A stretch of 64,000 nucleotides of DNA from Marsupella aquatica (Eukaryota; Plantae; Marchantiophyta): NCBI GenBank assembly GCA_973895155.1, contig OZ316894.1, forward strand, positions 5,418,944-5,482,943. Direction: 5' to 3'. The position numbers and the translations under genes were made by a program. The notes under the pieces were generated by a model. The model ran no database searches and was not told the origin of the DNA. It was given only the letters and a program-made list of their open reading frames with translations. Numbering within the stretch: position 1 is the stretch's first letter; each line of letters opens with the position of its first letter. Of this stretch, positions 1-64,000 are shown piece by piece.

Positions 1-1215
1 GAATGACAGTAAACGGTCACCAATTGAACCGTCAATCCATTTAATATGTGAGCACTTCAAAGTGAACACATCGATCTTTGCACATTTACGGAAAAGTCAA
101 ATTAGAGGCCACAAATTTGCATGGCAAAGAATGAATAAACGAATGACGACATTGCTGCTGTTTCAGATTCACTAACAGTAGATCAGATAATATTACATTG
201 ACGGAAAAACGAATTTCATAATTTCCTGAAAGATGGTTCAAATATCGAGTAGCAGGTAAAGTCAGATCGAATGAAGGCTTGTCGGACTTAAATGCCCAAT
301 TTGCACTGATTCAGAGTCCAAAAAATTGAATGGCAGGACGCAAGGAGTTGAGTGCATAAGTGCTATTTCAGGTTCATGATCAGACAGAATCATCTGCATT
401 AGTTATTAATAACGATATGGTTATGTCATGTTTACCCGCAACAAAATCCAAGCATTCAGTCAAAAATCGAACTACACAAACATTGGGAGCAAATGCATGC
501 TGGTACTGACTGCTGCTCCCTCTAGAACTTCGATCCCTCTCAAGACGCCATCGAGCTATCGTCTAAACATTTCGACGCTGATTGACGTTTATGCACTGAA
601 GAGTAAAGAAACTAGAATACCTTTGTCACCCGTTCTCCCTAGCCTTTTAATTGTGCGTCCTCACCCCGTCTGGGATGTAAATATATATGTAAATTTCTCC
701 TTCGTGGCCATGCATGGAACTCGTATAGAGTCCCATTCTGCATCGCCATGAGCAGTAGTAAGGACGTTCGGATGCACCTGCTCCACAATGCCGCTGCCAC
801 CGTACCGTCTAGCTGCTCGACTTTCACTGGCTTCGAAGTCAATGCTGCATCACAGTGTAGATCAGATCAGCACAATGAGTCAGCGAGGCTGGTTACAACG
901 TTTGCTAAACTAATTACGTCGCAGCAGCATTACTGAAGTGATTGGCGTACTTTTTATCCCATGTGCGCTATCATAAAAGTTAAGAAGCGTGCCCAATCAA
1001 GCCTGTATTTTTATCAGGGGGCCCATTTATCAACTAAGGAATCGTCTTCATCCGTCGACGTGACTTGCATGCATGTTGACTCGGACTTGCACTGATGGCA
1101 AATTCACCGAAACGTAGGCCAAACGGAGACATACCTCATCTATCCTAGCTACATGTTGACTCGTAGTGCACTGATGGGCACATTTGCGACTCCAATAGAT
1201 GTACCTCGATCACTC

Positions 1216-1259
1216 TCATTCAGGGCCATCTCAAAAAACTATTGGATGGCCCTGAATGA
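1216..1259. repeat. 15-bp perfect inverted repeat (hairpin) upstream of the SABATH gene
   Basis: tcattcagggccatc (1216-1230) / gatggccctgaatga (1245-1259), 14-nt loop. Confidence 0.85.
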
Positions 1260-1552
1260 ATGAGTGAGGCCATGTTGACTCAAAAAACTTACTAGCGGTT
1301 CTGGTGGACTAGTGGTTATGACAACTTACTGTATACCATTAACGCCTAGTACGTCACTGCAAGGCCGTCATTCTCTCAATTGCCGTGGAGAAAACGAGTT
1401 CTCTCACTCTCGCCTCCTGGACCACTGCCATAGCCAGAAGGATATATAGTTATGGGCTATATATATGTCAACGTGTATGGACTTCATAATGTAACACTAG
1501 CTGGTATATTATATACTGCTTCAATCTCGTCGACCTGGATCTCGTTACAGCA

Positions 1553-3244
1553 ATGGGTTCTGAAATAGCACACGATGTCATTTCTAAGGCACCTGGCCGT
1601 ACTAGCACTGCTCCACCAGCCAAGCCAACTTTGTCGTCGTCCTCTATGCAGCAGAAACAACAACCTGCTGTTGAGAAGGTGTTCGCAATGGGCCAAGGAG
1701 ACGGGGAGGAGAGCTACAGTAAGAACTCAGGATACCAAGCAACTGTCAACAAGATATCGCGATCAATTCTCGGGGAAGCACTCGAAAAACTGAATCTTTC
1801 CTCTGAGCGAGGCCCCGTGGTTGTGGCAGATTTGGGCTGCTCTTCCGGTAGTAACTCAATCGTCAATGTAGACCTCATTGTTGACAAATTAAGACGGCGG
1901 TTGACCCAAGATGTACATTTCCAAGCTTTCTTCAATGATCTTCCTTCCAACGACTTTAACAATCTCTTCCAACTGCTAAGTACTAACAAAAGAAGCGGAG
2001 CTGATATGTATTTCGCCGCTGGACTTCCGGGTTCGTTTTTCGGTCGGCTTTTCCCGTCGTCGTCTGTTCACGTGTTCCACTCGTCCCTGAGTGTACATTG
2101 GATGTCTAAGGTATGTCTACCTTTAATGTGGTCGTTAGTTATGGGCTCTCTCCATCTATCAATGTTTATACTGGAACAATCTACTGTACAATTCGCGTAA
2201 CTATCCGGAAATGATAAATAAATGGAATAGAATAGAATAGAATATATAGTTTTTCAGGCAAGCTAATACAGTACGTACAACATCAGCAGTGACAACTTGT
2301 GATGTTGTACCCAAAAACATTCATTGTGCTTAAAGGAAATCAATGAAATTAATAAGGATTGTAGGGCAGCTAAGCACAAGTAGTCATATATGGTTGGGCA
2401 TCTAAGAGCTCATTCATGCTCATTCAAGAGATCGTTGCGGTTTGCAGGTCCCTGATGCAATTGAAGATGAGGACTCCCCTTCATATAACAGAGGAAACCC
2501 ATGGACAACAAATGCGAGCCCAGCTGTGGCAAGAGCATATCATCAACAAGCTTCACTTGACATGAATAACTTTCTCCAAGCTAGAGCAGCAGAGCTGGTT
2601 TCGGGAGGTGTGTTGTTCTTCTCTTTTGTTGGAAGATCGACAGTGGAAGCAAACAAGCCAACGAATGATCTGATGACCACATTTTTTATGGATTTAGTTC
2701 AAATTTGGAGGGATCTGGTCGCAGAGGTAAGCAATTCTCAAAAATCTCATTCAGCTTCTCGATTCTTCTTATTTTCTTGAACCTCCTTCCCGCTGTTGAG
2801 TTGTAGAACTCTGATGAGTACGTACTGAGTTCAATATCTCTAAATTAATTAATAAATTAAGTCCATGATCCTGTGCAGGGTCTCCTAACTGAACAAGAGC
2901 TTGACAGCTTCAACTTCCCATGCTATGTACGTAGCGTTGAAGATATACGGCAAGATTTAGAAAGCTGCGGTTCCCTGTTCGATGTGCTGACAGCCAAAAT
3001 TCATAGACTTGAAGTCAGTGCCTATGAAGTCTTTGCAACCTCAGACGCCACTGTCATTTCTTCAAAGATGAAGTGCATGCTCAAATCTATCGTGAACAAT
3101 ATCTTGGAAGCTCATGTAGGCGTAAAAGCTTCGAAGGTCATCTGGACACGATATGAGGGATTAGTCGCCGAAAGGATACGAATGCATCCCGAAAATCTCC
3201 TGATAAGGAATGCGATATGCTTTGTAAGTCTGATCCGTAAGTAA
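1553..3244 (+). CDS. SABATH-family SAM-dependent carboxyl methyltransferase (Methyltransf_7), 3 exons: 1553-2110, 2448-2726, 2879-3244 (~400 aa)
   Basis: Motifs MGQGDGEESYSKNS, VADLGCSSGSN, FFNDLPSNDFNNLF, GLPGSFFGRLFP, SLSVHWMSKVP, FLQARAAELVSGG, LDSFNFPCY. GT-AG introns join all exons in phase 0. Confidence 0.95.
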
Positions 3245-6200
3245 AGTCAACCGTCCCATAAGCAATGGATGGCTTAGTGATCGATACAGCCTCCGCGTGT
3301 GTGATTGACTGTGATTAACACTTTAAGTGCCAAAACGTCCTATAGATAAGCAAAAGACTGTTTTGCTTGCTTTATTTTTCTTGTCATGTCCCCAAGTGGG
3401 TCACTTCGGGTCATTTCCGTGGCATGGCATTTTGTTGGAAGCTGCTTGCATCCATTCTTACAAAATTTTGAATCTATTCTCTTAATTAACACACCGGGAA
3501 CAGTAAGTTCACTGGAATCAGTTTTATTCTGGTCGAGTCTCTCGCCATTAATTCTGGCAACATAGCAAGGATTCCTGTTTCTGACCAGCTCCCTTAATTT
3601 CGCCACGACCCCACACTGAGGGCGACGTGAATTAAATACTCGTTGCATATCCCCATCGATCAAGCATCCACTCCAGCGCAAGGTGAACGCCACTATTGAG
3701 ACGAAACGTACCACAAGCACCTGAGAATGACCACAATCGACCTGATCCTCCCCTTGCGTGTTCCAACCTTCTACTTCGATAGCCTAATCGTTTCAGATCT
3801 GATGCGCACCGCTCTTCTCCCTCGTTGTCTACGCCACACGCACTAATAATATAGATTTAGTTTTTCCTGAATAAAACACATCCGGTCTGTCTTATATTGG
3901 GACGTTTTATATAGTGAAACAGAAAGTTTTCATTTTGACCATTGATATATATGACGTCATCCAGTTTTCGTAGGCAAGATGAACCAGATTGTTATAATAG
4001 AGATTGTTCAGAGTGATCTTTCTTCCTGTTAGCTGCTCTCATCGTCCCCTGCGACACATTATTTCTCCGGATCTGAGACTAGCTGACACTCATTCTTACA
4101 CAAGAAACTGATTCTCAACTAGATTTGTTACGTGTATCGATTGTCAAGCACGATATGCTACATACATATACGATATCGACATGTCTCCGGAATGTTATCG
4201 TGTCAGTCGATCCAAGTTGTTGACGACAGTATGCAGGACGTTGTGGAAACCGCTGCGGAATTACTTATTACTCCGTAGAAGGCTATACTTACACACGGCT
4301 TCAAGTGGACTACGTACTGGACCCTAATCAAGCGCCCTTCTGTCAACAAGATAGACATAAAGGTCTGGAAACATTTTCGTATCGAAGCTTCCTTGATATA
4401 AACAGCATGCCAGGATATATCTGATCTCAGAAGGTCAAAAGTTATACGATTCCAAATTCATCTTAACCCCCACGTACTCAGTCCAGCTTGAGACCAAGAC
4501 TGAGTTGCACTGTCGGCCGTCGAGTGTAGTCTAGCAAGGGTGAGCTTTCCCGTCAGTAACGTTCCTGTCATATGATTGAAATGTGAATGATTCAGTCTCC
4601 TGTTTGAATATTTAAAATCATGTAGATTATTTTTCGAACAGCATAACTTTGGTCTGAGGATCTTTAATAACACCATTGTGAGAGGTGTTAGTATAGAAAG
4701 CCATGCAGCCAAAAAATGTGCCCGCTATATAATCATACCAGCAGAGTGTTCGCCCACGGGACGTCTGTGTCTGTGCTCAATGGTTCGCAAGGTTTAATTG
4801 TCGAAGCAGGCATGGGGAGAAGATCATTGAAGTCGATCAATCCGGAAACCTGAATCTTTGGGAAACCAGTCTCAGTCTGACAAAACTGAGATATCCATTG
4901 ACACCTCAAAGAACTGCCGAGAGAAATGCCACAACCACAGGATCCAGCTCACACGAGAGAGTACCGTTTTCGATTCCTACATCGAGAGATATATGATTGC
5001 AACACCGGCCACGTCCGCCAGCGCTGTTCACCAACCACTTGCAACCACTGAAATGGATTGCATTAAGTCTTCTCCACAACAAGAAGTGGCATTTTTATTA
5101 GCACTAGTCGCCAATAAACGACAAATGGCCTAGGTCTATCCCGAGATCCATTATTTTCCCTAATTGAGCCTTCACTGGTTTCCCCGCCTTTGAGCCGGGG
5201 GGCCAAGTTGCTTCTCCCACAGTGCCCCTTTGGCCTGTCTAGCTTTTGATAGTTGCCCTGACTACCACGTACTGGTCGAGATTGTACTGGATTGTAAACG
5301 AAATACTTGATGTGGGCCATCCCTAAAACAGCACCCAATGAGTCATTTTCTTTCAATAGGTGTTTCCTGGGGCCCTGTCGTCCATGTAGTGCGGACTTCA
5401 CATTTTCGAGTCTCGTCCATGTAGGCACAGGCAAGCGTCACGCAAACGTGGTCAGGCTCCACAACATGTACAAGGATCAGTCTTTGTTTCGGCCCGTCTT
5501 GAGTCCTTAGGGTCGTGCGGGGCAGGATCATGGCTGGAACACGCATTCAAGTGGGAGTGGGAGGCTAGGAAGAAATTAACCTCTATGGATTAATTTGTAT
5601 GAGTGGTTTTGCACATGTTTCTGTGTGTGCATCAATTCAACTTGTTCGCAACAGAGAAAATGGAGCTCCAGCCAGTCAACTTCACTGGGTTGCCTGCTAG
5701 GTGAGTGCATCGTTGACGTTATGCTGGCGCCAGGCTCCAAGGATTTGGTGGCTGGATCATATTATAGGCGAATGCTCTAATGAGGTCGATCAACAACCCC
5801 ATTCACCTCAAAGTTTTGATGCCTAGCCAACCCTTTACCGCAACCATGGTTTTTGCCGGTCTTCCAAGCTAGACAGTCTTCCCCACTGGTGCCACCATCC
5901 AGTAACTTTATGCAGCGATTACGATATTATTTCACTGGCTCCCAACCTCCATTTACAGGCAGAAAGGCGGTCGTGAGGTAGTGCTTCTCCACCAACCTGC
6001 TGCATATAAATCTACGATTGTCCAAAGCACATGGCAGCATCTCTTCGAAGGTCAGCCTTTGAGCCAGAAACCAACAGATTGGTTATCTTGCGACAAGCTC
6101 AACTCCGGCCTGTGTACGTTGGCTAATCGAGCACAGTCAAGTAAGTTCCTTGGAGTATTCAGGGATGGCGTATATATTGATTTCATACGTGACCGGTGGG

Positions 6201-7329
6201 CTTTGGCGAGTTTTGCAGGTGCAGGCATATTGGGGCCCATGTCCATGGCATTGAACGGTGCTTTTTGGACGTGGTTTGCAGCCACTGAATTAAAGGCTGG
6301 AGCTGCTCTATACCACCTAAATAAAAACGGAAAGGTTGACAAGATGTAAGGATGGGACCCGAGGGGCTGTAATTGGCCGAGCAAGGTTTAGTTTTAGTGT
6401 GCCTGGGGCCTAAAAACAACCCTAAAATATTGTCACATTGTAAGAATAAAGAGATGTCCATCACTTAGCTGATATGGTCTAAATACACGACGTATATACC
6501 ATTAGGAACATGCATAATTATACTCCAAGGTACCCGACATCCCTACAATATGTCTGTGTTACATTTCATTCACGTTTCTTTAAACCACACGTGTCCAAAT
6601 AAAAGTCTCATTAATTACCTCTCTCACTACTCCTCATATATTCCTGTCCCTTGTGAACATTGTCTCACCATAAAAGGTGGAGCACTTGCCAATAAAAGGT
6701 TATGCACCCCATTTTGTGGACCTCGAGCCCATTCCTGAACTTTAGATGAGAGCAATGGGTGACCTGCTCGGTAACCCGTAGCTTGTTATACTTAGGTGCA
6801 CTGATGGTTTAATTAAGTGCATCCAAGATTGAAGAGAATTGACTCTGCCGATATGAAATTTGTGCCTCTTGGTTTGCTAGGACTCTACCATTGGCACAAT
6901 TATCATGGAAGCACTCACTTGAATGTCGAAAGTACAAAAGTTGTCCCATGAGTCAAATGTGCAGCAGAATTTGATCATGTCACATGGGACTAGTATGCAC
7001 TGCTACGAGCAAAGCCCTGCAGTCCAATCACCACAAAGATAGAGTCTCAGCTGAAGCACCTTGGCTGTCCATTTGTCCAGTGGGTGTAATGAGAGTGGGC
7101 AGGGAAAGTTTGGTGCACCTCAGACTATTTTGAAGCTCGGCCACTTCACTTCCACAAAAATAGCACATCACGATGGCCTCCAGATAGTGAGAACGAGAGT
7201 GAGACCCCGATTTGTGATTGAGGGAAAGATTTTGGCCGAGAAGGCTTGGGGTCGACCTCACTTCTTTTCTTCCGACCCATTGCGCGCGAAGAAGTTAGAG
7301 GCAGGGTTAGAGGTTTATTAATTCAACTG

Positions 7330-7575
7330 TGGAAGACTTTAAAAATTTGTTGATTGATAAAATATAAGGATGTTTTAATCCAATTTATGAGAAATATAAG
7401 AACTGTAGGATTTTTTTAATACCAAATATGAAAATAGTCCTAGAATATTCCTAAAGTCAGGGGTTAAAAATAGTAAAAAATTACTTTATTTTCTTAAGTT
7501 TTAGGGTGTTTATTACTTGAAAACTGTGAGTGTGTTATGGGACCTCCCTTGGAGCTAGTGAGGCCCCGAGCGACA
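7330..7575 (+). repeat. Dispersed AT-rich repeat, copy 1 (related copies at ~55040-55260 direct and ~38890-39030 inverted)
   Basis: Shared blocks ttttaatcca.ttatgagaa, ctagaatatt..taaagt.aggggt.aaaa, tttagggtgt, atg.gacc.cc.ttggag..gtgaggccc. Confidence 0.6.
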
Positions 7576-8397
7576 AGGGAGACCTCATGTAGGGAAAAAA
7601 CTCAGCTTGTGGGGAGCAAATGATCACGCAATATTGGTCCAGCCCTAAACAGAAACCCTTAGTTACTAAACTGTGCATTACGGTCCCGAATCATGGTTGA
7701 CCGTATGTCGACCAGCTAGTGTATGTGGGGAGGCATACGAGAGGCCATTTAGTCATTGCCCACCTCAGAACCTTGGTAAGTTATCAAGCGGGTGGTTTCA
7801 ATTTATGTTGACCACGAACAGGCCATCAATGCTCTGGCTCATACCAGAAACATGGATCATGCCATCTAGACGCACCGGGAGACGCACTGATTCTTCCGCA
7901 CTTGCACAACCAAGGAATTAAATGTATGAAAATATGAATGGCACTTTAGGCCAAATATAACCATTATACTATATAAAGTGGTGATTTGACAGATTTTGAT
8001 TACTAGTCAACTGCTGCCTTTTTCTTGTCTAGTCAACTGCTGCGGCCTTTTCTGGTCGCACTAAATAGCTAGGTTACTGGTCCACTGTTTAGCACAAGAG
8101 GCTGGACCATTGCTCTCCTTTGTGTGCATTTAATTGTGAGTTCTGTGGTCTATTGCTCTGACTACAGAATGGCTGAAATTGGCAAATCTTAAGGCCAAGG
8201 CCTTGGGCAGCTACTTTAATAGTTGGCAGGTTCTCAAGTCTTTCTGAGTAGAGAACCCGGTAGAGAATCATATGTTGAAAATGTTCTTGACTCAATTTGC
8301 ATGCTTTCAAATAATTTGTCCCAGCAATTCACCCTGTAGGCAATCACTATATAAGCTATAAGGATTATTGACTTATATATATTACATTTCTTTGAAA

Positions 8398-9210
8398 CAG
8401 CTTTTTACTATATATCCTGTCCCCCAAACTGAGCTAAATTACTAACCTACCCCCAAAATTATTTTAATTGCTAGGTTGCCCCCCCCCCCCCCATATTGTA
8501 TATCTGGGTTACATTAACCATTTCACTTAGCCCACACTAGGGTGATTTCTCATTGGTGGACTAACATGTGGCAAGACTATATTGGCTCCGCCTTACCCTG
8601 GCCAAGCTTACCCTCACGTGGCTAGCTCTTTCCCATGTTTTGAACAAGACTTGCACCGACCAGGGCTGGCCCCTCCCCCTCGCAACTTTCAATCCCAACT
8701 TGGATCCCAATTACACTGATGACCTGGCTGGCTGAGTGCTGCATTTTTCCCTTCAAAAATTGGGTCCCATATTCCATAGGTGCCTGATGATCCTTGGGTC
8801 CTGACGATCCACCCACTCCCACTTTTCTGAAGGAAAGAGGCCCGATAGTATACATATTTTCCATGTGAAAACAAATCCACATTTGGGCCTACTTCCGGAG
8901 TTGAGCTGGGTCATCAGGATCTAGAACTCGAGAGGGGGACGGGCCGGCCAGCCCTGTTTGGTGTGGGCTCATTCAAAAAATGGGAAAGAGCTATAGTAGC
9001 CCGGTGAGGGTAAACTCAGCCAGGGTAAGGCAGAGCCAATAGTGCCTCGCCATGTGTTAATCCACCAATGAGAAATCACCCAAGCCTGGGTTAACTAAAA
9101 CTGTTAATGTAACCCATCTATACAATATGGGGGAAACCTAGCAATTAAAATAATTTTGGGGGTAGGTTAGTAATTTAGCTCAGTTTGGGGGACAGGTTAG
9201 TAAGAAGCTG
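8398..9210. mobile_element. Non-autonomous foldback / Mutator-like MITE with ~290-bp terminal inverted repeats
   Basis: 8398-~8685 is the reverse complement of ~8925-9210 (e.g. cctgtcccccaaactgagctaaattactaacctacccccaaaattattttaattgctaggtt). Flanks ttctttgaaa (8388-8397) and ttctttcaaa (9211-9220) form a 10-bp TSD with 1 mismatch. No ORF. Confidence 0.8.
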
Positions 9211-10057
9211 TTCTTTCAAATTGTCCTAGCAATTCACTCTGAGTGTACAAGCAATTGAAAATCTATACAAACCTTGAGAGGTCAAAATCAAATTTACCAA
9301 GAATTGCCTAAGTTTTTAATACACATTTCTTTTGCTCTGAAGTGTAATAAAATACAATTTTTTTTTGAGTGCTCCTAATAGTTTGTGGTTTCTAGCAGCT
9401 GAGTACTCTAATTGTGTTTCAATGATTAAGTCGTTTGCTTCCGCTAGTTAGTACATAACATTTTCAAAAGTGTTTGTAGCCACATACATGCCATGTGGAT
9501 TTTTTTTGCATGCAATGTCACACTTTGTAGCTTCTCTTGGTCCATGAACAGAAGTGTATGGCTGATGGCCAGGGTCTGCTGCTGTTGTCTTGCCCCTAAC
9601 TGGCTCACATTCAAAGGCCCATCCAACAAAGGATAAACCTTTTGCTCCAAAGCATGTGATTTGATGTAGGGTAGCCACAAGGGGACAATACCCAGGGTGG
9701 GACCCAGGGCTCCACCTAGACCGAGGGAAAGAGGGTTCCGGAGAGGGTTGAACCAGGGCCAGCCAGGGGCTGAGGATAAACCAGGACTCCGACCACTATA
9801 AGGTTGAATTTAGAACCTCTCAGTTCTAGGCTCATCTGCTGGCCAGCTGACCTAAGCCAAATTTTTTAACAGACCTTCTAGTTCATGCAAGTGGTGGAAT
9901 GCAGACTACTCAAAGCTCTCCTGGAAATGATGCCCGAAATGATGTGATGGACCGTTCTTGCTTGGGGAATGACAGTTGAGGTCTTGTACAAAGCAAATCA
10001 GATGGGAAATCAGGAAGCAAAATTATCAGCAAACTAGTCCGATAGTTGAAACCGGGC

Positions 10058-10285
10058 TAGCTTCGAAACCCTTGGCTGACCCTCAGGATGCTCTAATTCC
10101 CTGGCTGACTCTGACCATGCTTCTAAACCTTTGGCTGACCCCTAGGGATGCTCTAATTCCCTGACTGGCCCTGACTATGCTTCCAAACCTATGGCTGACC
10201 CTGAGGATGCTTTAATCTGACCCAATCTGACCCTGAGCATGCTTCTAAACCCTTGGCTGACCCTGACCATGGTTTTAAACCCTTC
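10058..10285 (+). repeat. Tandem ~60-bp minisatellite (about 4 units) just upstream of the macrodomain gene
   Basis: Recurring unit gcttctaaacccttggctgaccct.aggatgctctaattccctg.ctg.c.ctgac.at. Confidence 0.8.
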
Positions 10286-10366
10286 AGACCTCGTCGAGTT
10301 AGCGGGTGCTGTCCATGGCTGCGTGGCCACGAACCCGTCTCTCTCGTTTCGTCAGCAGCCCTCGCA

Positions 10367-13082
10367 ATGCTGGCACCCCCTCTCCCGGCAGCACCGATCT
10401 CGGTTCGCCATCGCTGTTTCTTGCGAAACCCATCGAAACCCTCGCATGCAATCTGGCCTGTCGTCCCTATGAAGATCAGCCTTCGTCTCCTTCTCGATTT
10501 TGCTTCGTCCATAGGTCGCAGAAGTAGAGGTAGCTCTCGGCCTCTTCCTTATCACGCCTCTCGAAGAACAACCGCAGGAGCAAGCAGAATGGCTGATTCT
10601 GAGGCCGCCTCTGAGGGTGGTGCTGCTGCTGCTGCTGCTGCTGCTCCTGATGCTGCCGAGGCCGCTCCTGTAGTTGGTGCTGCTGATGTTACTGCTGTTG
10701 AGACCGCACCTGTTGTTGGTGCTGCTGATGCTGATACTGCTGGGGCCGCTCCTGTTGTTCGTGCTGCTGATGCTCCTGAAGCCGCTGCTGTTGTTGGTGG
10801 TGGTGATGCTGCTGAGGCCGCTGCTGTGGGAGATGATCGTGGTGATGCTGCTGTTGCTGGTGGCGGAGGTGGGCAAAGGCGAGAAGGGGAATGGTTTCGT
10901 GTTTCGGATTCCGTAACGCTGGCGCTGCACCATGGGAGCATCACCGAGTGGTTTGTGGATCGCAATACAGATGCAATCGTATGTCTTCGTGGTTTTTGTA
11001 GTCCTGTTTTGTTTGATTGTTGCTTCTAATTTCTTTCTGTGTGGTTGGCGGATGCTGTTCGATCGGAGTTTAGAGCCATTCTTGAACTTGCGGTGCTACG
11101 CCTTTCTTGAAGTTTCGTTTCTTAATTTAGTGGTAGTCAAATAGGAAGAGTAACATTGTATGTGCAACGAATGCTTTGTTTTGTGGGAAGACTCTCTCGT
11201 CCCTAGATTATTGAATTGACTTTGCGGAAATGACAGAATCTTGAGCTTTCGGTACATTCTCTGTCATGAATTCGATATGTAACGTCTTAATGGGGTCTAC
11301 TAAAATTGAATCCGCAACTACGGTACAGTCGTAAATTCTTGGTGAGCTACAACTAAGTGACTAATTATGTCAAGTGACTAACTATGTCGGATTTGGCAGC
11401 TAGCCCCCCGCATACTTATCATCATTACAGCTTGACTGGATTGATTGATTTGAAACCCAGCCTGTTCCTCCAATTGAATCCAATTCTATAGCAGAGTAAT
11501 CTGACTTGACCTAATTACATGTAATTTTATTGGGAAATTCGACACCATTCTCCCGCAGATGCTTAATGTTTTCATCACTAGATATGGACTGCATTCAGTA
11601 CTTTGAAATCCAGCCTATCGACATGTTGAATGCCGTGGAGCTGGAATAGGACATTACCAGTACGGCTATCGATTTTTTGCAACTTACTCCAGCAATTTGC
11701 TCATAACCTGAGGCTTAGGTTTTGTCAGGTGAACGCAGCGAATACAAGAATGCTTGGGGGCGGAGGCGTTGATGGAGGTTGGGAACCATGATTCAATCTG
11801 TGTTCAGCGTTGCATTGTGTATCTTCTTCGCCAAATCACTCCGGCAGCTTCTTTTCCTCTCTGAGCTGAGTGCCGCAGTCACACTCACACACGGAGTCAA
11901 TTTGACGCATACAGTTCTTTTGCAGCTATCCATAGGAAGGCGGGGCCGGAATTGTGGGAAGCCTGTAATGAGGTTCCCGAAGTGACTCGTGGTGTACGCT
12001 GTCCAGTTGGAGAAGCGAGAATAACGCCGTAAGATGCCTTATCCCCTTTCAAGGGTAGAATTGTTTTTGTTTCATGCAATCTCCAGCTCAAGTTTGACAG
12101 TCGTGAAAGTTCTTTGCAAAGGTCCAGCTCCTTACCCCTCTTGTGGAGTTGCAGGGGCTTTGATTTACCAGCCTCAAGGGTCATTCATACGGTGGGACCC
12201 ATTTACGATAGAGCGGACAATGTAGCAGTAGCAGCCCTGCTGCGTAATGCTTATAGGTAATGCCTGATGTTATATGCGATCATCTTTCACCATCCTGGTG
12301 CTATGGTGAACTGGAGAAACTTTCTTGTTACCCAAAAACGTTGAAGCCTGTGATAGATTCTGCATGGATTTGACACGTTTTGTCCCTACTGGGTTTTGCA
12401 GAAATTCCCTCCAACTTGCGATTGAACACGGGATAAAGTACATTGCCTTCCCTGCCATTTCATGCGGTGTCTTCCGGTATGTGAGAAACAATACATTCGT
12501 AATCTTTCTTACACAGAATGCATGACGAGATGCCCGTCTTGTAATTTACCGACTACATGTGAACTGCCCTTCCCTTCTGTAGGAGTACCTTGCGAGGTGA
12601 AACTTCTCTATCACTTTCTGGACAGTGGACAGACCAGTCCCACTTTCACCCAACAGAGTTCCTTTAGTACATTCGTCCTAGGCAAACATGGTTCTACTTT
12701 TAGGAGCTGTGGACGAGTTATGTGTTAGGATAGGCCACGGTCGTCAGGTTTGAAAGTTTAAGAATTGAAATTTTGCCTACTTGATGAGTGACAGTTATCC
12801 TGCTGCTGAAGCCGCGAACGTCTCGTTGTCAGTGATCGGAGAAGCATCAACTGGACTTTCAGAGGTACAGCTACAACGATAATCGTTCTTCAGAAAGTCT
12901 CGACTGGATCAAATGAAACTTTGTTCTGCTAGTGAATTGGGTTGTTAAACCAGAAGTTTAACTGTGTACTGTCACATAATAGTTTCTTCCTGTAATTTCT
13001 GCAGGTGCACTTCGTGCTCTTCGAGCAGGAAACGTATTCTAGGTGGATGCAGGAAGCTTCAAATCGGTTTGACCATATCTAA
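10367..13082 (+). CDS. MacroD-type macrodomain protein (ADP-ribose glycohydrolase / Appr-1-p processing), 7 exons: 10367-10978, 11729-11777, 11926-12028, ~12155-12256, ~12402-12476, ~12795-12864, 13004-13082; start codon uncertain
   Basis: Spliced translation gives GSITEWFVD..DAI|VNAANTRMLGGGGVDG|AIHRKAGPEL..CPVGEARITP|GFDLPASRVIHTVGPIY..AY|RNSL..IAFPAISCGVFR|YP..EAA..|VHFVLF. The N-terminus resembles a transit peptide and is followed by Ala-rich repeats. Confidence 0.92.
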
Positions 13083-14090
13083 GGGAAGAGGATACGTTCG
13101 GTTCGTTTACGCAGTTGTTTGTGACGAAGCGAGGGCCTACTGCTTGGTTAAAAAACGCTGAAGCTGGGCACAACATGTTCCTGATCTTTCACGCAGAAGC
13201 TGCAGGCCGCACCTGCATGCCATTCAGCTATCCAGAATTTGCCTAGTGCTGAGTACTGCTTTAGAGGGATAGTGCACCAGAATGCCACCCAAGCCTCGCC
13301 TCTCTCCAGATCCCCGCCAGGTGAAATAACGAACAGGTCAAGTGTACCGACTTAACCAGTGCATCAATCAATAGAGGTCGATAGTTCGAGTGATCAGAAA
13401 CGGTGATTCTGGCTGCTATATCATCTAATCTTCTTCTTAGTCAAATCGTCGGTTGCCTTCAAGTACAATTATGCTGTACAGTAGGTAGCAGAAATGAGTC
13501 ACTGCACAGACGCAATTGCATTTCTTCATCGTGTCATGCTTGCTGTAGAGAAGAGATTGGCAGAATGCAAGTTCAACTCATTTTTGGAGCTTAGAATCAT
13601 GACCAGGGGTAGTAAATTCTCTATGCGTTGAGAGAGCATTGGATTATGCCGCACAGTGAAGACAACAAGGAATCAAGTTCAGTTTTCATCTGCTGAAAAC
13701 AATGTATGGTTATCGATCTGAATAAAAAATAACTCAAACTGACAGGTTGAGGTTGTCTACCTGTGATGATCCTTGTCCTCCTGAATTCTCACCCTGAAAT
13801 GTCAATATCTTGCAAAGTGGACGTCGAACGAACGTGCCAGAACCCAACCGAACCAAACCGAGACAAGGTCAAGTTATAAATCTATCGAAATAGTCTTGAC
13901 AGAGTGCCATCATGCCAATGGAAGGAGCGACTAGTCAGGTCTGACGGATTACCGCATGATCTCATCACCATGTGCTTGCAAGGATCTAGATTACCGCCTC
14001 ATCATCAGCTCATCGCAAGGATCCCGAATAGAGATCGACACAAAAATGCGAATTAATAAATTTGGTTGATAAAGTTACAAGGTGTATCTG

Positions 14091-17000
14091 TCATTGGTGC
14101 TTATCAAAATCACCATCCACATTTGTTGCTCCTACTATCTGCCCTACTATGGAATTCTTGAAGGAGAAGGTATACCATTCTCCGTCAGAGTCGACATCCA
14201 CAGTGGACAAGAGGTCTAGCGCGGCTCTGCCCTCTTCTAACAACTGATCTCTATTGACTGATGACGCAATTGGTTTCAAGTCTGGGAGGATAGAGTGGGG
14301 AAAAGGCTCACCCCCAGCTCCGGCCACAGCAGATGCCTTCAAGTTCAATTGTCCTACTTGGTCATCAAGATTTTGTGAGGCCCTGCTGTCTTTCCACAAC
14401 TGATCCCCACTGATTGGCAGATACGGTTCTTCATCGAGGAGCAATAAAGGAAACGGCTCATCCGAAGCTCCTGCTACTACAACCTCCACACCTTGTGAGG
14501 TCCTGTTGTCTTCCCACAACAGACCTTCCCTAGTTGACCCTAGTGGTTCCCCATCTGATACAACAGATTTAGGAAAAGGTCTATCTAAAGCAACTCCTAA
14601 ACGGGCCTTCAAGTCGAGTGGTGTCCTACTATATTCCCACAACTGATCCCCACTGATTGACAGACTAGGTTCTACGCCAGGGTGGGCAGAGTTGAGAAGA
14701 CACTCATCCAAAGCTAGTCCTACACGAAGCTCTGGGTGATGAGATGACCTACGATCTTCCCACAACTGATCTCCACTTTTTGACAAGCTCGGTTCCATTT
14801 CTGGGAGGACACAGTCAGAAAATGGCTCATCCCTAAGCACACTCTTTACCCTTTTCACCCTAAAATCGAGTCTCAACTCCCCCAGCCTATCTACAACAGC
14901 TGTGACCTGCGCAGTGCAGTTCTGATATCAGCACGAGACCCTGCAATAATTCATCCATGCATGATCTGAAACTTTCGCCTCTTGATCACACTGAAGAGCT
15001 GCAGGCACTTTATGAAATGAACAGCTACGGCATAGAAGAATGAATCAAACTTGGATTCCCGAGAAGATTTTTTTTTTTAAATCACCTTCTCATTCTAGGT
15101 GAAGAGAACGAAGAAGACAGTACTAACCTCGGTGTCTTCATCACCTTCCAATTCGACGTGCTCCTTGATAGCGCCTTTAGCCTGCTAGTCCAAGAATAGA
15201 ATGCATGCAAATGAGATCGCGATCCCAGCATGACACCTTGGAAATCATATCGATGACACATTCCCAAAGTTGAGGAAAAGAACCCAGATACTATCCGCCG
15301 ATGAAGCAACTTATGACCTTCTAGGTCTTAGATAAAATTGAGACGACAACAGTCGATACGAGGCACTTCGAGGAACAAATAACAAGATGGCTTTCATGAC
15401 AGCATTTGTCACAGTGAAGGGTCCAAGCGTTCATGAGATAATTACCGCATTATAGAGACGAGATAGATTAGTAGAGTTGAATCCACGGTCTCTGACGAGT
15501 AACCTGCTGAAGCGTCGTTTAGTAGCCTGGGCCTGTCAAATTGTACATTCAAACATTTCTCAAAAAAGTTATACAAGAGTAAGTCCAGAGTCAGACTGAT
15601 ACCACATAGTTACAATATTTTATTCAAAGATTAAAATAATGACAACGGTGCATTGAGCTGATGATACACAAGACTATCAGATATCACGCTACAAAATGCA
15701 GTCATTGGACCGTGACAGTAACAGCCCACAGTATGATTCTCGATCATCCTAACAAGCGAGACAGGTGAGAAAGCACTGAAGGCGAAGAGTGACGATGGTA
15801 CACGGATACTTCAGTGCTCTTTTCAACGCGATCATTGGAGGGCTTAGTTTCGGTACGAAGCATAAAATTAAGCCAAAAAAGTTAAATCTCAATCTAAACT
15901 CACTGCTGAAGAAGGACACGTGAAATTTCAACGCCGAGAAAGGCACAGTTACGTGTCCCACGCGCTTTCCCTAGATTTTTGAATTCTAAGATAGCTCGCA
16001 AAGGAGAGACCTGTGGACGTCTCACTCCCCGCCCTAGGGACATCTGCATCTCTTTCTGTACTCTACACCTTTCTAGGACTGTGTGGCGTCTGGTTGAAAT
16101 CTGTGACTTCTTCTATACTGACTAGTCCCAGCGGAGACACCGGTATGTAGCCATCAGAAGGTAGAAACCAGATAATGAGAGAACCCCTCCTCGTTTGTGT
16201 TAGATTGCAACTAACGATCAAGCAATGAAGCTCGTATCTGCCAGTTTACAGAGAAATTCCGGTTGCTCCTAACAGGATGGCAACGTCTATTTCATAACAA
16301 GGTTTCTGGCCGGCAATCTCGTACATCGTTCATAGCTTGGCTTTCCAACAATCAAATCAATTGTCAATTCTAGCAAATTAAGTTTAGCTTCAACACATCA
16401 CCGCGTATCCGACTACAGTGTACACTAGACTAGAGGCGAAACGTCCACAGAAACTGTCAGTCGTATAATGTCATTAAGAATGTTAAAGGGAAGGGATAAA
16501 GACAGCTACGATTGAAGTTTCTAGCTACAGATTACAGTGTTCCAGCTTATGCAAGAAATCCGAGAAAATGGTATAGAAAGTCTCCAACACAATGCGTCAT
16601 ATTATGCATCATTCTCATTCTTATAATCATCAGAAATGAATGGCAAATCAAAGTGGAGTGGAGTGGAGTAGAGTAGAGTGGAGTGGAGTGGAGACTCCCA
16701 AGCAATACCTCGTTAGGAGCTCCTATCAAAACACGCCAGGCCAGGTGAAGCCGGTCCCAAAAGCTCCCCATAGCTTCCTCTTCTCCTGTCATGGCATCGG
16801 CCTCTGCTCCTCCTACGCCGACATCCGACTGCTGCCGCGACCTAAGGGCTTCTTGTCTACCACTACCTCTACTACTTCTAGTAATCGTCATACGCTGCAT
16901 CCGGCAGGACGTTGGGTAAGACGACGACACCGCTTCCGTCTCTGCTGCTGAGGAACCAAAGCGAGCAGACCTCCTTCCAATCCTTGCAATCGTCGTCGTC

Positions 17001-17137
17001 CGTCGAGCCGCCGCCCGGCCAGATACAACTCCATCACCACCTGACAATAATGCTATGTCGACACTATCGCGCGTGAAAAGGACGTCCGCTTGAAGCATCA
17101 TCATCGGTCCATGGCCTCCCGCCACCACCATCGCCAT
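14091..17137 (-). CDS. MINE1: Plastid division topological specificity factor MinE-like protein with long C-terminal repeat extension; exons 17137-16709, 15532-15446, 15181-15128, 14906-14091 (~461 aa)
   Basis: MGSFWDRLHLAWRVL..|AQATKRRFSRLLVRDR..|AKGAIKEHVELEGDEDTE|VTAVVDRLGELRLDFRVKRVK parallels plant MinE (MGFFDRLNLAWK..IAKQRLKMILFSDR..FVEIESEEKV..VPVRRVK). All three introns are GT-AG, phase 0. Confidence 0.75.
16651..16692. repeat. (GTGGA/GTAGA)n pentanucleotide microsatellite in MinE-like intron 1
   Basis: agtggagtggagtggagtagagtagagtggagtggagtgga. Confidence 0.9.
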
Positions 17138-19411
17138 TCACAACAGAAAAATTCTACTTTCACAATTTCCCCACACAAGAAGTCTCCAAACCAAACCAAA
17201 CCAAATCAAACCAATCCAAATCCAGTCCAATCCAACCGAAGCAAAATGCCTCCAAACAACACCGAAATCGTTCCCGGACGGACCGAGGAAATCCGCCCCG
17301 CCAAAAAACTCCGCACCACTGCTCCCACAACCAAAACGTTGGAGCTGAAACGTGTAGAACCCAAACCAAATCCAGTGGTCAAAATGCCTCAAAACTGCAC
17401 CGGAACGCAGCTGGATACCAGATTACTTCCTCTCGACTGCAGCATTCCTCCAGAAGCTGAAAAACTGCTCGAACGAATTGATTACAGTAGTGCAGCTGGT
17501 GTTTTCCGGAATCTGTCTACTCAACACCTGCAGCACCTCATTCTGCCGTCCAACAGACCATTGAATGACGGATTGTTGAGCGAAACGAAGCTACTGCGGG
17601 ATCGATCGCAGAAGCGAGTGCGATTTCGGGGATCATCGCTCATCTCCGGCAGACAGAACTCCCGAAATTGCCGCCATCGCTAACTCTCGAGAGAGTAGCG
17701 TCAAATGCGAAATTGATTTCTCGACCAACGAAGAAAAATGGAGGAAGTCTACTAGTGGAAGATTCGAATCAATAATCACGAATTAGGGGCTTGAGATTAC
17801 AGCTAATCTCGGAAATTTGGCTGTTGAGTGAATTGAAGGCTCAGATTGCCCTCCAAAGGTAGAGGTAGATGAAATTTGAAAATGTTTTCAAGATAGGAGA
17901 AGCACTTTAAGTCCCATGGGCCCCAAAACAATTCGAGCTTAAACTTGTTTAAAACTCTATCTGTGTATCTAAACACTATACTATGCAACATGTTGTGTTT
18001 ATTAAATGTTATTTTTGCAAAAAGCCTCCTTAACTTTGGATAGTGTTGACATTTTTTCCTAAGCAATAGATGCACCTAAAGATAATGGTACCACTCTGCA
18101 GCCAATGGGCCCTCCCACTACTCCAACACTCCTTCAAATCCAGCTGTCAGAATTATTGCCAACTCTGGGTGACATCTGACTGCTTGCCCATCTCATTAGC
18201 AACCCTAAACCCTCCTGGGAGGCCTTCACCCTTACACATAAGTTGCTTTTACCTTAACTTGCCATTGTCCACTAATCTGCCGGAGTATTTCCTTGGAGTT
18301 TTATGTCAACTTTGTTAAGAAGATTATTGATTAATTGTAGTAACCTGGATCAGGGTGAATTTTAAGGTTGTTTTTTTTTTTTTGCCAATGTGGGCACCCC
18401 ATTTGTGAAGGAAAAGATGCTACAAATATCCTTATCTATTTTTCATAGATTAAGTTATGCCCTTATATCATCCCAGATTTATGCATAATTGTCAGATTCT
18501 GGCTAATGTGGTCTGTCTCTAGGTGGGAAACTGGCTGATCAAAGACAAAAGGTGCAGCTAATGTTTCCCAAGAGTGGCTAGGACATTTAAGTGCAGTTGA
18601 GTTTGGCCACGTTTTGGCCACTACAAAAAATACTAACCTGGATCTAAAGGTGTTGAAAATGGACGGTGGCTGTTTAAATCAAACGCTGAACTTCTACATC
18701 CCAACCAAGCGTTAAACTTTAGGCCAGCGTTTTCAATTTGTGCAATTTGCACACGTTCGCTACCAAGTGTAGAGGCTTTTGATACAAAGAGGTTTTTGAA
18801 AAGTTTGAGTGATTATTTGCCAAAATGAACTGTCCTGACCTAACCTTAGGGAGATCTAATGGTCATAATGTGACCATAATATTAAAAACTTCAGGAACAA
18901 TACTTTGACCTATAATTAAAAGGGAGAGGTTAGCATCATCTTGAAGTGTTTGTTTCTCACTCTCCTTGCATTTTTCACCAAGTTTAGGTATCTTTAGTAT
19001 ATGAATTAATGTTAATTTAATATAACTTGTATATAAGGATAAAAATAAACAGTTTTTTATTACTTTGTTACTAAAAATGTTATAATTCATAATACTGCCA
19101 CTGTTTTTTCTGTATTTATAAAAATTTCACTATTTTATATACGTATAACAAGTTTACAAGATAACTAAGGAAACTATATACAGAAACAGTGGCATTTTTT
19201 TAAATAAAAAAACAATGACAATATTATAAATTCAAATATCTTTAGTGACAATATAATTAAAAGCTGTAAAAATAAAATATTCTAACTAAAGTTGACAAGA
19301 TTGAAAAATTAATATAGGACTCAAGAGTGTATCTAGAAAAAACCTAACTAAAAACTCTAAGAGGGGGGCCAAAAACATTATCAAAGTCCAAGAATACAAG
19401 ATACACATATT

Positions 19412-19669
19412 TGTTAACGTTACGTCCGAACTCTATTTCTGTGCTCTCCTCATTACTCTGATAGTACACTTCCATTAATACATTCTTACCTAACCTCACT
19501 TAGTGATTTAATTACATTCGTTAGATCTAGGGCTAATTAGTCCTACGGCCAGATTTGGCCTACAGTTTAGTTAGCGTTGTGCCTTCCCTTTCCACTGTAT
19601 ATAGTTGTCCCCTGCCGGGATCTCCGTGTTCAATTCATTCTTTTCAATCAGTGAAGCTAATTTCTTTCA
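19412..19669 (+). repeat. Copia 5' LTR
   Basis: tgttaacg...tttctttca, followed directly by the PBS. Confidence 0.95.
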
Positions 19670-19773
19670 TGGTATCAGAGCGGGCCCGCATCGATCCCCC
19701 GCATCGATCCCCTGCTTAGTAGTGTGATTACTCTGTCGGTGAGCATCTCCCAATCAGTACAGGGTTACACACG

Positions 19774-22700
19774 ATGGGCTCTCAATCTGTCAGCACGCAC
19801 ATTGAGTCTTCTAAAGGTTACGGGTACACTGAATCTGAAAAGCTTGATGGGACCAAGAACTACATGATGTGGGCATTCAAGGTGAAACGCATCATGAAGA
19901 GGGAGAAAATCTGGACTGAACTGATTGATCCAGAAAGCACTCCACCAACTTTATCAGCTGAGCAGCTTGCTGACAAACAAGAACGTGCACTGTACATCAT
20001 CGTCAGCACGGTAAGGGACCACATTATTCCCTTAGTTAAAAAATTTGAGGATGACCCTAGAAAGCTATGGGTTGAATTAAAAACTAGATTTGAGTCAGCT
20101 GCATTGGGAACTCAGCTGGTCCTACGTAAACGTCTGAACATGTTGCTTATGTCAGAAGGATCCTCTATTGAGGACTTTGTCAAGGAGATTGACTCCATCA
20201 TTATTCAACTTGCTGACACTGGAGATTCTGTGGAGGACAAAGAGTTGATACGCATCACTCTTAACGGTCTGCCAGATAGTTGGCAGCCATTCATCACTTC
20301 GTTTGGCACTATTCTTCACCAAAACCCAAAAATTTCTTTTGGGGAGTTGGTCAGCCACATGCAAGCAGAAGAACTTCAGAGAACTCTCAGGAAACGCAAC
20401 ACTAAAGAAGCCCTTGCAGTGCAGTACAATAGTACCCACACCAACTACAACAATGACAATTACCGAGGCAAAGGTAGAGGCCGTGGGAGAACTGGAGGTG
20501 GCAGAGGCAACTTAAAAAGTAAGGCATTTACTAACTCTGATGGTAGAAATCCTATTGCTTGCAATTTTTGTGGTTACGCAGGACATTGGGAAAGCAACTG
20601 TCTGAAAAAGATAGAAAATCAAATCAAAGACCTACAGTTGAAGCACTCTGACATCAAGAAAGGCAAGAGATACGCCAACGTTGCTGAAGTTGAGTTCCCT
20701 GGAGCAGAAGCCGATCTGTCAACTGGAACTACGACTGCCACAGAGCTCAACAATGTTGAAGTCAACCTCACAGAGTTCCACCGAGACCGTGATTGGCTGA
20801 TTGATTCTGGAGCCAGCATGCATGTCAGCGGCAGTAGCTCTGCTCTTGATTCCTTTGCCCCATGCTCCACTCCTTCAAATGTGACGACCGCTTCTGGAAC
20901 ACGAGTTCCAATAGCAGGCAAAGGATGTACTACATTTGGCAATAATAAAGTTGTCCGCAAAGTTTTGTATGTGCCTGGGTTAACTCGAAATCTTCTATCT
21001 GTGGGGCAATTAGCAGACCAGGGTCATGATGTCCTGTTTAACTCCACACATTGCTATGTACTTGATAAAAAGGACTATAGCAAAGTCTTTCTTACAGCAG
21101 AGCGGGATAGATCCAGTAGCTTATACCGGTTGAATAGCTCTCTCAAGGGAAACTCAGATTTATGTCCTGAGGCGCACTTGTCGCTGATTGATGTGCCCCC
21201 AACACTGGCAAATCACAGACCTCAACATCGACTCTTGACTGAAGCACCCATTGTGGACAAGGTTGTTCTCAACAGTTCAGAATTGCAGTTATGGCATCGT
21301 CGCTTGTGCCATGTGAACTTTCACCGGCTTCATTCAATGACAACTAAGTAGCTTGTTGTTGGAATGCCCTCTCTTCCACTTGAGAAACACGTTTGTGACT
21401 CCTGCATTCTTGCCAAGCAACATCAAGAACGTGCTCCACGCAAATCCGAGAGCCGTTCAGATCGCCCATTGTAGCTTATACACACCGATCTCTGTGGACC
21501 GTTCGAAATCTCAACCCTTCAGGGCTCTCGTTATCTTCTGACGTTCACAGATGATCACTCTCGATTCACTTGGACATACTTTCTTGCTGCCAAGAGTGAA
21601 ACATTTGCAAAATTCAAGGAGTTCCAAGCCATGGTTGAGAACGAACTACAGGCCAAAATCTCATGCCTTCGCTCGGATCGGGGAGGAGAGTATCTGTCAG
21701 CAGAATTTAATCTCCATTGTGACCAGCACGGCATTAGACGACAGCTCACTGCAACACGTACTCCACATCAAATGGTGTAGCTGAGAGAAAGAATCGCACT
21801 TTGCTGGAGGCAGCACGAAGCATTCAACTAGCAGGACGCATCCCAGATTTTCTTTGGGATGAACTCATAAAAAATGCTACGTATACTCTCAACAGGTGTG
21901 AAACTTCTTCTCTTCATCAATCCACACCTTTTCAGGCTCTGTATGGATCTAAACCTGATGTTTCTCATCTTCGAGTTGCTGGATGTCTAGCCTATGTCCA
22001 TATCCCAAGACATCTAAGGCAAAAATTATCAGCTAAGTCTCTTAGAACTGTCTTTCTTGGATATGATGACAAAACCAAAGCATATAGATGCTTCGATCCT
22101 CTCCGACGAAAAATTTTAATCAGCAGAGACGTTGTATTCAATGAGGAAGTTATGCCTGATTTCAGTGTTCAAGTTGGCCATTGCATTGAGACGATTCTCT
22201 CCACAGAATATCCTTTCTCAGATTCAAGTGACATCTTGCCTGGTCAACCCTCTACCGGGCCCTCTACTTCACTAGAATTTTCTGAGAACACCATTGACGA
22301 TCTTCCGCATTCACTTACATCTGCTGAGTCCAGTCTCCCTATTGATTCGTCTCTGGATCCGGAGTCGTCTTCTTCACAAGAACTGACTTACGACTCATCA
22401 ATTTCTCCCGAACCTGAAGTTGCACGCGACGACTTGCCTACTGAGTCTGTTAATACGTCACTGGATATCTCAGCTGAACCTCCAACACGCAGGTCTAGCA
22501 GAAGCAGAGCTCTCCCTGTCTACCTTCGGAAGGATTTTGTGCTTGGATATACACCCCGCAATCCTGACATCTGTCTTGTTGACACATCTGACCCAGTTGA
22601 TGAGAACGTCACATTTGATCAAGCCATTTGTGACCCTGCATGGCATGCTTCTATGACTGAGGAATATGAGTCATTGCTTACTAATGACACATGGGATCTC

Positions 22701-24224
22701 GTTCCGCTCCCAATTGGCAAAAGAGCCATCTCCTCACGATGGGTCTACCGTATCAAGCAAGAGCTCAACCCTATTCGACAAAGGCTCAAGTCTAGATTGG
22801 TAGCCAGAGGTCTTGAGCAACGACATGGCATTGATTTTGAAGACACGTTTGCTCCTGTCATCAAATGGTCTACTCTGCAGTTTATCATTGCTCTTGCAGC
22901 AGCATCGGGATGGCGGTTGAGTCATATGGATGTCATTACAGCTTTTCTAAATGGAAAATTGAAGGAATTGATCTATATGATGCAGCCACTTGGCTTTGAA
23001 GTCCCAGGCCAAGAGAATCTTGTCTGTCGCTTGAAGCGTAGCATCTATGGGCTGAAGCAGTCTCCTCGAGCCTGGTATGAGGAAATCAATGCTTTTCTGA
23101 TCAGTACAGGGTGGACCAGAAGTGCAGCCGACTACAATCTTTACTTTCTGAATGACAACGGGAAATTTGTTCTTCTTCTTCTCTTTGTTGATGATCTCTT
23201 ACTCACCGGCAACGATGAATCCAAGATTGCAGCAGTCAAGGTACAATTACGTGAGAAATATCAGATGAAGGATCTTGGGTATGCGCAAAAATACCTGGGT
23301 ATCGAATTTATGGAGACATCATCTGGTATGTTCATCCACCAAAAGACCTACTGTGAACAACTCATGGAGGACTATGATATGATAAATTGTCGCTCTGCTG
23401 CAGTCCCACTACCTGAAGGAATTCAGCTATTATCTGAGACAGCTACACCGGCAGTTGATTCCACTTACTACTGCCAACTTGTCGGGAAGCTTATTTATCT
23501 TACGAATACTCGCCCCGACCTTGCATATGTTGTTGGAATTCTAAGCAGGTTTATGAGCCGTCCTCAGCAGAAGCACCTTGATGCAGCAGTACATGTCTTG
23601 AGATACATTAAAGCGACAACTGACTATGGATTGTTCTATCCCCGCTCCTCGTCTCTTTCCTTAGAAGGCTTCACCGATTCTGATCATGGAGCATGTAAAG
23701 AAACAAGGAGGTCTATTGGTGCATATCTCTTCAAGTTTGCGGGAGGCACTATTACCTGGTCAAGTAAGCGACAACCTACCGTGTCTCAAAGTTCAACTGA
23801 AGCAGAATATAGAGCACTATCTGAAGGTGCCAGGGAGGCAGTATTCTTACGACAGCTCATTCATGAGCTGCGGTTTATTCCTCAGGTACAGGCAATCCTC
23901 AGTTGCAGCGATTCTGAGGTATTGTCAAATCTGTCACAAGCTGGTACACCCACTTCATTGGATTCCCAACTCAATCTGTTTTGTGACAACCAGGGCTCCA
24001 TCAACCTTGCCAAAAATCCAATTTTCCATGCACGTACAAAGCACATTGAAGTGCAACATCACTTCATCAGGGAACGTGTTCTCGAAGGAGAGCTAAAATT
24101 ACGTCACATTTCTACTTCTAACCAGCCGGCAGATATGCTGACCAAACCCTTGGGCAGAATCAAATTCCATCAACATCGATCCTTTATTGGATTAAAGTCT
24201 TTGCACGATGTTATACGAGACTGA
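19774..24224 (+). pseudogene. Copia gag-pol polyprotein (Gag with CCHC, protease, GAG-pre-integrase, integrase, RT, RNase H), disrupted
   Basis: CNFCGYAGHWESNC, WLIDSGAS, LWHRRLCH, IHTDLCGP, RSDRGGEY, LKRSIYGLKQSPR, FVDDLL, TRPDL, STEAEY, ADMLTKPL. In-frame TAG at 21349 and 21472, and a 1-nt frameshift near 21768 in PHQNGVAER. Confidence 0.93.
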
Positions 24225-24423
24225 CAAATCACTCAGGTCAAATGAGTCCTCGCTGTGTCTCTCAACTTCAATCAATCTGAATTCTACTCTGATTGGATTC
24301 TACTGCACTCCGTTCCGACTGCTGGATACGAGGGGGCATCATTGAAGGCCCTGTTTGCTATCGAACTGCTTGTGCTGCAATTGCATGCTCGTGCTGCAAT
24401 TGCAATGTTCGGACGCGAGGGGG

Positions 24424-24681
24424 TGTTAACGTTACGTCCGAACTCTATTTCTGTGCTCTCCTCATTACTCTGATAGTACACTTCCGTTAATACATTCTTA
24501 CCTAACCTCACTTAGTGATTTAATTACATTCGTTAGATCTAGGGCTAATTAGTCCTACGGCCAGATTTGGCCTACAGTTTAGTTAGCGCTGTGCCTTCCC
24601 TTTCCACTGTATATAGTTGTCCCCTGCCGGGATCTCCGTGTTCAATTCATTCTTTTCAATCAGTGAAGCTAATTTCTTTCA
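24424..24681 (+). repeat. Copia 3' LTR
   Basis: Copy of 19412-19669, preceded by gcgaggggg PPT and followed by the TSD. Confidence 0.95.
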
Positions 24682-25224
24682 ATATTAAGGCAAATTGAAA
24701 TAAAACTGCATATCACAATCAACAATTAACAATAAGACAGACTAACCTTAGTGGGCCCCAACTTGGTAACACTATATACTACACCTGGCTACACGCATGA
24801 ACTATCAGAATGCCTTAAAGGGTCCTCTGTCCATAGAAGCTTCACCTTTTCTGGTTGACAACAAGTCCTTTTTGCAAGCCTAGTTTGGTGCATCGGGAAA
24901 CAGTGCAATTCGTGAAGTGACCACGAGACAGAAGGAGAGAATCATGAACTACTAGAATGTCTGAGAGGGTCCTGTGGATACCTGCCTGCCCCACCTTCTA
25001 TGGTCGACAACAAGTCCAATTTGGTGCACATCAGGAGACAGAGCACTTCGCAATTTGACCATAAGAGAGAGACAGAGAGACTGTGAAGGGTGAGAGAAGG
25101 AGGTGAGGGATTCCTGCAAAATGAGCTCAATTCTGAGTTGACGGATCAGAAAGAGAGGTGCTGGCACCCATCTCATCTCAGGCCCAATCTAGCACCCAGG
25201 CTACGAGATAAGAAATCAAGAATC

Positions 25225-27876
25225 ATGGGGGTAAGTGTTGCTCAAGCGAACTCCATGAATAATTCCCTCCAGCGCTGCTCCTTGCGCCTTCAAAGCTGCA
25301 ACATTCGATGTGCTACGCAAGATTTCTTCTGTGGTGTTCTGTGGAAGAATGCAGCTCCTGGCGGCTGCAGCATCAGCGTCAGCATCAACGACAGGAAGAG
25401 TGGGAGGGAATGTCATCAACGGGTGAAATTTAAGCTCCGAGCGACTGCAGCATCTGATAGCGACTCCATCTCGCTCAAGGCAAATTTGAACTTCACTAAT
25501 GACCCAATCCGAATTGTTTATCAGTGCCCTGGTGTCTTGTCTCCTTTCAAATTAGATGTAGTAGTTGTTGCCGATGAGTTTGTACCCTGCTTCTCGAATT
25601 AGATGGACAACATTCCACTTCCTTTTAACGTCTGGGGTTTAGGGTTTTAATTGCCCGTTCTTGTTTGGTTTGAAACATTCTTCAACAAAATTGTTGGAAG
25701 TGTGTGAAAGGGTATGGTGTATAGACTTGACGATCATATAACTGAAGAAATCAATGTCCTATTATTTTCGTCTCCTTGTTTGGAAACTCTTTCAGTTTCC
25801 AAACAAGTTTGCCAGATCCCCATCCTGCTAAGAATAGGCTCCTATTCAAGCCAATCAAGCCAATGAGACCACTTTTTGCCGTGAGTATAGGGTCAGGAAT
25901 TTTAGTCCGAATCGTAGAAGTAAATGAATATTTACGCTTGTCATTGCATTCATGTCGTATAGTTGCTGTTTGAATAACGGTGATGTGCACGCAGTTCTTC
26001 GGGAGTGCAGAACTCGATAGAACAAGTGGAGAAGATGCGAGCTAGTGCGATCAAAGATGAACTGACAAAGCTGGGTAGATCCCGTCCCATGCCCAAGTTT
26101 CTTCACTGTGCTTAAAGTTTTTCAGGTCAATTACGTTTACTCTGTACCTTATGATGAGGAACAGGTGGAACTTTGGACGAGTCCCATGAAGTGTTATTGC
26201 TCTGAAAGCAAGAAAGTCATGACACCACATTTGGATTGAGACTCTCAGCTTCAAGGACGTCATCTGAATTGCTTGAGGAATATGTCTGCAGGTATTTCAT
26301 ATGCGGACTGTTTTGAAAAGCAAGAGCTTGTAGTCCGCCTTGCCACAGCCCGTCTGAACACGAAGAAAAGCAAAACAAGCAATCCTGATGAGAGCAAGAC
26401 TTACAAGCCGCTGGCTCGATTACCCATTAGACGGCTTCGTAACACAGTGAATGCTCCAAAGAACTACATTATCGTCCCGCTCAAGATAAACAAAAAGGGG
26501 CCATTCAATTTTATTTTGGATACTGGGAGCACTGTCACTCTCATACAACCAACCGTGGTGACTTATAATTTACAACTGACTCCGAGACCAGCCCGGCAGT
26601 CTCTTGCCCTGTTTGGTGGGGGGCTGTCAGATCAGAAGGTCATGAATGTAGATTTTGCAGACGTTGAGCTGGGGAACCATACCTTGAAGAACGTGTCGGT
26701 ACGGTGTCCTTTCTCTTCGTGATGATTCAGTTCAGTAAAGTTTGCAAGGGCGGAATTTAGCAATCGAAATATTCTCAGCTTACAGCGGTCGTAGCAGCTC
26801 AGCTTGGACCCCGAAATATTGACGTCCACCCCGTTTTTACAATAATATTTGGTTTGGTTCTTCATGGCAGGCTCTGTTAATGGATCAGAATATGCTACAA
26901 GGTTGGGATCCATCTATAGCTGGTCTTCTGGGACTGAATATCCTCTCCCAATTTGATGTGGAGTTTGACTTCAAAAGGGAACAGTTAGTGTTCCATCCAC
27001 CGGGATCAGCAAGTAGAAAGGAGTGCGATGTGCAGAATATGGAAAAGCTGGAAACCTCAGACGTCATGCTTGGAATACTCGGTGTGAAGGTAACTACGTT
27101 CCTCAGATTGTGGGATCTTCATGTCGTGCACAAGTGCAACTGGACTTTTCCTTATTGCAGAGTGTTTTGACCAAGCTTTACAGAAGGTCTCAATGATATA
27201 CTATGTATTGTTTGAAACTAGGTGGCACTGGGCTCCGCTCCCCCTGAAACGGCTCTTCTAGATCTTGGATCCTCCCTCTGCGTTGCCACTCCAGACATTG
27301 CCAGACTGGCTGGTGTCCCAGAGAATATAATTGTAAGTTTGGTTTTATGGATATCACTCCCTCTGGTTTGCGTTTGACTTGTCTCTAGCTTCTCTTAGGA
27401 TATCAACTAGATATCGTAGAAGGGACCTTACGAGCCCCTGAAACTGTTGGTAGAGGAATGGGTCATGGAGACTATCAAAATATTCAACTCTTCTTGTAGC
27501 CACATGCCATCTTATGGGTATGATCAACATTTTTTCTTCTTACACTATGCATTGCCTTGGGCTAAATGTTATTGTGGGATTCATATCTCAGAGCAACAAA
27601 AATCCTGCGCTTGGAGGTGGAGGTATCGGGCAATTGACAACCATGCAATTTTCAAGTGGAAATATAGATACAAGGATGGTCACTGCAAATGGTAAAATTG
27701 GGACTGCAGGGAAAGCAAAATTTGCAATTAGAGGAGCTCAGTTTGCGATTGGTGAAGTACCAGCTCTCAGAGCTGCTGGCTGTCGAATTTTGCTAGGAGT
27801 CAACCTTTTTGGAAACATTAGAATGATATTCTCTCAATCCACAAAAAGTGTTTACATGGAAAGGCCATCCACCTAG
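25225..27876 (+). CDS. Host gene for a two-domain retropepsin-like aspartyl protease with N-terminal transit-peptide-like region and small helical SAP/ARMET_C-like domain; multi-exon, 5' exon joins uncertain
   Basis: Exons ~25993-26074 (KMRASAIKDELTKLG), 26292-26697 (ISYADCFEKQELV..FNFILDTGST), 26872-27089 (GLLGLNILSQFDVEFDF), 27222-27332 (ALLDLGSS), ~27592-27876 (ILLGVNLF), bounded by GT-AG. Confidence 0.8.
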
Positions 27877-28641
27877 CTTTTAGTGTACGGGTTGCGAGCT
27901 ATTCTCCAGAGCTACCCAACAGAACTGTGACCGAATAATGTGAACATTGCTATCTGAGTATAATTTTTCTCGTCAACTAAGGTGGCTTTGAAGTTGTATT
28001 TCTTTGCAGAATTATGTTTTATCGCGCTAATAATCTGGAATGGTGAGCACTGGCACTGTTCATGTGACTCAAGACATCACTCAAGACAATAAAAACAGGC
28101 TTGCATTGTGAAGGTTCCTGATTTGGTTAGGCACCAGCTGTGAGTTTTCCGAGGTAAACAATTATTTATTATTATTTTTCCATAACATGACAGGAACGGC
28201 ATTTTCTTCGAAGCTAACTTTTATTGCAATATCTTTTACTTTCCTTGCTATGAGACTTCCGTCCTGCGAGGCACACAGGACTCTGACGCCGGGAAGCCGT
28301 GACAAAAAATGACCTGAATCTAAGAACAAGATGGGCTAAGGATGTCCTTCATCTAACACCAAACCAAATCTGAACTTTTTCTCCAAATGCATTGGACTGG
28401 TTCGGTGATCATGTATTTGTCCTAGCAGATGAGTATTCGGACTCCTTCGAATGCACCAAAAATCACTTCATACTCAACACAACAATCTCACCTTATTATA
28501 CATTTTACTTCTCGTCGTGCTTTCCCACCCTCAGCCCTGAAGACAAGTATCAGTTGAAGATTTTCTACCTCCGGAACTAAGTAAGTCCAGTGAATACAAT
28601 CAGGGTCCTAAGGGTAGTCCTCACCCAGCGCAAAGAATTAT

Positions 28642-30505
28642 CTAGCGCTGGCAAGCTGGGAGAGGACTACCGCACAGGCCAGGATTGCCGCTGAAGGAAG
28701 AGGCCTTAAGGTTGGCAAAACCCGGTCCTTGAGGGATCGGTCCGGTCAGCAAGTTGTTTGCAAAGCTCGCGTAAAGATAGTTTTGCAAGGAGGCCAAAGA
28801 CTGGGGGATTTCGCCACTGAGCATGTTGTCGTTCACCGTCAAGTGATAAAGAAGTGTCCAGTTCCCTGGAGTCGGAGGGATGTTCCCGGATAGGTTATTG
28901 AATGAGACGTCGAAATAACTCAAATTTGCCAAATTGCCAATAGTCTGAGGTATCGGTCCTACGAGAATGTTGTTGTCCAGGGCGAGGTTTGTCAGTCTCG
29001 AAAGGTTGCCCACAGAGCTGGAAATTGTACCAGAGAGCTTGTTACTGTTCAAGTAGAAGTCCGTAAGGCCTGACAGGTCGTACAAGGACTCGGGAATGGG
29101 ACCTGAAAGCTCGCAGCCGCCGAGGTAGATGTACTCGAGCTTGGATCCAAGGTTGCCAAGCTCTGGTGGGATCGAGCCAACTATCCTGTTGCACATTTGC
29201 AATCACCAGGAATTGCAATCAAAATTCAGCGACATAATGACATTGGCTTCGGTTAGTTAGTTCTGCTTCCCTGCAATTTAACATGTTTTGATTTAATGAA
29301 TTTTCTGTTGGAAAATACATTCAATGTAGCTTTCACCTAGCTGTGTTACTTTTGATTTCACTTAATTGGGTTTGATTCACTTAAACTTTGGTGTGCGTAA
29401 CTTAATATATCGATCGCTAGATCGGTTAACATGTTTTGTCAAGATCTGATTTGCCATCAATGAGTCACTCAGAAACCAGCAGTACCAACCTAAGCATGTT
29501 CAAGAAGGAAGGTTCATGCAGAACCTGTAAGCAAGAGGTGGTGTTGCTAAAATGGACAGAAACGGACGGAGGTCGCTTACAAGTTGTCACCCAGGCTCAG
29601 CCACGAGAGGTTGATCAGAGACCCATAGGATGTGGGTATGTTGCCCGTCAGCGTGTTAGTGCGCAGATCAAGGTGCTGAAGCAGCGTCAAGTTGCCAAGC
29701 TCCGGGGGCATAACCCCTGAGAGCTGCTTCATGCTGCCTAAGTCCAGATATGTGAGATATGCTAGCTTTCCAAGCTCTGCGGAGATTGTGCCTGTCAAAC
29801 AACCCCACTTACAGATGTGAACATAAACTCCCACATTTTTTGGAGAAATGCTTCCCACAAAGATCACTTCAGTGGGAGGATTGAAAACTCCGTACGTTGC
29901 AAGAATCGATCAACACCTGATCAATTGTTGTCAGATTCCTGCACTTTCTATTCTCTAAATGTGTATTTTCCACAATCATCCTCTCCCTTCCTTCAACAAT
30001 TTCTTTACTCCGTTACATTTGGGATAACATTGTTATCTGCTAATTCATTCCTCTCGCTAGCTAAATGTACAAATTTGGGCGGGCCATTTGTTCATCCGCA
30101 ATGAGATATATTACAATCCCTTATTAAACATTACCATCTTCCCTTTAGGAGCTTCTACTCTTTATGTTGCAATTGGTTGAATGGAATGGCAGTTAACACC
30201 AAGACATTCAGTACAGTACCTGTGAGATAGATGGTATTGTCGTCGAAAGCTGGGTCAGGTCTTAAATTCAAGCTTGTCACATGGCCGGCAGCATCACACA
30301 CAACATTGTACCAACTGCAACAGTCGAAGGAGGCATTCCAGTTTCCAAGGATGCCAGTCGGGTCAAATGTGATCCCTGTCTTGAACGCGGCGAGGGCGTC
30401 GTTATCCACTTTCTGACAAGTGGTGGCTACGGCACATTGGAGCCCTGTCGACAAGCCGAGGATGACGAGTAGAACGGCGATTATGACTGATCCATCTCGT
30501 GCCAT
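28642..30505 (-). CDS. Secreted extracellular LRR protein (LRRNT_2 + plant LRRs, PGIP/LRR-only type; no TM or kinase); exons 30505-30220, 29791-29581, 29185-28642
   Basis: Signal peptide, then DNDALAAFKTGI..WNASFDCCSWYNVVCD, repeated LxxLxLxxNxLxGxIP and a terminal cap FSGNPGLCGSPLPAC. Confidence 0.92.
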
Positions 30506-33016
30506 GATGACAAGCTCTCCGTCAAACAACAGATTAGAAGCTGGATTCACAATAGACGAAGCTTCACACGGATTTAAAGATGGGCACGGACGGGCAGCTG
30601 CAATAGAATTGAGACCCGTTAGACTACCTGGCCAATACAAGAAATGAGCTTTAATTTAGGTAGCTGGCAAAGTTTCTCGAGGATGGTCTTTCATCCACTA
30701 TGGGTGAGTGAGAGCTCGCACTAATTTAGCATTTTCTAATCAATGTGAAACGCTCTAATTCAACCTGTCCGTGTACGGTATAAATCTGTGCCATAATGGT
30801 ATGACACATTCTAATATGTTTTGGTCACCGAACAAAAGTTACCGAGTATTGTGATTGAATAACACCACATTCGCACAGACTAATGAACATGTGAGATCAC
30901 ATATCTATAAGATTAATGTGAATCCTTGATTATGCGAACCAGACGCCTACTCAGCTTCTCCTCAAGGGGGATCCACATGGATTACTATCCCATTGAATTT
31001 GCCCAATATCACCTGATAGATTGAATCACCAGTCCAAATCGATGCAGCGATCTTGAGTAAGGAATGGAGTCACTTTGCGAGCTACCTGCAGACGTCAGAT
31101 ACGGCTGAAGATGGGAACAGAACTCTTATATAGAGGGATCCATTTCTTCCAAACCACAAACTCCGAGAAAAATCGTACGCAAAATTTCGCAAGTATTGTG
31201 AAATTTGTTCTGATCTCTTTTCGAAGTAGTAGCGCGAATGAAACAATCAGAACAATCCAAATTAAATCCACCTCGGCGCCATCATCAGGTCAGTAACTTA
31301 CCAATGAGGAGCGAACAATGCAGGGTGTAACAATGCAGGGCAGAACAATGCGAAGCGAACGTGCAAATGCCTGGGTGTATCGATGCTTGTTCCCTGTGTC
31401 ACAATCGGGCAGCAGCCTGACTAGTACTGTCAGTACATACTGGAGCAGACCAAGTCCAAGCTCGGTAGCCTACTCACGTATCGTATCAATGCGCAGGATA
31501 TGAGATGAAACGTATCGACTAGCGAGTGCATATCCTTCCTTGATTTTGTACAGTTGTCGCTAGTCGGTACATGCTGGAAGACATTCCTTGAATATGTAGA
31601 GTAAAAACATAAGGACAGACGATGGAAACGATGATTTGCAGGACACAGCACATTACTTTGTCTCCGTAAGCCCCGTATTTTACTTTTGTACATTGTCAAA
31701 GGCGATGATATTGATCTAGTATATTTTACTTCGGGACTGTTGCTCTACAGACGACAGGAAAAGCCGAAGTGTTGAATGTCCGTAATGACATGCCTGCGTC
31801 AAATTCATGCCGGTAAATTGAAGCATAGACTATGGTTCTCCACGAAAATCTTTGGGTCCGACTTCATCGAAACTGACGGACACGGAAGAGTGGGTGAAAC
31901 GGAAAAATAAAACGTATAAGTTTACTGGGAGAGAGGAATTGGTCAAACAAAATCACAAACACGTATTAAGCGGGATATTAAGTCAAGATGGGAGAGAGAT
32001 GACATTTGCGACAGGCTGGAGTGTGGAAGAATACGTTCACACTTTGAATGTGATACGTGGACAAGCTGCTGAAATCATGATACCACCTTTGCTGAAACAA
32101 GGCTTAGTTAAGTTTTCAGACCAATTCTTATACTTCTCAGGTGAAACCAAACTTGAGAGTTACTGCATTTTTGTGACATTTACAACGGAGTACAGAATAT
32201 GGAGCACAGGGAATGTACCTACCCATGTCTTTGGCAGGCTTGGGTGGAGCTACCTAGCCGCGGCTGATCAATCATCCAAACTTAGAATTCTGAATTTGGG
32301 TGGCCGAAGGATATAGAGTACGTAATCCACGTACGTATAAGAGTAAATAATCCGTCACACGTACGTGGCAGCTCAGTCGTCGATGCAATGTCAAACCACA
32401 CCCCTGATCTTCTCATTGTTTGAGTTCTTGACTTGTTTTATTTGTTTTGTTTATTTGCCTGCCTTAGCCTGTTCTAGTTTTTGTCTATCAATGTGAAGCG
32501 AAGAAGAAATTTACATTTCCCCGTTGTTTGTTATTTCTTGTTTGGGGAGTAGCACGACAACTTTGAACCTACTATGCAAACCGATGAGCCCCTTGAAACG
32601 TGGTGCACTATCAGCCTGAAATTAACCAGTCTTTACTGAACGCAAATGCTTTATTTAGAAATTATTCACACCGTAAATCTGCAAGCCAAAGATGAAGGAG
32701 ATGGCTCCTTTCATGTGAGAATAATCACAATATGCATAAGATAATGAAAGAAAGGTTTGACTGTTGGACGGAAAGTTTACAGGACTTGATTAGGATTCTG
32801 AGCTCCTATTTACGCAAGATTTAAAGTGAAGGACCAGTGTACATACGTACATGATTAAATGTTACATATTTACATCGAAAACTCAATAGTAGATACTTCA
32901 CATTCCCTTTTATAAGCTGGTGTATCAGGGGTCAAGCATGTGGGAATCTTCAGTTTCAGGAACTTCTGGTAATATTTGTTGCAGCCTACTCCTGCAAACA
33001 AATGATGGATATCCGA

Positions 33017-36000
33017 TTATCGCATGTTGAGAAGGAACTGCGCCGGTTGTTCAATGAGCTGCTTCCATTTGTTGCAGAGTCTGGCCACTGTGGCCCCATC
33101 AACTACTCTGTGATCAGCACCCCAGGTAACCTGCCCATTTCAAGCCAAAGAATTTTTTGTCAGAAAGATCTCATCCTTTCTTCTCATCCTTGCGAAAAAC
33201 AGAAACATTACTTGTGATTGTATTAGAGAGTCCCTACAGCTTCGTGAGAGTCGAGAATCCAGTTGGATCTTCTCACCACCTTTCTATTAGTTGCATTTCA
33301 GAATCCTACAACGTATCCCACATGCCTCTGTAGATCACAAGCTTTCATTCAATTAATTTCTGAGGTGCTGTTACGCATCACATTTATTGACGGGTTCTTG
33401 TCCTTCATGGACTTACTCCTGAAATGAAACTACAGATACATGAAAAGAGCACAAAAGGTTGGGAGATTTGTGCTTCGTGACTTACACCCATAATGCTGGC
33501 AGGGTAAATGCTGCCGTCTTGTGCATATTGTGGCAGCTTGTGTATTCTTCCAATGGCCACAATGGCAACCTCTGGAAGATTCAGGACTGGTGATCCATAT
33601 TTCCCTCCAATTGCACCAACGTTTGACACCGTGATGGTGCCTCCTGTGACATCCTCACTACATAGCTTGTTTGTTACTGCGAGCTGAGTCAGACGGTACA
33701 GCTGCTCGGCGATCTACAACAAGAAATGAGTTAGATATGTTTACCCAGACATGAATACAGACGGGACCAAACAGCCAAAGGCTGAGACAGCCCTTACTTA
33801 ATAGAGCTCTTTAGGAAGATATCCTTCGAAGAAATATCATTGATCGGAACAGACAGTAGACGACGATCAGATGCACCTACACCAGGTTTTCTATACTTAT
33901 ATGTGAGCCTTCACATCAGTGGTCAATGTGTTCCAGGACGAGAGAAAATAACCCTACGAAAAAGTAGCAGACTGGCCGCCGTCAACAACAAGAGAAAGCT
34001 AATACGTCAGATGCTTACTTCAGGCACGGACAAATTCTGGACATTCTTGATGTTCGGAACAACGAGCCCAGCGCTGGTGGCAATGCCCACTCCGATATTA
34101 TGTGATCCTGAACAACTCCAGAAGTACTCCAAATTTTATGCGTTAGAAACTAAGCCACAACCAATAGGGGCAATAGCTACAAATCATTAGCTTGACATAA
34201 AGTAAGACTTACGAGGGAAAAAACCACAACATCGGTATTTGGGTCAGGTGAAGTGATCTCTACCGACAATATAAGCCATGCAATAATTTCAACATGGAAT
34301 TGTCGGCATCACAATACATGAACAGATATAGCAACAAACTCATTCACTGAGGACGTAAAGCCAGTAGTAACTCTTGATACACACCTCGCTGTGTGATCTC
34401 TGAAATGTCTTCATTTACAGTACTATTCATTAGAGGATAGTCTTTCAAAGCTAGAGAGAGAGCCTTGAGCAGAAATGGCAGGTATGTGAGCTTCACTCCC
34501 CGCTCCAAAGTCATATCCTTGAGACTATCCTTGAGCTGTACAAGAGCATCAACGTTGATGTCTTCTGTATAGTAGAAATGGGGAACAGCAACAGCTGCTG
34601 TCATTGCTTTAGCCATTATCCGACGAAAACCCCTGCAGATATTTCACATTAGCTAGGCCCAACAGATATTTAAAGATCTTCCTGATGTTCAAATTCCAAA
34701 GGATATCACTCTGCAATCGACCCTTAATTGGTCTCTTTGAGTTCAAGCTGGATTTATGCAAAACACAAACACACCTGACAGGAATTATCTCGTCTCTTCC
34801 CAGCACGTCCTCAATGGCAGGTTTTATTGCAACCGACGCCTTAACATCACAATCGTCCTCGGAAAACAATTTATCCCCCGTTGATATTCGATCATTCACT
34901 TCGCTATCAGAATTCGGGGAGTCTGGTTCAATTGCTCGGATCTCTTCATTCAACTCCTCCCTGGACATGACAAACTTCAGTACATCCTCTTTGAGTATTC
35001 GTCCATTATTGCCACTTCCAGGTACATCAGCCAGATTGATACCATAACGCTTTGCCAACTGGCGAACTGCAGGTATTGTTTCAATCCCCTTTCCTGCCAT
35101 TTCTATTCTTGACGATTCAGTCGGAAACTTTGCTGAAATGTCTTCATGTTCCTTTCCGTCCGAAGGACCATCCGATGTAGGACGATTGTTGCTCTCGATG
35201 ATAAGCTCTAGTAATGTCTCTCCAACCTGTAAAGTACATGCAGACGTTGAAATGGATATAAGGGTGAACAATCTTGCACATGCCCATCTTCTGTGAAACA
35301 AGGAATCCGGAACACCCAATCCTCGAGTACTATAGACCAAAAGAATTCCAGTTCCTAGATGTATTTCCATGATATTCAATCCAAATCGAATTCTTCATAG
35401 ATAACTCGCTCTTTCATGCATGCTTTTCATATCGGCTTGAATTTCAAAGCCTCAAAATGAGTACTTATTTCAGACAGCCTGCAAGGGTAGAAAAGCTAAA
35501 TAGACAAAGCTGTTTACAATTTAATAAGCCCGAACTCCTCCGCTTAAGACTCACTGAAATCAAATTCAGGAGTAAAGAAATTTTCAGTAATCTCTCAGGA
35601 GGGGTAATTAATCACCTTCACGATATCACCTGGAATGAAGTTGACTTTTGTCACTTTTCCCTTGTATCGGCTAGTGATTTCTACGCTGGCCTTGTCACTC
35701 TGCACCTCACATAATGGTTCAAATTCTTCCACCTCGTCTCCCTGACTAGATGCAATAACAGGAACATCAGAACTTTCAGCAATACATGATTGCCCGGATC
35801 TGGTCAACATATCATGGAACACTTCCTTGTGCTCATCGAAAATTGACTGGAGTAGAGAGAACTGCAGATGGATATGAATAAACCACAACCACTTTACACT
35901 AGGAATTTCAAATCAAGTTCTCGGCAAGTTTAGACAAAAGCACAAAGCCAATGACGAGAATGTATGCATATGAAGAGAATTTGAAATCTACACGAAGAGA

Positions 36001-36687
36001 ATGTGCTATCCCCACCTCTTGCACAAACCACCGCAGAAGTTCACAGTCTGCAATACCTTCCCCTGTTTGAGCGAGTTCGATTTCAACGACTCCTCGATCT
36101 ACCCTCATCTCTGGGGCCGCCGAAGAATACCTCCTGTGTAAATTGTCAACATGATGACACTGAGGAAGGACAAGTCAACAAAGTGTCATTGGAGGAAAAA
36201 AAGGCGCCATGAATGTAGAACGTATTGATTATACAAGCGGAGATAAATTATCATCAACACTTGCACATCGTAGCCCAATTACGTGAGCAGAATTAATACC
36301 CTGGCGAGGTAACAGTAAACTGAACCAAGGATTAGGTGTTCCAATCCTCTTCAGTGAAGAAATATAACACACTTTACACACGCACTCGACACACTTTACA
36401 CACGCACTCACCAATGCTGCAGCAGGTAACAGCATCGCTCTACGTGTAGCTGGGACCAGTGAGCCAAGCCCAAAGGCCTCATGTGGCCCGGCCTTCCCAC
36501 CCTGTAAGAATTGTATGCCAGGTCCATTTAAGCCGGGCCTCTCGACCCTAGCCACCATGACAGGTCCATCTGATGATAAGGTTGTACAAATTCTGGGCGC
36601 ACATCCTCCTACGGAAAGCTCCGAATTGGCTATCCACAATTTTACAAAATTGTACCGAACACTTCCAATGAAAGCATTCTTCCCCAT
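33017..36687 (-). CDS. BCE2: Branched-chain alpha-keto acid dehydrogenase E2 (dihydrolipoyllysine acyltransferase), multi-exon; 5' end uncertain
   Basis: LAQTGEGIADCELLRWFVQE|GDEVEEFEPLCEVQSDKASVEITSRY (lipoyl domain), PAVRQLAKRYGINL..GSGNNGRILKEDV (E3-binding), VPHFYY, SNVGAIGG, WGADHRVVDGATVAR (catalytic HxxxDG). Stop at 33017-33019. Confidence 0.93.
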
Positions 36688-38889
36688 TTCGCGACGATGT
36701 TTATGAAGCAACGCAGTTCTTTAAACCATGTAGTTCAGCAAAAGGTTGCAACTCAATTTCCCCTGAGAGTAATTTGCCACAAGTAGACCTCCTGGCCCCT
36801 CTCCAAATGAACGCCCTGCTCTGCAAGTTGCTCAACTTCTACAAGTGTTATAGTCTGAAGAGTCTTCCTCGAATCTGCTAACATCACCAAAAACATATAG
36901 CAACCAGTTAAAACTGATCTAAAGAATCACTAAAAAGGTAGCAGCTGTAGAAATTCCCCATCACTGGGGCACGGACGGTAGCCAACGAGCATTTCAGGTC
37001 AAAGGAGAAGACCATAGCTTCCTCAATTTCATGTGATAACGCCAAAAACCCCTCCTGTGCCCCCCTGACGATGACCTAAATTTCTAAATTATCGACCGTC
37101 TGTCAACTCCATTAGAACCGCAATTGCCTTCCCTACCCACAAGTCCAAGCGTAAGTGTAGACCACGCTTGGAACACGGTGACTGGTGACATGATTGGTCG
37201 AGCTCAAGGTCAAGACAACTAGATGATCAAGGTCACAACCTTCGAAGTCCATTCAGTTGAAATGGTAGACGTTTCAGGAATCCTATCCCCTTGAGCAAAC
37301 TGGCAGACGACGCAGGGAAGTCCTTCGTGCTCGAGCGTAGGGGAGGAATGAAAATCTTTCAAGCATTGAGCTAAAATTGCCCTCCATTTGTGCATGAAAA
37401 TTGGACTGCAAAGATGTTACAGCTCCCACTTCTGAAAGGGGGTGAGGGAGGGACAGAACGGCAACAAGAGACACAACAAAAATTGTGAATTCGTTTCACT
37501 GCTGCTGACCAACCCTCACATACTAGACACATTTGCCAGAAATCTGGATCAAAAAGAATTAGCAATTCCCAGCATTCTGCCAGAAACCCCGGACGGAAGG
37601 GAAGGAAACCGACTCAAACGTCCCTGACCTGTACATAATTCAGCTACATCTGCAGCTTGTTGATTCATGCAGGCATCAATTTGGCAAGTCACAGCACTCA
37701 GTACATGCCTCAACGAGACAACCGCTTAAACAAAACAAAATAGAGAATTCAAAAAATGTGGTGAATCGCTTTCATACCAACTTTAGATCAATTTTCTTTC
37801 ATCCCAACTGTAGATTTGGTTGGGAAGGAGCAAATTAAACATTGGCAAACGCTAAGGACCAGTGAGACCTTCGCATTGCTCGATCATGCAGCTGCTTGGT
37901 CAGTTGCTCATATGGATTGCTTTCATGGTGCAAGAGGGAAGAAGCCTCGTCTCGATCTCTTTCCGAGCTCTATCCTTCATGATTATGCTTTCATCGTTTG
38001 GTTTTTCGAGGTGGGCACAGATTTATTGAGCAGTCACGCCAGTCTCACACGCCAGCAGTCACAATCCTGGGCCGGGGGTGGGGGGAGTGCATGATGATGT
38101 GGAATGAATCTCTCAACCACTGCAGCGGTCTGCTGACTCTGCTCTGCGTGAATAATGCGACTTCTCGGCTTCAGTACTGCACTACTGGATCAAAGAGCCG
38201 TGAATAGCCGGTGCATCCAAATAGACTAAAGATTGTTAGATTATTTTTCTCTTTGGAAGGGGAGCAAAAGAGGGGCCCTTTCTCCTCTTTCCCTCCCCTC
38301 TTCACTGGGCTCCTTTGCCATTGGGTTCATGTCTCTCACATGGGCGTTTTTTTTGCCCTTGGGCATATTAATTTTGTTTAATTTTTGTTTCACCTGGTTG
38401 TTTGGTGTTCTAAATCTTACTTTTTACTTTTAAATGTTTTTGCAGTTACTGGGTATAATTGTTTTTCCCTCTTCTTCTTTTTGCCTTGAAAACCGAAAGC
38501 AGGACCATTGCCCCAATTTTGACAAGATTGGTTATAACAGCCATTGATTATATATTCCAGAGAGTTGGGCCATAATTAGACATTAATTTCTTTGGTAAAG
38601 AAGTTTTTAATATTTAGACTATGTTTGTGGGTAGGAACGGGCATGGGAGTCTGGGTTCAAGGAGCCTTTGATGTGCATACACACATGGGTTGGGGCTAGT
38701 AGATACACACGTTGGTTCTGGAGATTTCTTGATACAATCAAACGATATCTAACAAAACACAAGCTAAAGTAGTCTAAAAACAGTTGAAAATAGTGTCATG
38801 TGTACATAATTTAATGTTTGGTTTATGTCCATTGGGGTTGTGTGAGTTTATATCCCAGCACATATATTTTCAATCCAGTTTGTCTATTC

Positions 38890-39030
38890 AGGCCTGGGGG
38901 GTCTCACTTCAAGGAGAGACCCATATCACGCGTAACAGTTTTGGGTAATCATGCAACACCCTAAAAAATTGGGTAAGAAATAAGGGAAAACCTTTTTCCA
39001 ACTATTTTCTATCACTAACTTTATGAGATA
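38890..39030 (-). repeat. Dispersed repeat copy (inverted relative to ~7330-7575 and ~55040-55260)
   Basis: ctcacttcaaggagagacccatatcac...gggtaat..caacaccctaaa...ctaactttat is the reverse complement of blocks in the other copies. Confidence 0.55.
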
Positions 39031-39169
39031 TTCCCTCCGGGGTCAACTACCCAAAATTGTAAGAACCATTTCGAATGGAAACTAGTTAAACTTTTAATAA
39101 GCATAAGTGGGTTAGGGTAGGTATTACAAAATCAAATTTATAGAATATAGCTCAATACTCATGCGCTGC

Positions 39170-39568
39170 ACAAAAGATGTTGTTCCAGAAAATATGTCGT
39201 TTAGGAAAAGATGTTGTGGCACCAAATATGTTGTTATGTCCAAGATGTCAGGAAATAAAAAGATGTTGTTAATAAGTAAAAAGCTAGATAGTGTTATGTC
39301 AAAGATGTCGTCAAGATGCGTGGCGGCAAAGATGTTGTTAAGTAAAAAAGAATTTGTTAAGTAAAAAGACATTGATAAGTAAAAAGATGTCGTTAGTAAA
39401 AGATTTTGTGAAGTAACAGATGTTGTACAAATTAAATGTTGTCAGTAGAAGATGTTGTTTACGTAACTTACATATGTCGTTAACCAAAAGATGCTATCAA
39501 ATAAATAATGTTGTTTAGTACAATACATTGTTGAGGTGAAAGAAGTTGTGAAGTAAACAATATTGTTC
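39170..39568 (+). repeat. Degenerate low-complexity tandem array (aagatgttgt / aagtaaaa units)
   Basis: Many imperfect copies of aaagatgttgt(t)aagtaa. Confidence 0.7.
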
Positions 39569-41281
39569 TGTAATGGTGATGTTGTTGCTCACCACCAACC
39601 CATGCGTCTTTAAGTGCAAAACCGAATGGCAAGACATCACGGCAACCAAGGGCTTGACGGGGAGTTGAGTGGTGGACCTAGCCACCCAGCGCCCTCACCA
39701 ATCCGAGCATTCACGCCTAAGTGCCCCTGGTGCCCGAACGCCTCCACGGAATACTTTGAGCAAGCACCCTAGTGCCTCTTGCACCGCCAGCGGCCCCTCC
39801 CATACGAAGCTGCACTTGCTCTCCAACACGACCGCTACTCAACGGTCCTCACTGTCTGCACAAGCAATCAAGCACCTCGGTAAGTAACCCTTCAAAATCT
39901 AGAACTTGCCAAGTCTAGCCGAGAGTCTAGCATCCTAACTCAAGCTCAACAGACATTGGTAAATAGGTCAATGATAGGTCCTCCCGATGCCATAAGCCAG
40001 AACCAGAACCCACGCCCATTGTTCATCCAGAATAGCTCCTTCCTTGGGCGCGGCCCGAGTTCCCCCTTGTACCTATCCATCACCAACTGACCGCCCTGAC
40101 CCCAGGACATGCTCATGGTGCAAGTAGTGTCGCTTGTCCTAAAGCTTGTCCCAACACGTCGGGACCCGAATGGCCCCGACTCTAGCAAACAACTCCCGAT
40201 TTGCCTTACTGATGGTCTAGGGACCGAACACACTTGGAACTCAACCTCCACACCTACTTGGCCTTGCCTCCCCAACGCAAGCTCCCTTGGGAGACTGAAC
40301 GCGGCTTGGCTACTGTTCGGCAAGATTTGGCAAGCGGGCAAGTTAACATCCACAAATCCCAAGAACCCATGGTGCCCCGGACCCAGATGAGCTCTCCAAC
40401 GCACCCAAGAAGTCCTCCAATGGACTTCCCGTTGGGAAGATATTGCCATTTCCGTTTGGCAGTTTCCCTTAGTGTCGCGACCGCCGTGGCTCATGACTTC
40501 GGCTCGCCCTTAGCCCCCAGGGAGACACCACTCCCCTCGTATATGCTTCTGGAGACCTGCCACCCTCGGACCAGTTTTGGTCCCTAAACATTTGGCCTCC
40601 AACCCGGATCCTATCATGCATAATGGGCACGCCACCAATTGGCAACGCCCATAACTTTCTCGTTAGGCTTCCGCAAGCGGAGTGCCTTAGTTAGCCCGTT
40701 GTGATCGGGCCGACCCACTGCTCATGCCTAGGTCCTCAGGTCTCATCGCTGCTTGGGGCCCCTGATCGGCCCAACCCGGATCGGGCCATAACTTGCGCCC
40801 CAAGCGTCCATTGCCCATGGCGTCAACTCCATGGGCCTTGGGCCCAAGAGGAGCTCACACTCAAGCCCTCAGAACTCAAAGTCCATCCAGAGGTCCAGAC
40901 GATCGTCCTTGAGCCCGGCCCATTTCCTCTTGACCCTACCAGCTCTCAACTAGTCCAAGTCCTTAGTGTGTGTCACCAGCTTGGCTCCTTGCCTTCGCTA
41001 GCGCCACGTCTCGTTGCCCACAAGTCTCCCCATGCTAAGTCCTTCCCGAATGGCCTATCCGGGCCTGGACCATAAGGGAGCTCGGCGTCGGAGTCAGCGA
41101 CGCCGGAGCTAAGTGTTAAGGTAGCCGAGTTCCGCAACTAGTTGGAATCAAGGCAAGGAGTTGAGTTAGGGTTGGGGATGGCTCACTTCACACACTGTCC
41201 AAGTTGGGTGCGCCTGGACCCAAAACCCACGGGTGGTCTCACGGTGGTCCCTCTCAGCTAGTCGTGAGGGCACTCCAAGAG

Positions 41282-41457
41282 TGTCGTGACATATAGTATC
41301 ATAGCCATAGTGTATCGAAAACATACAAGTCACCGGTAATGCATATGTGCAAGCTGCTAGCAACCAACATGCATAGAAAAAGTCCAATCACATTCCCAAG
41401 TGCCAAGAAAAAGCAATTGAGGTGGTATGTACATAGTGGAGGTGTAAACCTCTGTAT
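41282..41457 (-). repeat. Terminal repeat segment A (3'-terminal copy)
   Basis: Direct repeat of 41819-41988 (about 7 substitutions and 2 small indels counted by eye). Confidence 0.92.
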
Positions 41458-41816
41458 ATAAAAGGCGTAAGAGAAACAATTGTACTGAAATTGAATCAAA
41501 AACCGGCAGGATGCCAAGATCGGTCGGGAGCATCTAACGAATCACTGTGTGAATCCCGTGTACGGAACCGACGAGCACTATCTGAGCTCTGCCAACAGCA
41601 ATTCAAGAAGAACTGAAAACCAACAAAGAGAAACACACCCTAAGTAGATCAAGTCAAGGCGTCACACTAGCAAGCACGTTTTGCTTCAAGAACGGCCTAG
41701 ACTTGCTACAAGAACATGACACTAACTCAAGTAGTACACTAGCCCTAACTACATACCTAGCGGGCATGCGAGGGACATGCCGATGTGCACAAGCGGCACT
41801 ATCCCTCGGCATGACA
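41458..41816 (-). repeat. Terminal repeat segment B (internal copy, 359 bp)
   Basis: Direct repeat of 50933-51291 (about 9 substitutions by eye, all transitions). Confidence 0.93.
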
Positions 41817-41818
41817 GT

Positions 41819-41988
41819 TGTCGTGACAATATAGTATCGTAGCCATAGTGTATCAAAAACATACAAGTCACCGGCAATGCATATGTGCAAGCTGCTAGCA
41901 ACCAACATGCATAGAAAAAGTCCAATCACATTCCCAAGAAAAAGCAACTGAGATGGTATGTACGTAGTGGAGGTCTAAACCTCTGTAT
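41819..41988 (-). repeat. Terminal repeat segment A' (directly after the PPT in sense orientation)
   Basis: Repeat of 41282-41457, separated from B by the 2-bp spacer gt (41817-41818). Confidence 0.92.
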
Positions 41989-41996
41989 CCCCCCCC
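41989..41996 (-). other. Putative polypurine tract (G8)
   Basis: C8 on the plus strand abutting the first base of A' in sense orientation, ~30 nt after the PHD stop codon. Confidence 0.7.
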
Positions 41997-42028
41997 AGAC
42001 CACAGTCACAAGGAGGGCTGAGGAAAAG

Positions 42029-42181
42029 TCAGGTGGCATGTGGAGCACAGGAACGGCAAAACCATAACTCTTCTAGCACCTGGTTAAGTTCAGGCCGCAG
42101 GCAGAAAAGATGGTACCCTCCATTGCAATTATCACATAGCAACATCTGGTCAGCATCGTCAATTTGCAAACACACTTTTCA
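42029..42181 (-). pseudogene. PHD zinc finger at the C-terminus of the element integrase
   Basis: [C>stop]KVCLQIDDADQMLLCDNCNGGYHLFCLRPELNQVLEELWFCRSC = C4HC3 pattern, in frame with integrase ORF 42179-42943. Confidence 0.9.
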
Positions 42182-43280
42182 AGGGTAGTCCACAGGTGGA
42201 ATCCAGGTAGAAGTCACAATGGTGGGATCCAGGTTAGGCAGATGACAAGGGGCGCAATTCTTGGCATTGTCAGCAATTGTGCGCCCATCTGCCCCTTGTA
42301 ACTCTAGCACTCCAGACGGTCGAATAGCTTTAACCCTGAGAATAGTACGACTGGTAGAGGTGTCCAGGGTGTCGTTAGCTTGCCGCTGCAAGTACACAAA
42401 ATCTCCCACATCAAACTTCCTGACCTTGGGCTGAAAAGTGCCCCCCTCGTGTGTGTGCATAACGCAGTGTGTCCCTATGTTGTGCAATGGCCAAATTCTC
42501 CATGGCCATGGGCATAACCCTCCTGAATAGGCAGCCCTCTCAGAGATCACATCAGACCAAGTCACAGCTGAATCCAAGTCCACCACCTGAAGCATGTGAG
42601 CAGCAATAGCAGAAGGTGGAATTGGGTGAAGACCAAACAACAAGAAGTAGGGAGAAAAGTTAGACAATAATGCATGTCTAGACATCCTATACCCCATGGC
42701 AATGTAGGGTAAGGCCAGGTCCCAATCCTCCTTGTTTTTGGTGAGACAAATCTTCTGGAGACCTTTCTTGCATGTCTGAACCTTGCGCTCTGCCAAGCCA
42801 TCTGCCTGTGGGTGATCTCGTGATGTCCGGCGATGATCAATGAGGGCCTGATCAAGCAGCTCTTGGAACTCTCCTCTAAACTCTAAGCCCTGGTCAGTGA
42901 GACATTCTGCACAAGCTCCAAAGCGGCTGAGAACTTGTTGCAAGAATGCCTAGCTGGTGCTACGAGAGGTCTTATCCGGCAATGCCACAAGTTCTATCCA
43001 CTTGGAGAAATGCTCTATCATGATCATGATGTAGAGATTACCCCGAGACGTGAGGGGTAATTCTCCAACCAAATCACATGACCAGCGATAAAACATGCCC
43101 TGAATAGGGAGTGGATGAAGTGTGGGTTGCCAAGATGTGAAAGAAATCCTCACCCTATCACACTATTTACACCGGGCAATAACATCTCGAACCTGGCCAT
43201 GCATGCCTCTCCAATGATAATGAGGGACCAAAAGGCCGTAAGTCCTCTTAACGCCAAATGACCAAGCTCAGAATGTACCT
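42182..43280 (-). pseudogene. Gypsy DDE integrase (rve), interrupted by a stop and frameshifts
   Basis: VHSELGH.. HHCC region, WSCDLVGELP..IEHFSKW, LTDQGLEF, HPQADGLAER, SPYFLLFG, FDVGDFVYL. Confidence 0.9.
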
Positions 43281-45093
43281 TACGGATAAGGCCAACCCCC
43301 TCATGAATGGGTGGAACCACCACTTCCCTGTCTGGCAAGCAGCGCATGAGATGATTTCCCTTCCACAAGTAACGCTTGGACCTTTGCTGAATTTGGTCTC
43401 TCTGGGTTGCAGTAACATGTATGGGGTACTCCCCATGCTGCAAAAATCTCAGAGTGTCGTTGTCCTCCCATATGTCCACCACAGGTTGGTCAACAATGTA
43501 GCATGGCAGCAAAGCAAGATAGGTAGATGCATGAAATGTAGGCAGGATGGAAACCTGGTCAAAATCCTGCCGTGCATCTGAGGAATCATCGGAGGCAATC
43601 AAAGGGCTGCGGGACGTAGTGTTAGCATTTTGATGTGTCACACCAGGCCTATGAATTACCTCAAAATCATACTCCTGGAGTATGAGCGCCCCACGAGCAA
43701 GCTTGCCAGTAAGCTTGTCGTTGGTCATCAACCACTTCAAGGGCTGGTGGTCGGTGTAGAGGACAAACCTGGTCCCATAGAGGTAGGGCCTATAATGTAT
43801 GACAGCCCACACAACAACAAGGCATTCACCCTCATACGAAGAATAATGACTCTCTGCCTGATTGTTGCTCCTGGATGCATAGGCAATGACGTACTTTTTA
43901 CCTTCCTCATCATGCTGGCCCAGAATGGCACCAATCCCAAGGGCACTCCAATCTGTGTGTAGCACAAAGACCTTGCTGAAATCAGGTCTTCTCAGCACCG
44001 GGTATTCTGAGAGCTTCTCCTTCAAAGTGGCAAGTGCTGCCTCAGCATTTGTACTCCATGTCCAAGTCACATTCTTTTTCAACAAAGCATACAATGGGTG
44101 TGCAATGGTGCTAAAATCTTTGATGTAGATCCGGTAGTAATTGCACAACCCAATAAAACTCCTCAAAGTGTGAACATCGGTAGGAGTGGGCATTTCCAAG
44201 ATGGATACCACCTTGGCCCAGTGAGCCATGGTTCCATTTGGAAGAATGCGGTGCCCAAGGTATACTACTGATCTAACAGCAAATTCACACTTCTTGGGGT
44301 GTATCTTTAGGTTCACCTTCTTAAGCATCATGAATAGCTCCTCGAGGTCAAGTAGATGCTGGTCAAATCCTTTGTTGTGGACCAACACATCATCAATGTA
44401 GCATTTCAGAAACTCAGCTCCTTGAAGAACCTGGTCCATGACTCTTTGAAAGAATATGGGCGCATTCTTCAAGCCAAATGGCATCACCAACCACTCCCAT
44501 AGTTGGTTACTACCATGGAAAGTTGTTTTCTTGCGGTCCTTTGCAAGCAGCAAAATCTGGTTAAAGCCTTGCCTTAGATCCACAAGAGTGAAGATGTCTG
44601 AGTTTCCAATCCTGTCAAATAGCTCCTTTGGCCGTGGCATGGGGTACCTGTCCTGGGGTGTGACCAGGTTCAGTGGCCTGTAGTCCCTACACATGCGCTT
44701 CTCTGTCCACAATCCACTCGAATCCTTCTTTGCTGGCATCACTATAGCTGCTGCAAAATCTGATGTAGATGGCTGAATAAGACCAGCTTCATATAACTCT
44801 TGGCACCTCTCATCCACCAGCTGCCACTCATGCTTACTCAAACGATGTCTCCGCCTGAAGATAGGTGTTTCATCAGCCAACTCAATGGAGAACTGCATGG
44901 TCTTGCACTTACCCAAGTCCTTCATAGAGAAAGCAAACACGTTCTCATGCTTGAGGAGCAAATTCAGCAGCTGGTCCTTCTGTCTTTTACTCAGGTGGTT
45001 GCCCATGATGAATGTGTAGTTGGCAACACTAGGAATAGGACCTGATGTACTCGTGCTTGAAGAGCCAGAAGTGCTAGCCTCTCCACTGTCCAA
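43150..45093 (-). CDS. Gypsy reverse transcriptase + RNase H (part of decayed polyprotein)
   Basis: RMCRDYRPLN, DLRQGFNQI, VMPFGLKNAP, YIDDVLV, LRSFIGLCNYYR, LHTDWS, YEGECL, YTDHQPL. Confidence 0.95.
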   Translation of the reverse strand: MDSGEASTSGSSSTSTSGPIPSVANYTFIMGNHLSKRQKDQLLNLLLKHENVFAFSMKDLGKCKTMQFSIELADETPIFRRRHRLSKHEWQLVDERCQELYEAGLIQPSTSDFAAAIVMPAKKDSSGLWTEKRMCRDYRPLNLVTPQDRYPMPRPKELFDRIGNSDIFTLVDLRQGFNQILLLAKDRKKTTFHGSNQLWEWLVMPFGLKNAPIFFQRVMDQVLQGAEFLKCYIDDVLVHNKGFDQHLLDLEELFMMLKKVNLKIHPKKCEFAVRSVVYLGHRILPNGTMAHWAKVVSILEMPTPTDVHTLRSFIGLCNYYRIYIKDFSTIAHPLYALLKKNVTWTWSTNAEAALATLKEKLSEYPVLRRPDFSKVFVLHTDWSALGIGAILGQHDEEGKKYVIAYASRSNNQAESHYSSYEGECLVVVWAVIHYRPYLYGTRFVLYTDHQPLKWLMTNDKLTGKLARGALILQEYDFEVIHRPGVTHQNANTTSRSPLIASDDSSDARQDFDQVSILPTFHASTYLALLPCYIVDQPVVDIWEDNDTLRFLQHGEYPIHVTATQRDQIQQRSKRYLWKGNHLMRCLPDREVVVPPIHEGVGLIRKVHSELGHLALRGLTAFWSLIIIGEACMARFEMLLPGVNSVIG

Positions 45094-45308
45094 GCTGCTA
45101 GCATGCTACTGATAAGGTGATGAGGCCTCTCCAAGGCCTGTTGTATCTGTTGCTCTGGTCTGATCCACACCATGAAACTCAGAAATAATATCAGCCACGT
45201 TACAAGGGACCTCCTCCCCCCCAACACTTGGACTGAAGCGGTGAGTGTTGAATAGAGGTAAGTGCACTTGGTCTGGATGCCATGTAGCAGCACCATGGAG
45301 TGGTAGGG

Positions 45309-46649
45309 CTAAACTCCTGATGCTGGATGAATGTACATCTGAAAAAGGATGCAAGTGACCAGAAGCCAAGTGAGAGCATTAAGATCCATTACCCTGCCAA
45401 GTAAAGCATTCCTGGCCAGCTTGGTGATTTTGGTGTGGCATGTAGTACCGGGTTGGAAGCCCATAGCCCGTTCTCTCTCCTCAGGACTAGGTTCATCCCA
45501 TGTACCGGTAGAATATCGGTAAACCAGGCCAAGACCATCACCCTGAAAAGCATGTGCACCTGGAAAGGACACAAATGTAGGCCAAGCAGCACGGGGCTGT
45601 CCAATGGTATAATTGGCTGGATACCAAGGTGCTGGCTCTTGCCGTGTAACTGGTTGGCAAGAACTGTCAAGATCCAAAATCTGGTCCACTGTGAGGTTAG
45701 TGTCCCTGGATGTGTGGTGAAGAGCTAACTCCAACAAGGAAGGTGGTGCAAGGTTAGTCCAAAAGTTACAAAGACAATGTGCATAAGAACCACAGTGCAC
45801 TGCATCAATGAGAAGGGGTGGTCCCAAGTAGTGTTGGACCACACTGAAATCCTCTTTGACCTGTGGACGCTGGTCAAACTGAGATGGAGTATTCTCAATG
45901 ATATAACCAACAACAGGATAAAGGGATTGAGCCCAGGTGAAAATCTGAACCAATGCTGTGAAAAGGCCAGAACGAGAATCATGCAGTCCAGCACCGTGAC
46001 CAACAGCTGAAAACCCTTGGCATTCCCAACCAGCTATGATCAAATCAAGGGAGCCAAGAAGGGTTAAGTGCCGGTGCTGGACAAGCTGGATATCTGGAGG
46101 GAAGAAAGAAAATGCAGACTTCCATGCACTGTGTGGAAACTGCTGGGGAAATCGCTCTGAAAATTCCAGCAGACGGGATTCAGCCACTTGCCTTGCACCT
46201 GGATCAATGTCCACGTAGATGTACTGCTTCACCACCATGCCAGACTGTAGGAGAGCTTCCAGGCCTGTAGAAATGCCACCAAAAAGCTCAAGCAATGTAA
46301 GGCCATCCGGAGCAGGAGTCCATGTAACTGGTGCGCTCAAGATTGGGGCTATTGGCTGTCCATTGTGCTGCCCAAGGTCTTCAAACTTGCGCAATGCAGC
46401 CACCAAAGGTCCATGGGCTGCTTGGAGCCGTTGTACCACCTCTGGTTGATGATCCACGTTGCTGGAAAGTGCTGCTATACGTGCAGCAGCATGTGCAGCA
46501 GCATGTGCAGCAGCCACCTCATCGTCATCCTCCTCAATCCAATCTTGCAATGGGTGGTTGACATAGGTAGTTGTGTGCACTGCTTTCAACACACAGTGGT
46601 GAGCCATAGGTGTATGGGCACCATGCAAATCAAGTGGAATGTATCCCAA
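45309..46649 (-). CDS. DNMT3-like C5 cytosine DNA methyltransferase domain inside the retrotransposon polyprotein (between protease and RT)
   Basis: Motif I LELFGGIS, II YVDID, III DIQ, IV IAGWECQGFS, V DSRSGLF, VI IIENT, VIII IDA..AHCLCNFWTNL, IX EERERAMGF, X ARNALLGRVMD. Same frame as the protease ORF, separated only by one TGA. Confidence 0.88.
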   Translation of the reverse strand: MGYIPLDLHGAHTPMAHHCVLKAVHTTTYVNHPLQDWIEEDDDEVAAAHAAAHAAARIAALSSNVDHQPEVVQRLQAAHGPLVAALRKFEDLGQHNGQPIAPILSAPVTWTPAPDGLTLLELFGGISTGLEALLQSGMVVKQYIYVDIDPGARQVAESRLLEFSERFPQQFPHSAWKSAFSFFPPDIQLVQHRHLTLLGSLDLIIAGWECQGFSAVGHGAGLHDSRSGLFTALVQIFTWAQSLYPVVGYIIENTPSQFDQRPQVKEDFSVVQHYLGPPLLIDAVHCGSYAHCLCNFWTNLAPPSLLELALHHTSRDTNLTVDQILDLDSSCQPVTRQEPAPWYPANYTIGQPRAAWPTFVSFPGAHAFQGDGLGLVYRYSTGTWDEPSPEERERAMGFQPGTTCHTKITKLARNALLGRVMDLNALTWLLVTCILFQMYIHPASGV

Positions 46650-46667
46650 GTGTGAGCCATCAGTATG

Positions 46668-47786
46668 TCAATCAACTCTGTAGTATGCATGCTCATGCCA
46701 GTTGTCAATGGTAAAACCTGGTGGGAACAAAGCCTCCTGGCCAATGAGCACATCATACGTAGTGGCATTGGTAACCAAACATCTGACTGGGAAATGCAGT
46801 TCCTGAATTGTACCTCCATTAAAAGTGAGAGTGAGTAAAGTAGAACTCTCACCCAACACATCCTCCACAGTGCCACTAGCAGTCCGAATATGCCACCTGG
46901 ATTGCTGTAAATGATTAGTCAGCAGTCCCATCTTCTTGGCGGCAAACTGAATGCCCAATATCACTGGTTGAGCACCTGTGTCTAGCATGACCATCTGAGG
47001 AGTGTGACCCTCCAACTTGACCGTTGAATTCCTATTGTCAACAATGGCAATGGTGGTGGAAACTAAAGTCCTGTCACTAGGCACCACTTTTGGCAAATGA
47101 TGAGGTACCTTGTGAAGGGAGTTAATGTCCACGGTCTTCCCACTCAACAGCATAGCCAAGAAAGATGGACCAACATGACCAGAATCCAGTGTAGCTCTAG
47201 TCACACAATCTGCAGCAATACTGTCATCTCTACCACTGGAAATTGGTACTGGGATAACCAAACCAGTGGAAGCATGTAATGGAGAAGAAGAAGGTCCAAT
47301 ATGTACATGAGATTGGACCTCCAAAACCGCTGTCACAGGGGCTGATGAAAAATGCAGTGAGCCCTCTAGCGCTCTGATGACAGCTCTAGCATCCAACTGT
47401 AAATCATGGCAACTGAAAAGTGGAGTTGTAAGAATCCTTTGTGCCATACCAGAGGTGACATGCTCAAGCAGCTTAGGAGAAACAACTCCCTGTGAAATGT
47501 CAGCAGCACCTGGTGGTGGAATGGATATAGCTGCAACTCCCTCCCCCCTCGCCAACAAGGTGCGCTCTTCAGCGAGTGTGAGTGGCTGAAAAGATTGGGG
47601 CATGATAGCCCGAGCTCCCCTGGCTCTAGTCATAGGACCGGCAGCAAGACCATCAGCCTGTACAATTCGACGTGTGGGAGAAATACGGAAGGCAGCACTG
47701 GAAGTTGGTAAGCAAAATAGGAAGGGCAGAATGAATCTGAAAATTCTGTTGTAAGGCCAGGCTGTGTAGCAGAGGACAACACACAT
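46668..47786 (-). CDS. Retrotransposon aspartic protease region
   Basis: VMLDTGAQPVILG, IRTASG, YDVLIGQEAL. Confidence 0.85.
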   Translation of the reverse strand: MCVVLCYTAWPYNRIFRFILPFLFCLPTSSAAFRISPTRRIVQADGLAAGPMTRARGARAIMPQSFQPLTLAEERTLLARGEGVAAISIPPPGAADISQGVVSPKLLEHVTSGMAQRILTTPLFSCHDLQLDARAVIRALEGSLHFSSAPVTAVLEVQSHVHIGPSSSPLHASTGLVIPVPISSGRDDSIAADCVTRATLDSGHVGPSFLAMLLSGKTVDINSLHKVPHHLPKVVPSDRTLVSTTIAIVDNRNSTVKLEGHTPQMVMLDTGAQPVILGIQFAAKKMGLLTNHLQQSRWHIRTASGTVEDVLGESSTLLTLTFNGGTIQELHFPVRCLVTNATTYDVLIGQEALFPPGFTIDNWHEHAYYRVD

Positions 47787-47899
47787 TCACCCATATGAGC
47801 ATCAAATGGCAAGCCATAGAAAGAGCGGGGTAGAGGTGCTGAACTATCAGTGATGCCTGGGCCAAGGATCGATTGCATGTGACCAACCGATTGAGAAGG

Positions 47900-49429
47900 A
47901 CCAGCAGAGGCAGGTGACTTGCCTTTGATGTTGGCAAGTTGGGCACGTAGGGACTCAACCTCATGAGTCAGAGACTGGAGTTGAGTTGCTTGTGCGTTGT
48001 GAGCCTCCTTCTGAGCTGGTTGCTTCTGTGGCTGCTTGGGCGATTTGGTGGCACCGGGTGCTTTACCACTGGAAGGAGGAGCAACTGAGGTAATAGGAGC
48101 CCTCCTAGCTGGTGGGGGAGTGGAAGTAGGAGCAGGATGAGGGGTCTGCTGTCATAGCTGCTTCCTCTCTGGGAATTTGGCAAAACAAACTGCCTCCAAG
48201 TGGCCCACTTTCCCGCAAAAATCACAAGACAGGTCCTCAGTAACAATATCACATTCATTAGCCTTGTGATTGGGGTTACCACAGTAGTTGCAAGATGGCA
48301 ACATGAAAGCAGCATGGGCTGGCTTGGTCTTGGAACCATACTGTGGCACACGGGAAGGAGTGGCCAGTGTAGGGGCAGCAGCCTGGTACCTGGATCGCGA
48401 TGGACGCGCAATACTGGCCTCATAATGTGCATGGGCCAACTCAAGTTTCTCAGTAGTGTCATAGACATTGAGCAGGGTGTAGCTGTCTCCAAACTCTGAG
48501 AATACTTGCTGCAACACTTGCGAATGGAGAGCTGGTGTGCCCTCCAATGCGCAAAGATAGCGATGAGCAGCTTCCAAGTCAGTGATGCTCTGGTTGTCCT
48601 TCAGCTTGAGAAGTCGGTGATACATCATCTTCAATGTTTCATCCCGCTGCCTCACAAAGGTGGCCAACTGCATGATTTTGTCAGCACTCTTGATTGGGAA
48701 TTCCAATTCAAGAACCTAGAAAAACTCAGCCGCTGGATCAGCAAAGGCAGGAGAATCAATTGTGGGAGAAATGCCTGATGTAGCCTGTGCCAAGACAGTG
48801 GGAGTAACTGGCGTAGTGGCAGGAACTGGAGTAGGAGGGGAAGTAGCAGGAGCAGCAGCATGGGCTGCAATGGCATTATGTAATGCCAATTGTGAGGCAG
48901 CTATAATTGCACTAGCATAGGTAGGATTAGGCAATTATGTGACAGCAAGCAGCCGTTGAGAGTGCTGCTCATACACATCCAAAGCCTCATGGTGCACATA
49001 CCTGGCTAGCTGCTTAAATGCAAAAGCATTTGTGAAATTGCTACCGTACTTCAACTCCAATTCGTAAACGACAGTGTAGAAAGTGGATTTGAACTCACAC
49101 AAAGAAACAGTGCCTGGCCGCCCGTTGAAGCGCTCAATGCAGCCAGATGAGTGGCTAGCATCCATGCTGTATGTCGGTGAAGCTGGAACAACCACTGATG
49201 CAGAAGGGGTAAATGGCAAGGAAGTGATAGCAGGCTTCGGGGTAGTGGTGAAGCGACCGCCAAATTGAGCAGAAGGATTACATGGTGTGGGTGCTGATGC
49301 TGTCTGCGGACATTGTCAAAATTGCCGAGACTCCAATGAAATTGGCACCAAGGGTCGTGGATCACTCCGTAAGTGGTACCTGGGTGTTGGTGGCGATGAA
49401 CTGCTACCTCCTGGCTCGTCGGCTGACAT
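47900..49429 (-). pseudogene. Gag of the DNMT-gypsy element (probable ATG at 49429), broken by stops and frameshifts
   Basis: MSADEPG.. in frame with IERFNGRPG..; QRDETLKMMYHRL; two CCHC knuckles CNYCGNPNHKANEC and CDFCGKVGHLEAVC. Confidence 0.8.
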
Positions 49430-50919
49430 GCTGCATGCTCACCCGGGGTGCCAATGGGAAAGAAATTGACAAGAAAAAGGAGTGGCAGCCCCAAGGCTCG
49501 GAAATGAAACCCACAAAGGAAACAAACGGTGCAAGGCAGCAATGTGTCGAATGTGTAAACACACAGAAAAACCGTCACGGAGAAAAATTGTCGGCAAAGA
49601 ATAGACCCTTAAAAACTCCGGAAAGGTCTAATGTTGGCAGCAATAAAGAAATCCGGGAAAAGAAAATAGAAGTGGCCCCCCTTTAAGTGTATACATCGGG
49701 GCCCCCCTTAAGTCTATGCATCGGGGCCCTATGTGGACCCAAAAATTGGCAGCCGGCCGGCCGAGTGTGTATACACACTCGTAGCACACGGCCCTATGCA
49801 GTGGTAGTCGGAAGGGGATGGAAAGAGGTGAGGAATTACTATGGCCGGTGAGGGAAAGAAATGGGAGGGCACGATGCGCTATGTACATACAGGTTGCGGA
49901 GCACAAAAGGCATAAGGAGGAAAAAGCAAGACGAAGCAAGGCGAGGGCAAAAGGAAAGAAACAGCCAAAAAGAAGAGCATTGGGCCCCTCTTAATGACTT
50001 GGGTTGTGCAGCATAGGGCTTTGCGCCCCCCCTTCTCCTTATGAGCTCCCAAAGAGGGAGGCTACGAACTCCCCCTCAATCCCCTCCTTAAATGCTTCTG
50101 TGGGCCTCGTGCCCCGGTGAAAGTACTCCCCAGAGAAGGGAGTCAATGTACTCTCCCTCCCCTCTTTAATTCAGCACAGGGCCTCCTCTTAATGCACCAT
50201 AGGGGCTTGCGCTCCTGCCTTGGCTCCCCCTCCCCCTGCTTTAATTGTAGCATAGGGCCTCGTGCCCTACTTTCGCTTCCCCTCCCCTCCTCTAATGCCC
50301 TGTAAGTTGGGCCTCGTGCTTGGCAGGACTCCCGAGAGAGGGAGTCGAATGTACTCCCCCTCCCCTCCTTAATGTTGCTTAGGGCCTCGTGCCCACTCCT
50401 TCGCTGCTGCCTGCCTCAGCTCTGTCTCCCCCCTCGCGCTTGTGCTCGGCATGATGCCCTATGCGCAGCCTGCCTTATGCGATCGGGAGGGAGGCGAAGG
50501 GGAGTCCACAGCGGAAATGGCAAAAAAGAGAAAAATGGGGCGCGCGGTCGGAAGGAAGTGGTCGCGCGGCGGCCGGGAGGTGGTCGTGCATGGCTGGAAA
50601 CAAGAAACGCTGGAAAGGGGCAAAAACGCAAAAGAAAAAGGCAGTCGACAGCAAGTCGGTAGTCGATGCGTAGGCGGCAGTGACAATCAAAGGCAGAACA
50701 TAGCAGAAGGGGTCACGAAGGTAGCCGGGAACAAAAGCACGGGCTCAAATGGGGATGTTAGGTGTATACACATAACACCACATTAAACCCATAACTTTTA
50801 ACCCACCATTCCAATGCTGCTCAAAGAAATTGCACCAGCTTCAACGGAAATTGTATGTACCGACCTAAGCAGCTGAGACGAGAATGTCTCCTATCTTCTT
50901 CTCCTCACCACGAACTTGG

Positions 50920-50934
50920 CAGTTCTTCTTGAAT
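50920..50934 (-). other. Putative self-priming primer-binding site
   Basis: cagttcttcttgaat (50920-50934) is the exact reverse complement of attcaagaagaactg (51076-51090) inside B'. It abuts the inner end of B', and no TGG tRNA-type PBS directly follows B'. Confidence 0.7.
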
Positions 50935-51291
50935 AAAAGGCGTAAGAGAAACAATTGTACTGAAATCGAATCAAAAACCGGCAGGATGCCAAGATCGGTC
51001 AGGAGCATCTAACGAATCACTGTATGAATCCCGTGTACGGAACCGACGAGCACTATCTGAGCTCTGTCAACAGCGATTCAAGAAGAACTGAAAACCGACA
51101 AAGAGAAACACACCCTAAGTAGATCAAGTCAAGGCGTCACACTAACAAGCACGTTTTGCTTCAAGAACGGCCCAGACTTGCTACAAGAACATGACACTAA
51201 CTCAAGTAGTACACTAGCCCTAACTACATACCTAGCGGGCATGCGAGGGACATGCCGATGTGCACAAGCGGCACTGTCCCTCGGCATGACA
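50933..51291 (-). repeat. Terminal repeat segment B' (5'-terminal copy, 359 bp)
   Basis: Repeat of 41458-41816; starts TGTCATG on the minus strand. Confidence 0.93.
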
Positions 51292-52185
51292 AGAGTAGTA
51301 TAGTGTGAGGGGGGGAGGTGGCGCAAGGCGCAAGGGTGAGTCAAGAGGGGAAGTTGCTCAGGGAGTTGCCTTGCCTCGAGTGTTGGGGAGGGAGTGCGCT
51401 AGGCAGGATTGAGTCGAGATCGAGGAGGGAGTCAAGAGGAGAGTTGTGAGGGGAGTCGTGACAAGAGGGATTTGGGAGGAGCAAGGGGAACTGGGGTTGT
51501 CGTGCGGAGGGAGGCAGACATTGTCAGGGCCAGGTGGGAGGCGTATGTCAGAGGCAGTTGGGGCTCGGTTGCTGTAGCCTGCATCCAAGGGATGGCATGT
51601 TTTTTTGGTTGCTAATCCTTGGTTTTTTCTGCGTTTCAATTTCCTTCATCCAATATAGCCCGGCATTTTGAATGACGACCACGCCATAAATTGGCGCAAG
51701 AGTGTATTATAGTTTTTAATATATTGTTGCGCTAGTTAAGTTAGGGTAGAGCTTTGGTTGAGGGCAAATGTGAGGCGCAAGGGGAGGATTGACATGCCAA
51801 ATGTGGGATGCAGCATCAAGGATACCTCACCCCTCCTTGTCATCCATGCATGTGGAGGATGAATTAAAATTCCTTCAATTAAATTACTGTATTTTCCTTG
51901 CGTCATCTATCACATTGTGTTTAATTAACCTCCTTCAATTAAATCATTATCATTATCACATCTACTACTATAATACCCTATCCGGCCAAAAGTGGTGTAT
52001 TGTTCGTTTACAAACTCACTTTTGGAGAGAACATTCTCTGACCATTGGATTTATACTCTCTTTTATCCTGGCCTTTCATTATTCAAAAAGCAATCTCCGT
52101 AATCCAAAGGAGACAAGACAATTATTTTGATATACCACAAAGATTCTGTAGGAGCGAGATATGGCATACGGTCTATGTGAGTGCC

Positions 52186-52290
52186 ATGTGTTGTCATTGG
52201 GATGGGGGCACTTGGGTGTCATGTGTTGTCATTGGGATGGGGGCACTTGGGTGTCATGTGTTGTCATTGGGATAGGGGTACTTGGGACAC
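52186..52290 (+). repeat. 35-bp tandem repeat x3
   Basis: catgtgttgtcattgggatgggggcacttgggtgt repeated. Confidence 0.9.
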
Positions 52291-53219
52291 CATTATGAGG
52301 GGACAAGACTAGAAGCCATAGAGATCAAAGTAATTCACAATGAAAGACAACTTTGAGGCTCATAATGAGCCTCCCGTACCTTTTCGCCGCCCACTGCCCA
52401 CACCTGCTGCCCTATCTTCTTCACTCTCACATTTTTTCTAAGTGTAAGTAGAAGGTGAATGATCCCCACTTTTGGGTGGGGTGATTGACAAAAGCACAGT
52501 CACATTGTCACTAGCAGGACTCGAACTGGGAACCTACCCCATCCAAGTGAGCTCCCTCTACCATTGAGCCTAGGGGCAGCTGGTGTCCAAAATGACTCGC
52601 TCCAGGTATTTACCCTTATTCCAACGTGCGTAATACTGGGCAGCGGGCAGCAAGGTACGGGGCTAATCAATGATAATCTCATTAATTAGCCTCGATCTTG
52701 AGGTTCGTCTCTAATTCAAAGTAGGGAGGGGAAATTAATGATGCACCCATGGGTGAGGGGCTGAATATATAATGTGTTACCTTCCATACGTACATAGGTG
52801 GAGGGGATGACACAAAGTGAAGCAAGTGAAGATGAAAATAAAGAAAACAAGTAAGCAATAAGAGGGAAGAAGGGGAGAAAAAAGACACCCTTGCTTTTTA
52901 TTGGGTTGTGGAAGAGGAGGAGGGGGCTGGGGGGGCGGGGCGCGGGTGGGCAGCGGCAGCCCAAGAGAAAGGGGGTGAGGAGACCATGAGGAGGAGTGGG
53001 GATGTCACCTTTGACCTAGCATTGTGCAAATGCATGTGCCTCAGTCACCATAATCTATTTAGCTCTCTATTACTTTTTGCAACAACATCTTTCATCTTTT
53101 ATGCAATGACATCGTTTACACAACATCTTAAGTGCAACACACGGGTATTGAACACGACCACAACATCTGTATGGTTGGGAAATGTCTCAACAATTGCATC
53201 GCAAAGCTTATAATTATGT

Positions 53220-53960
53220 TTTTTCCTCACCTTGACATCTTTTCTTGCATTTTCATATTTATCTCTCCTTAACGTCTTTACCTTGCATTGACATCTTTTT
53301 TCACATTGACATCTTCATCTCACAACAATATCTTCTTCCACCCTTGACAACTTTTCCCTTTTCATCATCTTTTTCTCTCCTCAAGATCTTTTCTCACCTT
53401 GACATCTTCTGTTTTTCTCATCTGGCCATCTTTTTCTCACTTGAAATCTTTATCTCACCAAGACATATTTTCCTCATCTTTGCATCTTTCTCACCCGGGT
53501 TCTCACCTTGCCATCTTTTCTCTCCTCAATATCTTTTTCTCACTTGGCTCGACTTCTTTTCCTCACCTCGCCATCTTTTCTCACCTTGGAATATTTATCT
53601 CACAAATACATTTTTTCCTCACCCTTGACATCTATTCTCTCCTTGACATATTTTCCTCATCTTTGCATCTTTTCTCACCCGGGTTCTCACCTTGCAATAT
53701 TTTCTCTCCTCAATATCTTTTTCTCACCTTGACTTTGCTTCCTCACCTTGCCATCTTTTCTCACCTTGGAATCTTGATCTCACAAAGACATTTTTTCCTC
53801 GCCCTCAACCTCTATTCTCTCCTTGACATATTTTCCTTATCTTTGCATCTTTTCTCACCCGGGTTCTCACCTTGCCATCTTATCTCTCCTTGATAATTAT
53901 CTTTTTCTCCCGTAGCTTGACTTCTTTTCCTCACCTTGCCATCTTTTCTCGCCTTGGAGT
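53220..53960 (+). repeat. Pyrimidine-rich tandem array (catcttttctcaccttg units) with ~180-bp higher-order period
   Basis: catattttcctcatctttgcatcttt(t)ctcacccgggttctcaccttgc recurs at ~53464, ~53647 and ~53827. Confidence 0.85.
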
Positions 53961-55039
53961 CTTTTGTGCAATGCTCGGTGCAATGCACAAGCATCGGGCT
54001 ACAACACTACAGCAGTATGAGTTGCCTTGACATTTAGTTTATGATTCATGAGTGATGGTGAGGTTCTTCCCATCTAGCTCTGTAATATCCTATCCCGCCA
54101 TTATTGGGTTTCTTCTGCTCACAAAAATTAAAAAAGGCAGGATCCAATTCTGATCATCCATCTAAAAGATTACTTTTAATCACCCTTAGGTGCAAGCAAC
54201 ACTGTCACATTGCCTCACCCATCGGACACTAATTGGTATGGTAGAGGCTCGCGTACACTTGCTCAAAGTACATGCACAAAGAGAAAAGACTCAGGTACAC
54301 CTTCAAGAAGGACAAATGTGCTTGAACGTACAATGATTATAGGTTGTACTAGAATGTACAACTGATAATTGTGTTCACATATTAAAACTATGACACTATG
54401 GAGACATAAGAGATGATGGGAGATTGGAGAGAAAATGGTTGGGTTTGAAAAAAAGGGGGAGGGAGAAAAAAAAGGAAAACAAAATAATTTAAGGGAAAAT
54501 TTTCAAACAGAGACATGTTGAAAAGGTGGGGAAAAGAGAAGAATGGTAGAAAGAAGTTGTCAACGGTTTGTGGTTGATCAAATAGATTTAAGTTGTTGTG
54601 TGGATCCGTTGTAGCTCGGATTGTGTGTGTCATGGAACAGGTCGTTAGTATTTTGACTATGTGAAGCTTGAGTGGATTAGTCCTGAGCTTTAATGTTCTG
54701 ACTGAGTTTCCAAATTTGGTTATCATGCAAAAAGAATTATGATACATATGCATGGGAACTATCCTCCTTGAAGTTCGAGAATGTGCTGAATATGCAGATT
54801 GTCATGATTGTATGCTATGAGCTAATATGGATGGATAAAATAGACCAAACACATGTCAAGATGGGATTGGATTTGACAAAACAAAAAAATGGGCTCATGT
54901 AGAAAAAGTGATAATGTGTGAGGAAAGTTGATGCTTGGTTAGACCACCACGTTTGACCCAAAGAGCTTCAGGGTCCTCATTTATTTTCTTCCGACCCATC
55001 ACCCACAAATAAGTACAGGTTTGGGGGGAATTTAATAAA

Positions 55040-55260
55040 AGATTGATAAATTTTTGTGGAAGAACAATACAGGTATTTTAATCCAGTTATGAGAATTACA
55101 GGGGTTTAAAACAAAATCTAAAGATATTCCTAGAATATTTTATAAAGTTAGGGGTAAAAATGGAAAATTAGCTTCATTTTTTTCTTTTATTTAGGGTGTC
55201 AATTACCCAAAAAATTTGGGCATGATATGAGACCCCCTTTGGAGTGAGGCCCTTGAGCCA
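55040..55260 (+). repeat. Dispersed repeat copy related to ~7330-7575
   Basis: ttttaatccagttatgagaa..cctagaatattt..taaagttaggggtaaaaat..ttagggtgtc..gagacccc.ttggagtgaggccc. Confidence 0.6.
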
Positions 55261-58200
55261 CAGACCAAGCACTACTTGACACAAAAATATGGGGATTGAT
55301 GTATCCAAAGGAAAAATGTTATCTGGGTTAAGCATAACATCATTCTCGAGGTGGTCTCACATGTTTGTTGTTCTCCCTGGCTTTCATTGTTTTTCCATAA
55401 TTCTTCTTACTAGCCTCGACTAGCCATTCTTTGACCGTAAATGGAGGTGAGGACAATAAAGTGTACTAGACAAATGTGTATTTTCTAGTGTTAGTAAAAA
55501 AGAATAATGTATCAAAAGAGAAAAGGAAACCCCACTTGACAGATTTCTCCAACCAAGAACTAAGAAGGTCCAGCATACAAAGTTTCATGGCTAAAAATTA
55601 GTCGACCAAGGGTCAGGAAACCTAAAGTAACAGCTGGAAATTAAATCAATTTGGAGTGCAACTTATAGTACACTTACATCATGCCTCTATTTCCAGTTCC
55701 TTTGGGCCGTACTCTTGTTATGTTCCATTTCTTCTTTTGATAAATTGTAGGAACATAAATTAACATTTTTCTTGTATTATAAATTCTGTTGCTGCACACA
55801 TGAGGCACGGTCTCGCTGCATCATAAAACATCCAAAAACTCACCCCACCCAATCCTCTTTTTCACTCCCACCCCAAATTTTGATTCATGCCCCCTTACAT
55901 TGATGAAAACCAAAAAAAAACATTTCCAAACAAATAATTCTACCCTGTTTCCCTTGGGGTTTCCCTTTCATCTTTGCCCCATCTTTTTAATTTGTCCACC
56001 ATACTTTCAGTTTTGTCTTTACTAAGAGTCATTTTGAGCTTTGAAATGATAATAGAACTCATGGCACATGTCATCATTTTCACATATATCCTTTTTTCCA
56101 TGCACATGAATATTGGTGGCGCCTTTTCATTCTGTCCATGCACATAAGTTTATGTATGCACATACATTTTGGTGGGGCCCTAGAGTCACGGTCTAGAGGC
56201 CTCACTCTAGAAGCCTAGACCCCAACTCTAGCTTCCCTTTGAGCTTTATAAGTAACATCTGCATTTCCTAGAAAATAGCATCAAAGGTTACAAACGCAAG
56301 TGAGACTCAAACTACGGGGCAAAAGCAATGAAAATATACTCCTCAGAAGTTGTAAAAAATACCAGAATTAATGGAGCACATCTACACGTTTGCTAAGATT
56401 TCATCTAGCTTGAAATTTTCAACAGTAGACTCCCTGTCAACTTTTTTGCATTTTACACCCTTCCTGATTTTACACTTCTATTCTCATATTTTGAAAAGTT
56501 AAAAGATTATTACAAATCATAAATAATATATCACCAACTAATTTGTTGTTAAGAGACTTTTTTTGTGTGCACTAGGGCCTGGAAAAATCCAGGGCAAAAT
56601 CCAAGGAACCCACAAAATAATGTCAAAACAATTGGGGTTCCAAGGCGATAGTGAATCAATTAATTTGTAGGGAAATTTTGACATATTGATCATTGAACTT
56701 GTTTTACATATATAGTCAAAAGATAAGGTTTTGAATGAAAGAGAAAATACCATTGCAATTGTTTTCATGCTTCCTTGCGAAATCAATTTTTTTCTATTAC
56801 AAGGGTAGGCCAGGAAGAGCTAGGGTTGATGACCAATCAGGTGTAACTGATAGAGGCTCTCACTAGGGATTAGATAAAAATGTAAGCATCATGTGCAATC
56901 CATAATAGGCATTTTAAGGTAAATTAATTTGATATAAGTATTTATAATATAAAAATAGAGAATAATTTTTATTGTATATTTGTTATAAATGAGATTATTT
57001 AAAGTTTCAAAATATGCATATATATTTGTAGATTTTCTTAAAGAAATGTACTTCAATCTCTTGAAGATTGTATATGATGTCCGGGATGATGTCTCACAAA
57101 CCATACATTCAACAGTAAGAGCTCACATTTAGGTCCAATTAGTTTGCCATTTATATTGATTTCTAATTGCAAATCAATTGAGGACTTTTCAAATCCTTTT
57201 TGGCCACTCAAGTAATGGGGATTGATTAAGAGTAGAATATCAAATCACTTCTTGGCCAGTGTGTTCTCAATTATAATTGTCTCACACTTGGTCAAATAAA
57301 GGTTCAAGCTCATCATAATAGAGTCCACGCAAGTAAATTCCCAAATCTCTCATGTTTGACATATCTCAGAGATGGACTCTGTCAAGGGGTAAAAGGATGG
57401 GTATTGCAAAGATAGATCATACATTTAAGGGCTGAAGCTCATAATCTAGAAATTTTGCACAAAATAAAGGTGATCTTTGATTTGCAATCATGCACACTAT
57501 GTGTAAATACTCATCACCATTGATTTGCGCAATGCACACCAGGATTTGCTCTCTTCTTTGCCCAATTCTGCGTTGGCCTCTTCTCTGCACATGATCTCCA
57601 ATTTCAATTCCAGACATGATATATCTCATCAACGAATGCCCTGGCTGGGGGTATTGTTCACAGCCTTGTTGAGTAGAAGTCCCGTCAAAACTCAATATCC
57701 TACTGTAATTATTGCATATCCTGGTCCAATCCTTATCCATCATTGGAGCACTAAGAGGATATGACTGCATATTCAGGTCTAAAGTATCTGCAATAGTAAG
57801 CAATGATATGCACCACGTACGGAAAACTGGGAAACATATGAGCACCCATGGTGGAACGTGTGAAAGCATATGACTGATAGCTACTGTAGCACTAAGTTCA
57901 AGTTACATGACAAATATTTGCGAGGGTTGTGTTATTTCTCTTCAACATGTACCACTTTACAATTGGTCAATTAGTCCATTGGCATCTTTTTTGCTACATT
58001 TTAAGTAGCAGGCTGTTGTGCCCCTGTATGCATGACCTCACAACTTACACGTGATGGTTCAAGCTGTGCAATGAGAACATCAAAGAGGAACCAACATGCT
58101 AGCATGTACTAATCGTTGCTTCAATGAAAATCTTCTTGTCAAAAACGGTATTACAATCAAATTCTTCAACATCCAAGCGTTGCTCGTTTTGCTCGTGTTT

Positions 58201-58548
58201 AATATTGTGGTTTGAAAATTGGTGGTGATAGAATAAACGGTGGGAATAAGAGGCTATTGCCCATATGAATTATTCTGTCTAGAAATAAGTGATGAGTTCT
58301 TTTGAAATTTGCAATTCTCCATTCATGAGAGAGAAGCGTGGGTCTGCCGGATCCTATCAAAGATTTTGGAAGATTGGTCTATAGAGGATCTTCCTCCTTC
58401 ATAACCAGCCTTTGAATCATTAATCTCACTTGCTGCTCCTGTTGTGCGCAGAAACAGAATAAAGTGACAAGAATTTCATCTCATGAGAGAGTGAATTTTA
58501 TCACACAGTGCACACGTGCTGCCTTGCTGGGTGGATTGATTCCTGTGC

Positions 58549-59220
58549 ATGATGGGTAGCTATTTTTCTAACACCGTGATTTCAGAATTGACCTTGGACG
58601 CTGTGACCCATGTGCTCTCATGGTTGTATTTTGTCATAGGGGTGGTGGATAAGTGCTTTGATTCCATGCCCCGGGGGCCTGGAGGCAGCAGCAACCACGG
58701 AGGCTTTGCTGAGGTTGAGTTCATTGTCAATGACACCAATTTTGTTAGCACCAATAACTATCAATCCCTTGGAGACAAAATTCAAAAATCATTGAAGCTA
58801 GTGGAATTGGGTTCTATTAACAATTGTGGAGTCAATAGTAGACACCTTGGGAATGGAAAGGGAAATCAAACCATGGGTCTTGGTGGTGGTGATGATCATG
58901 TGTGTGCAATTTGTCTTGGGGATATCATGGAAGAGGAGAAAGTCTACAATTTGCCCCAGTGCAATCACATCTTCCATTCAAATTGTCTTGATAGATGGGT
59001 GAGTCATAAGCACTACACATGCCCTCTCTGTCGGAATTTTCTCATCACAGGCTCCGACAGCATGGCAGGAGGAGCAATCATGATGCAAGATGAGGACAGA
59101 TTGGTGGATGAGGACCACAGCTTATCTCTGGGCATTTGGTTTATTCCTCGGTGCGCATTGAACGTCAATTTTGATTGCCAGGGCTGGACGCATACTTTGA
59201 TGCGGCTTGCAGGATTCTAG
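58549..59220 (+). CDS. RING-H2 (C3H2C3) E3 ubiquitin ligase, RHA/XERICO/ATL-like, single exon
   Basis: CAICLGDI..LPQCNHIFHSNCLDRW..TCPLCR, with a hydrophobic N-terminal segment. Confidence 0.9.
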   Translation: MMGSYFSNTVISELTLDAVTHVLSWLYFVIGVVDKCFDSMPRGPGGSSNHGGFAEVEFIVNDTNFVSTNNYQSLGDKIQKSLKLVELGSINNCGVNSRHLGNGKGNQTMGLGGGDDHVCAICLGDIMEEEKVYNLPQCNHIFHSNCLDRWVSHKHYTCPLCRNFLITGSDSMAGGAIMMQDEDRLVDEDHSLSLGIWFIPRCALNVNFDCQGWTHTLMRLAGF

Positions 59221-62200
59221 AGAGCTTTGTCGGGAGCTTTGCACACCTGGCTGCCATCGGAAGGAAGCACAAGGGGCACTAGGTGGCACTACTATGGTGA
59301 ATTTGACGTTTCACACTGACATTGGAAGGGTTTCAATAAAGCTTCTCCTATTGCTAACGATGGGATTCATGCCACAATGATAAATTGGAAAGCTTTAGAT
59401 GGGACAACCTTTGATCTTCACCTATGGCACAGTACAGCAGGCTCTAAAGGAATCATGCAGGTTTCGTAGACAAAAGTTTAATTGATCGATGAGTAATCCT
59501 GCAAATTCACGACTTGATACGATTTGATTGTCAGTTGCAAAGGGCTGGGTAGCAATTAGAAATTCTCTTGAAGAATACTAGAGGAACCATGTGCAATTCA
59601 AAGTAGGTATTCTTGATGGAAACTGATTAGTTTATGGACCCCCTAACTTAGGTCCATTTTGAGTCACAATTGTTGCTCATCAAAGGACATTTCACACTTA
59701 GTAGCAGATCCTTCACTGTATGTACAAGAGGCATTTTTTTTATCCCTTGTACTTTGCAACTTTTTTTGTTTATCTCTTAGCTTTAGTTGAAGTGTCTTAA
59801 ATAAAATGAGTATTTGCAAATTAATGATTAAATTTAATTCACCCTTACATGGATTTTTTCCACCTTAAGGAAGATGCTACAAAGTCAAGTAACTCTCATT
59901 GAGATTTGAATATATGACCTCATGTGTGCCATTTTGACTACCAGAAATCTATAAAATCTATTTGGCATGCATGCTTAGTTAGGAGAAATAGAGTATAATA
60001 TTTGATATCAAATCTAGACCAGCTTTATTAAAAGGGCTCCCAATCAGAGAAGAATTCATTAATTTACTTAGAATAATATTTTCTCTAAGTACTTGTTGTT
60101 TAAGAGAGTATATAATTAGTATGTTTATAATGGGTTAAAAGTAGTGAACTTTGGAGGTGAGAAAGATTGTGCAATTTTGGAGCAATATGAAGCACTCTAA
60201 AATGGTCAGTTGCAATAGTTCTCTATTAAATAAGTTTTGCTACCACTTTTGCTGATTGTAAAAATGAATTTTCAAGGCAAAATATATATTTCCTTGATCC
60301 ATTGGCTCCAAGCTCTCAAGAGTCACAATAGTAATGAGGTACCTTTTGTAAGCTACTTAGTTGACCCAGTAGGTGTGTAGTGCTCTCAACCACATCGAAA
60401 GGAAGGCTGGATGCTAAGGATTACCAACTTAATTACATATTATCGTGAAGTATTTGAATTGCAGCAATCACATCTCCTTGCATTGTTTGCATATGTTGAA
60501 ACTACAAACTGCATTTTGAGGGTGGTATGAAGTAGTGTTGAGTGAGCACAGGGGTTTTCTTAGACGTGCATGGTAAAGATATGATCATGGGTGCCTAGGA
60601 GTGTGAGTGTGATTGAGAAGAGGCTGGAAAAAGAGGAAGGGCTTGTATATGGGAAGCAATCCAGCTCAAGGTAAGGTGTATTTGCCTGGTCAATCGGGTT
60701 ACTGTATATTAATTATACAGCCTTACTATATGCTGTTTCAATATCAAGGCATTTTTTCCTTACTTGCCCAACACCTGAGTGGAACAACATGCCTTTACAT
60801 GTTACCTACCCAACATGCTTTGAATTGACCCACATTTTGGAGGGACACAATGACCACTGGCAACCTTACTAAAGATACAGTGATTGATCACCCAAGTGAT
60901 CAGATGTGGTGTCACAAACTTAGTATACAATCTCGCCATACGGCCTTAAGAGGGAACAACCCAAAACAAAATTGACAATTTGTGCAAAAAAAAAAGGTAC
61001 AAGCGGGCCCTAGATGAACAATAGTTCTTTCCTTCCATCTGCTGTCCGCAAGGACAAGTGCTGGGTGATCCCGGGAAAAAAATGGTGCCTGGCATGGTCA
61101 TTCTATTTTATTGCCAGGACCAATACGCATAAATATAGCATTGAATCCCAATGATAATGCATAAATTTTGGATGTGGGGTTCACAAGGGGGCTCAAAACT
61201 TAGATTTGACTACACGACATATGTGACAAGCCATAATGTTTGGATGTGAGGGTTACTCTATAGCACATGACATGGCAAACATAAACATCAATCAATAGAC
61301 CAGGGTCCCTTTTCCAGGCAAACAATGGTTTGATTGTAAGTTTGTTCATTATGTGTGGTTGTCTACCTGCAAGGAAAAACATGGGGTGAACAAGGGAAAC
61401 AAAGGTGCCATAGTTAAACTAGTACACACACCTCACAGTCTTTAAAGGGCCATAACTGCTGGTTTTAGGGCCTAGTACACCCTGCAAAGCTGTTGGTTTT
61501 AGGGCTTCACACAAACTGTCTGGAGCAAATGCTGTGTACTCCAGTGAGAGCTTTAATAACCAAGTTTCTTTGGGAGAGTGGGGGACTCTAGGGCTTTTTG
61601 GATTTTTGTATTGGTCTGCCTGGTTTTCTCCCTTGTTTTCCCCCTAGCTATATTGGGTCTCCTATGTCTTGGATGTTGTCTCCCATTTTGGCATTTTTGC
61701 CAAGGCTTTTGTTCTTTGGAGTGTGATGGATACACTGCAATTGAGCTGTTTGTCCCCCCATCTGTTCGTTGGCAGTAATATATCACAGATTGATGTATGA
61801 TCACCCCCTATAAGCCAGAAACACTCCTCAGAGCCCTTGTATTTTTCATTTTTGCCAGGAGAAGATGCTAAGAATAGTCCTGATCTAATGTCCTTAGATT
61901 AATATCTGACTGTTAGATCTTCCTAGATTGAAGGATATCCCTCAGATTAAAGCCTGTGGGGTTTGTGACTGGCGGGAAAGTGGCTACTGGGCTAATCCAA
62001 GATAAAAATCCTGGCTAATTTTGGCCATCGATCAGTGGACAATACTGTTTAGTCAGAGGTGAAAATTTGCCAATTTTTGCAGTTGTCACACCATTTAGAG
62101 TGGTAGTAAAGTATATCGTACTATCTAGGTATAGAGGTTTTGTATGTGTGCTATATGAGCACTGTGTTTAGTTTGAGTTGGTGTGAGGGATAGTTATCCC

Positions 62201-63601
62201 CTTGTGTTGTCTCAAAGGCCTCATCTTTCAATGTTGAGCCTTTGAGCATGAGCTTGGTGGCTATGGTGTGGCTGACCAAGTTGTGTGCATGTAACGTGGA
62301 TTCCTTGAAGCACAAGGTGCATTAGGCTTGACATACATGTGTGATCGCGTCGGATGGGATCGTTGTTGGATTAGCACCGATCGTTGTTCGATTTGCACTA
62401 TTGAAGAAGATTATTGTGGGTTTTGGGCATGTATGGACATGGGTTCCATTTGTAGATCATTCTCTTAGGTTTGTGTTGTTAGATTGTAACTATGCTTGGA
62501 TATGTGTGACAAACGATGTATGTTGTGTAGCGATGTGTATGAGCACGACACAGTTAAAAGAAACCCTGGTTGGAGGAGGTACAGTAGGTTGGTCAACTGC
62601 ACTAGATCTTTCCAACAATTGGGAAAACGAGGGTCCCAAGTGAGGCCGCTCATGGAGCCTTGTCTCACCGTGCGAGCGCGAGCGTGGAAACCAGCAAGGC
62701 TGGCAACATTGCTTCTCTCCTCCTCCTTTCTTTTCCCTGCTGGTAATCACACATCAAAATGTGGCTGCATTCATTGATTGAAAGGAAAAAACTAGTATTA
62801 TCATTGTATGCAGGGGTGTCGTACATAGTATATGTCATATTTTGATGTGCAGTTATCGAGACCCCTTTCTTTTGTTTCCAAAAAAAGACAATTAAACAAC
62901 AAAGTAGAAAGACGAAGCAGCAACGAAAGAGGAGACCACACTACAACTTGCTTCTCTTCTTTGGTCTCCTCTTTCGTATATGGGAAGCACCTTGCATTGG
63001 AGGGAAGCAACTTCAGTGGAGGGAAGCAACCTGATTACTCTCAGCAGCTTGCAGCAAAGGAGGGAAGCAGCTCGCAGGGGAGAGGAGTGGGTTGAAGCCT
63101 GGGTATTTCTCAGCAGCTCGTAGGGGAGGGGAGCGGGTTGAACCCTGGGTATTTCTTAGCAGCTTGAGGCCATGGAGGGCCAGAGTTTGTGCGCAACCCT
63201 GAGCTTCCAGCGATGGAGGCAATGAAAACGTGCGTCTGGGCAATGCTCAGCATCTCAGAGCTATGGAGGGCCTGGGCAACAATGCAGTGGAAACTTTAGG
63301 CGCCTGGGCCTAACTTGTAGTGAGAAGGGCCAAATACTGTTGGGGAGACAAAAAAAGAGAGCTTCACTCTCTTTCTGGCCCCCAAGTAGTGAAAGTTTGA
63401 ATTTAGTTTAACTCCCCCAAGTAGTGAAAGTTTGGATTTAGTTTAACTGGCCCAATAATTTACTACAAACTGAAGACGAGTTGCCCTTAATGCACATTAA
63501 GGCTAAGTTTGATTGCATGTTCTTTTTTGTAGTTAGATGTTTAGCAGAACTCCTGAAAAAGTGAACTGCACAGTTTCATGGCACAAGGTCCCAGCAATAG
63601 C

Positions 63602-63870
63602 CAGTGTGCAGCAGTGTAACTATCCTGGACAACCGACTGTGGTCAGCAGTGTACCTATCCTGGACTGTGGTCAGCAGTGTAGCTATCCTGGACTGTGGTC
63701 AGCAGTGTAGCTATCCTGGACTGTGGTCAGCAGTGTACCTGTCTGGACTGTGGTCAGCAGTATACCTGTCTGGACTGTGCTCAGCAGTATAACTATCTGG
63801 ACTGTGCTAAGGAGTGTAACTATCCTGGACTGTGGTCAGCAGTATAACCATCGTGGACTGTATAACCTGG
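63602..63870 (+). repeat. ~27-28-bp tandem minisatellite (about 9 units)
   Basis: cagcagtgtagctatcctggactgtggt repeated with variants. Confidence 0.9.
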
Positions 63871-64000
63871 GCTCTAATCATACCAGGTATAACCCATCCT
63901 GGACGGAGGTTTGGGATCTCCGTCCAACCGACTCATGTCCTTCGCTGTGCATCTTTCCTTCTATTCCACAAGACATTGAGTGCCATCACTCTTCTTCACC

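Follow-up and report, generated by a model that had tools for sequence, protein, structure and literature searches.

A Ty3/gypsy lineage with permuted terminal repeats and a putative att site inside the LTR, possibly inserted from circular DNA

How does a Ty3/gypsy element come to end in split, permuted repeats instead of two ordinary LTRs? The question is raised by an element at 41278..51295 of a 64,000-nt stretch of Marsupella aquatica contig OZ316894.1 (the window), which reads TSD-B'-ORFs-PPT-A'-ac-B-A-TSD, where TSD is the target-site duplication and PPT the polypurine tract (Table 1). The initial annotation had described this split-repeat layout, with its coordinates, its AGAG TSD and its TG..CA outer ends, and all of it was confirmed when we re-checked the window. 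B' and B differ at 9 positions over 359 nt, all of them transitions; A' and A differ by 7 mismatches and by indels of 1 and 7 nt. On the + strand the dinucleotide GT separates B from A'. A second copy of the element's flanks was not found within the window.

Table 1. Features of the permuted element, in window coordinates
Feature	Position	Strand	Remark
TSD AGAG, left copy	41278..41281	.	
Terminal repeat A, 176 nt	41282..41457	-	CACGACA closes the element's 3' end
B/A junction CCTTTTAT/ATACAGAGG	41450..41466	-	blunt in the window copy
Repeat B, 3' copy, 359 nt	41458..41816	-	
Internal att-like site CACGACA-ac-TGTCATG	41810..41825	-	halves equal the element's two outer ends
Internal repeat A', 170 nt	41819..41988	-	directly after the PPT
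Polypurine tract G8 (C8 on + strand)	41989..41996	-	adjoins ATACA
PHD finger, integrase C-terminus	42030..42178	-	truncated by stop; Cys/His pattern
DDE integrase	42179..43300	-	disrupted by stops and frameshifts; D ~43075, D ~42895, E ~42790
Reverse transcriptase and RNase H	43150..45105	-	PF00078, PF17917, PF17919
C5 cytosine methyltransferase domain	45309..46667	-	between protease and RT; PF00145, E 3e-5
Aspartic protease region	46668..47786	-	PF13975, PF13650
Gag region, zinc knuckles	47630..49430	-	stop-broken; upstream limit approximate; PF00098, ORFs
Primer-binding site (AT)TCAAGAAGAACTG	50920..50934	-	end of B', without TGG; complementary to 51090-51076
Repeat B', 5' terminal copy, 359 nt	50933..51291	-	first letters TGTCATG
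Predicted RNA 5' end and self-primer CAGTTCTTCTTGAAT	51076..51090	-	inside B'
TSD AGAG, right copy	51292..51295	.	

The coding region is that of a gypsy element. Its ORFs lie on the - strand and follow the canonical Ty3/gypsy order, Gag and then PR-RT-RH-INT. The integrase match to Pfam rve (42953-43162, E 4e-5) falls under the curated cut-off. An intact homolog, P0002, resembles Ty3 Gag-Pol (its best solved match, E 1e-94) and foamy-virus integrase, and it also matches a PHD, which supports the PHD finger call. Other homologs with a fused C5 methyltransferase exist, and the window element has 38% identity to the Marchantia DNMT-RT protein P0084. As the initial annotation had proposed, a DDE integrase is present and no tyrosine recombinase (YR) was found: profiles of YR families matched none of the 68 stop-to-stop ORFs of at least 60 aa on both strands, a search that a badly fragmented gene could escape.

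The ends of the cDNA can be predicted from two landmarks. The PPT adjoins ATACA and the primer-binding site (PBS) adjoins ..AT, so that, unlike in canonical gypsy elements, TG and CA fall inside a repeat of the form A-NN-B. The initial annotation had deduced such an LTR from the positions of the PPT and the primer site, and this deduction is strengthened by a self-primer that it had not contained. Self-primer and PBS pair at 15/15 positions in the window, which none of 200 shuffles achieved. Between the window and the relative L080, three pairs are altered on both sides, and L081 and L084 have other pairs, yet remain complementary. A TATA-like box lies about 30 nt upstream of the self-primer in 9 of 10 loci; the B' of the window has no TATA box. 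Complementarity fails in 3 of 22 loci, a self-primer was looked for in L085 and not found, and the primer duplex lies outside the minimum-energy fold in L016 and in the window (where the duplex is 5.3 kcal/mol above it). These data suggest a self-primer of the Tf1 type, by which B would end where the cDNA ends; with the start of A set by the PPT, the LTR would have the form A-NN-B. Terminal A would be the upstream portion of U3, derived from the 5' LTR of the cDNA, and B the remainder of U3 with R and U5.

The permuted layout is a family trait. Relatives from metagenomes show it too: among 13 copies with both ends, 8 independent ones (the window included) have the full layout and 5 read B-internal-A. 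Hence there are 7 further complete loci, to which 12 additional independent 3' blocks carrying both A copies can be added. The relatives are old copies in short-read assemblies, with repeats 81-94% alike. Their TSDs differ from copy to copy, a point that the initial annotation had singled out for checking; all four letters agree in 8 of 13 copies and three of four in another 4. Overall 45 of 52 letters match, which is beyond chance (0 of 20,000 flank permutations get there); lengths of 3 and 5 were discarded in favour of 4. None of the 22 5' ends has A upstream of B, as a full LTR would, which makes the element a variant within the Ty3/gypsy lineage and sets it apart from the canonical members; 21 of the 22 ends begin with TGTCATG. 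Nor does any relative examined carry the conventional TG..CA LTRs that would have spoken against the permuted reading, and the alternative that A and B form the LTR of an unrelated plus-strand element did not hold up. In reads from four organisms the A'/PPT, att and internal/B' junctions recur (for internal/B', 4 contigs of further copies in the family, agreement 0.97), and the joint expected of a normal LTR (41816 to 41989) is absent among the 9 joints listed. Contigs with varied flanks start at 41282, 14 of them in X9 (agreement 0.44) and 10 in X10 (0.43); read depth is the summed contig depth and was never taken as copy number. With their low word shares, runs X1 and X6 and the air-metagenome runs X2-X5 were left aside. 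A genome scan gave further candidates (L089-L111), weak and mostly matching the integrase core only, of which L089 and L090 were checked and discarded. No relatives were found among viral contigs. The window element has decayed, and it belongs to a lineage that is widespread in plants and algae.

Within this layout the att site and the B/A junction behave very differently. In all 21 copies that have an att, the CA-NN-TG spacer is 2 nt long and a G-rich run adjoins ATACA. The site recurs in relatives at 43-54% protein identity, and a GACA-GC-TG motif is present in 5 distant ones. The only junction to vary is B/A: 14 of 23 independent copies show an alteration there, against 0 of 21 for the att (Fisher p 8e-6; 0.002 by the strictest count). 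The alterations include loss of the shared AT, gain of one base, and one-sided deletions that leave the other end intact or almost so (L011, L012, L052). L074 keeps the PPT and upstream sequence (134 nt) at the junction, and in L041 and L055 the end of B is fused to inverted internal DNA; L052, L041 and L055 may reflect later events or misassembly. Such scars are what end-joining would leave, and they support the claim of the initial annotation that B/A is a join of cDNA ends, as well as its A-NN-B reading of the LTR. Terminal A follows the A' of the same copy (distance 0.104 vs 0.137; 237 shared differences of the same polarity, 246 of the opposite one).

Taken together, these patterns suggest the following cycle. 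Transcription would begin inside B' at the PBS-complementary sequence, and the RNA would prime itself as Tf1 does. Judging by the geometry, plus-strand synthesis from the PPT would yield a linear cDNA with A-NN-B at both ends, whose termini would be ATACA... and ...AT, not TG..CA. The variable junction suggests that host end-joining then connects the end of B to the start of A. In the 5' LTR, each strand of CA-NN-TG would be nicked by the DDE integrase just past the CA, yielding ordinary 3'-processed ends with 2-nt overhangs. The product is B-internal-A-NN-B/A with a 4-bp TSD; the second att is retained inside it, available for copying. Copies of the form B-internal-A would come from one-LTR circles. 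On the sequences at hand it is probable that the integrase cuts the internal att and that the cDNA ends are joined anew in each cycle; this confidence applies jointly to self-priming, the A-NN-B cDNA, att nicking and a new B/A junction, and is common to the first rival explanation below. That this Ty3/gypsy-lineage element, with its att within the LTR, inserts from a two-LTR circle cut there has about an even chance of being right. Several observations count against it. A circle holds two identical att sites and mirror products are absent, which fits a linear substrate more easily; 9 of the 23 B/A junctions are exactly blunt; and the primer duplex has the exceptions given above.

Integration could also come first and repair later. 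Under this explanation the inner att of the 5' LTR is cut on linear cDNA, both CA ends are inserted, and the host then end-joins the remaining break; copies of the form B-internal-A, which are frequent (5 of 13), would arise through single-strand annealing at the break between the end of B and the start of A. We regard this explanation as possible but rather doubtful. The predicted product, TSD and junction scars are identical. Furthermore, on linear DNA the att sites lie unequally far from the free ends, which could explain why every one of the 8 copies with two repeats had its cut at the 5' att and no mirror products were seen (p 0.004 under 50:50). Yet every insertion would entail a double-strand break, which would presumably be costly, the L041 inversion requires a second break within the element and is simpler in free cDNA, and no precedent was found in the literature searched. 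Of the circle integration put forward in the initial annotation, the cut at the inner att and the end-joining are supported, and the free circle is a possible route only: a linear cut with a B-to-A join after strand transfer leaves the same sequence.

The junction could instead be templated, as is thought for PAT and Ngaro elements: the RNA would reach the end of terminal A, B/A would be copied from the parent, and strand transfers would rebuild both repeats. The layout A1-ORFs-B1-A2-B2 is the same in the available parts of the descriptions of those elements (PMC4157794, PMC6681497), and the identical blunt joins are as expected. We nevertheless find this improbable. Variation is confined to B/A, L074 holds PPT-side DNA there, and the PPT and self-primer already define a complete ordinary LTR without B/A. 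On the tree, junction types also cluster no more than labels assigned by shuffling do, and L033 and L034, starred sisters, have different ones. That tree is poorly resolved, with one starred branch, and does not suffice as proof of independent origins; the long branch of L021 in it is due to an internal deletion.

It is very unlikely that another enzyme, a recombinase or transposase acting in trans, cuts the ends. Being short and palindromic, the att could be bound by other enzymes, and the role of the integrase is here read from sequence. However, a DDE integrase is recognised by just this combination of CA ends, 2-nt spacer and 4-bp TSDs. The D, D and E of the integrase are kept, no YR was found in the 68 ORFs, and the clade as a whole conserves the att. 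Finally, B-A alone (41282-41816) resembles a normal 535-nt TG..CA LTR and has a TATA-like word on the + strand. That the window shows a normal-LTR element altered by a single rearrangement, by a nested insertion or by faulty assembly is nevertheless almost certainly wrong: independent copies with differing TSDs refute it, and the junctions recur in four organisms.

Parts of the proposed cycle are known from other systems. In circles of the IS3 family (IS911) the two ends abut with a short spacer between them, and a DDE enzyme nicks them across it. IS3 elements are DNA transposons that build the junction by their own enzyme, whereas the att junction of the window lineage is copied through RNA. 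To our knowledge, PAT, TOC1, Ngaro and VIPER elements leave no TSD. They share the A1-ORFs-B1-A2-B2 order, and their inner B1-A2 junction copies the joined outer ends (PMC4157794, PMC6681497, as far as the accessible text goes), but they use a tyrosine recombinase, whereas the window element has a DDE integrase, a protease, a PPT, TG..CA ends and 4-bp TSDs. In foamy virus, the integrase cleaves both strands of its circle junction just after CA (PMC1180852). According to the available portions of the foamy-virus and HIV-1 studies, a palindromic junction of the CA-NN-TG type is cut inside the duplex, giving 3'-processed ends, and circles can feed integration (PMC1180852, PMC1905944, PMC4372172). 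There, however, the att coincides with the end-joined junction, integration can also take another route, and a colinear provirus results; in the window lineage the att is templated in U3, apart from the end-joined junction, and this seems to be the only route. In Tf1/sushi elements and plant Tcn1 the start of the RNA is complementary to the PBS over 11-15 nt and there is no tRNA site, as is predicted for the window element, but they have ordinary paired LTRs and mostly a chromodomain, where the window element has a PHD finger (PMC7175516, PMC6317226, in the parts available). Kuafuorterviruses were rejected as a parallel, since their LTRs are ordinary in the text available (PMC11673190), and the PBS and PPT remnants in the accessible part of PMC2797772 lie at provirus-host junctions, not circle junctions, and are a loose parallel only.

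The closest match is KnitGypsy-Dnmt3 of Klebsormidium nitens (de Mendoza et al. 2018), which combines Gypsy domains and a C5 DNMT in Pol with repeats "the same as that of a DIRS retrotransposon", A-ORFs-B-A-B (PMC5890265). The initial annotation had known of no description of the architecture for a gypsy element with a DDE integrase; the legend of Fig. 4c in that paper corrects this, and in the literature available to us it is the one earlier notice of the layout. The text we could access gives no TSD, att site, primer or mechanism. Two Klebsormidium RT proteins join the RT of the window in a 100/100 clade; both are without DNMT, so they may not be KnitGypsy-Dnmt3. The available part of a 2026 bioRxiv paper on adenine methyltransferase elements names Gypsy-DNMT3 once and does not treat its ends. 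No published mechanism for such a layout was found in the literature searched; Repbase, subscription journals and the figures of PMC5890265 may hold more.

The cDNA ends of the window lineage appear to be without a usable att. With such a lineage, internal cleavage could be tested directly on a natural integrase and a 16-bp substrate of defined sequence. Because imprecise cDNA ends are buried inside the insertion, integration would be freed from exact primer removal. LTR finders that need two LTRs, as in the accessible part of PMC6317226, would miss or misdate this high-copy family, and an integrase that inserts a circle with one short att could serve as a tool.

Whether circular retroviral DNA is a true integration precursor is an old and contested question, and for retroviruses it is a side route at most. 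If our preferred reading, insertion from a circle, is true, then end-joined or circular DNA, usually deemed a dead end, would be the normal insertion route. The chances are evenly poised that in an old clade of green-lineage Ty3/gypsy elements the att has left the cDNA ends for U3, that the DDE integrase has become specialised in cutting an internal palindrome, and that circles with one or two LTRs are the only DNA inserted. It would then be the first LTR retroelement lineage in which integration depends on circles as precursors, having converged on the ways of YR retrotransposons and IS3 elements.

The permuted layout is real and family-wide. On the sense (minus) strand the window copy reads CTCT, B' (359 nt), internal region, G8, A' (170), AC, B (359), A (176) and CTCT, where A' and A are the internal and terminal copies of one repeat part, and B' and B the 5' and 3' copies of the other. 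Nine transitions separate B' from B; A' differs from A by seven mismatches and two indels. The termini are TGTCATG and CACGACA, and both words also meet across AC at an inner CA-NN-TG site (att; NN, 2-nt spacer) between A' and B. All repeats of the layout that the initial annotation described are present. The flanks are GC-rich (56–60%), and a high-copy repeat terminates nearby (47 contigs, diverse continuations). A contig joining 29 nt of B', with no differences, to the right flank was found in public sequencing runs X10 and X11, so the insertion may be shared.

Contigs of public runs from four organisms cover the element. Many contigs with unrelated flanks start at 41282, a variant form of the internal|B' junction recurs, contigs of organism B run from A through a C-run into differing internal sequence, and one contig of organism C spans att. 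The joint predicted by a conventional B-A LTR is absent from the nine joints listed. Our metagenome comparison used the best 80 of 488 confirmed loci (57–82% identity), with flank-sharing loci counted once (L014, L015 with L016; L019, L020 with L017; L022 with L021; L028 with L027; L058, L064 with L061; L065 with L063; L067 with L057; L078 with L075; L079 with L080). Of the copies with both ends, eight, the window among them, read B-internal-A-NN-B-A and five among the 80 loci read B-internal-A; L073, without a CA end, was excluded. Perfect 4/4 TSDs flank 8 of these 13 two-ended copies, four match at 3/4 positions (the mismatch is always C/T) and L030 has none. None of the 22 independent 5' ends among these loci has A upstream of B. 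The initial annotation had also raised a one-off rearrangement of an element with normal LTRs; this is contradicted by the independent copies with different TSDs.

A-NN-B is the most likely form of the reverse-transcribed LTR, as first proposed, with TG and CA internal to it, because the polypurine tract (PPT) adjoins ATACA and the end of B' can pair with a predicted self-primer. In 21/21 att-bearing copies among the best 80 of 488 loci a G-rich tract adjoins ATACA, so that plus-strand synthesis probably begins at the start of A. TGG is absent after B', hence there is no ordinary tRNA site. Fifteen nucleotides across the B' end have their complement within B' itself (15/15 in the window; 0/200 shuffles). 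The metagenome-family pair is TAGTTTTTCTAGAAT with ATTCTAGAAAAACTA, so that three pairs have changed on both sides. The homologous site is the best match in 19 of 22 copies from the same 80 loci, and in 13 copies at most 1 of 200 shuffles equals the best self-primer match. About 30 nt before the self-primer, 9 of 10 loci have a TATA-like box; in the window B' no TATA box was seen at that distance. On the opposite strand, the 3' end of the window B' reads ATAAAAGGCG, which resembles the metagenome-family box TATAAAAGGC, possibly by chance. Two distant relatives have their own complementary pairs (12–13 nt), and none was seen in a third, L085. The best fold contains the primer duplex in 5 of 7 cases, the window and metagenome locus L016 being those without it. 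The complementarity matches self-priming of the Tf1 type (PMC7175516), the RNA 5' end here being predicted at the complementary site within B'.

The att spacer is 2 nt in 21/21 copies of the best 80 of 488 loci (GC 10, AC 6, GT 3, AT 2). The B|A junction, where 3' B meets terminal A, is blunt in 9 of 23 independent copies of these loci; the shared AT is missing in three, three have one extra base, two another small change and three a large one-sided deletion (L011, with 5-nt microhomology; L012, with its TSD retained; L052). L074 keeps the PPT together with DNA upstream of it (134 nt), and in L041 and L055 inverted internal DNA is joined at the junction. B|A is more variable than att (Fisher p 8e-6; 5e-5 without L052, L041 and L055, which are possibly later events or misassembly; 0.002 when three 15-nt unit losses beside att count against att). 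On the integrase tree, in which only one branch is strongly supported, junction types do not cluster beyond shuffled labels. Terminal A tracks its own A' instead of forming a lineage apart, and B' and B pattern alike (0.121 vs 0.196), except that the 3' B of L034 is closer to that of its sister L033 than to its own B'. Taken together, the constant att and PPT, the variable B|A and a terminal A that follows A' indicate that RNA carries att and PPT from copy to copy, while end-joining probably creates B|A each time.

Some individual loci deserve mention. In the inversions of L041 (7579-15463) and L055 (3986-4642), one breakpoint coincides with the 3' end of B; the other L041 breakpoint is 15 nt inside A. 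It looks as though an internal break had captured both cDNA ends. Next to att, one 15-nt tandem unit is missing from one A copy only, in different subfamilies: L034, L046 and L053 (A') and L057 (terminal A). The inner att TG has become TA in 6/21 copies (L011, L016, L021, L033, L034, L046) and in 0/22 5' ends, a pattern that decay of methylated CHG would be expected to give.

How could such copies arise? Self-primed reverse transcription and a PPT start would yield the A-NN-B LTR, host end-joining of the cDNA ends would create B|A, and integrase would nick both strands of CA-NN-TG, each after its CA, leaving processed ends as integrases use. Cut at its 5' att, a two-LTR circle would give the window structure; a one-LTR circle would give B-internal-A, for which later A'-A recombination may be another source. 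Foamy-virus (PMC1180852) and HIV-1 (PMC1905944, PMC4372172) integrases can cut such junctions within duplex DNA. We give the initially proposed insertion from a circle cut at the inner att an even chance. The att cut and end-joined B|A fit it, but there are no mirror products against eight two-repeat copies with the 5' cut (window and best 80 of 488 loci), an unexplained lack, and the point at which the circle version is weakest. Alternatively, linear cDNA could be cut first and B joined to A in the chromosome afterwards; this route leads to the same product, so genomic copies do not separate the two, and we regard it as less likely than the circle.

The genes are ordered Gag with zinc knuckles, protease, C5 DNA methyltransferase (DNMT), RT, RNase H and DDE integrase with a C-terminal PHD finger, and stops and frameshifts interrupt the coding region. 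As predicted, none of the 68 ORFs of at least 60 aa on either strand matches a tyrosine recombinase. Among named homologs the nearest comes from the liverwort Calypogeia fissa (80%), which makes a bryophyte host probable. In an RT-RNase H tree of 39 rows, the window belongs to a 32-row clade (support 100/100) that also holds proteins of Calypogeia, Marchantia, Klebsormidium and Closterium.

Eight distant relatives (L081-L088) are eukaryote-like retrotransposon contigs within several prokaryote bins, probably contamination of the prokaryote genome records; their best segments are 43–54% identical to the intact homologous protein P0002. GACA-GC-TG follows the G-run by about 50–120 nt in L081, L084, L085, L086 and L088; L082, L083 and L087 end before the att position. 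In L086 the A'-GC-B-A block is complete: its two 106-nt copies are identical, and it ends in CACGACA at a flank. Each relative's motif alone is modest (3–23 of 500 shuffles); position and sequence agree. These relatives are spread over three subclades within the 100/100 clade; their DNMT precedes RT, follows RNase H or was not found. Judging from rows with DNA, the inner att thus seems to predate the DNMT arrangement. DNMT position (before RT or after RNase H) varies among L084, L088, L081-L083 and the database proteins P0124 and P0125; no DNMT was found in L081-L083, and PF01585 is additionally listed for P0125.

The same window offers a conventional control: a young copia element whose ordinary TG..CA LTRs of 258 nt are 99% alike. 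It has a PPT, a primer site of the TGG type and a 5-bp TSD (ATATT), and its polyprotein is divided between two ORFs.

Positions of features in the window
Feature	Position	Remark
Permuted element	41278-51295	sense on minus strand
Both terminal words across AC	41810-41825	inner att
Box-like sequence on opposite strand	50933-50944	3' end of B'
TATA-less region upstream of self-primer	51090-51130	in B'; comparison with metagenome family
GC-rich flanks	39800-41277, 51296-51600	
End of high-copy repeat	near 41139	
Copia element	19412-24681	
Other Pfam matches: SAM-dependent carboxyl methyltransferase, lone aspartic protease, LRR pieces, E3-binding domain, RING finger	1490-2200, 26240-26722, 28642-30655, 34609-35394, 58540-59220	
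Long inverted-repeat pair and several tandem-repeat arrays	8413-9199, 10047-10859, 53206-53971, 63379-63861	pair may be a small DNA transposon

The initial annotation knew of no description of the architecture. The layout is already glimpsed in print: the Fig. 4c legend of De Mendoza et al. 2018 (PMC5890265) gives KnitGypsy-Dnmt3 DIRS-like repeats on an element with Gypsy domains, a likeness to the window family, and the available text and three supplementary files of that paper mention no TSD, att or mechanism for it. No account of the mechanism was found in a literature search that had Repbase and most subscription journals outside its scope. Inner att, self-primer and end-joined junction, a combination of which we found no description, make up a specific and testable insertion route.

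Follow-up and report, generated by a model that had tools for sequence, protein, structure and literature searches.

Introduction

How a retrotransposon of a land plant comes to hold a DNA methyltransferase within its polyprotein, whether the domain is maintained there and what part it may take in the life cycle of the element are the questions raised by a stretch of 64,000 nucleotides from the liverwort Marsupella aquatica (contig OZ316894.1; hereafter the window). An initial annotation, made from the sequence alone, placed a DNMT3-like cytosine methyltransferase domain (DNMT) between the protease and the reverse transcriptase (RT) of a retrotransposon and regarded it as a land-plant representative of the kind of element reported from Klebsormidium. 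KnitGypsy-Dnmt3 of Klebsormidium nitens combines Gypsy domains with DIRS-like repeats (de Mendoza et al., 2018, PMC5890265; this and the other works cited are represented here by the portions consulted). Its domain gave no methylation in yeast, a result that the authors call inconclusive, while the domains of SymbioDIRS-Dnmt3, the only retrotransposon DNMTs shown to be active, carry out de novo CG methylation in yeast; what purpose DNMTs serve in retrotransposons is described as unclear (PMC5890265). Elsewhere, “streptophytes (Gypsy-DNMT3)” are treated as a separate, earlier-described acquisition (bioRxiv 10.64898/2026.05.21.726589), and a Gypsy element of Chlamydomonas is described with a PHD finger and, in the portion consulted, with no DNMT (PMC9940879). 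A literature search, with subscription papers, Repbase and theses lying outside its scope, found no report of a land-plant or chlorophyte Gypsy-Dnmt3 nor any circle model proposed for gypsy elements with split repeats; the portions consulted of PMC11244446, PMC6673714, PMC10952607, PMC2864245 and bioRxiv 2021.11.30.470311 held nothing on the family. Here, we describe the window element as a dead Ty3/gypsy copy with a conserved DNMT3-type domain, which belongs to a family that is likely self-primed, likely integrates from a two-LTR circle opened internally and would methylate CG on its new DNA; this account, taken as a whole, seems to us on balance probable.

Results

Architecture and Decay of the Element

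The DNMT is embedded between protease and RT of a Ty3/gypsy element of about 10 kb occupying positions 51291-41282 of the minus strand (Table 1). No match to a chromodomain was found in the element, and a PHD finger is present. Compared to long open homologues, the window copy is interrupted by stops at 48937, 48718, 48154, 46670, 45108, 43165, and 42952, by frameshifts near 47715 (47705-47726), 45310, and 43255 and by additional indels near 42529 and 42441. Because of these many stops and frameshifts, and because both arginines of DNMT motif VIII are replaced by cysteine, the window copy is dead. Related copies detected in four runs are without the stop at 46670 and show an indel difference at 45310. 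Coverage by such copies is far lower over the 5′ untranslated region (49700-50870), which contains short internal repeats, than over the rest of the element, and this region therefore varies between subfamilies.

A separate, deeply covered repeat (40500-41280) abuts the 3′ end of the element, with no Pfam match in four frames over 39949-41072. Farther away in the window, a young copia-like element (19412-24681) is bounded by 258-nt repeats differing at two sites, and host gene exons are discerned for a SABATH methyltransferase (1490-2200), an aspartyl-protease-like protein (26240-26722), an LRR protein (28642-30655), and an E3-binding-domain protein (34609-35394). For the SABATH exon (1664-2110), identity reaches 74% with Calypogeia fissa, falls to 54% with Marchantia paleacea, and does not exceed 50% with flowering plants, which makes a leafy liverwort the likely host.

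Table 1. Features of the Ty3/gypsy element in the window, ordered along the minus strand.
Feature	Position	Strand	Evidence or remark
Left 4-bp target-site duplication	51292..51295	-	Identical to 41278-41281
Repeat A1, begins TG; likely promoter part and R-U5	50933..51291	-	97.5% to A2, 9 transitions
Predicted self-primer, first 13 nt of predicted RNA	51078..51090	-	Perfect complement of 50932-50920
Primer-binding site, directly after A1	50920..50932	-	Complementarity; also at A end of other copies in runs X2-X4
Gag with CCHC knuckles	47705..49165	-	60% to Calypogeia protein P0202; PF00098
Aspartic protease (LDTGA)	46671..47090	-	PF13975, E 4e-6
Protease-DNMT linker, less constrained	46314..46667	-	48% identity to moss-type copies; shared-change ratio 0.67
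DNMT3-type C5 methyltransferase domain	45333..46313	-	PF00145, PDB sequence matches, motifs, fold of relative's model
Catalytic Cys of DNMT	46020-46022	-	Motif IV
ENT of DNMT	45888-45896	-	Motif order
Motif VIII of DNMT, decayed	45768-45776	-	Both Arg replaced by Cys
Reverse transcriptase (YIDD)	44218..44952	-	PF00078, E 1.5e-27; best PDB match Ty3 RT, E 3.5e-65
RNase H	43650..44055	-	PF17917, E 6.7e-35
DDE integrase (zinc finger, core, C-terminal part)	42182..43300	-	PF00665 in two pieces
PHD finger, end of pol	42047..42178	-	PF00628, E 4.3e-12
Polypurine tract (G8), adjoins B1	41989..41996	-	Sequence
Repeat B1, ends CA	41819..41988	-	7 mismatches in 167 aligned bases to B2
Internal junction of B-end CA, 2-bp spacer (41817-41818) and TG A-start; inferred integrase att site	41810..41828	-	Sequence, recurrence
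Repeat A2	41458..41816	-	Match to A1
Repeat B2, flush with A2 end, ends CA	41282..41457	-	Match to B1
Right 4-bp target-site duplication	41278..41281	-	Identical to left

Identity of the Methyltransferase Domain

The domain lies in a minus-strand frame open from stop to stop over 45309-46667 (452 codons), the DNMT proper making up its last ~330 residues (about 46313-45333). This frame matches Pfam PF00145 with 23.9 bits (E 3.4e-5), just above the curated cut-off of 22, and the best PDB sequence matches of the domain are to DNMT3A, with E 3.3e-4 for the single sequence and 5e-19 for the family profile. The structure predicted for a moss-type relative (P0002; 52 sequences, pLDDT 87.9) resembles DNMT3A with TM 0.82 by target length and E 1e-15; modelling of the window domain itself, which is decayed, from 19 sequences gave a poor result (pLDDT 64.8). 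By the profile match, the DNMT3A matches and the fold of the relative, the identity of the domain given in the initial annotation is borne out, as is its place between protease and RT by the domain order. Its further statement that DNMT and protease share a frame across one stop is confirmed, with the stop at 46668-46670, whereas that of a single frameshift separating DNMT from RT holds for the frameshift near 45310 and overlooks an additional stop at 45106-45108. Likewise, from the series of motifs I-VI and VIII-X said to follow in order, motifs I, IV, VI, IX, and X do so, in unrearranged succession and in an intronless domain, but the arginines of motif VIII are lost.

Relatives, Range, and Phylogeny

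Confirmed DNMT-bearing metagenome loci numbered 551, and the best 80 of them, all found via the DNMT itself, were examined. On contigs of sufficient length and without interruption, protease precedes and RT follows the DNMT, and DNMT and RT share one frame in 56/67 loci. All loci except one (79/80) resemble named Sphagnum proteins, with median best identity of 73-85% vs. 60% for the Calypogeia protein. Longer homologues include the Calypogeia fissa protein CAM6101866.1, where gag, protease, DNMT, and RT form one open frame (DNMT 78% and RT 81% identical to the window), many gene models of Marchantia, and proteins of Closterium, Klebsormidium nitens (GAQ93235.1, with the same protease-DNMT order and 35% identity over the whole domain) and the chlorophytes Tetradesmus and Scenedesmus. 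A profile search gave 453 clusters at E under 1e-30, of which the best 150 were examined.

Two layouts are encountered, one with the DNMT before RT, where all named members are streptophyte, and another with the DNMT between RNase H and integrase, where both named members are chlorophyte; the DNMT phylogeny (98, FastTree) separates them, as does a quick RT tree with 34 rows (86). The second layout is represented by a large sister group (P0140-P0157 and P0294, with Tetradesmus deserticola and Scenedesmus sp. PABB004 as named members). The window copy groups with Calypogeia and the moss-type copies (100/100), and copies from Marchantia fall elsewhere, bryophyte copies making up at least two separate lineages. 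A single clade of all bryophyte copies was rejected (p-AU 4e-11, for a group defined after inspection of earlier trees). Window and K. nitens sequences stand within one 31-row group (100/100) as opposed to two non-LTR rows, in a tree with an open backbone and no plant host DNMT3 included. Both old diversity of the family and transfer are possible.

The view of the element as a land-plant representative of the Klebsormidium kind is sustained by the same domain layout, repeats, and purifying selection: KnitGypsy-Dnmt3 is also described with an intronless Dnmt3-type domain in Gypsy pol, DIRS-like repeats, and purifying selection (PMC5890265). The two differ in that the window element resides in a land plant and has GWECQ vs. 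GFPCQ, and they do not appear as sister lineages in the tree with its open backbone; moreover, the portions consulted of that description mention neither self-primer nor att site for KnitGypsy-Dnmt3, nor any target duplication or PHD finger (PMC5890265). EpiLTR and DAM-LTR are likewise Gypsy elements with DNA methyltransferases, but their DNMT is DNMT4-related and is accompanied by DAM and a chromodomain (bioRxiv 10.64898/2026.05.21.726589). SymbioDIRS-Dnmt3 has in common with the window element the DNMT3 in pol and A-coding-B-A-B repeats, while possessing a tyrosine recombinase and DIRS RT as opposed to DDE integrase and Ty3-type RT (PMC5890265).

In the virus collection only weak phage methylase matches were obtained for the DNMT (L081-L086) and none for RT. 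The prokaryote collection yielded one locus, L087 (CADCWO010000201.1), a eukaryotic Gypsy-Dnmt3 element in a bin named “uncultured Synechococcales cyanobacterium”, where its presence is likely contamination; a 127-nt terminal overlap of this contig suggests a collapsed repeat. Its Gag-protease-DNMT frame ends with TAG followed by CAATCA (L087:3486-3497), RT continuing in frame. This arrangement fits a read-through signal of CARYYA type. In Marchantia, in the P0129 cluster, and in L087 the DNMT ends the Gag-protease frame, which terminates at a fixed place after it, and Gag-like, particle-level amounts of the enzyme are therefore suggested. The same DNMT type is also carried by the non-LTR-like proteins P0160 (with RNase H), P0161 (with RT, PHD, and PCIF1_WW), and P0163, which suggests domain exchange between retroelement classes.

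Catalytic Motifs and Selection

Motif VIII of the window copy reads AHCLCNFWTNL, both arginines being replaced by cysteine encoded by TGT. These arginines are required for catalysis in HhaI and DNMT3A. In the 80 loci, which were selected with patterns spanning motifs IV and VIII so that conservation counts there are biased upward, arginine is kept at the two positions in 52/78 and 54/80 cases, the catalytic cysteine is present in 79/80, and the residue before it is E in 73, K in 7, and P in none, though the search pattern allowed P. Among 147 new representatives taken from the best 150 clusters, by means of a profile that favours E at the motif IV position, GWEC was found in 66, other E forms in 12, GWPC in 39, and other variants in 17, while 13 were unparsed. 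GWECQ also occurs in long ORFs, for example in Calypogeia (CAM6101866.1) and Closterium proteins, while GWPCQ is exemplified by Marchantia Mp4g09160. Thus, the label “atypical” attached to this motif before does not hold; GWECQ is the state of the family and not decay. The supposition that the window copy retains a working active site is not supported either, since its motif VIII departs from the set of intact motifs expected of an active C5 DNA methyltransferase, a set which the family does possess: across 52 diverse sequences the catalytic cysteine and the glutamate of motif VI are invariant, and the arginines of motif VIII are at least 90% conserved. Glutamate in place of the usual proline before the catalytic cysteine may nevertheless count against the predicted methylation role.

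For the analysis of selection 17 duplicate or outlying loci were removed and 64 moss-type copies were used; C>T and G>A changes were set aside, and those found in at least three copies were considered as shared. The DNMT accumulated 40 synonymous and 18 non-synonymous shared changes, giving a ratio of 0.14 that lies under the Ka/Ks threshold of 0.2 and indicates purifying selection. By the same measure integrase scores 0.09 and RT 0.15; RNase H, gag, and protease fall at 0.34-0.42, and the linker reaches 0.67, whereas private changes are near neutral (0.73-1.03). Between the window and the loci, pN of the DNMT is 0.21 and pS 0.75, the latter being saturated. Because the shared-change ratios of DNMT and RT are 0.14 and 0.15, the active lineage has retained its DNMT as strictly as its RT.

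CpG in pol amounts to 0.27 vs. 0.56 in the neighbouring copia. In L001 the observed-to-expected CpG ratio is 1.45 in B vs. 0.34 in pol, and the B end of this locus (L001:14430-14520) contains a 15-bp unit in tandem together with clustered CpG adjoining the att junction, pol being CpG-poor. CpG depletion as proof of self-methylation was dropped, being confounded by age and host methylation, and a position-specific difference in CpG between B1 and B2 was not significant (best p 0.057, overall 0.35).

Split Repeats and Target Sites

The element is arranged as A-internal-B-nn-A-B, with TG..CA termini and a 4-bp target duplication, its A and B repeats differing at 16/526 aligned sites. Among 36 loci reaching B (duplicates included), B-A-B is present in 16, B-A in 2, and B alone in 18, with the reservation that short-read assembly may homogenise or collapse repeats, since L010 and L031 share one site and differ in end structure. 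For the same reason, interpretation of A-internal-B forms as products of one-LTR circles was dropped, both forms being found at the one site. Target duplication in 19 loci was exact in 10 by script and, by eye, in L015, where the end had been placed 4 bases off; it matched in 3/4 positions in five and failed to match in three; the duplicated sequences vary among loci. Contigs from relatives of the host leave the element at exactly 41282 for unlike flanks (9-12 per run in 4/4 runs listed) and do so also at exactly 41816 (8-11 in 2/4 runs listed). The CA-nn-TG junction, searched with a pattern derived from the first examples, was matched 18 times with spacers GC (8), GT (6), and AC (4), and it recurs in L087, the DNMT of which is only 42% identical.

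Over 11 elements, minor states common to the two B repeats of the same element (B1 and B2) were counted 62 times, as against 31.6 (maximum 51) in 1000 shuffles, and both repeats are therefore likely to originate from one template. In 2/11 elements B1 lacks one of the 15-bp units present in B2; the A lengths of these two differ (293 and 313), so the slips are likely independent.

Probable Self-Priming

The complementarity between the predicted RNA start and the primer-binding site (PBS) of the window copy extends over 13 nt, whereas none of 5000 shuffles exceeded 10. Three unrelated primer/PBS pairs of 12-13 nt are found, one each in the window, L001, and L087, every primer matching its own PBS, which amounts to covariation in three lineages. 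Pairing of at least 10/12 at the expected place was found in 17/27 moss-type copies, the A end being mis-set in ~7 of the non-pairing ones, and a TATA box is located 31-32 nt upstream of the primer in 16/27; at the expected place in the window copy no clear TATA box was seen. Folding of 50900-51092 does not give the primer helix, which forms when the RNA starts at 51090. In having a PBS by the LTR end that is complementary to the predicted RNA 5′ end, the element agrees with Tf1/Sushi and Tcn1, self-primed Ty3/gypsy elements that use no tRNA (PMC6317226), and it differs from these in possessing a PHD finger with no chromodomain match, permuted repeats, and DNMT cargo.

Discussion

Proposed Replication Route and Its Alternatives

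Self-priming as in Tf1 combined with plus-strand priming at the G tract would, with high probability, produce linear DNA having one B-nn-A unit at each end: as A ends exactly at the primer site and B starts exactly after the purine tract, B-nn-A is the unit that reverse transcription is expected to regenerate. The two ends would then be joined, and integrase would nick both strands of the left CA-nn-TG, in each case behind CA, and insert the opened circle, a step that we consider likely. The flush seam of A2 and B2 could be accounted for by such joining of the right end of linear DNA to the left one, and the integrated form would correspond to a circle of two units that was cut open at its left CA-nn-TG and lost the two spacer bases. 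The ends left by a 2-bp staggered cut at CA-nn-TG are those that retroviral 3′ processing produces. At IS3/IS30 circle junctions, too, a DDE enzyme cuts open ends that abut with a short spacer between them, but the inferred cut site of the window element is inside the reverse-transcribed repeat and not at the joined-end seam. The same likeness and the same difference apply to foamy-virus integrase, which cleaves 2-LTR junctions (PMC1180852). The circular route has to date been associated with tyrosine-recombinase elements and with the IS circles of bacteria; that a self-primed Ty3/gypsy group, ranging over green plants from chlorophytes to liverworts and mosses, relies on a circle alone for integration, via an internal att site and by means of DDE integrase, is rather probable.

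A symmetric circle is expected to contain two identical att sites, yet the mirror arrangement, with B upstream of A1, was found in 0/35 A1 copies from 30 distinct sites, and the circle model therefore needs an unexplained bias. This absence is accounted for if no free circle exists and the RT jumps from end to end upon completion of the plus strand, or if the cut-off left B is moved to the right end in the integration complex, so that only the left att is reachable; the flush A/B seam and the homogeneity of B1 and B2 are preserved as well. Such a route has no precedent that we found in the literature consulted and its final DNA is identical to the circle product, so that the present data cannot separate the two, and we consider it rather unlikely. 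Within the circle model, methylation gating would explain the missing mirror product: a packaged DNMT may hemimethylate the first duplex with its CpG-rich att site, the mark guiding integrase in its choice between the two identical sites, although we give this idea little credence. Insertion by a tyrosine recombinase, as in DIRS/PAT-type elements, is suggested by the split direct repeats typical of PAT/Ngaro elements (PMC7192593), but the Ty3-like RT, the DDE integrase, and the TG..CA ends with varied 4-bp duplications point elsewhere; no tyrosine recombinase family matched in 28 other frames in or beside the element, and with target duplications and integrase refuting it this origin is extremely improbable.

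The DNMT may most simply be seen as an enzyme that methylates the new DNA inside the particle, a role already put forward in 2018 (PMC5890265). Protease would free the enzyme in the particle, new DNA would be methylated before integration, and the copy would arrive with host-like CG marks, a sequence of events for which we see the chances as evenly balanced. Instead of acting on new cDNA, the domain might methylate or bind chromatin at the insertion site together with an integrase-PHD complex or serve as a non-catalytic module for DNA binding or packaging. The PHD finger (PF00628) being a chromatin reader, the position of the DNMT between RNase H and integrase in chlorophyte relatives and the inactivity of the tested Klebsormidium domain in yeast (PMC5890265) speak in favour of this, whereas the conservation of catalytic residues in the 52 sequences fits catalysis better than binding alone, and the ending of the Gag-protease frame after the DNMT in Marchantia and L087 suggests amounts appropriate to the particle; we find such a function doubtful. 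That the domain is merely a passenger, a host DNMT3 fragment captured by chance, could be imagined from its closest solved structures, which are DNMT3A/B. However, it is intronless, it is 66-78% identical to element copies (Sphagnum-type loci, Calypogeia) vs. 25% to fish DNMT3, and purifying selection along with distribution from chlorophytes to liverworts (in trees without bryophyte host DNMT3) refutes the capture, which is left with hardly any probability. The initial annotation had named absence of the segment from other copies, together with its derivation from a captured host DNMT gene fragment, as grounds for abandoning its reading; the DNMT, being fixed in pol and under purifying selection, is no such fragment.

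Implications

If the preferred circle route is true, a DDE integrase opening an internal junction would constitute a different way of insertion for LTR elements, and methyltransferase cargo would be linked to circular intermediates across unrelated retroelements. LTR finders that need twin LTRs (a criterion used in PMC6317226) would likely miss the family. Copies with open frames in Marchantia polymorpha (an 18-member cluster, several of them on the V chromosome) bring the question of DNMT function to a genetically tractable land plant. In bryophyte annotations, element-borne copies also swell the number of genes counted as DNMTs. Literature matches for the Marchantia gene ids of such DNMTs were not found; Mp4g09160, Mp8g17980, Mp6g11220, MpVg00370, and MpVg00540 are element-borne DNMTs annotated as host genes, and one element-borne Marchantia DNMT is called DNA (cytosine-5)-methyltransferase in UniRef.
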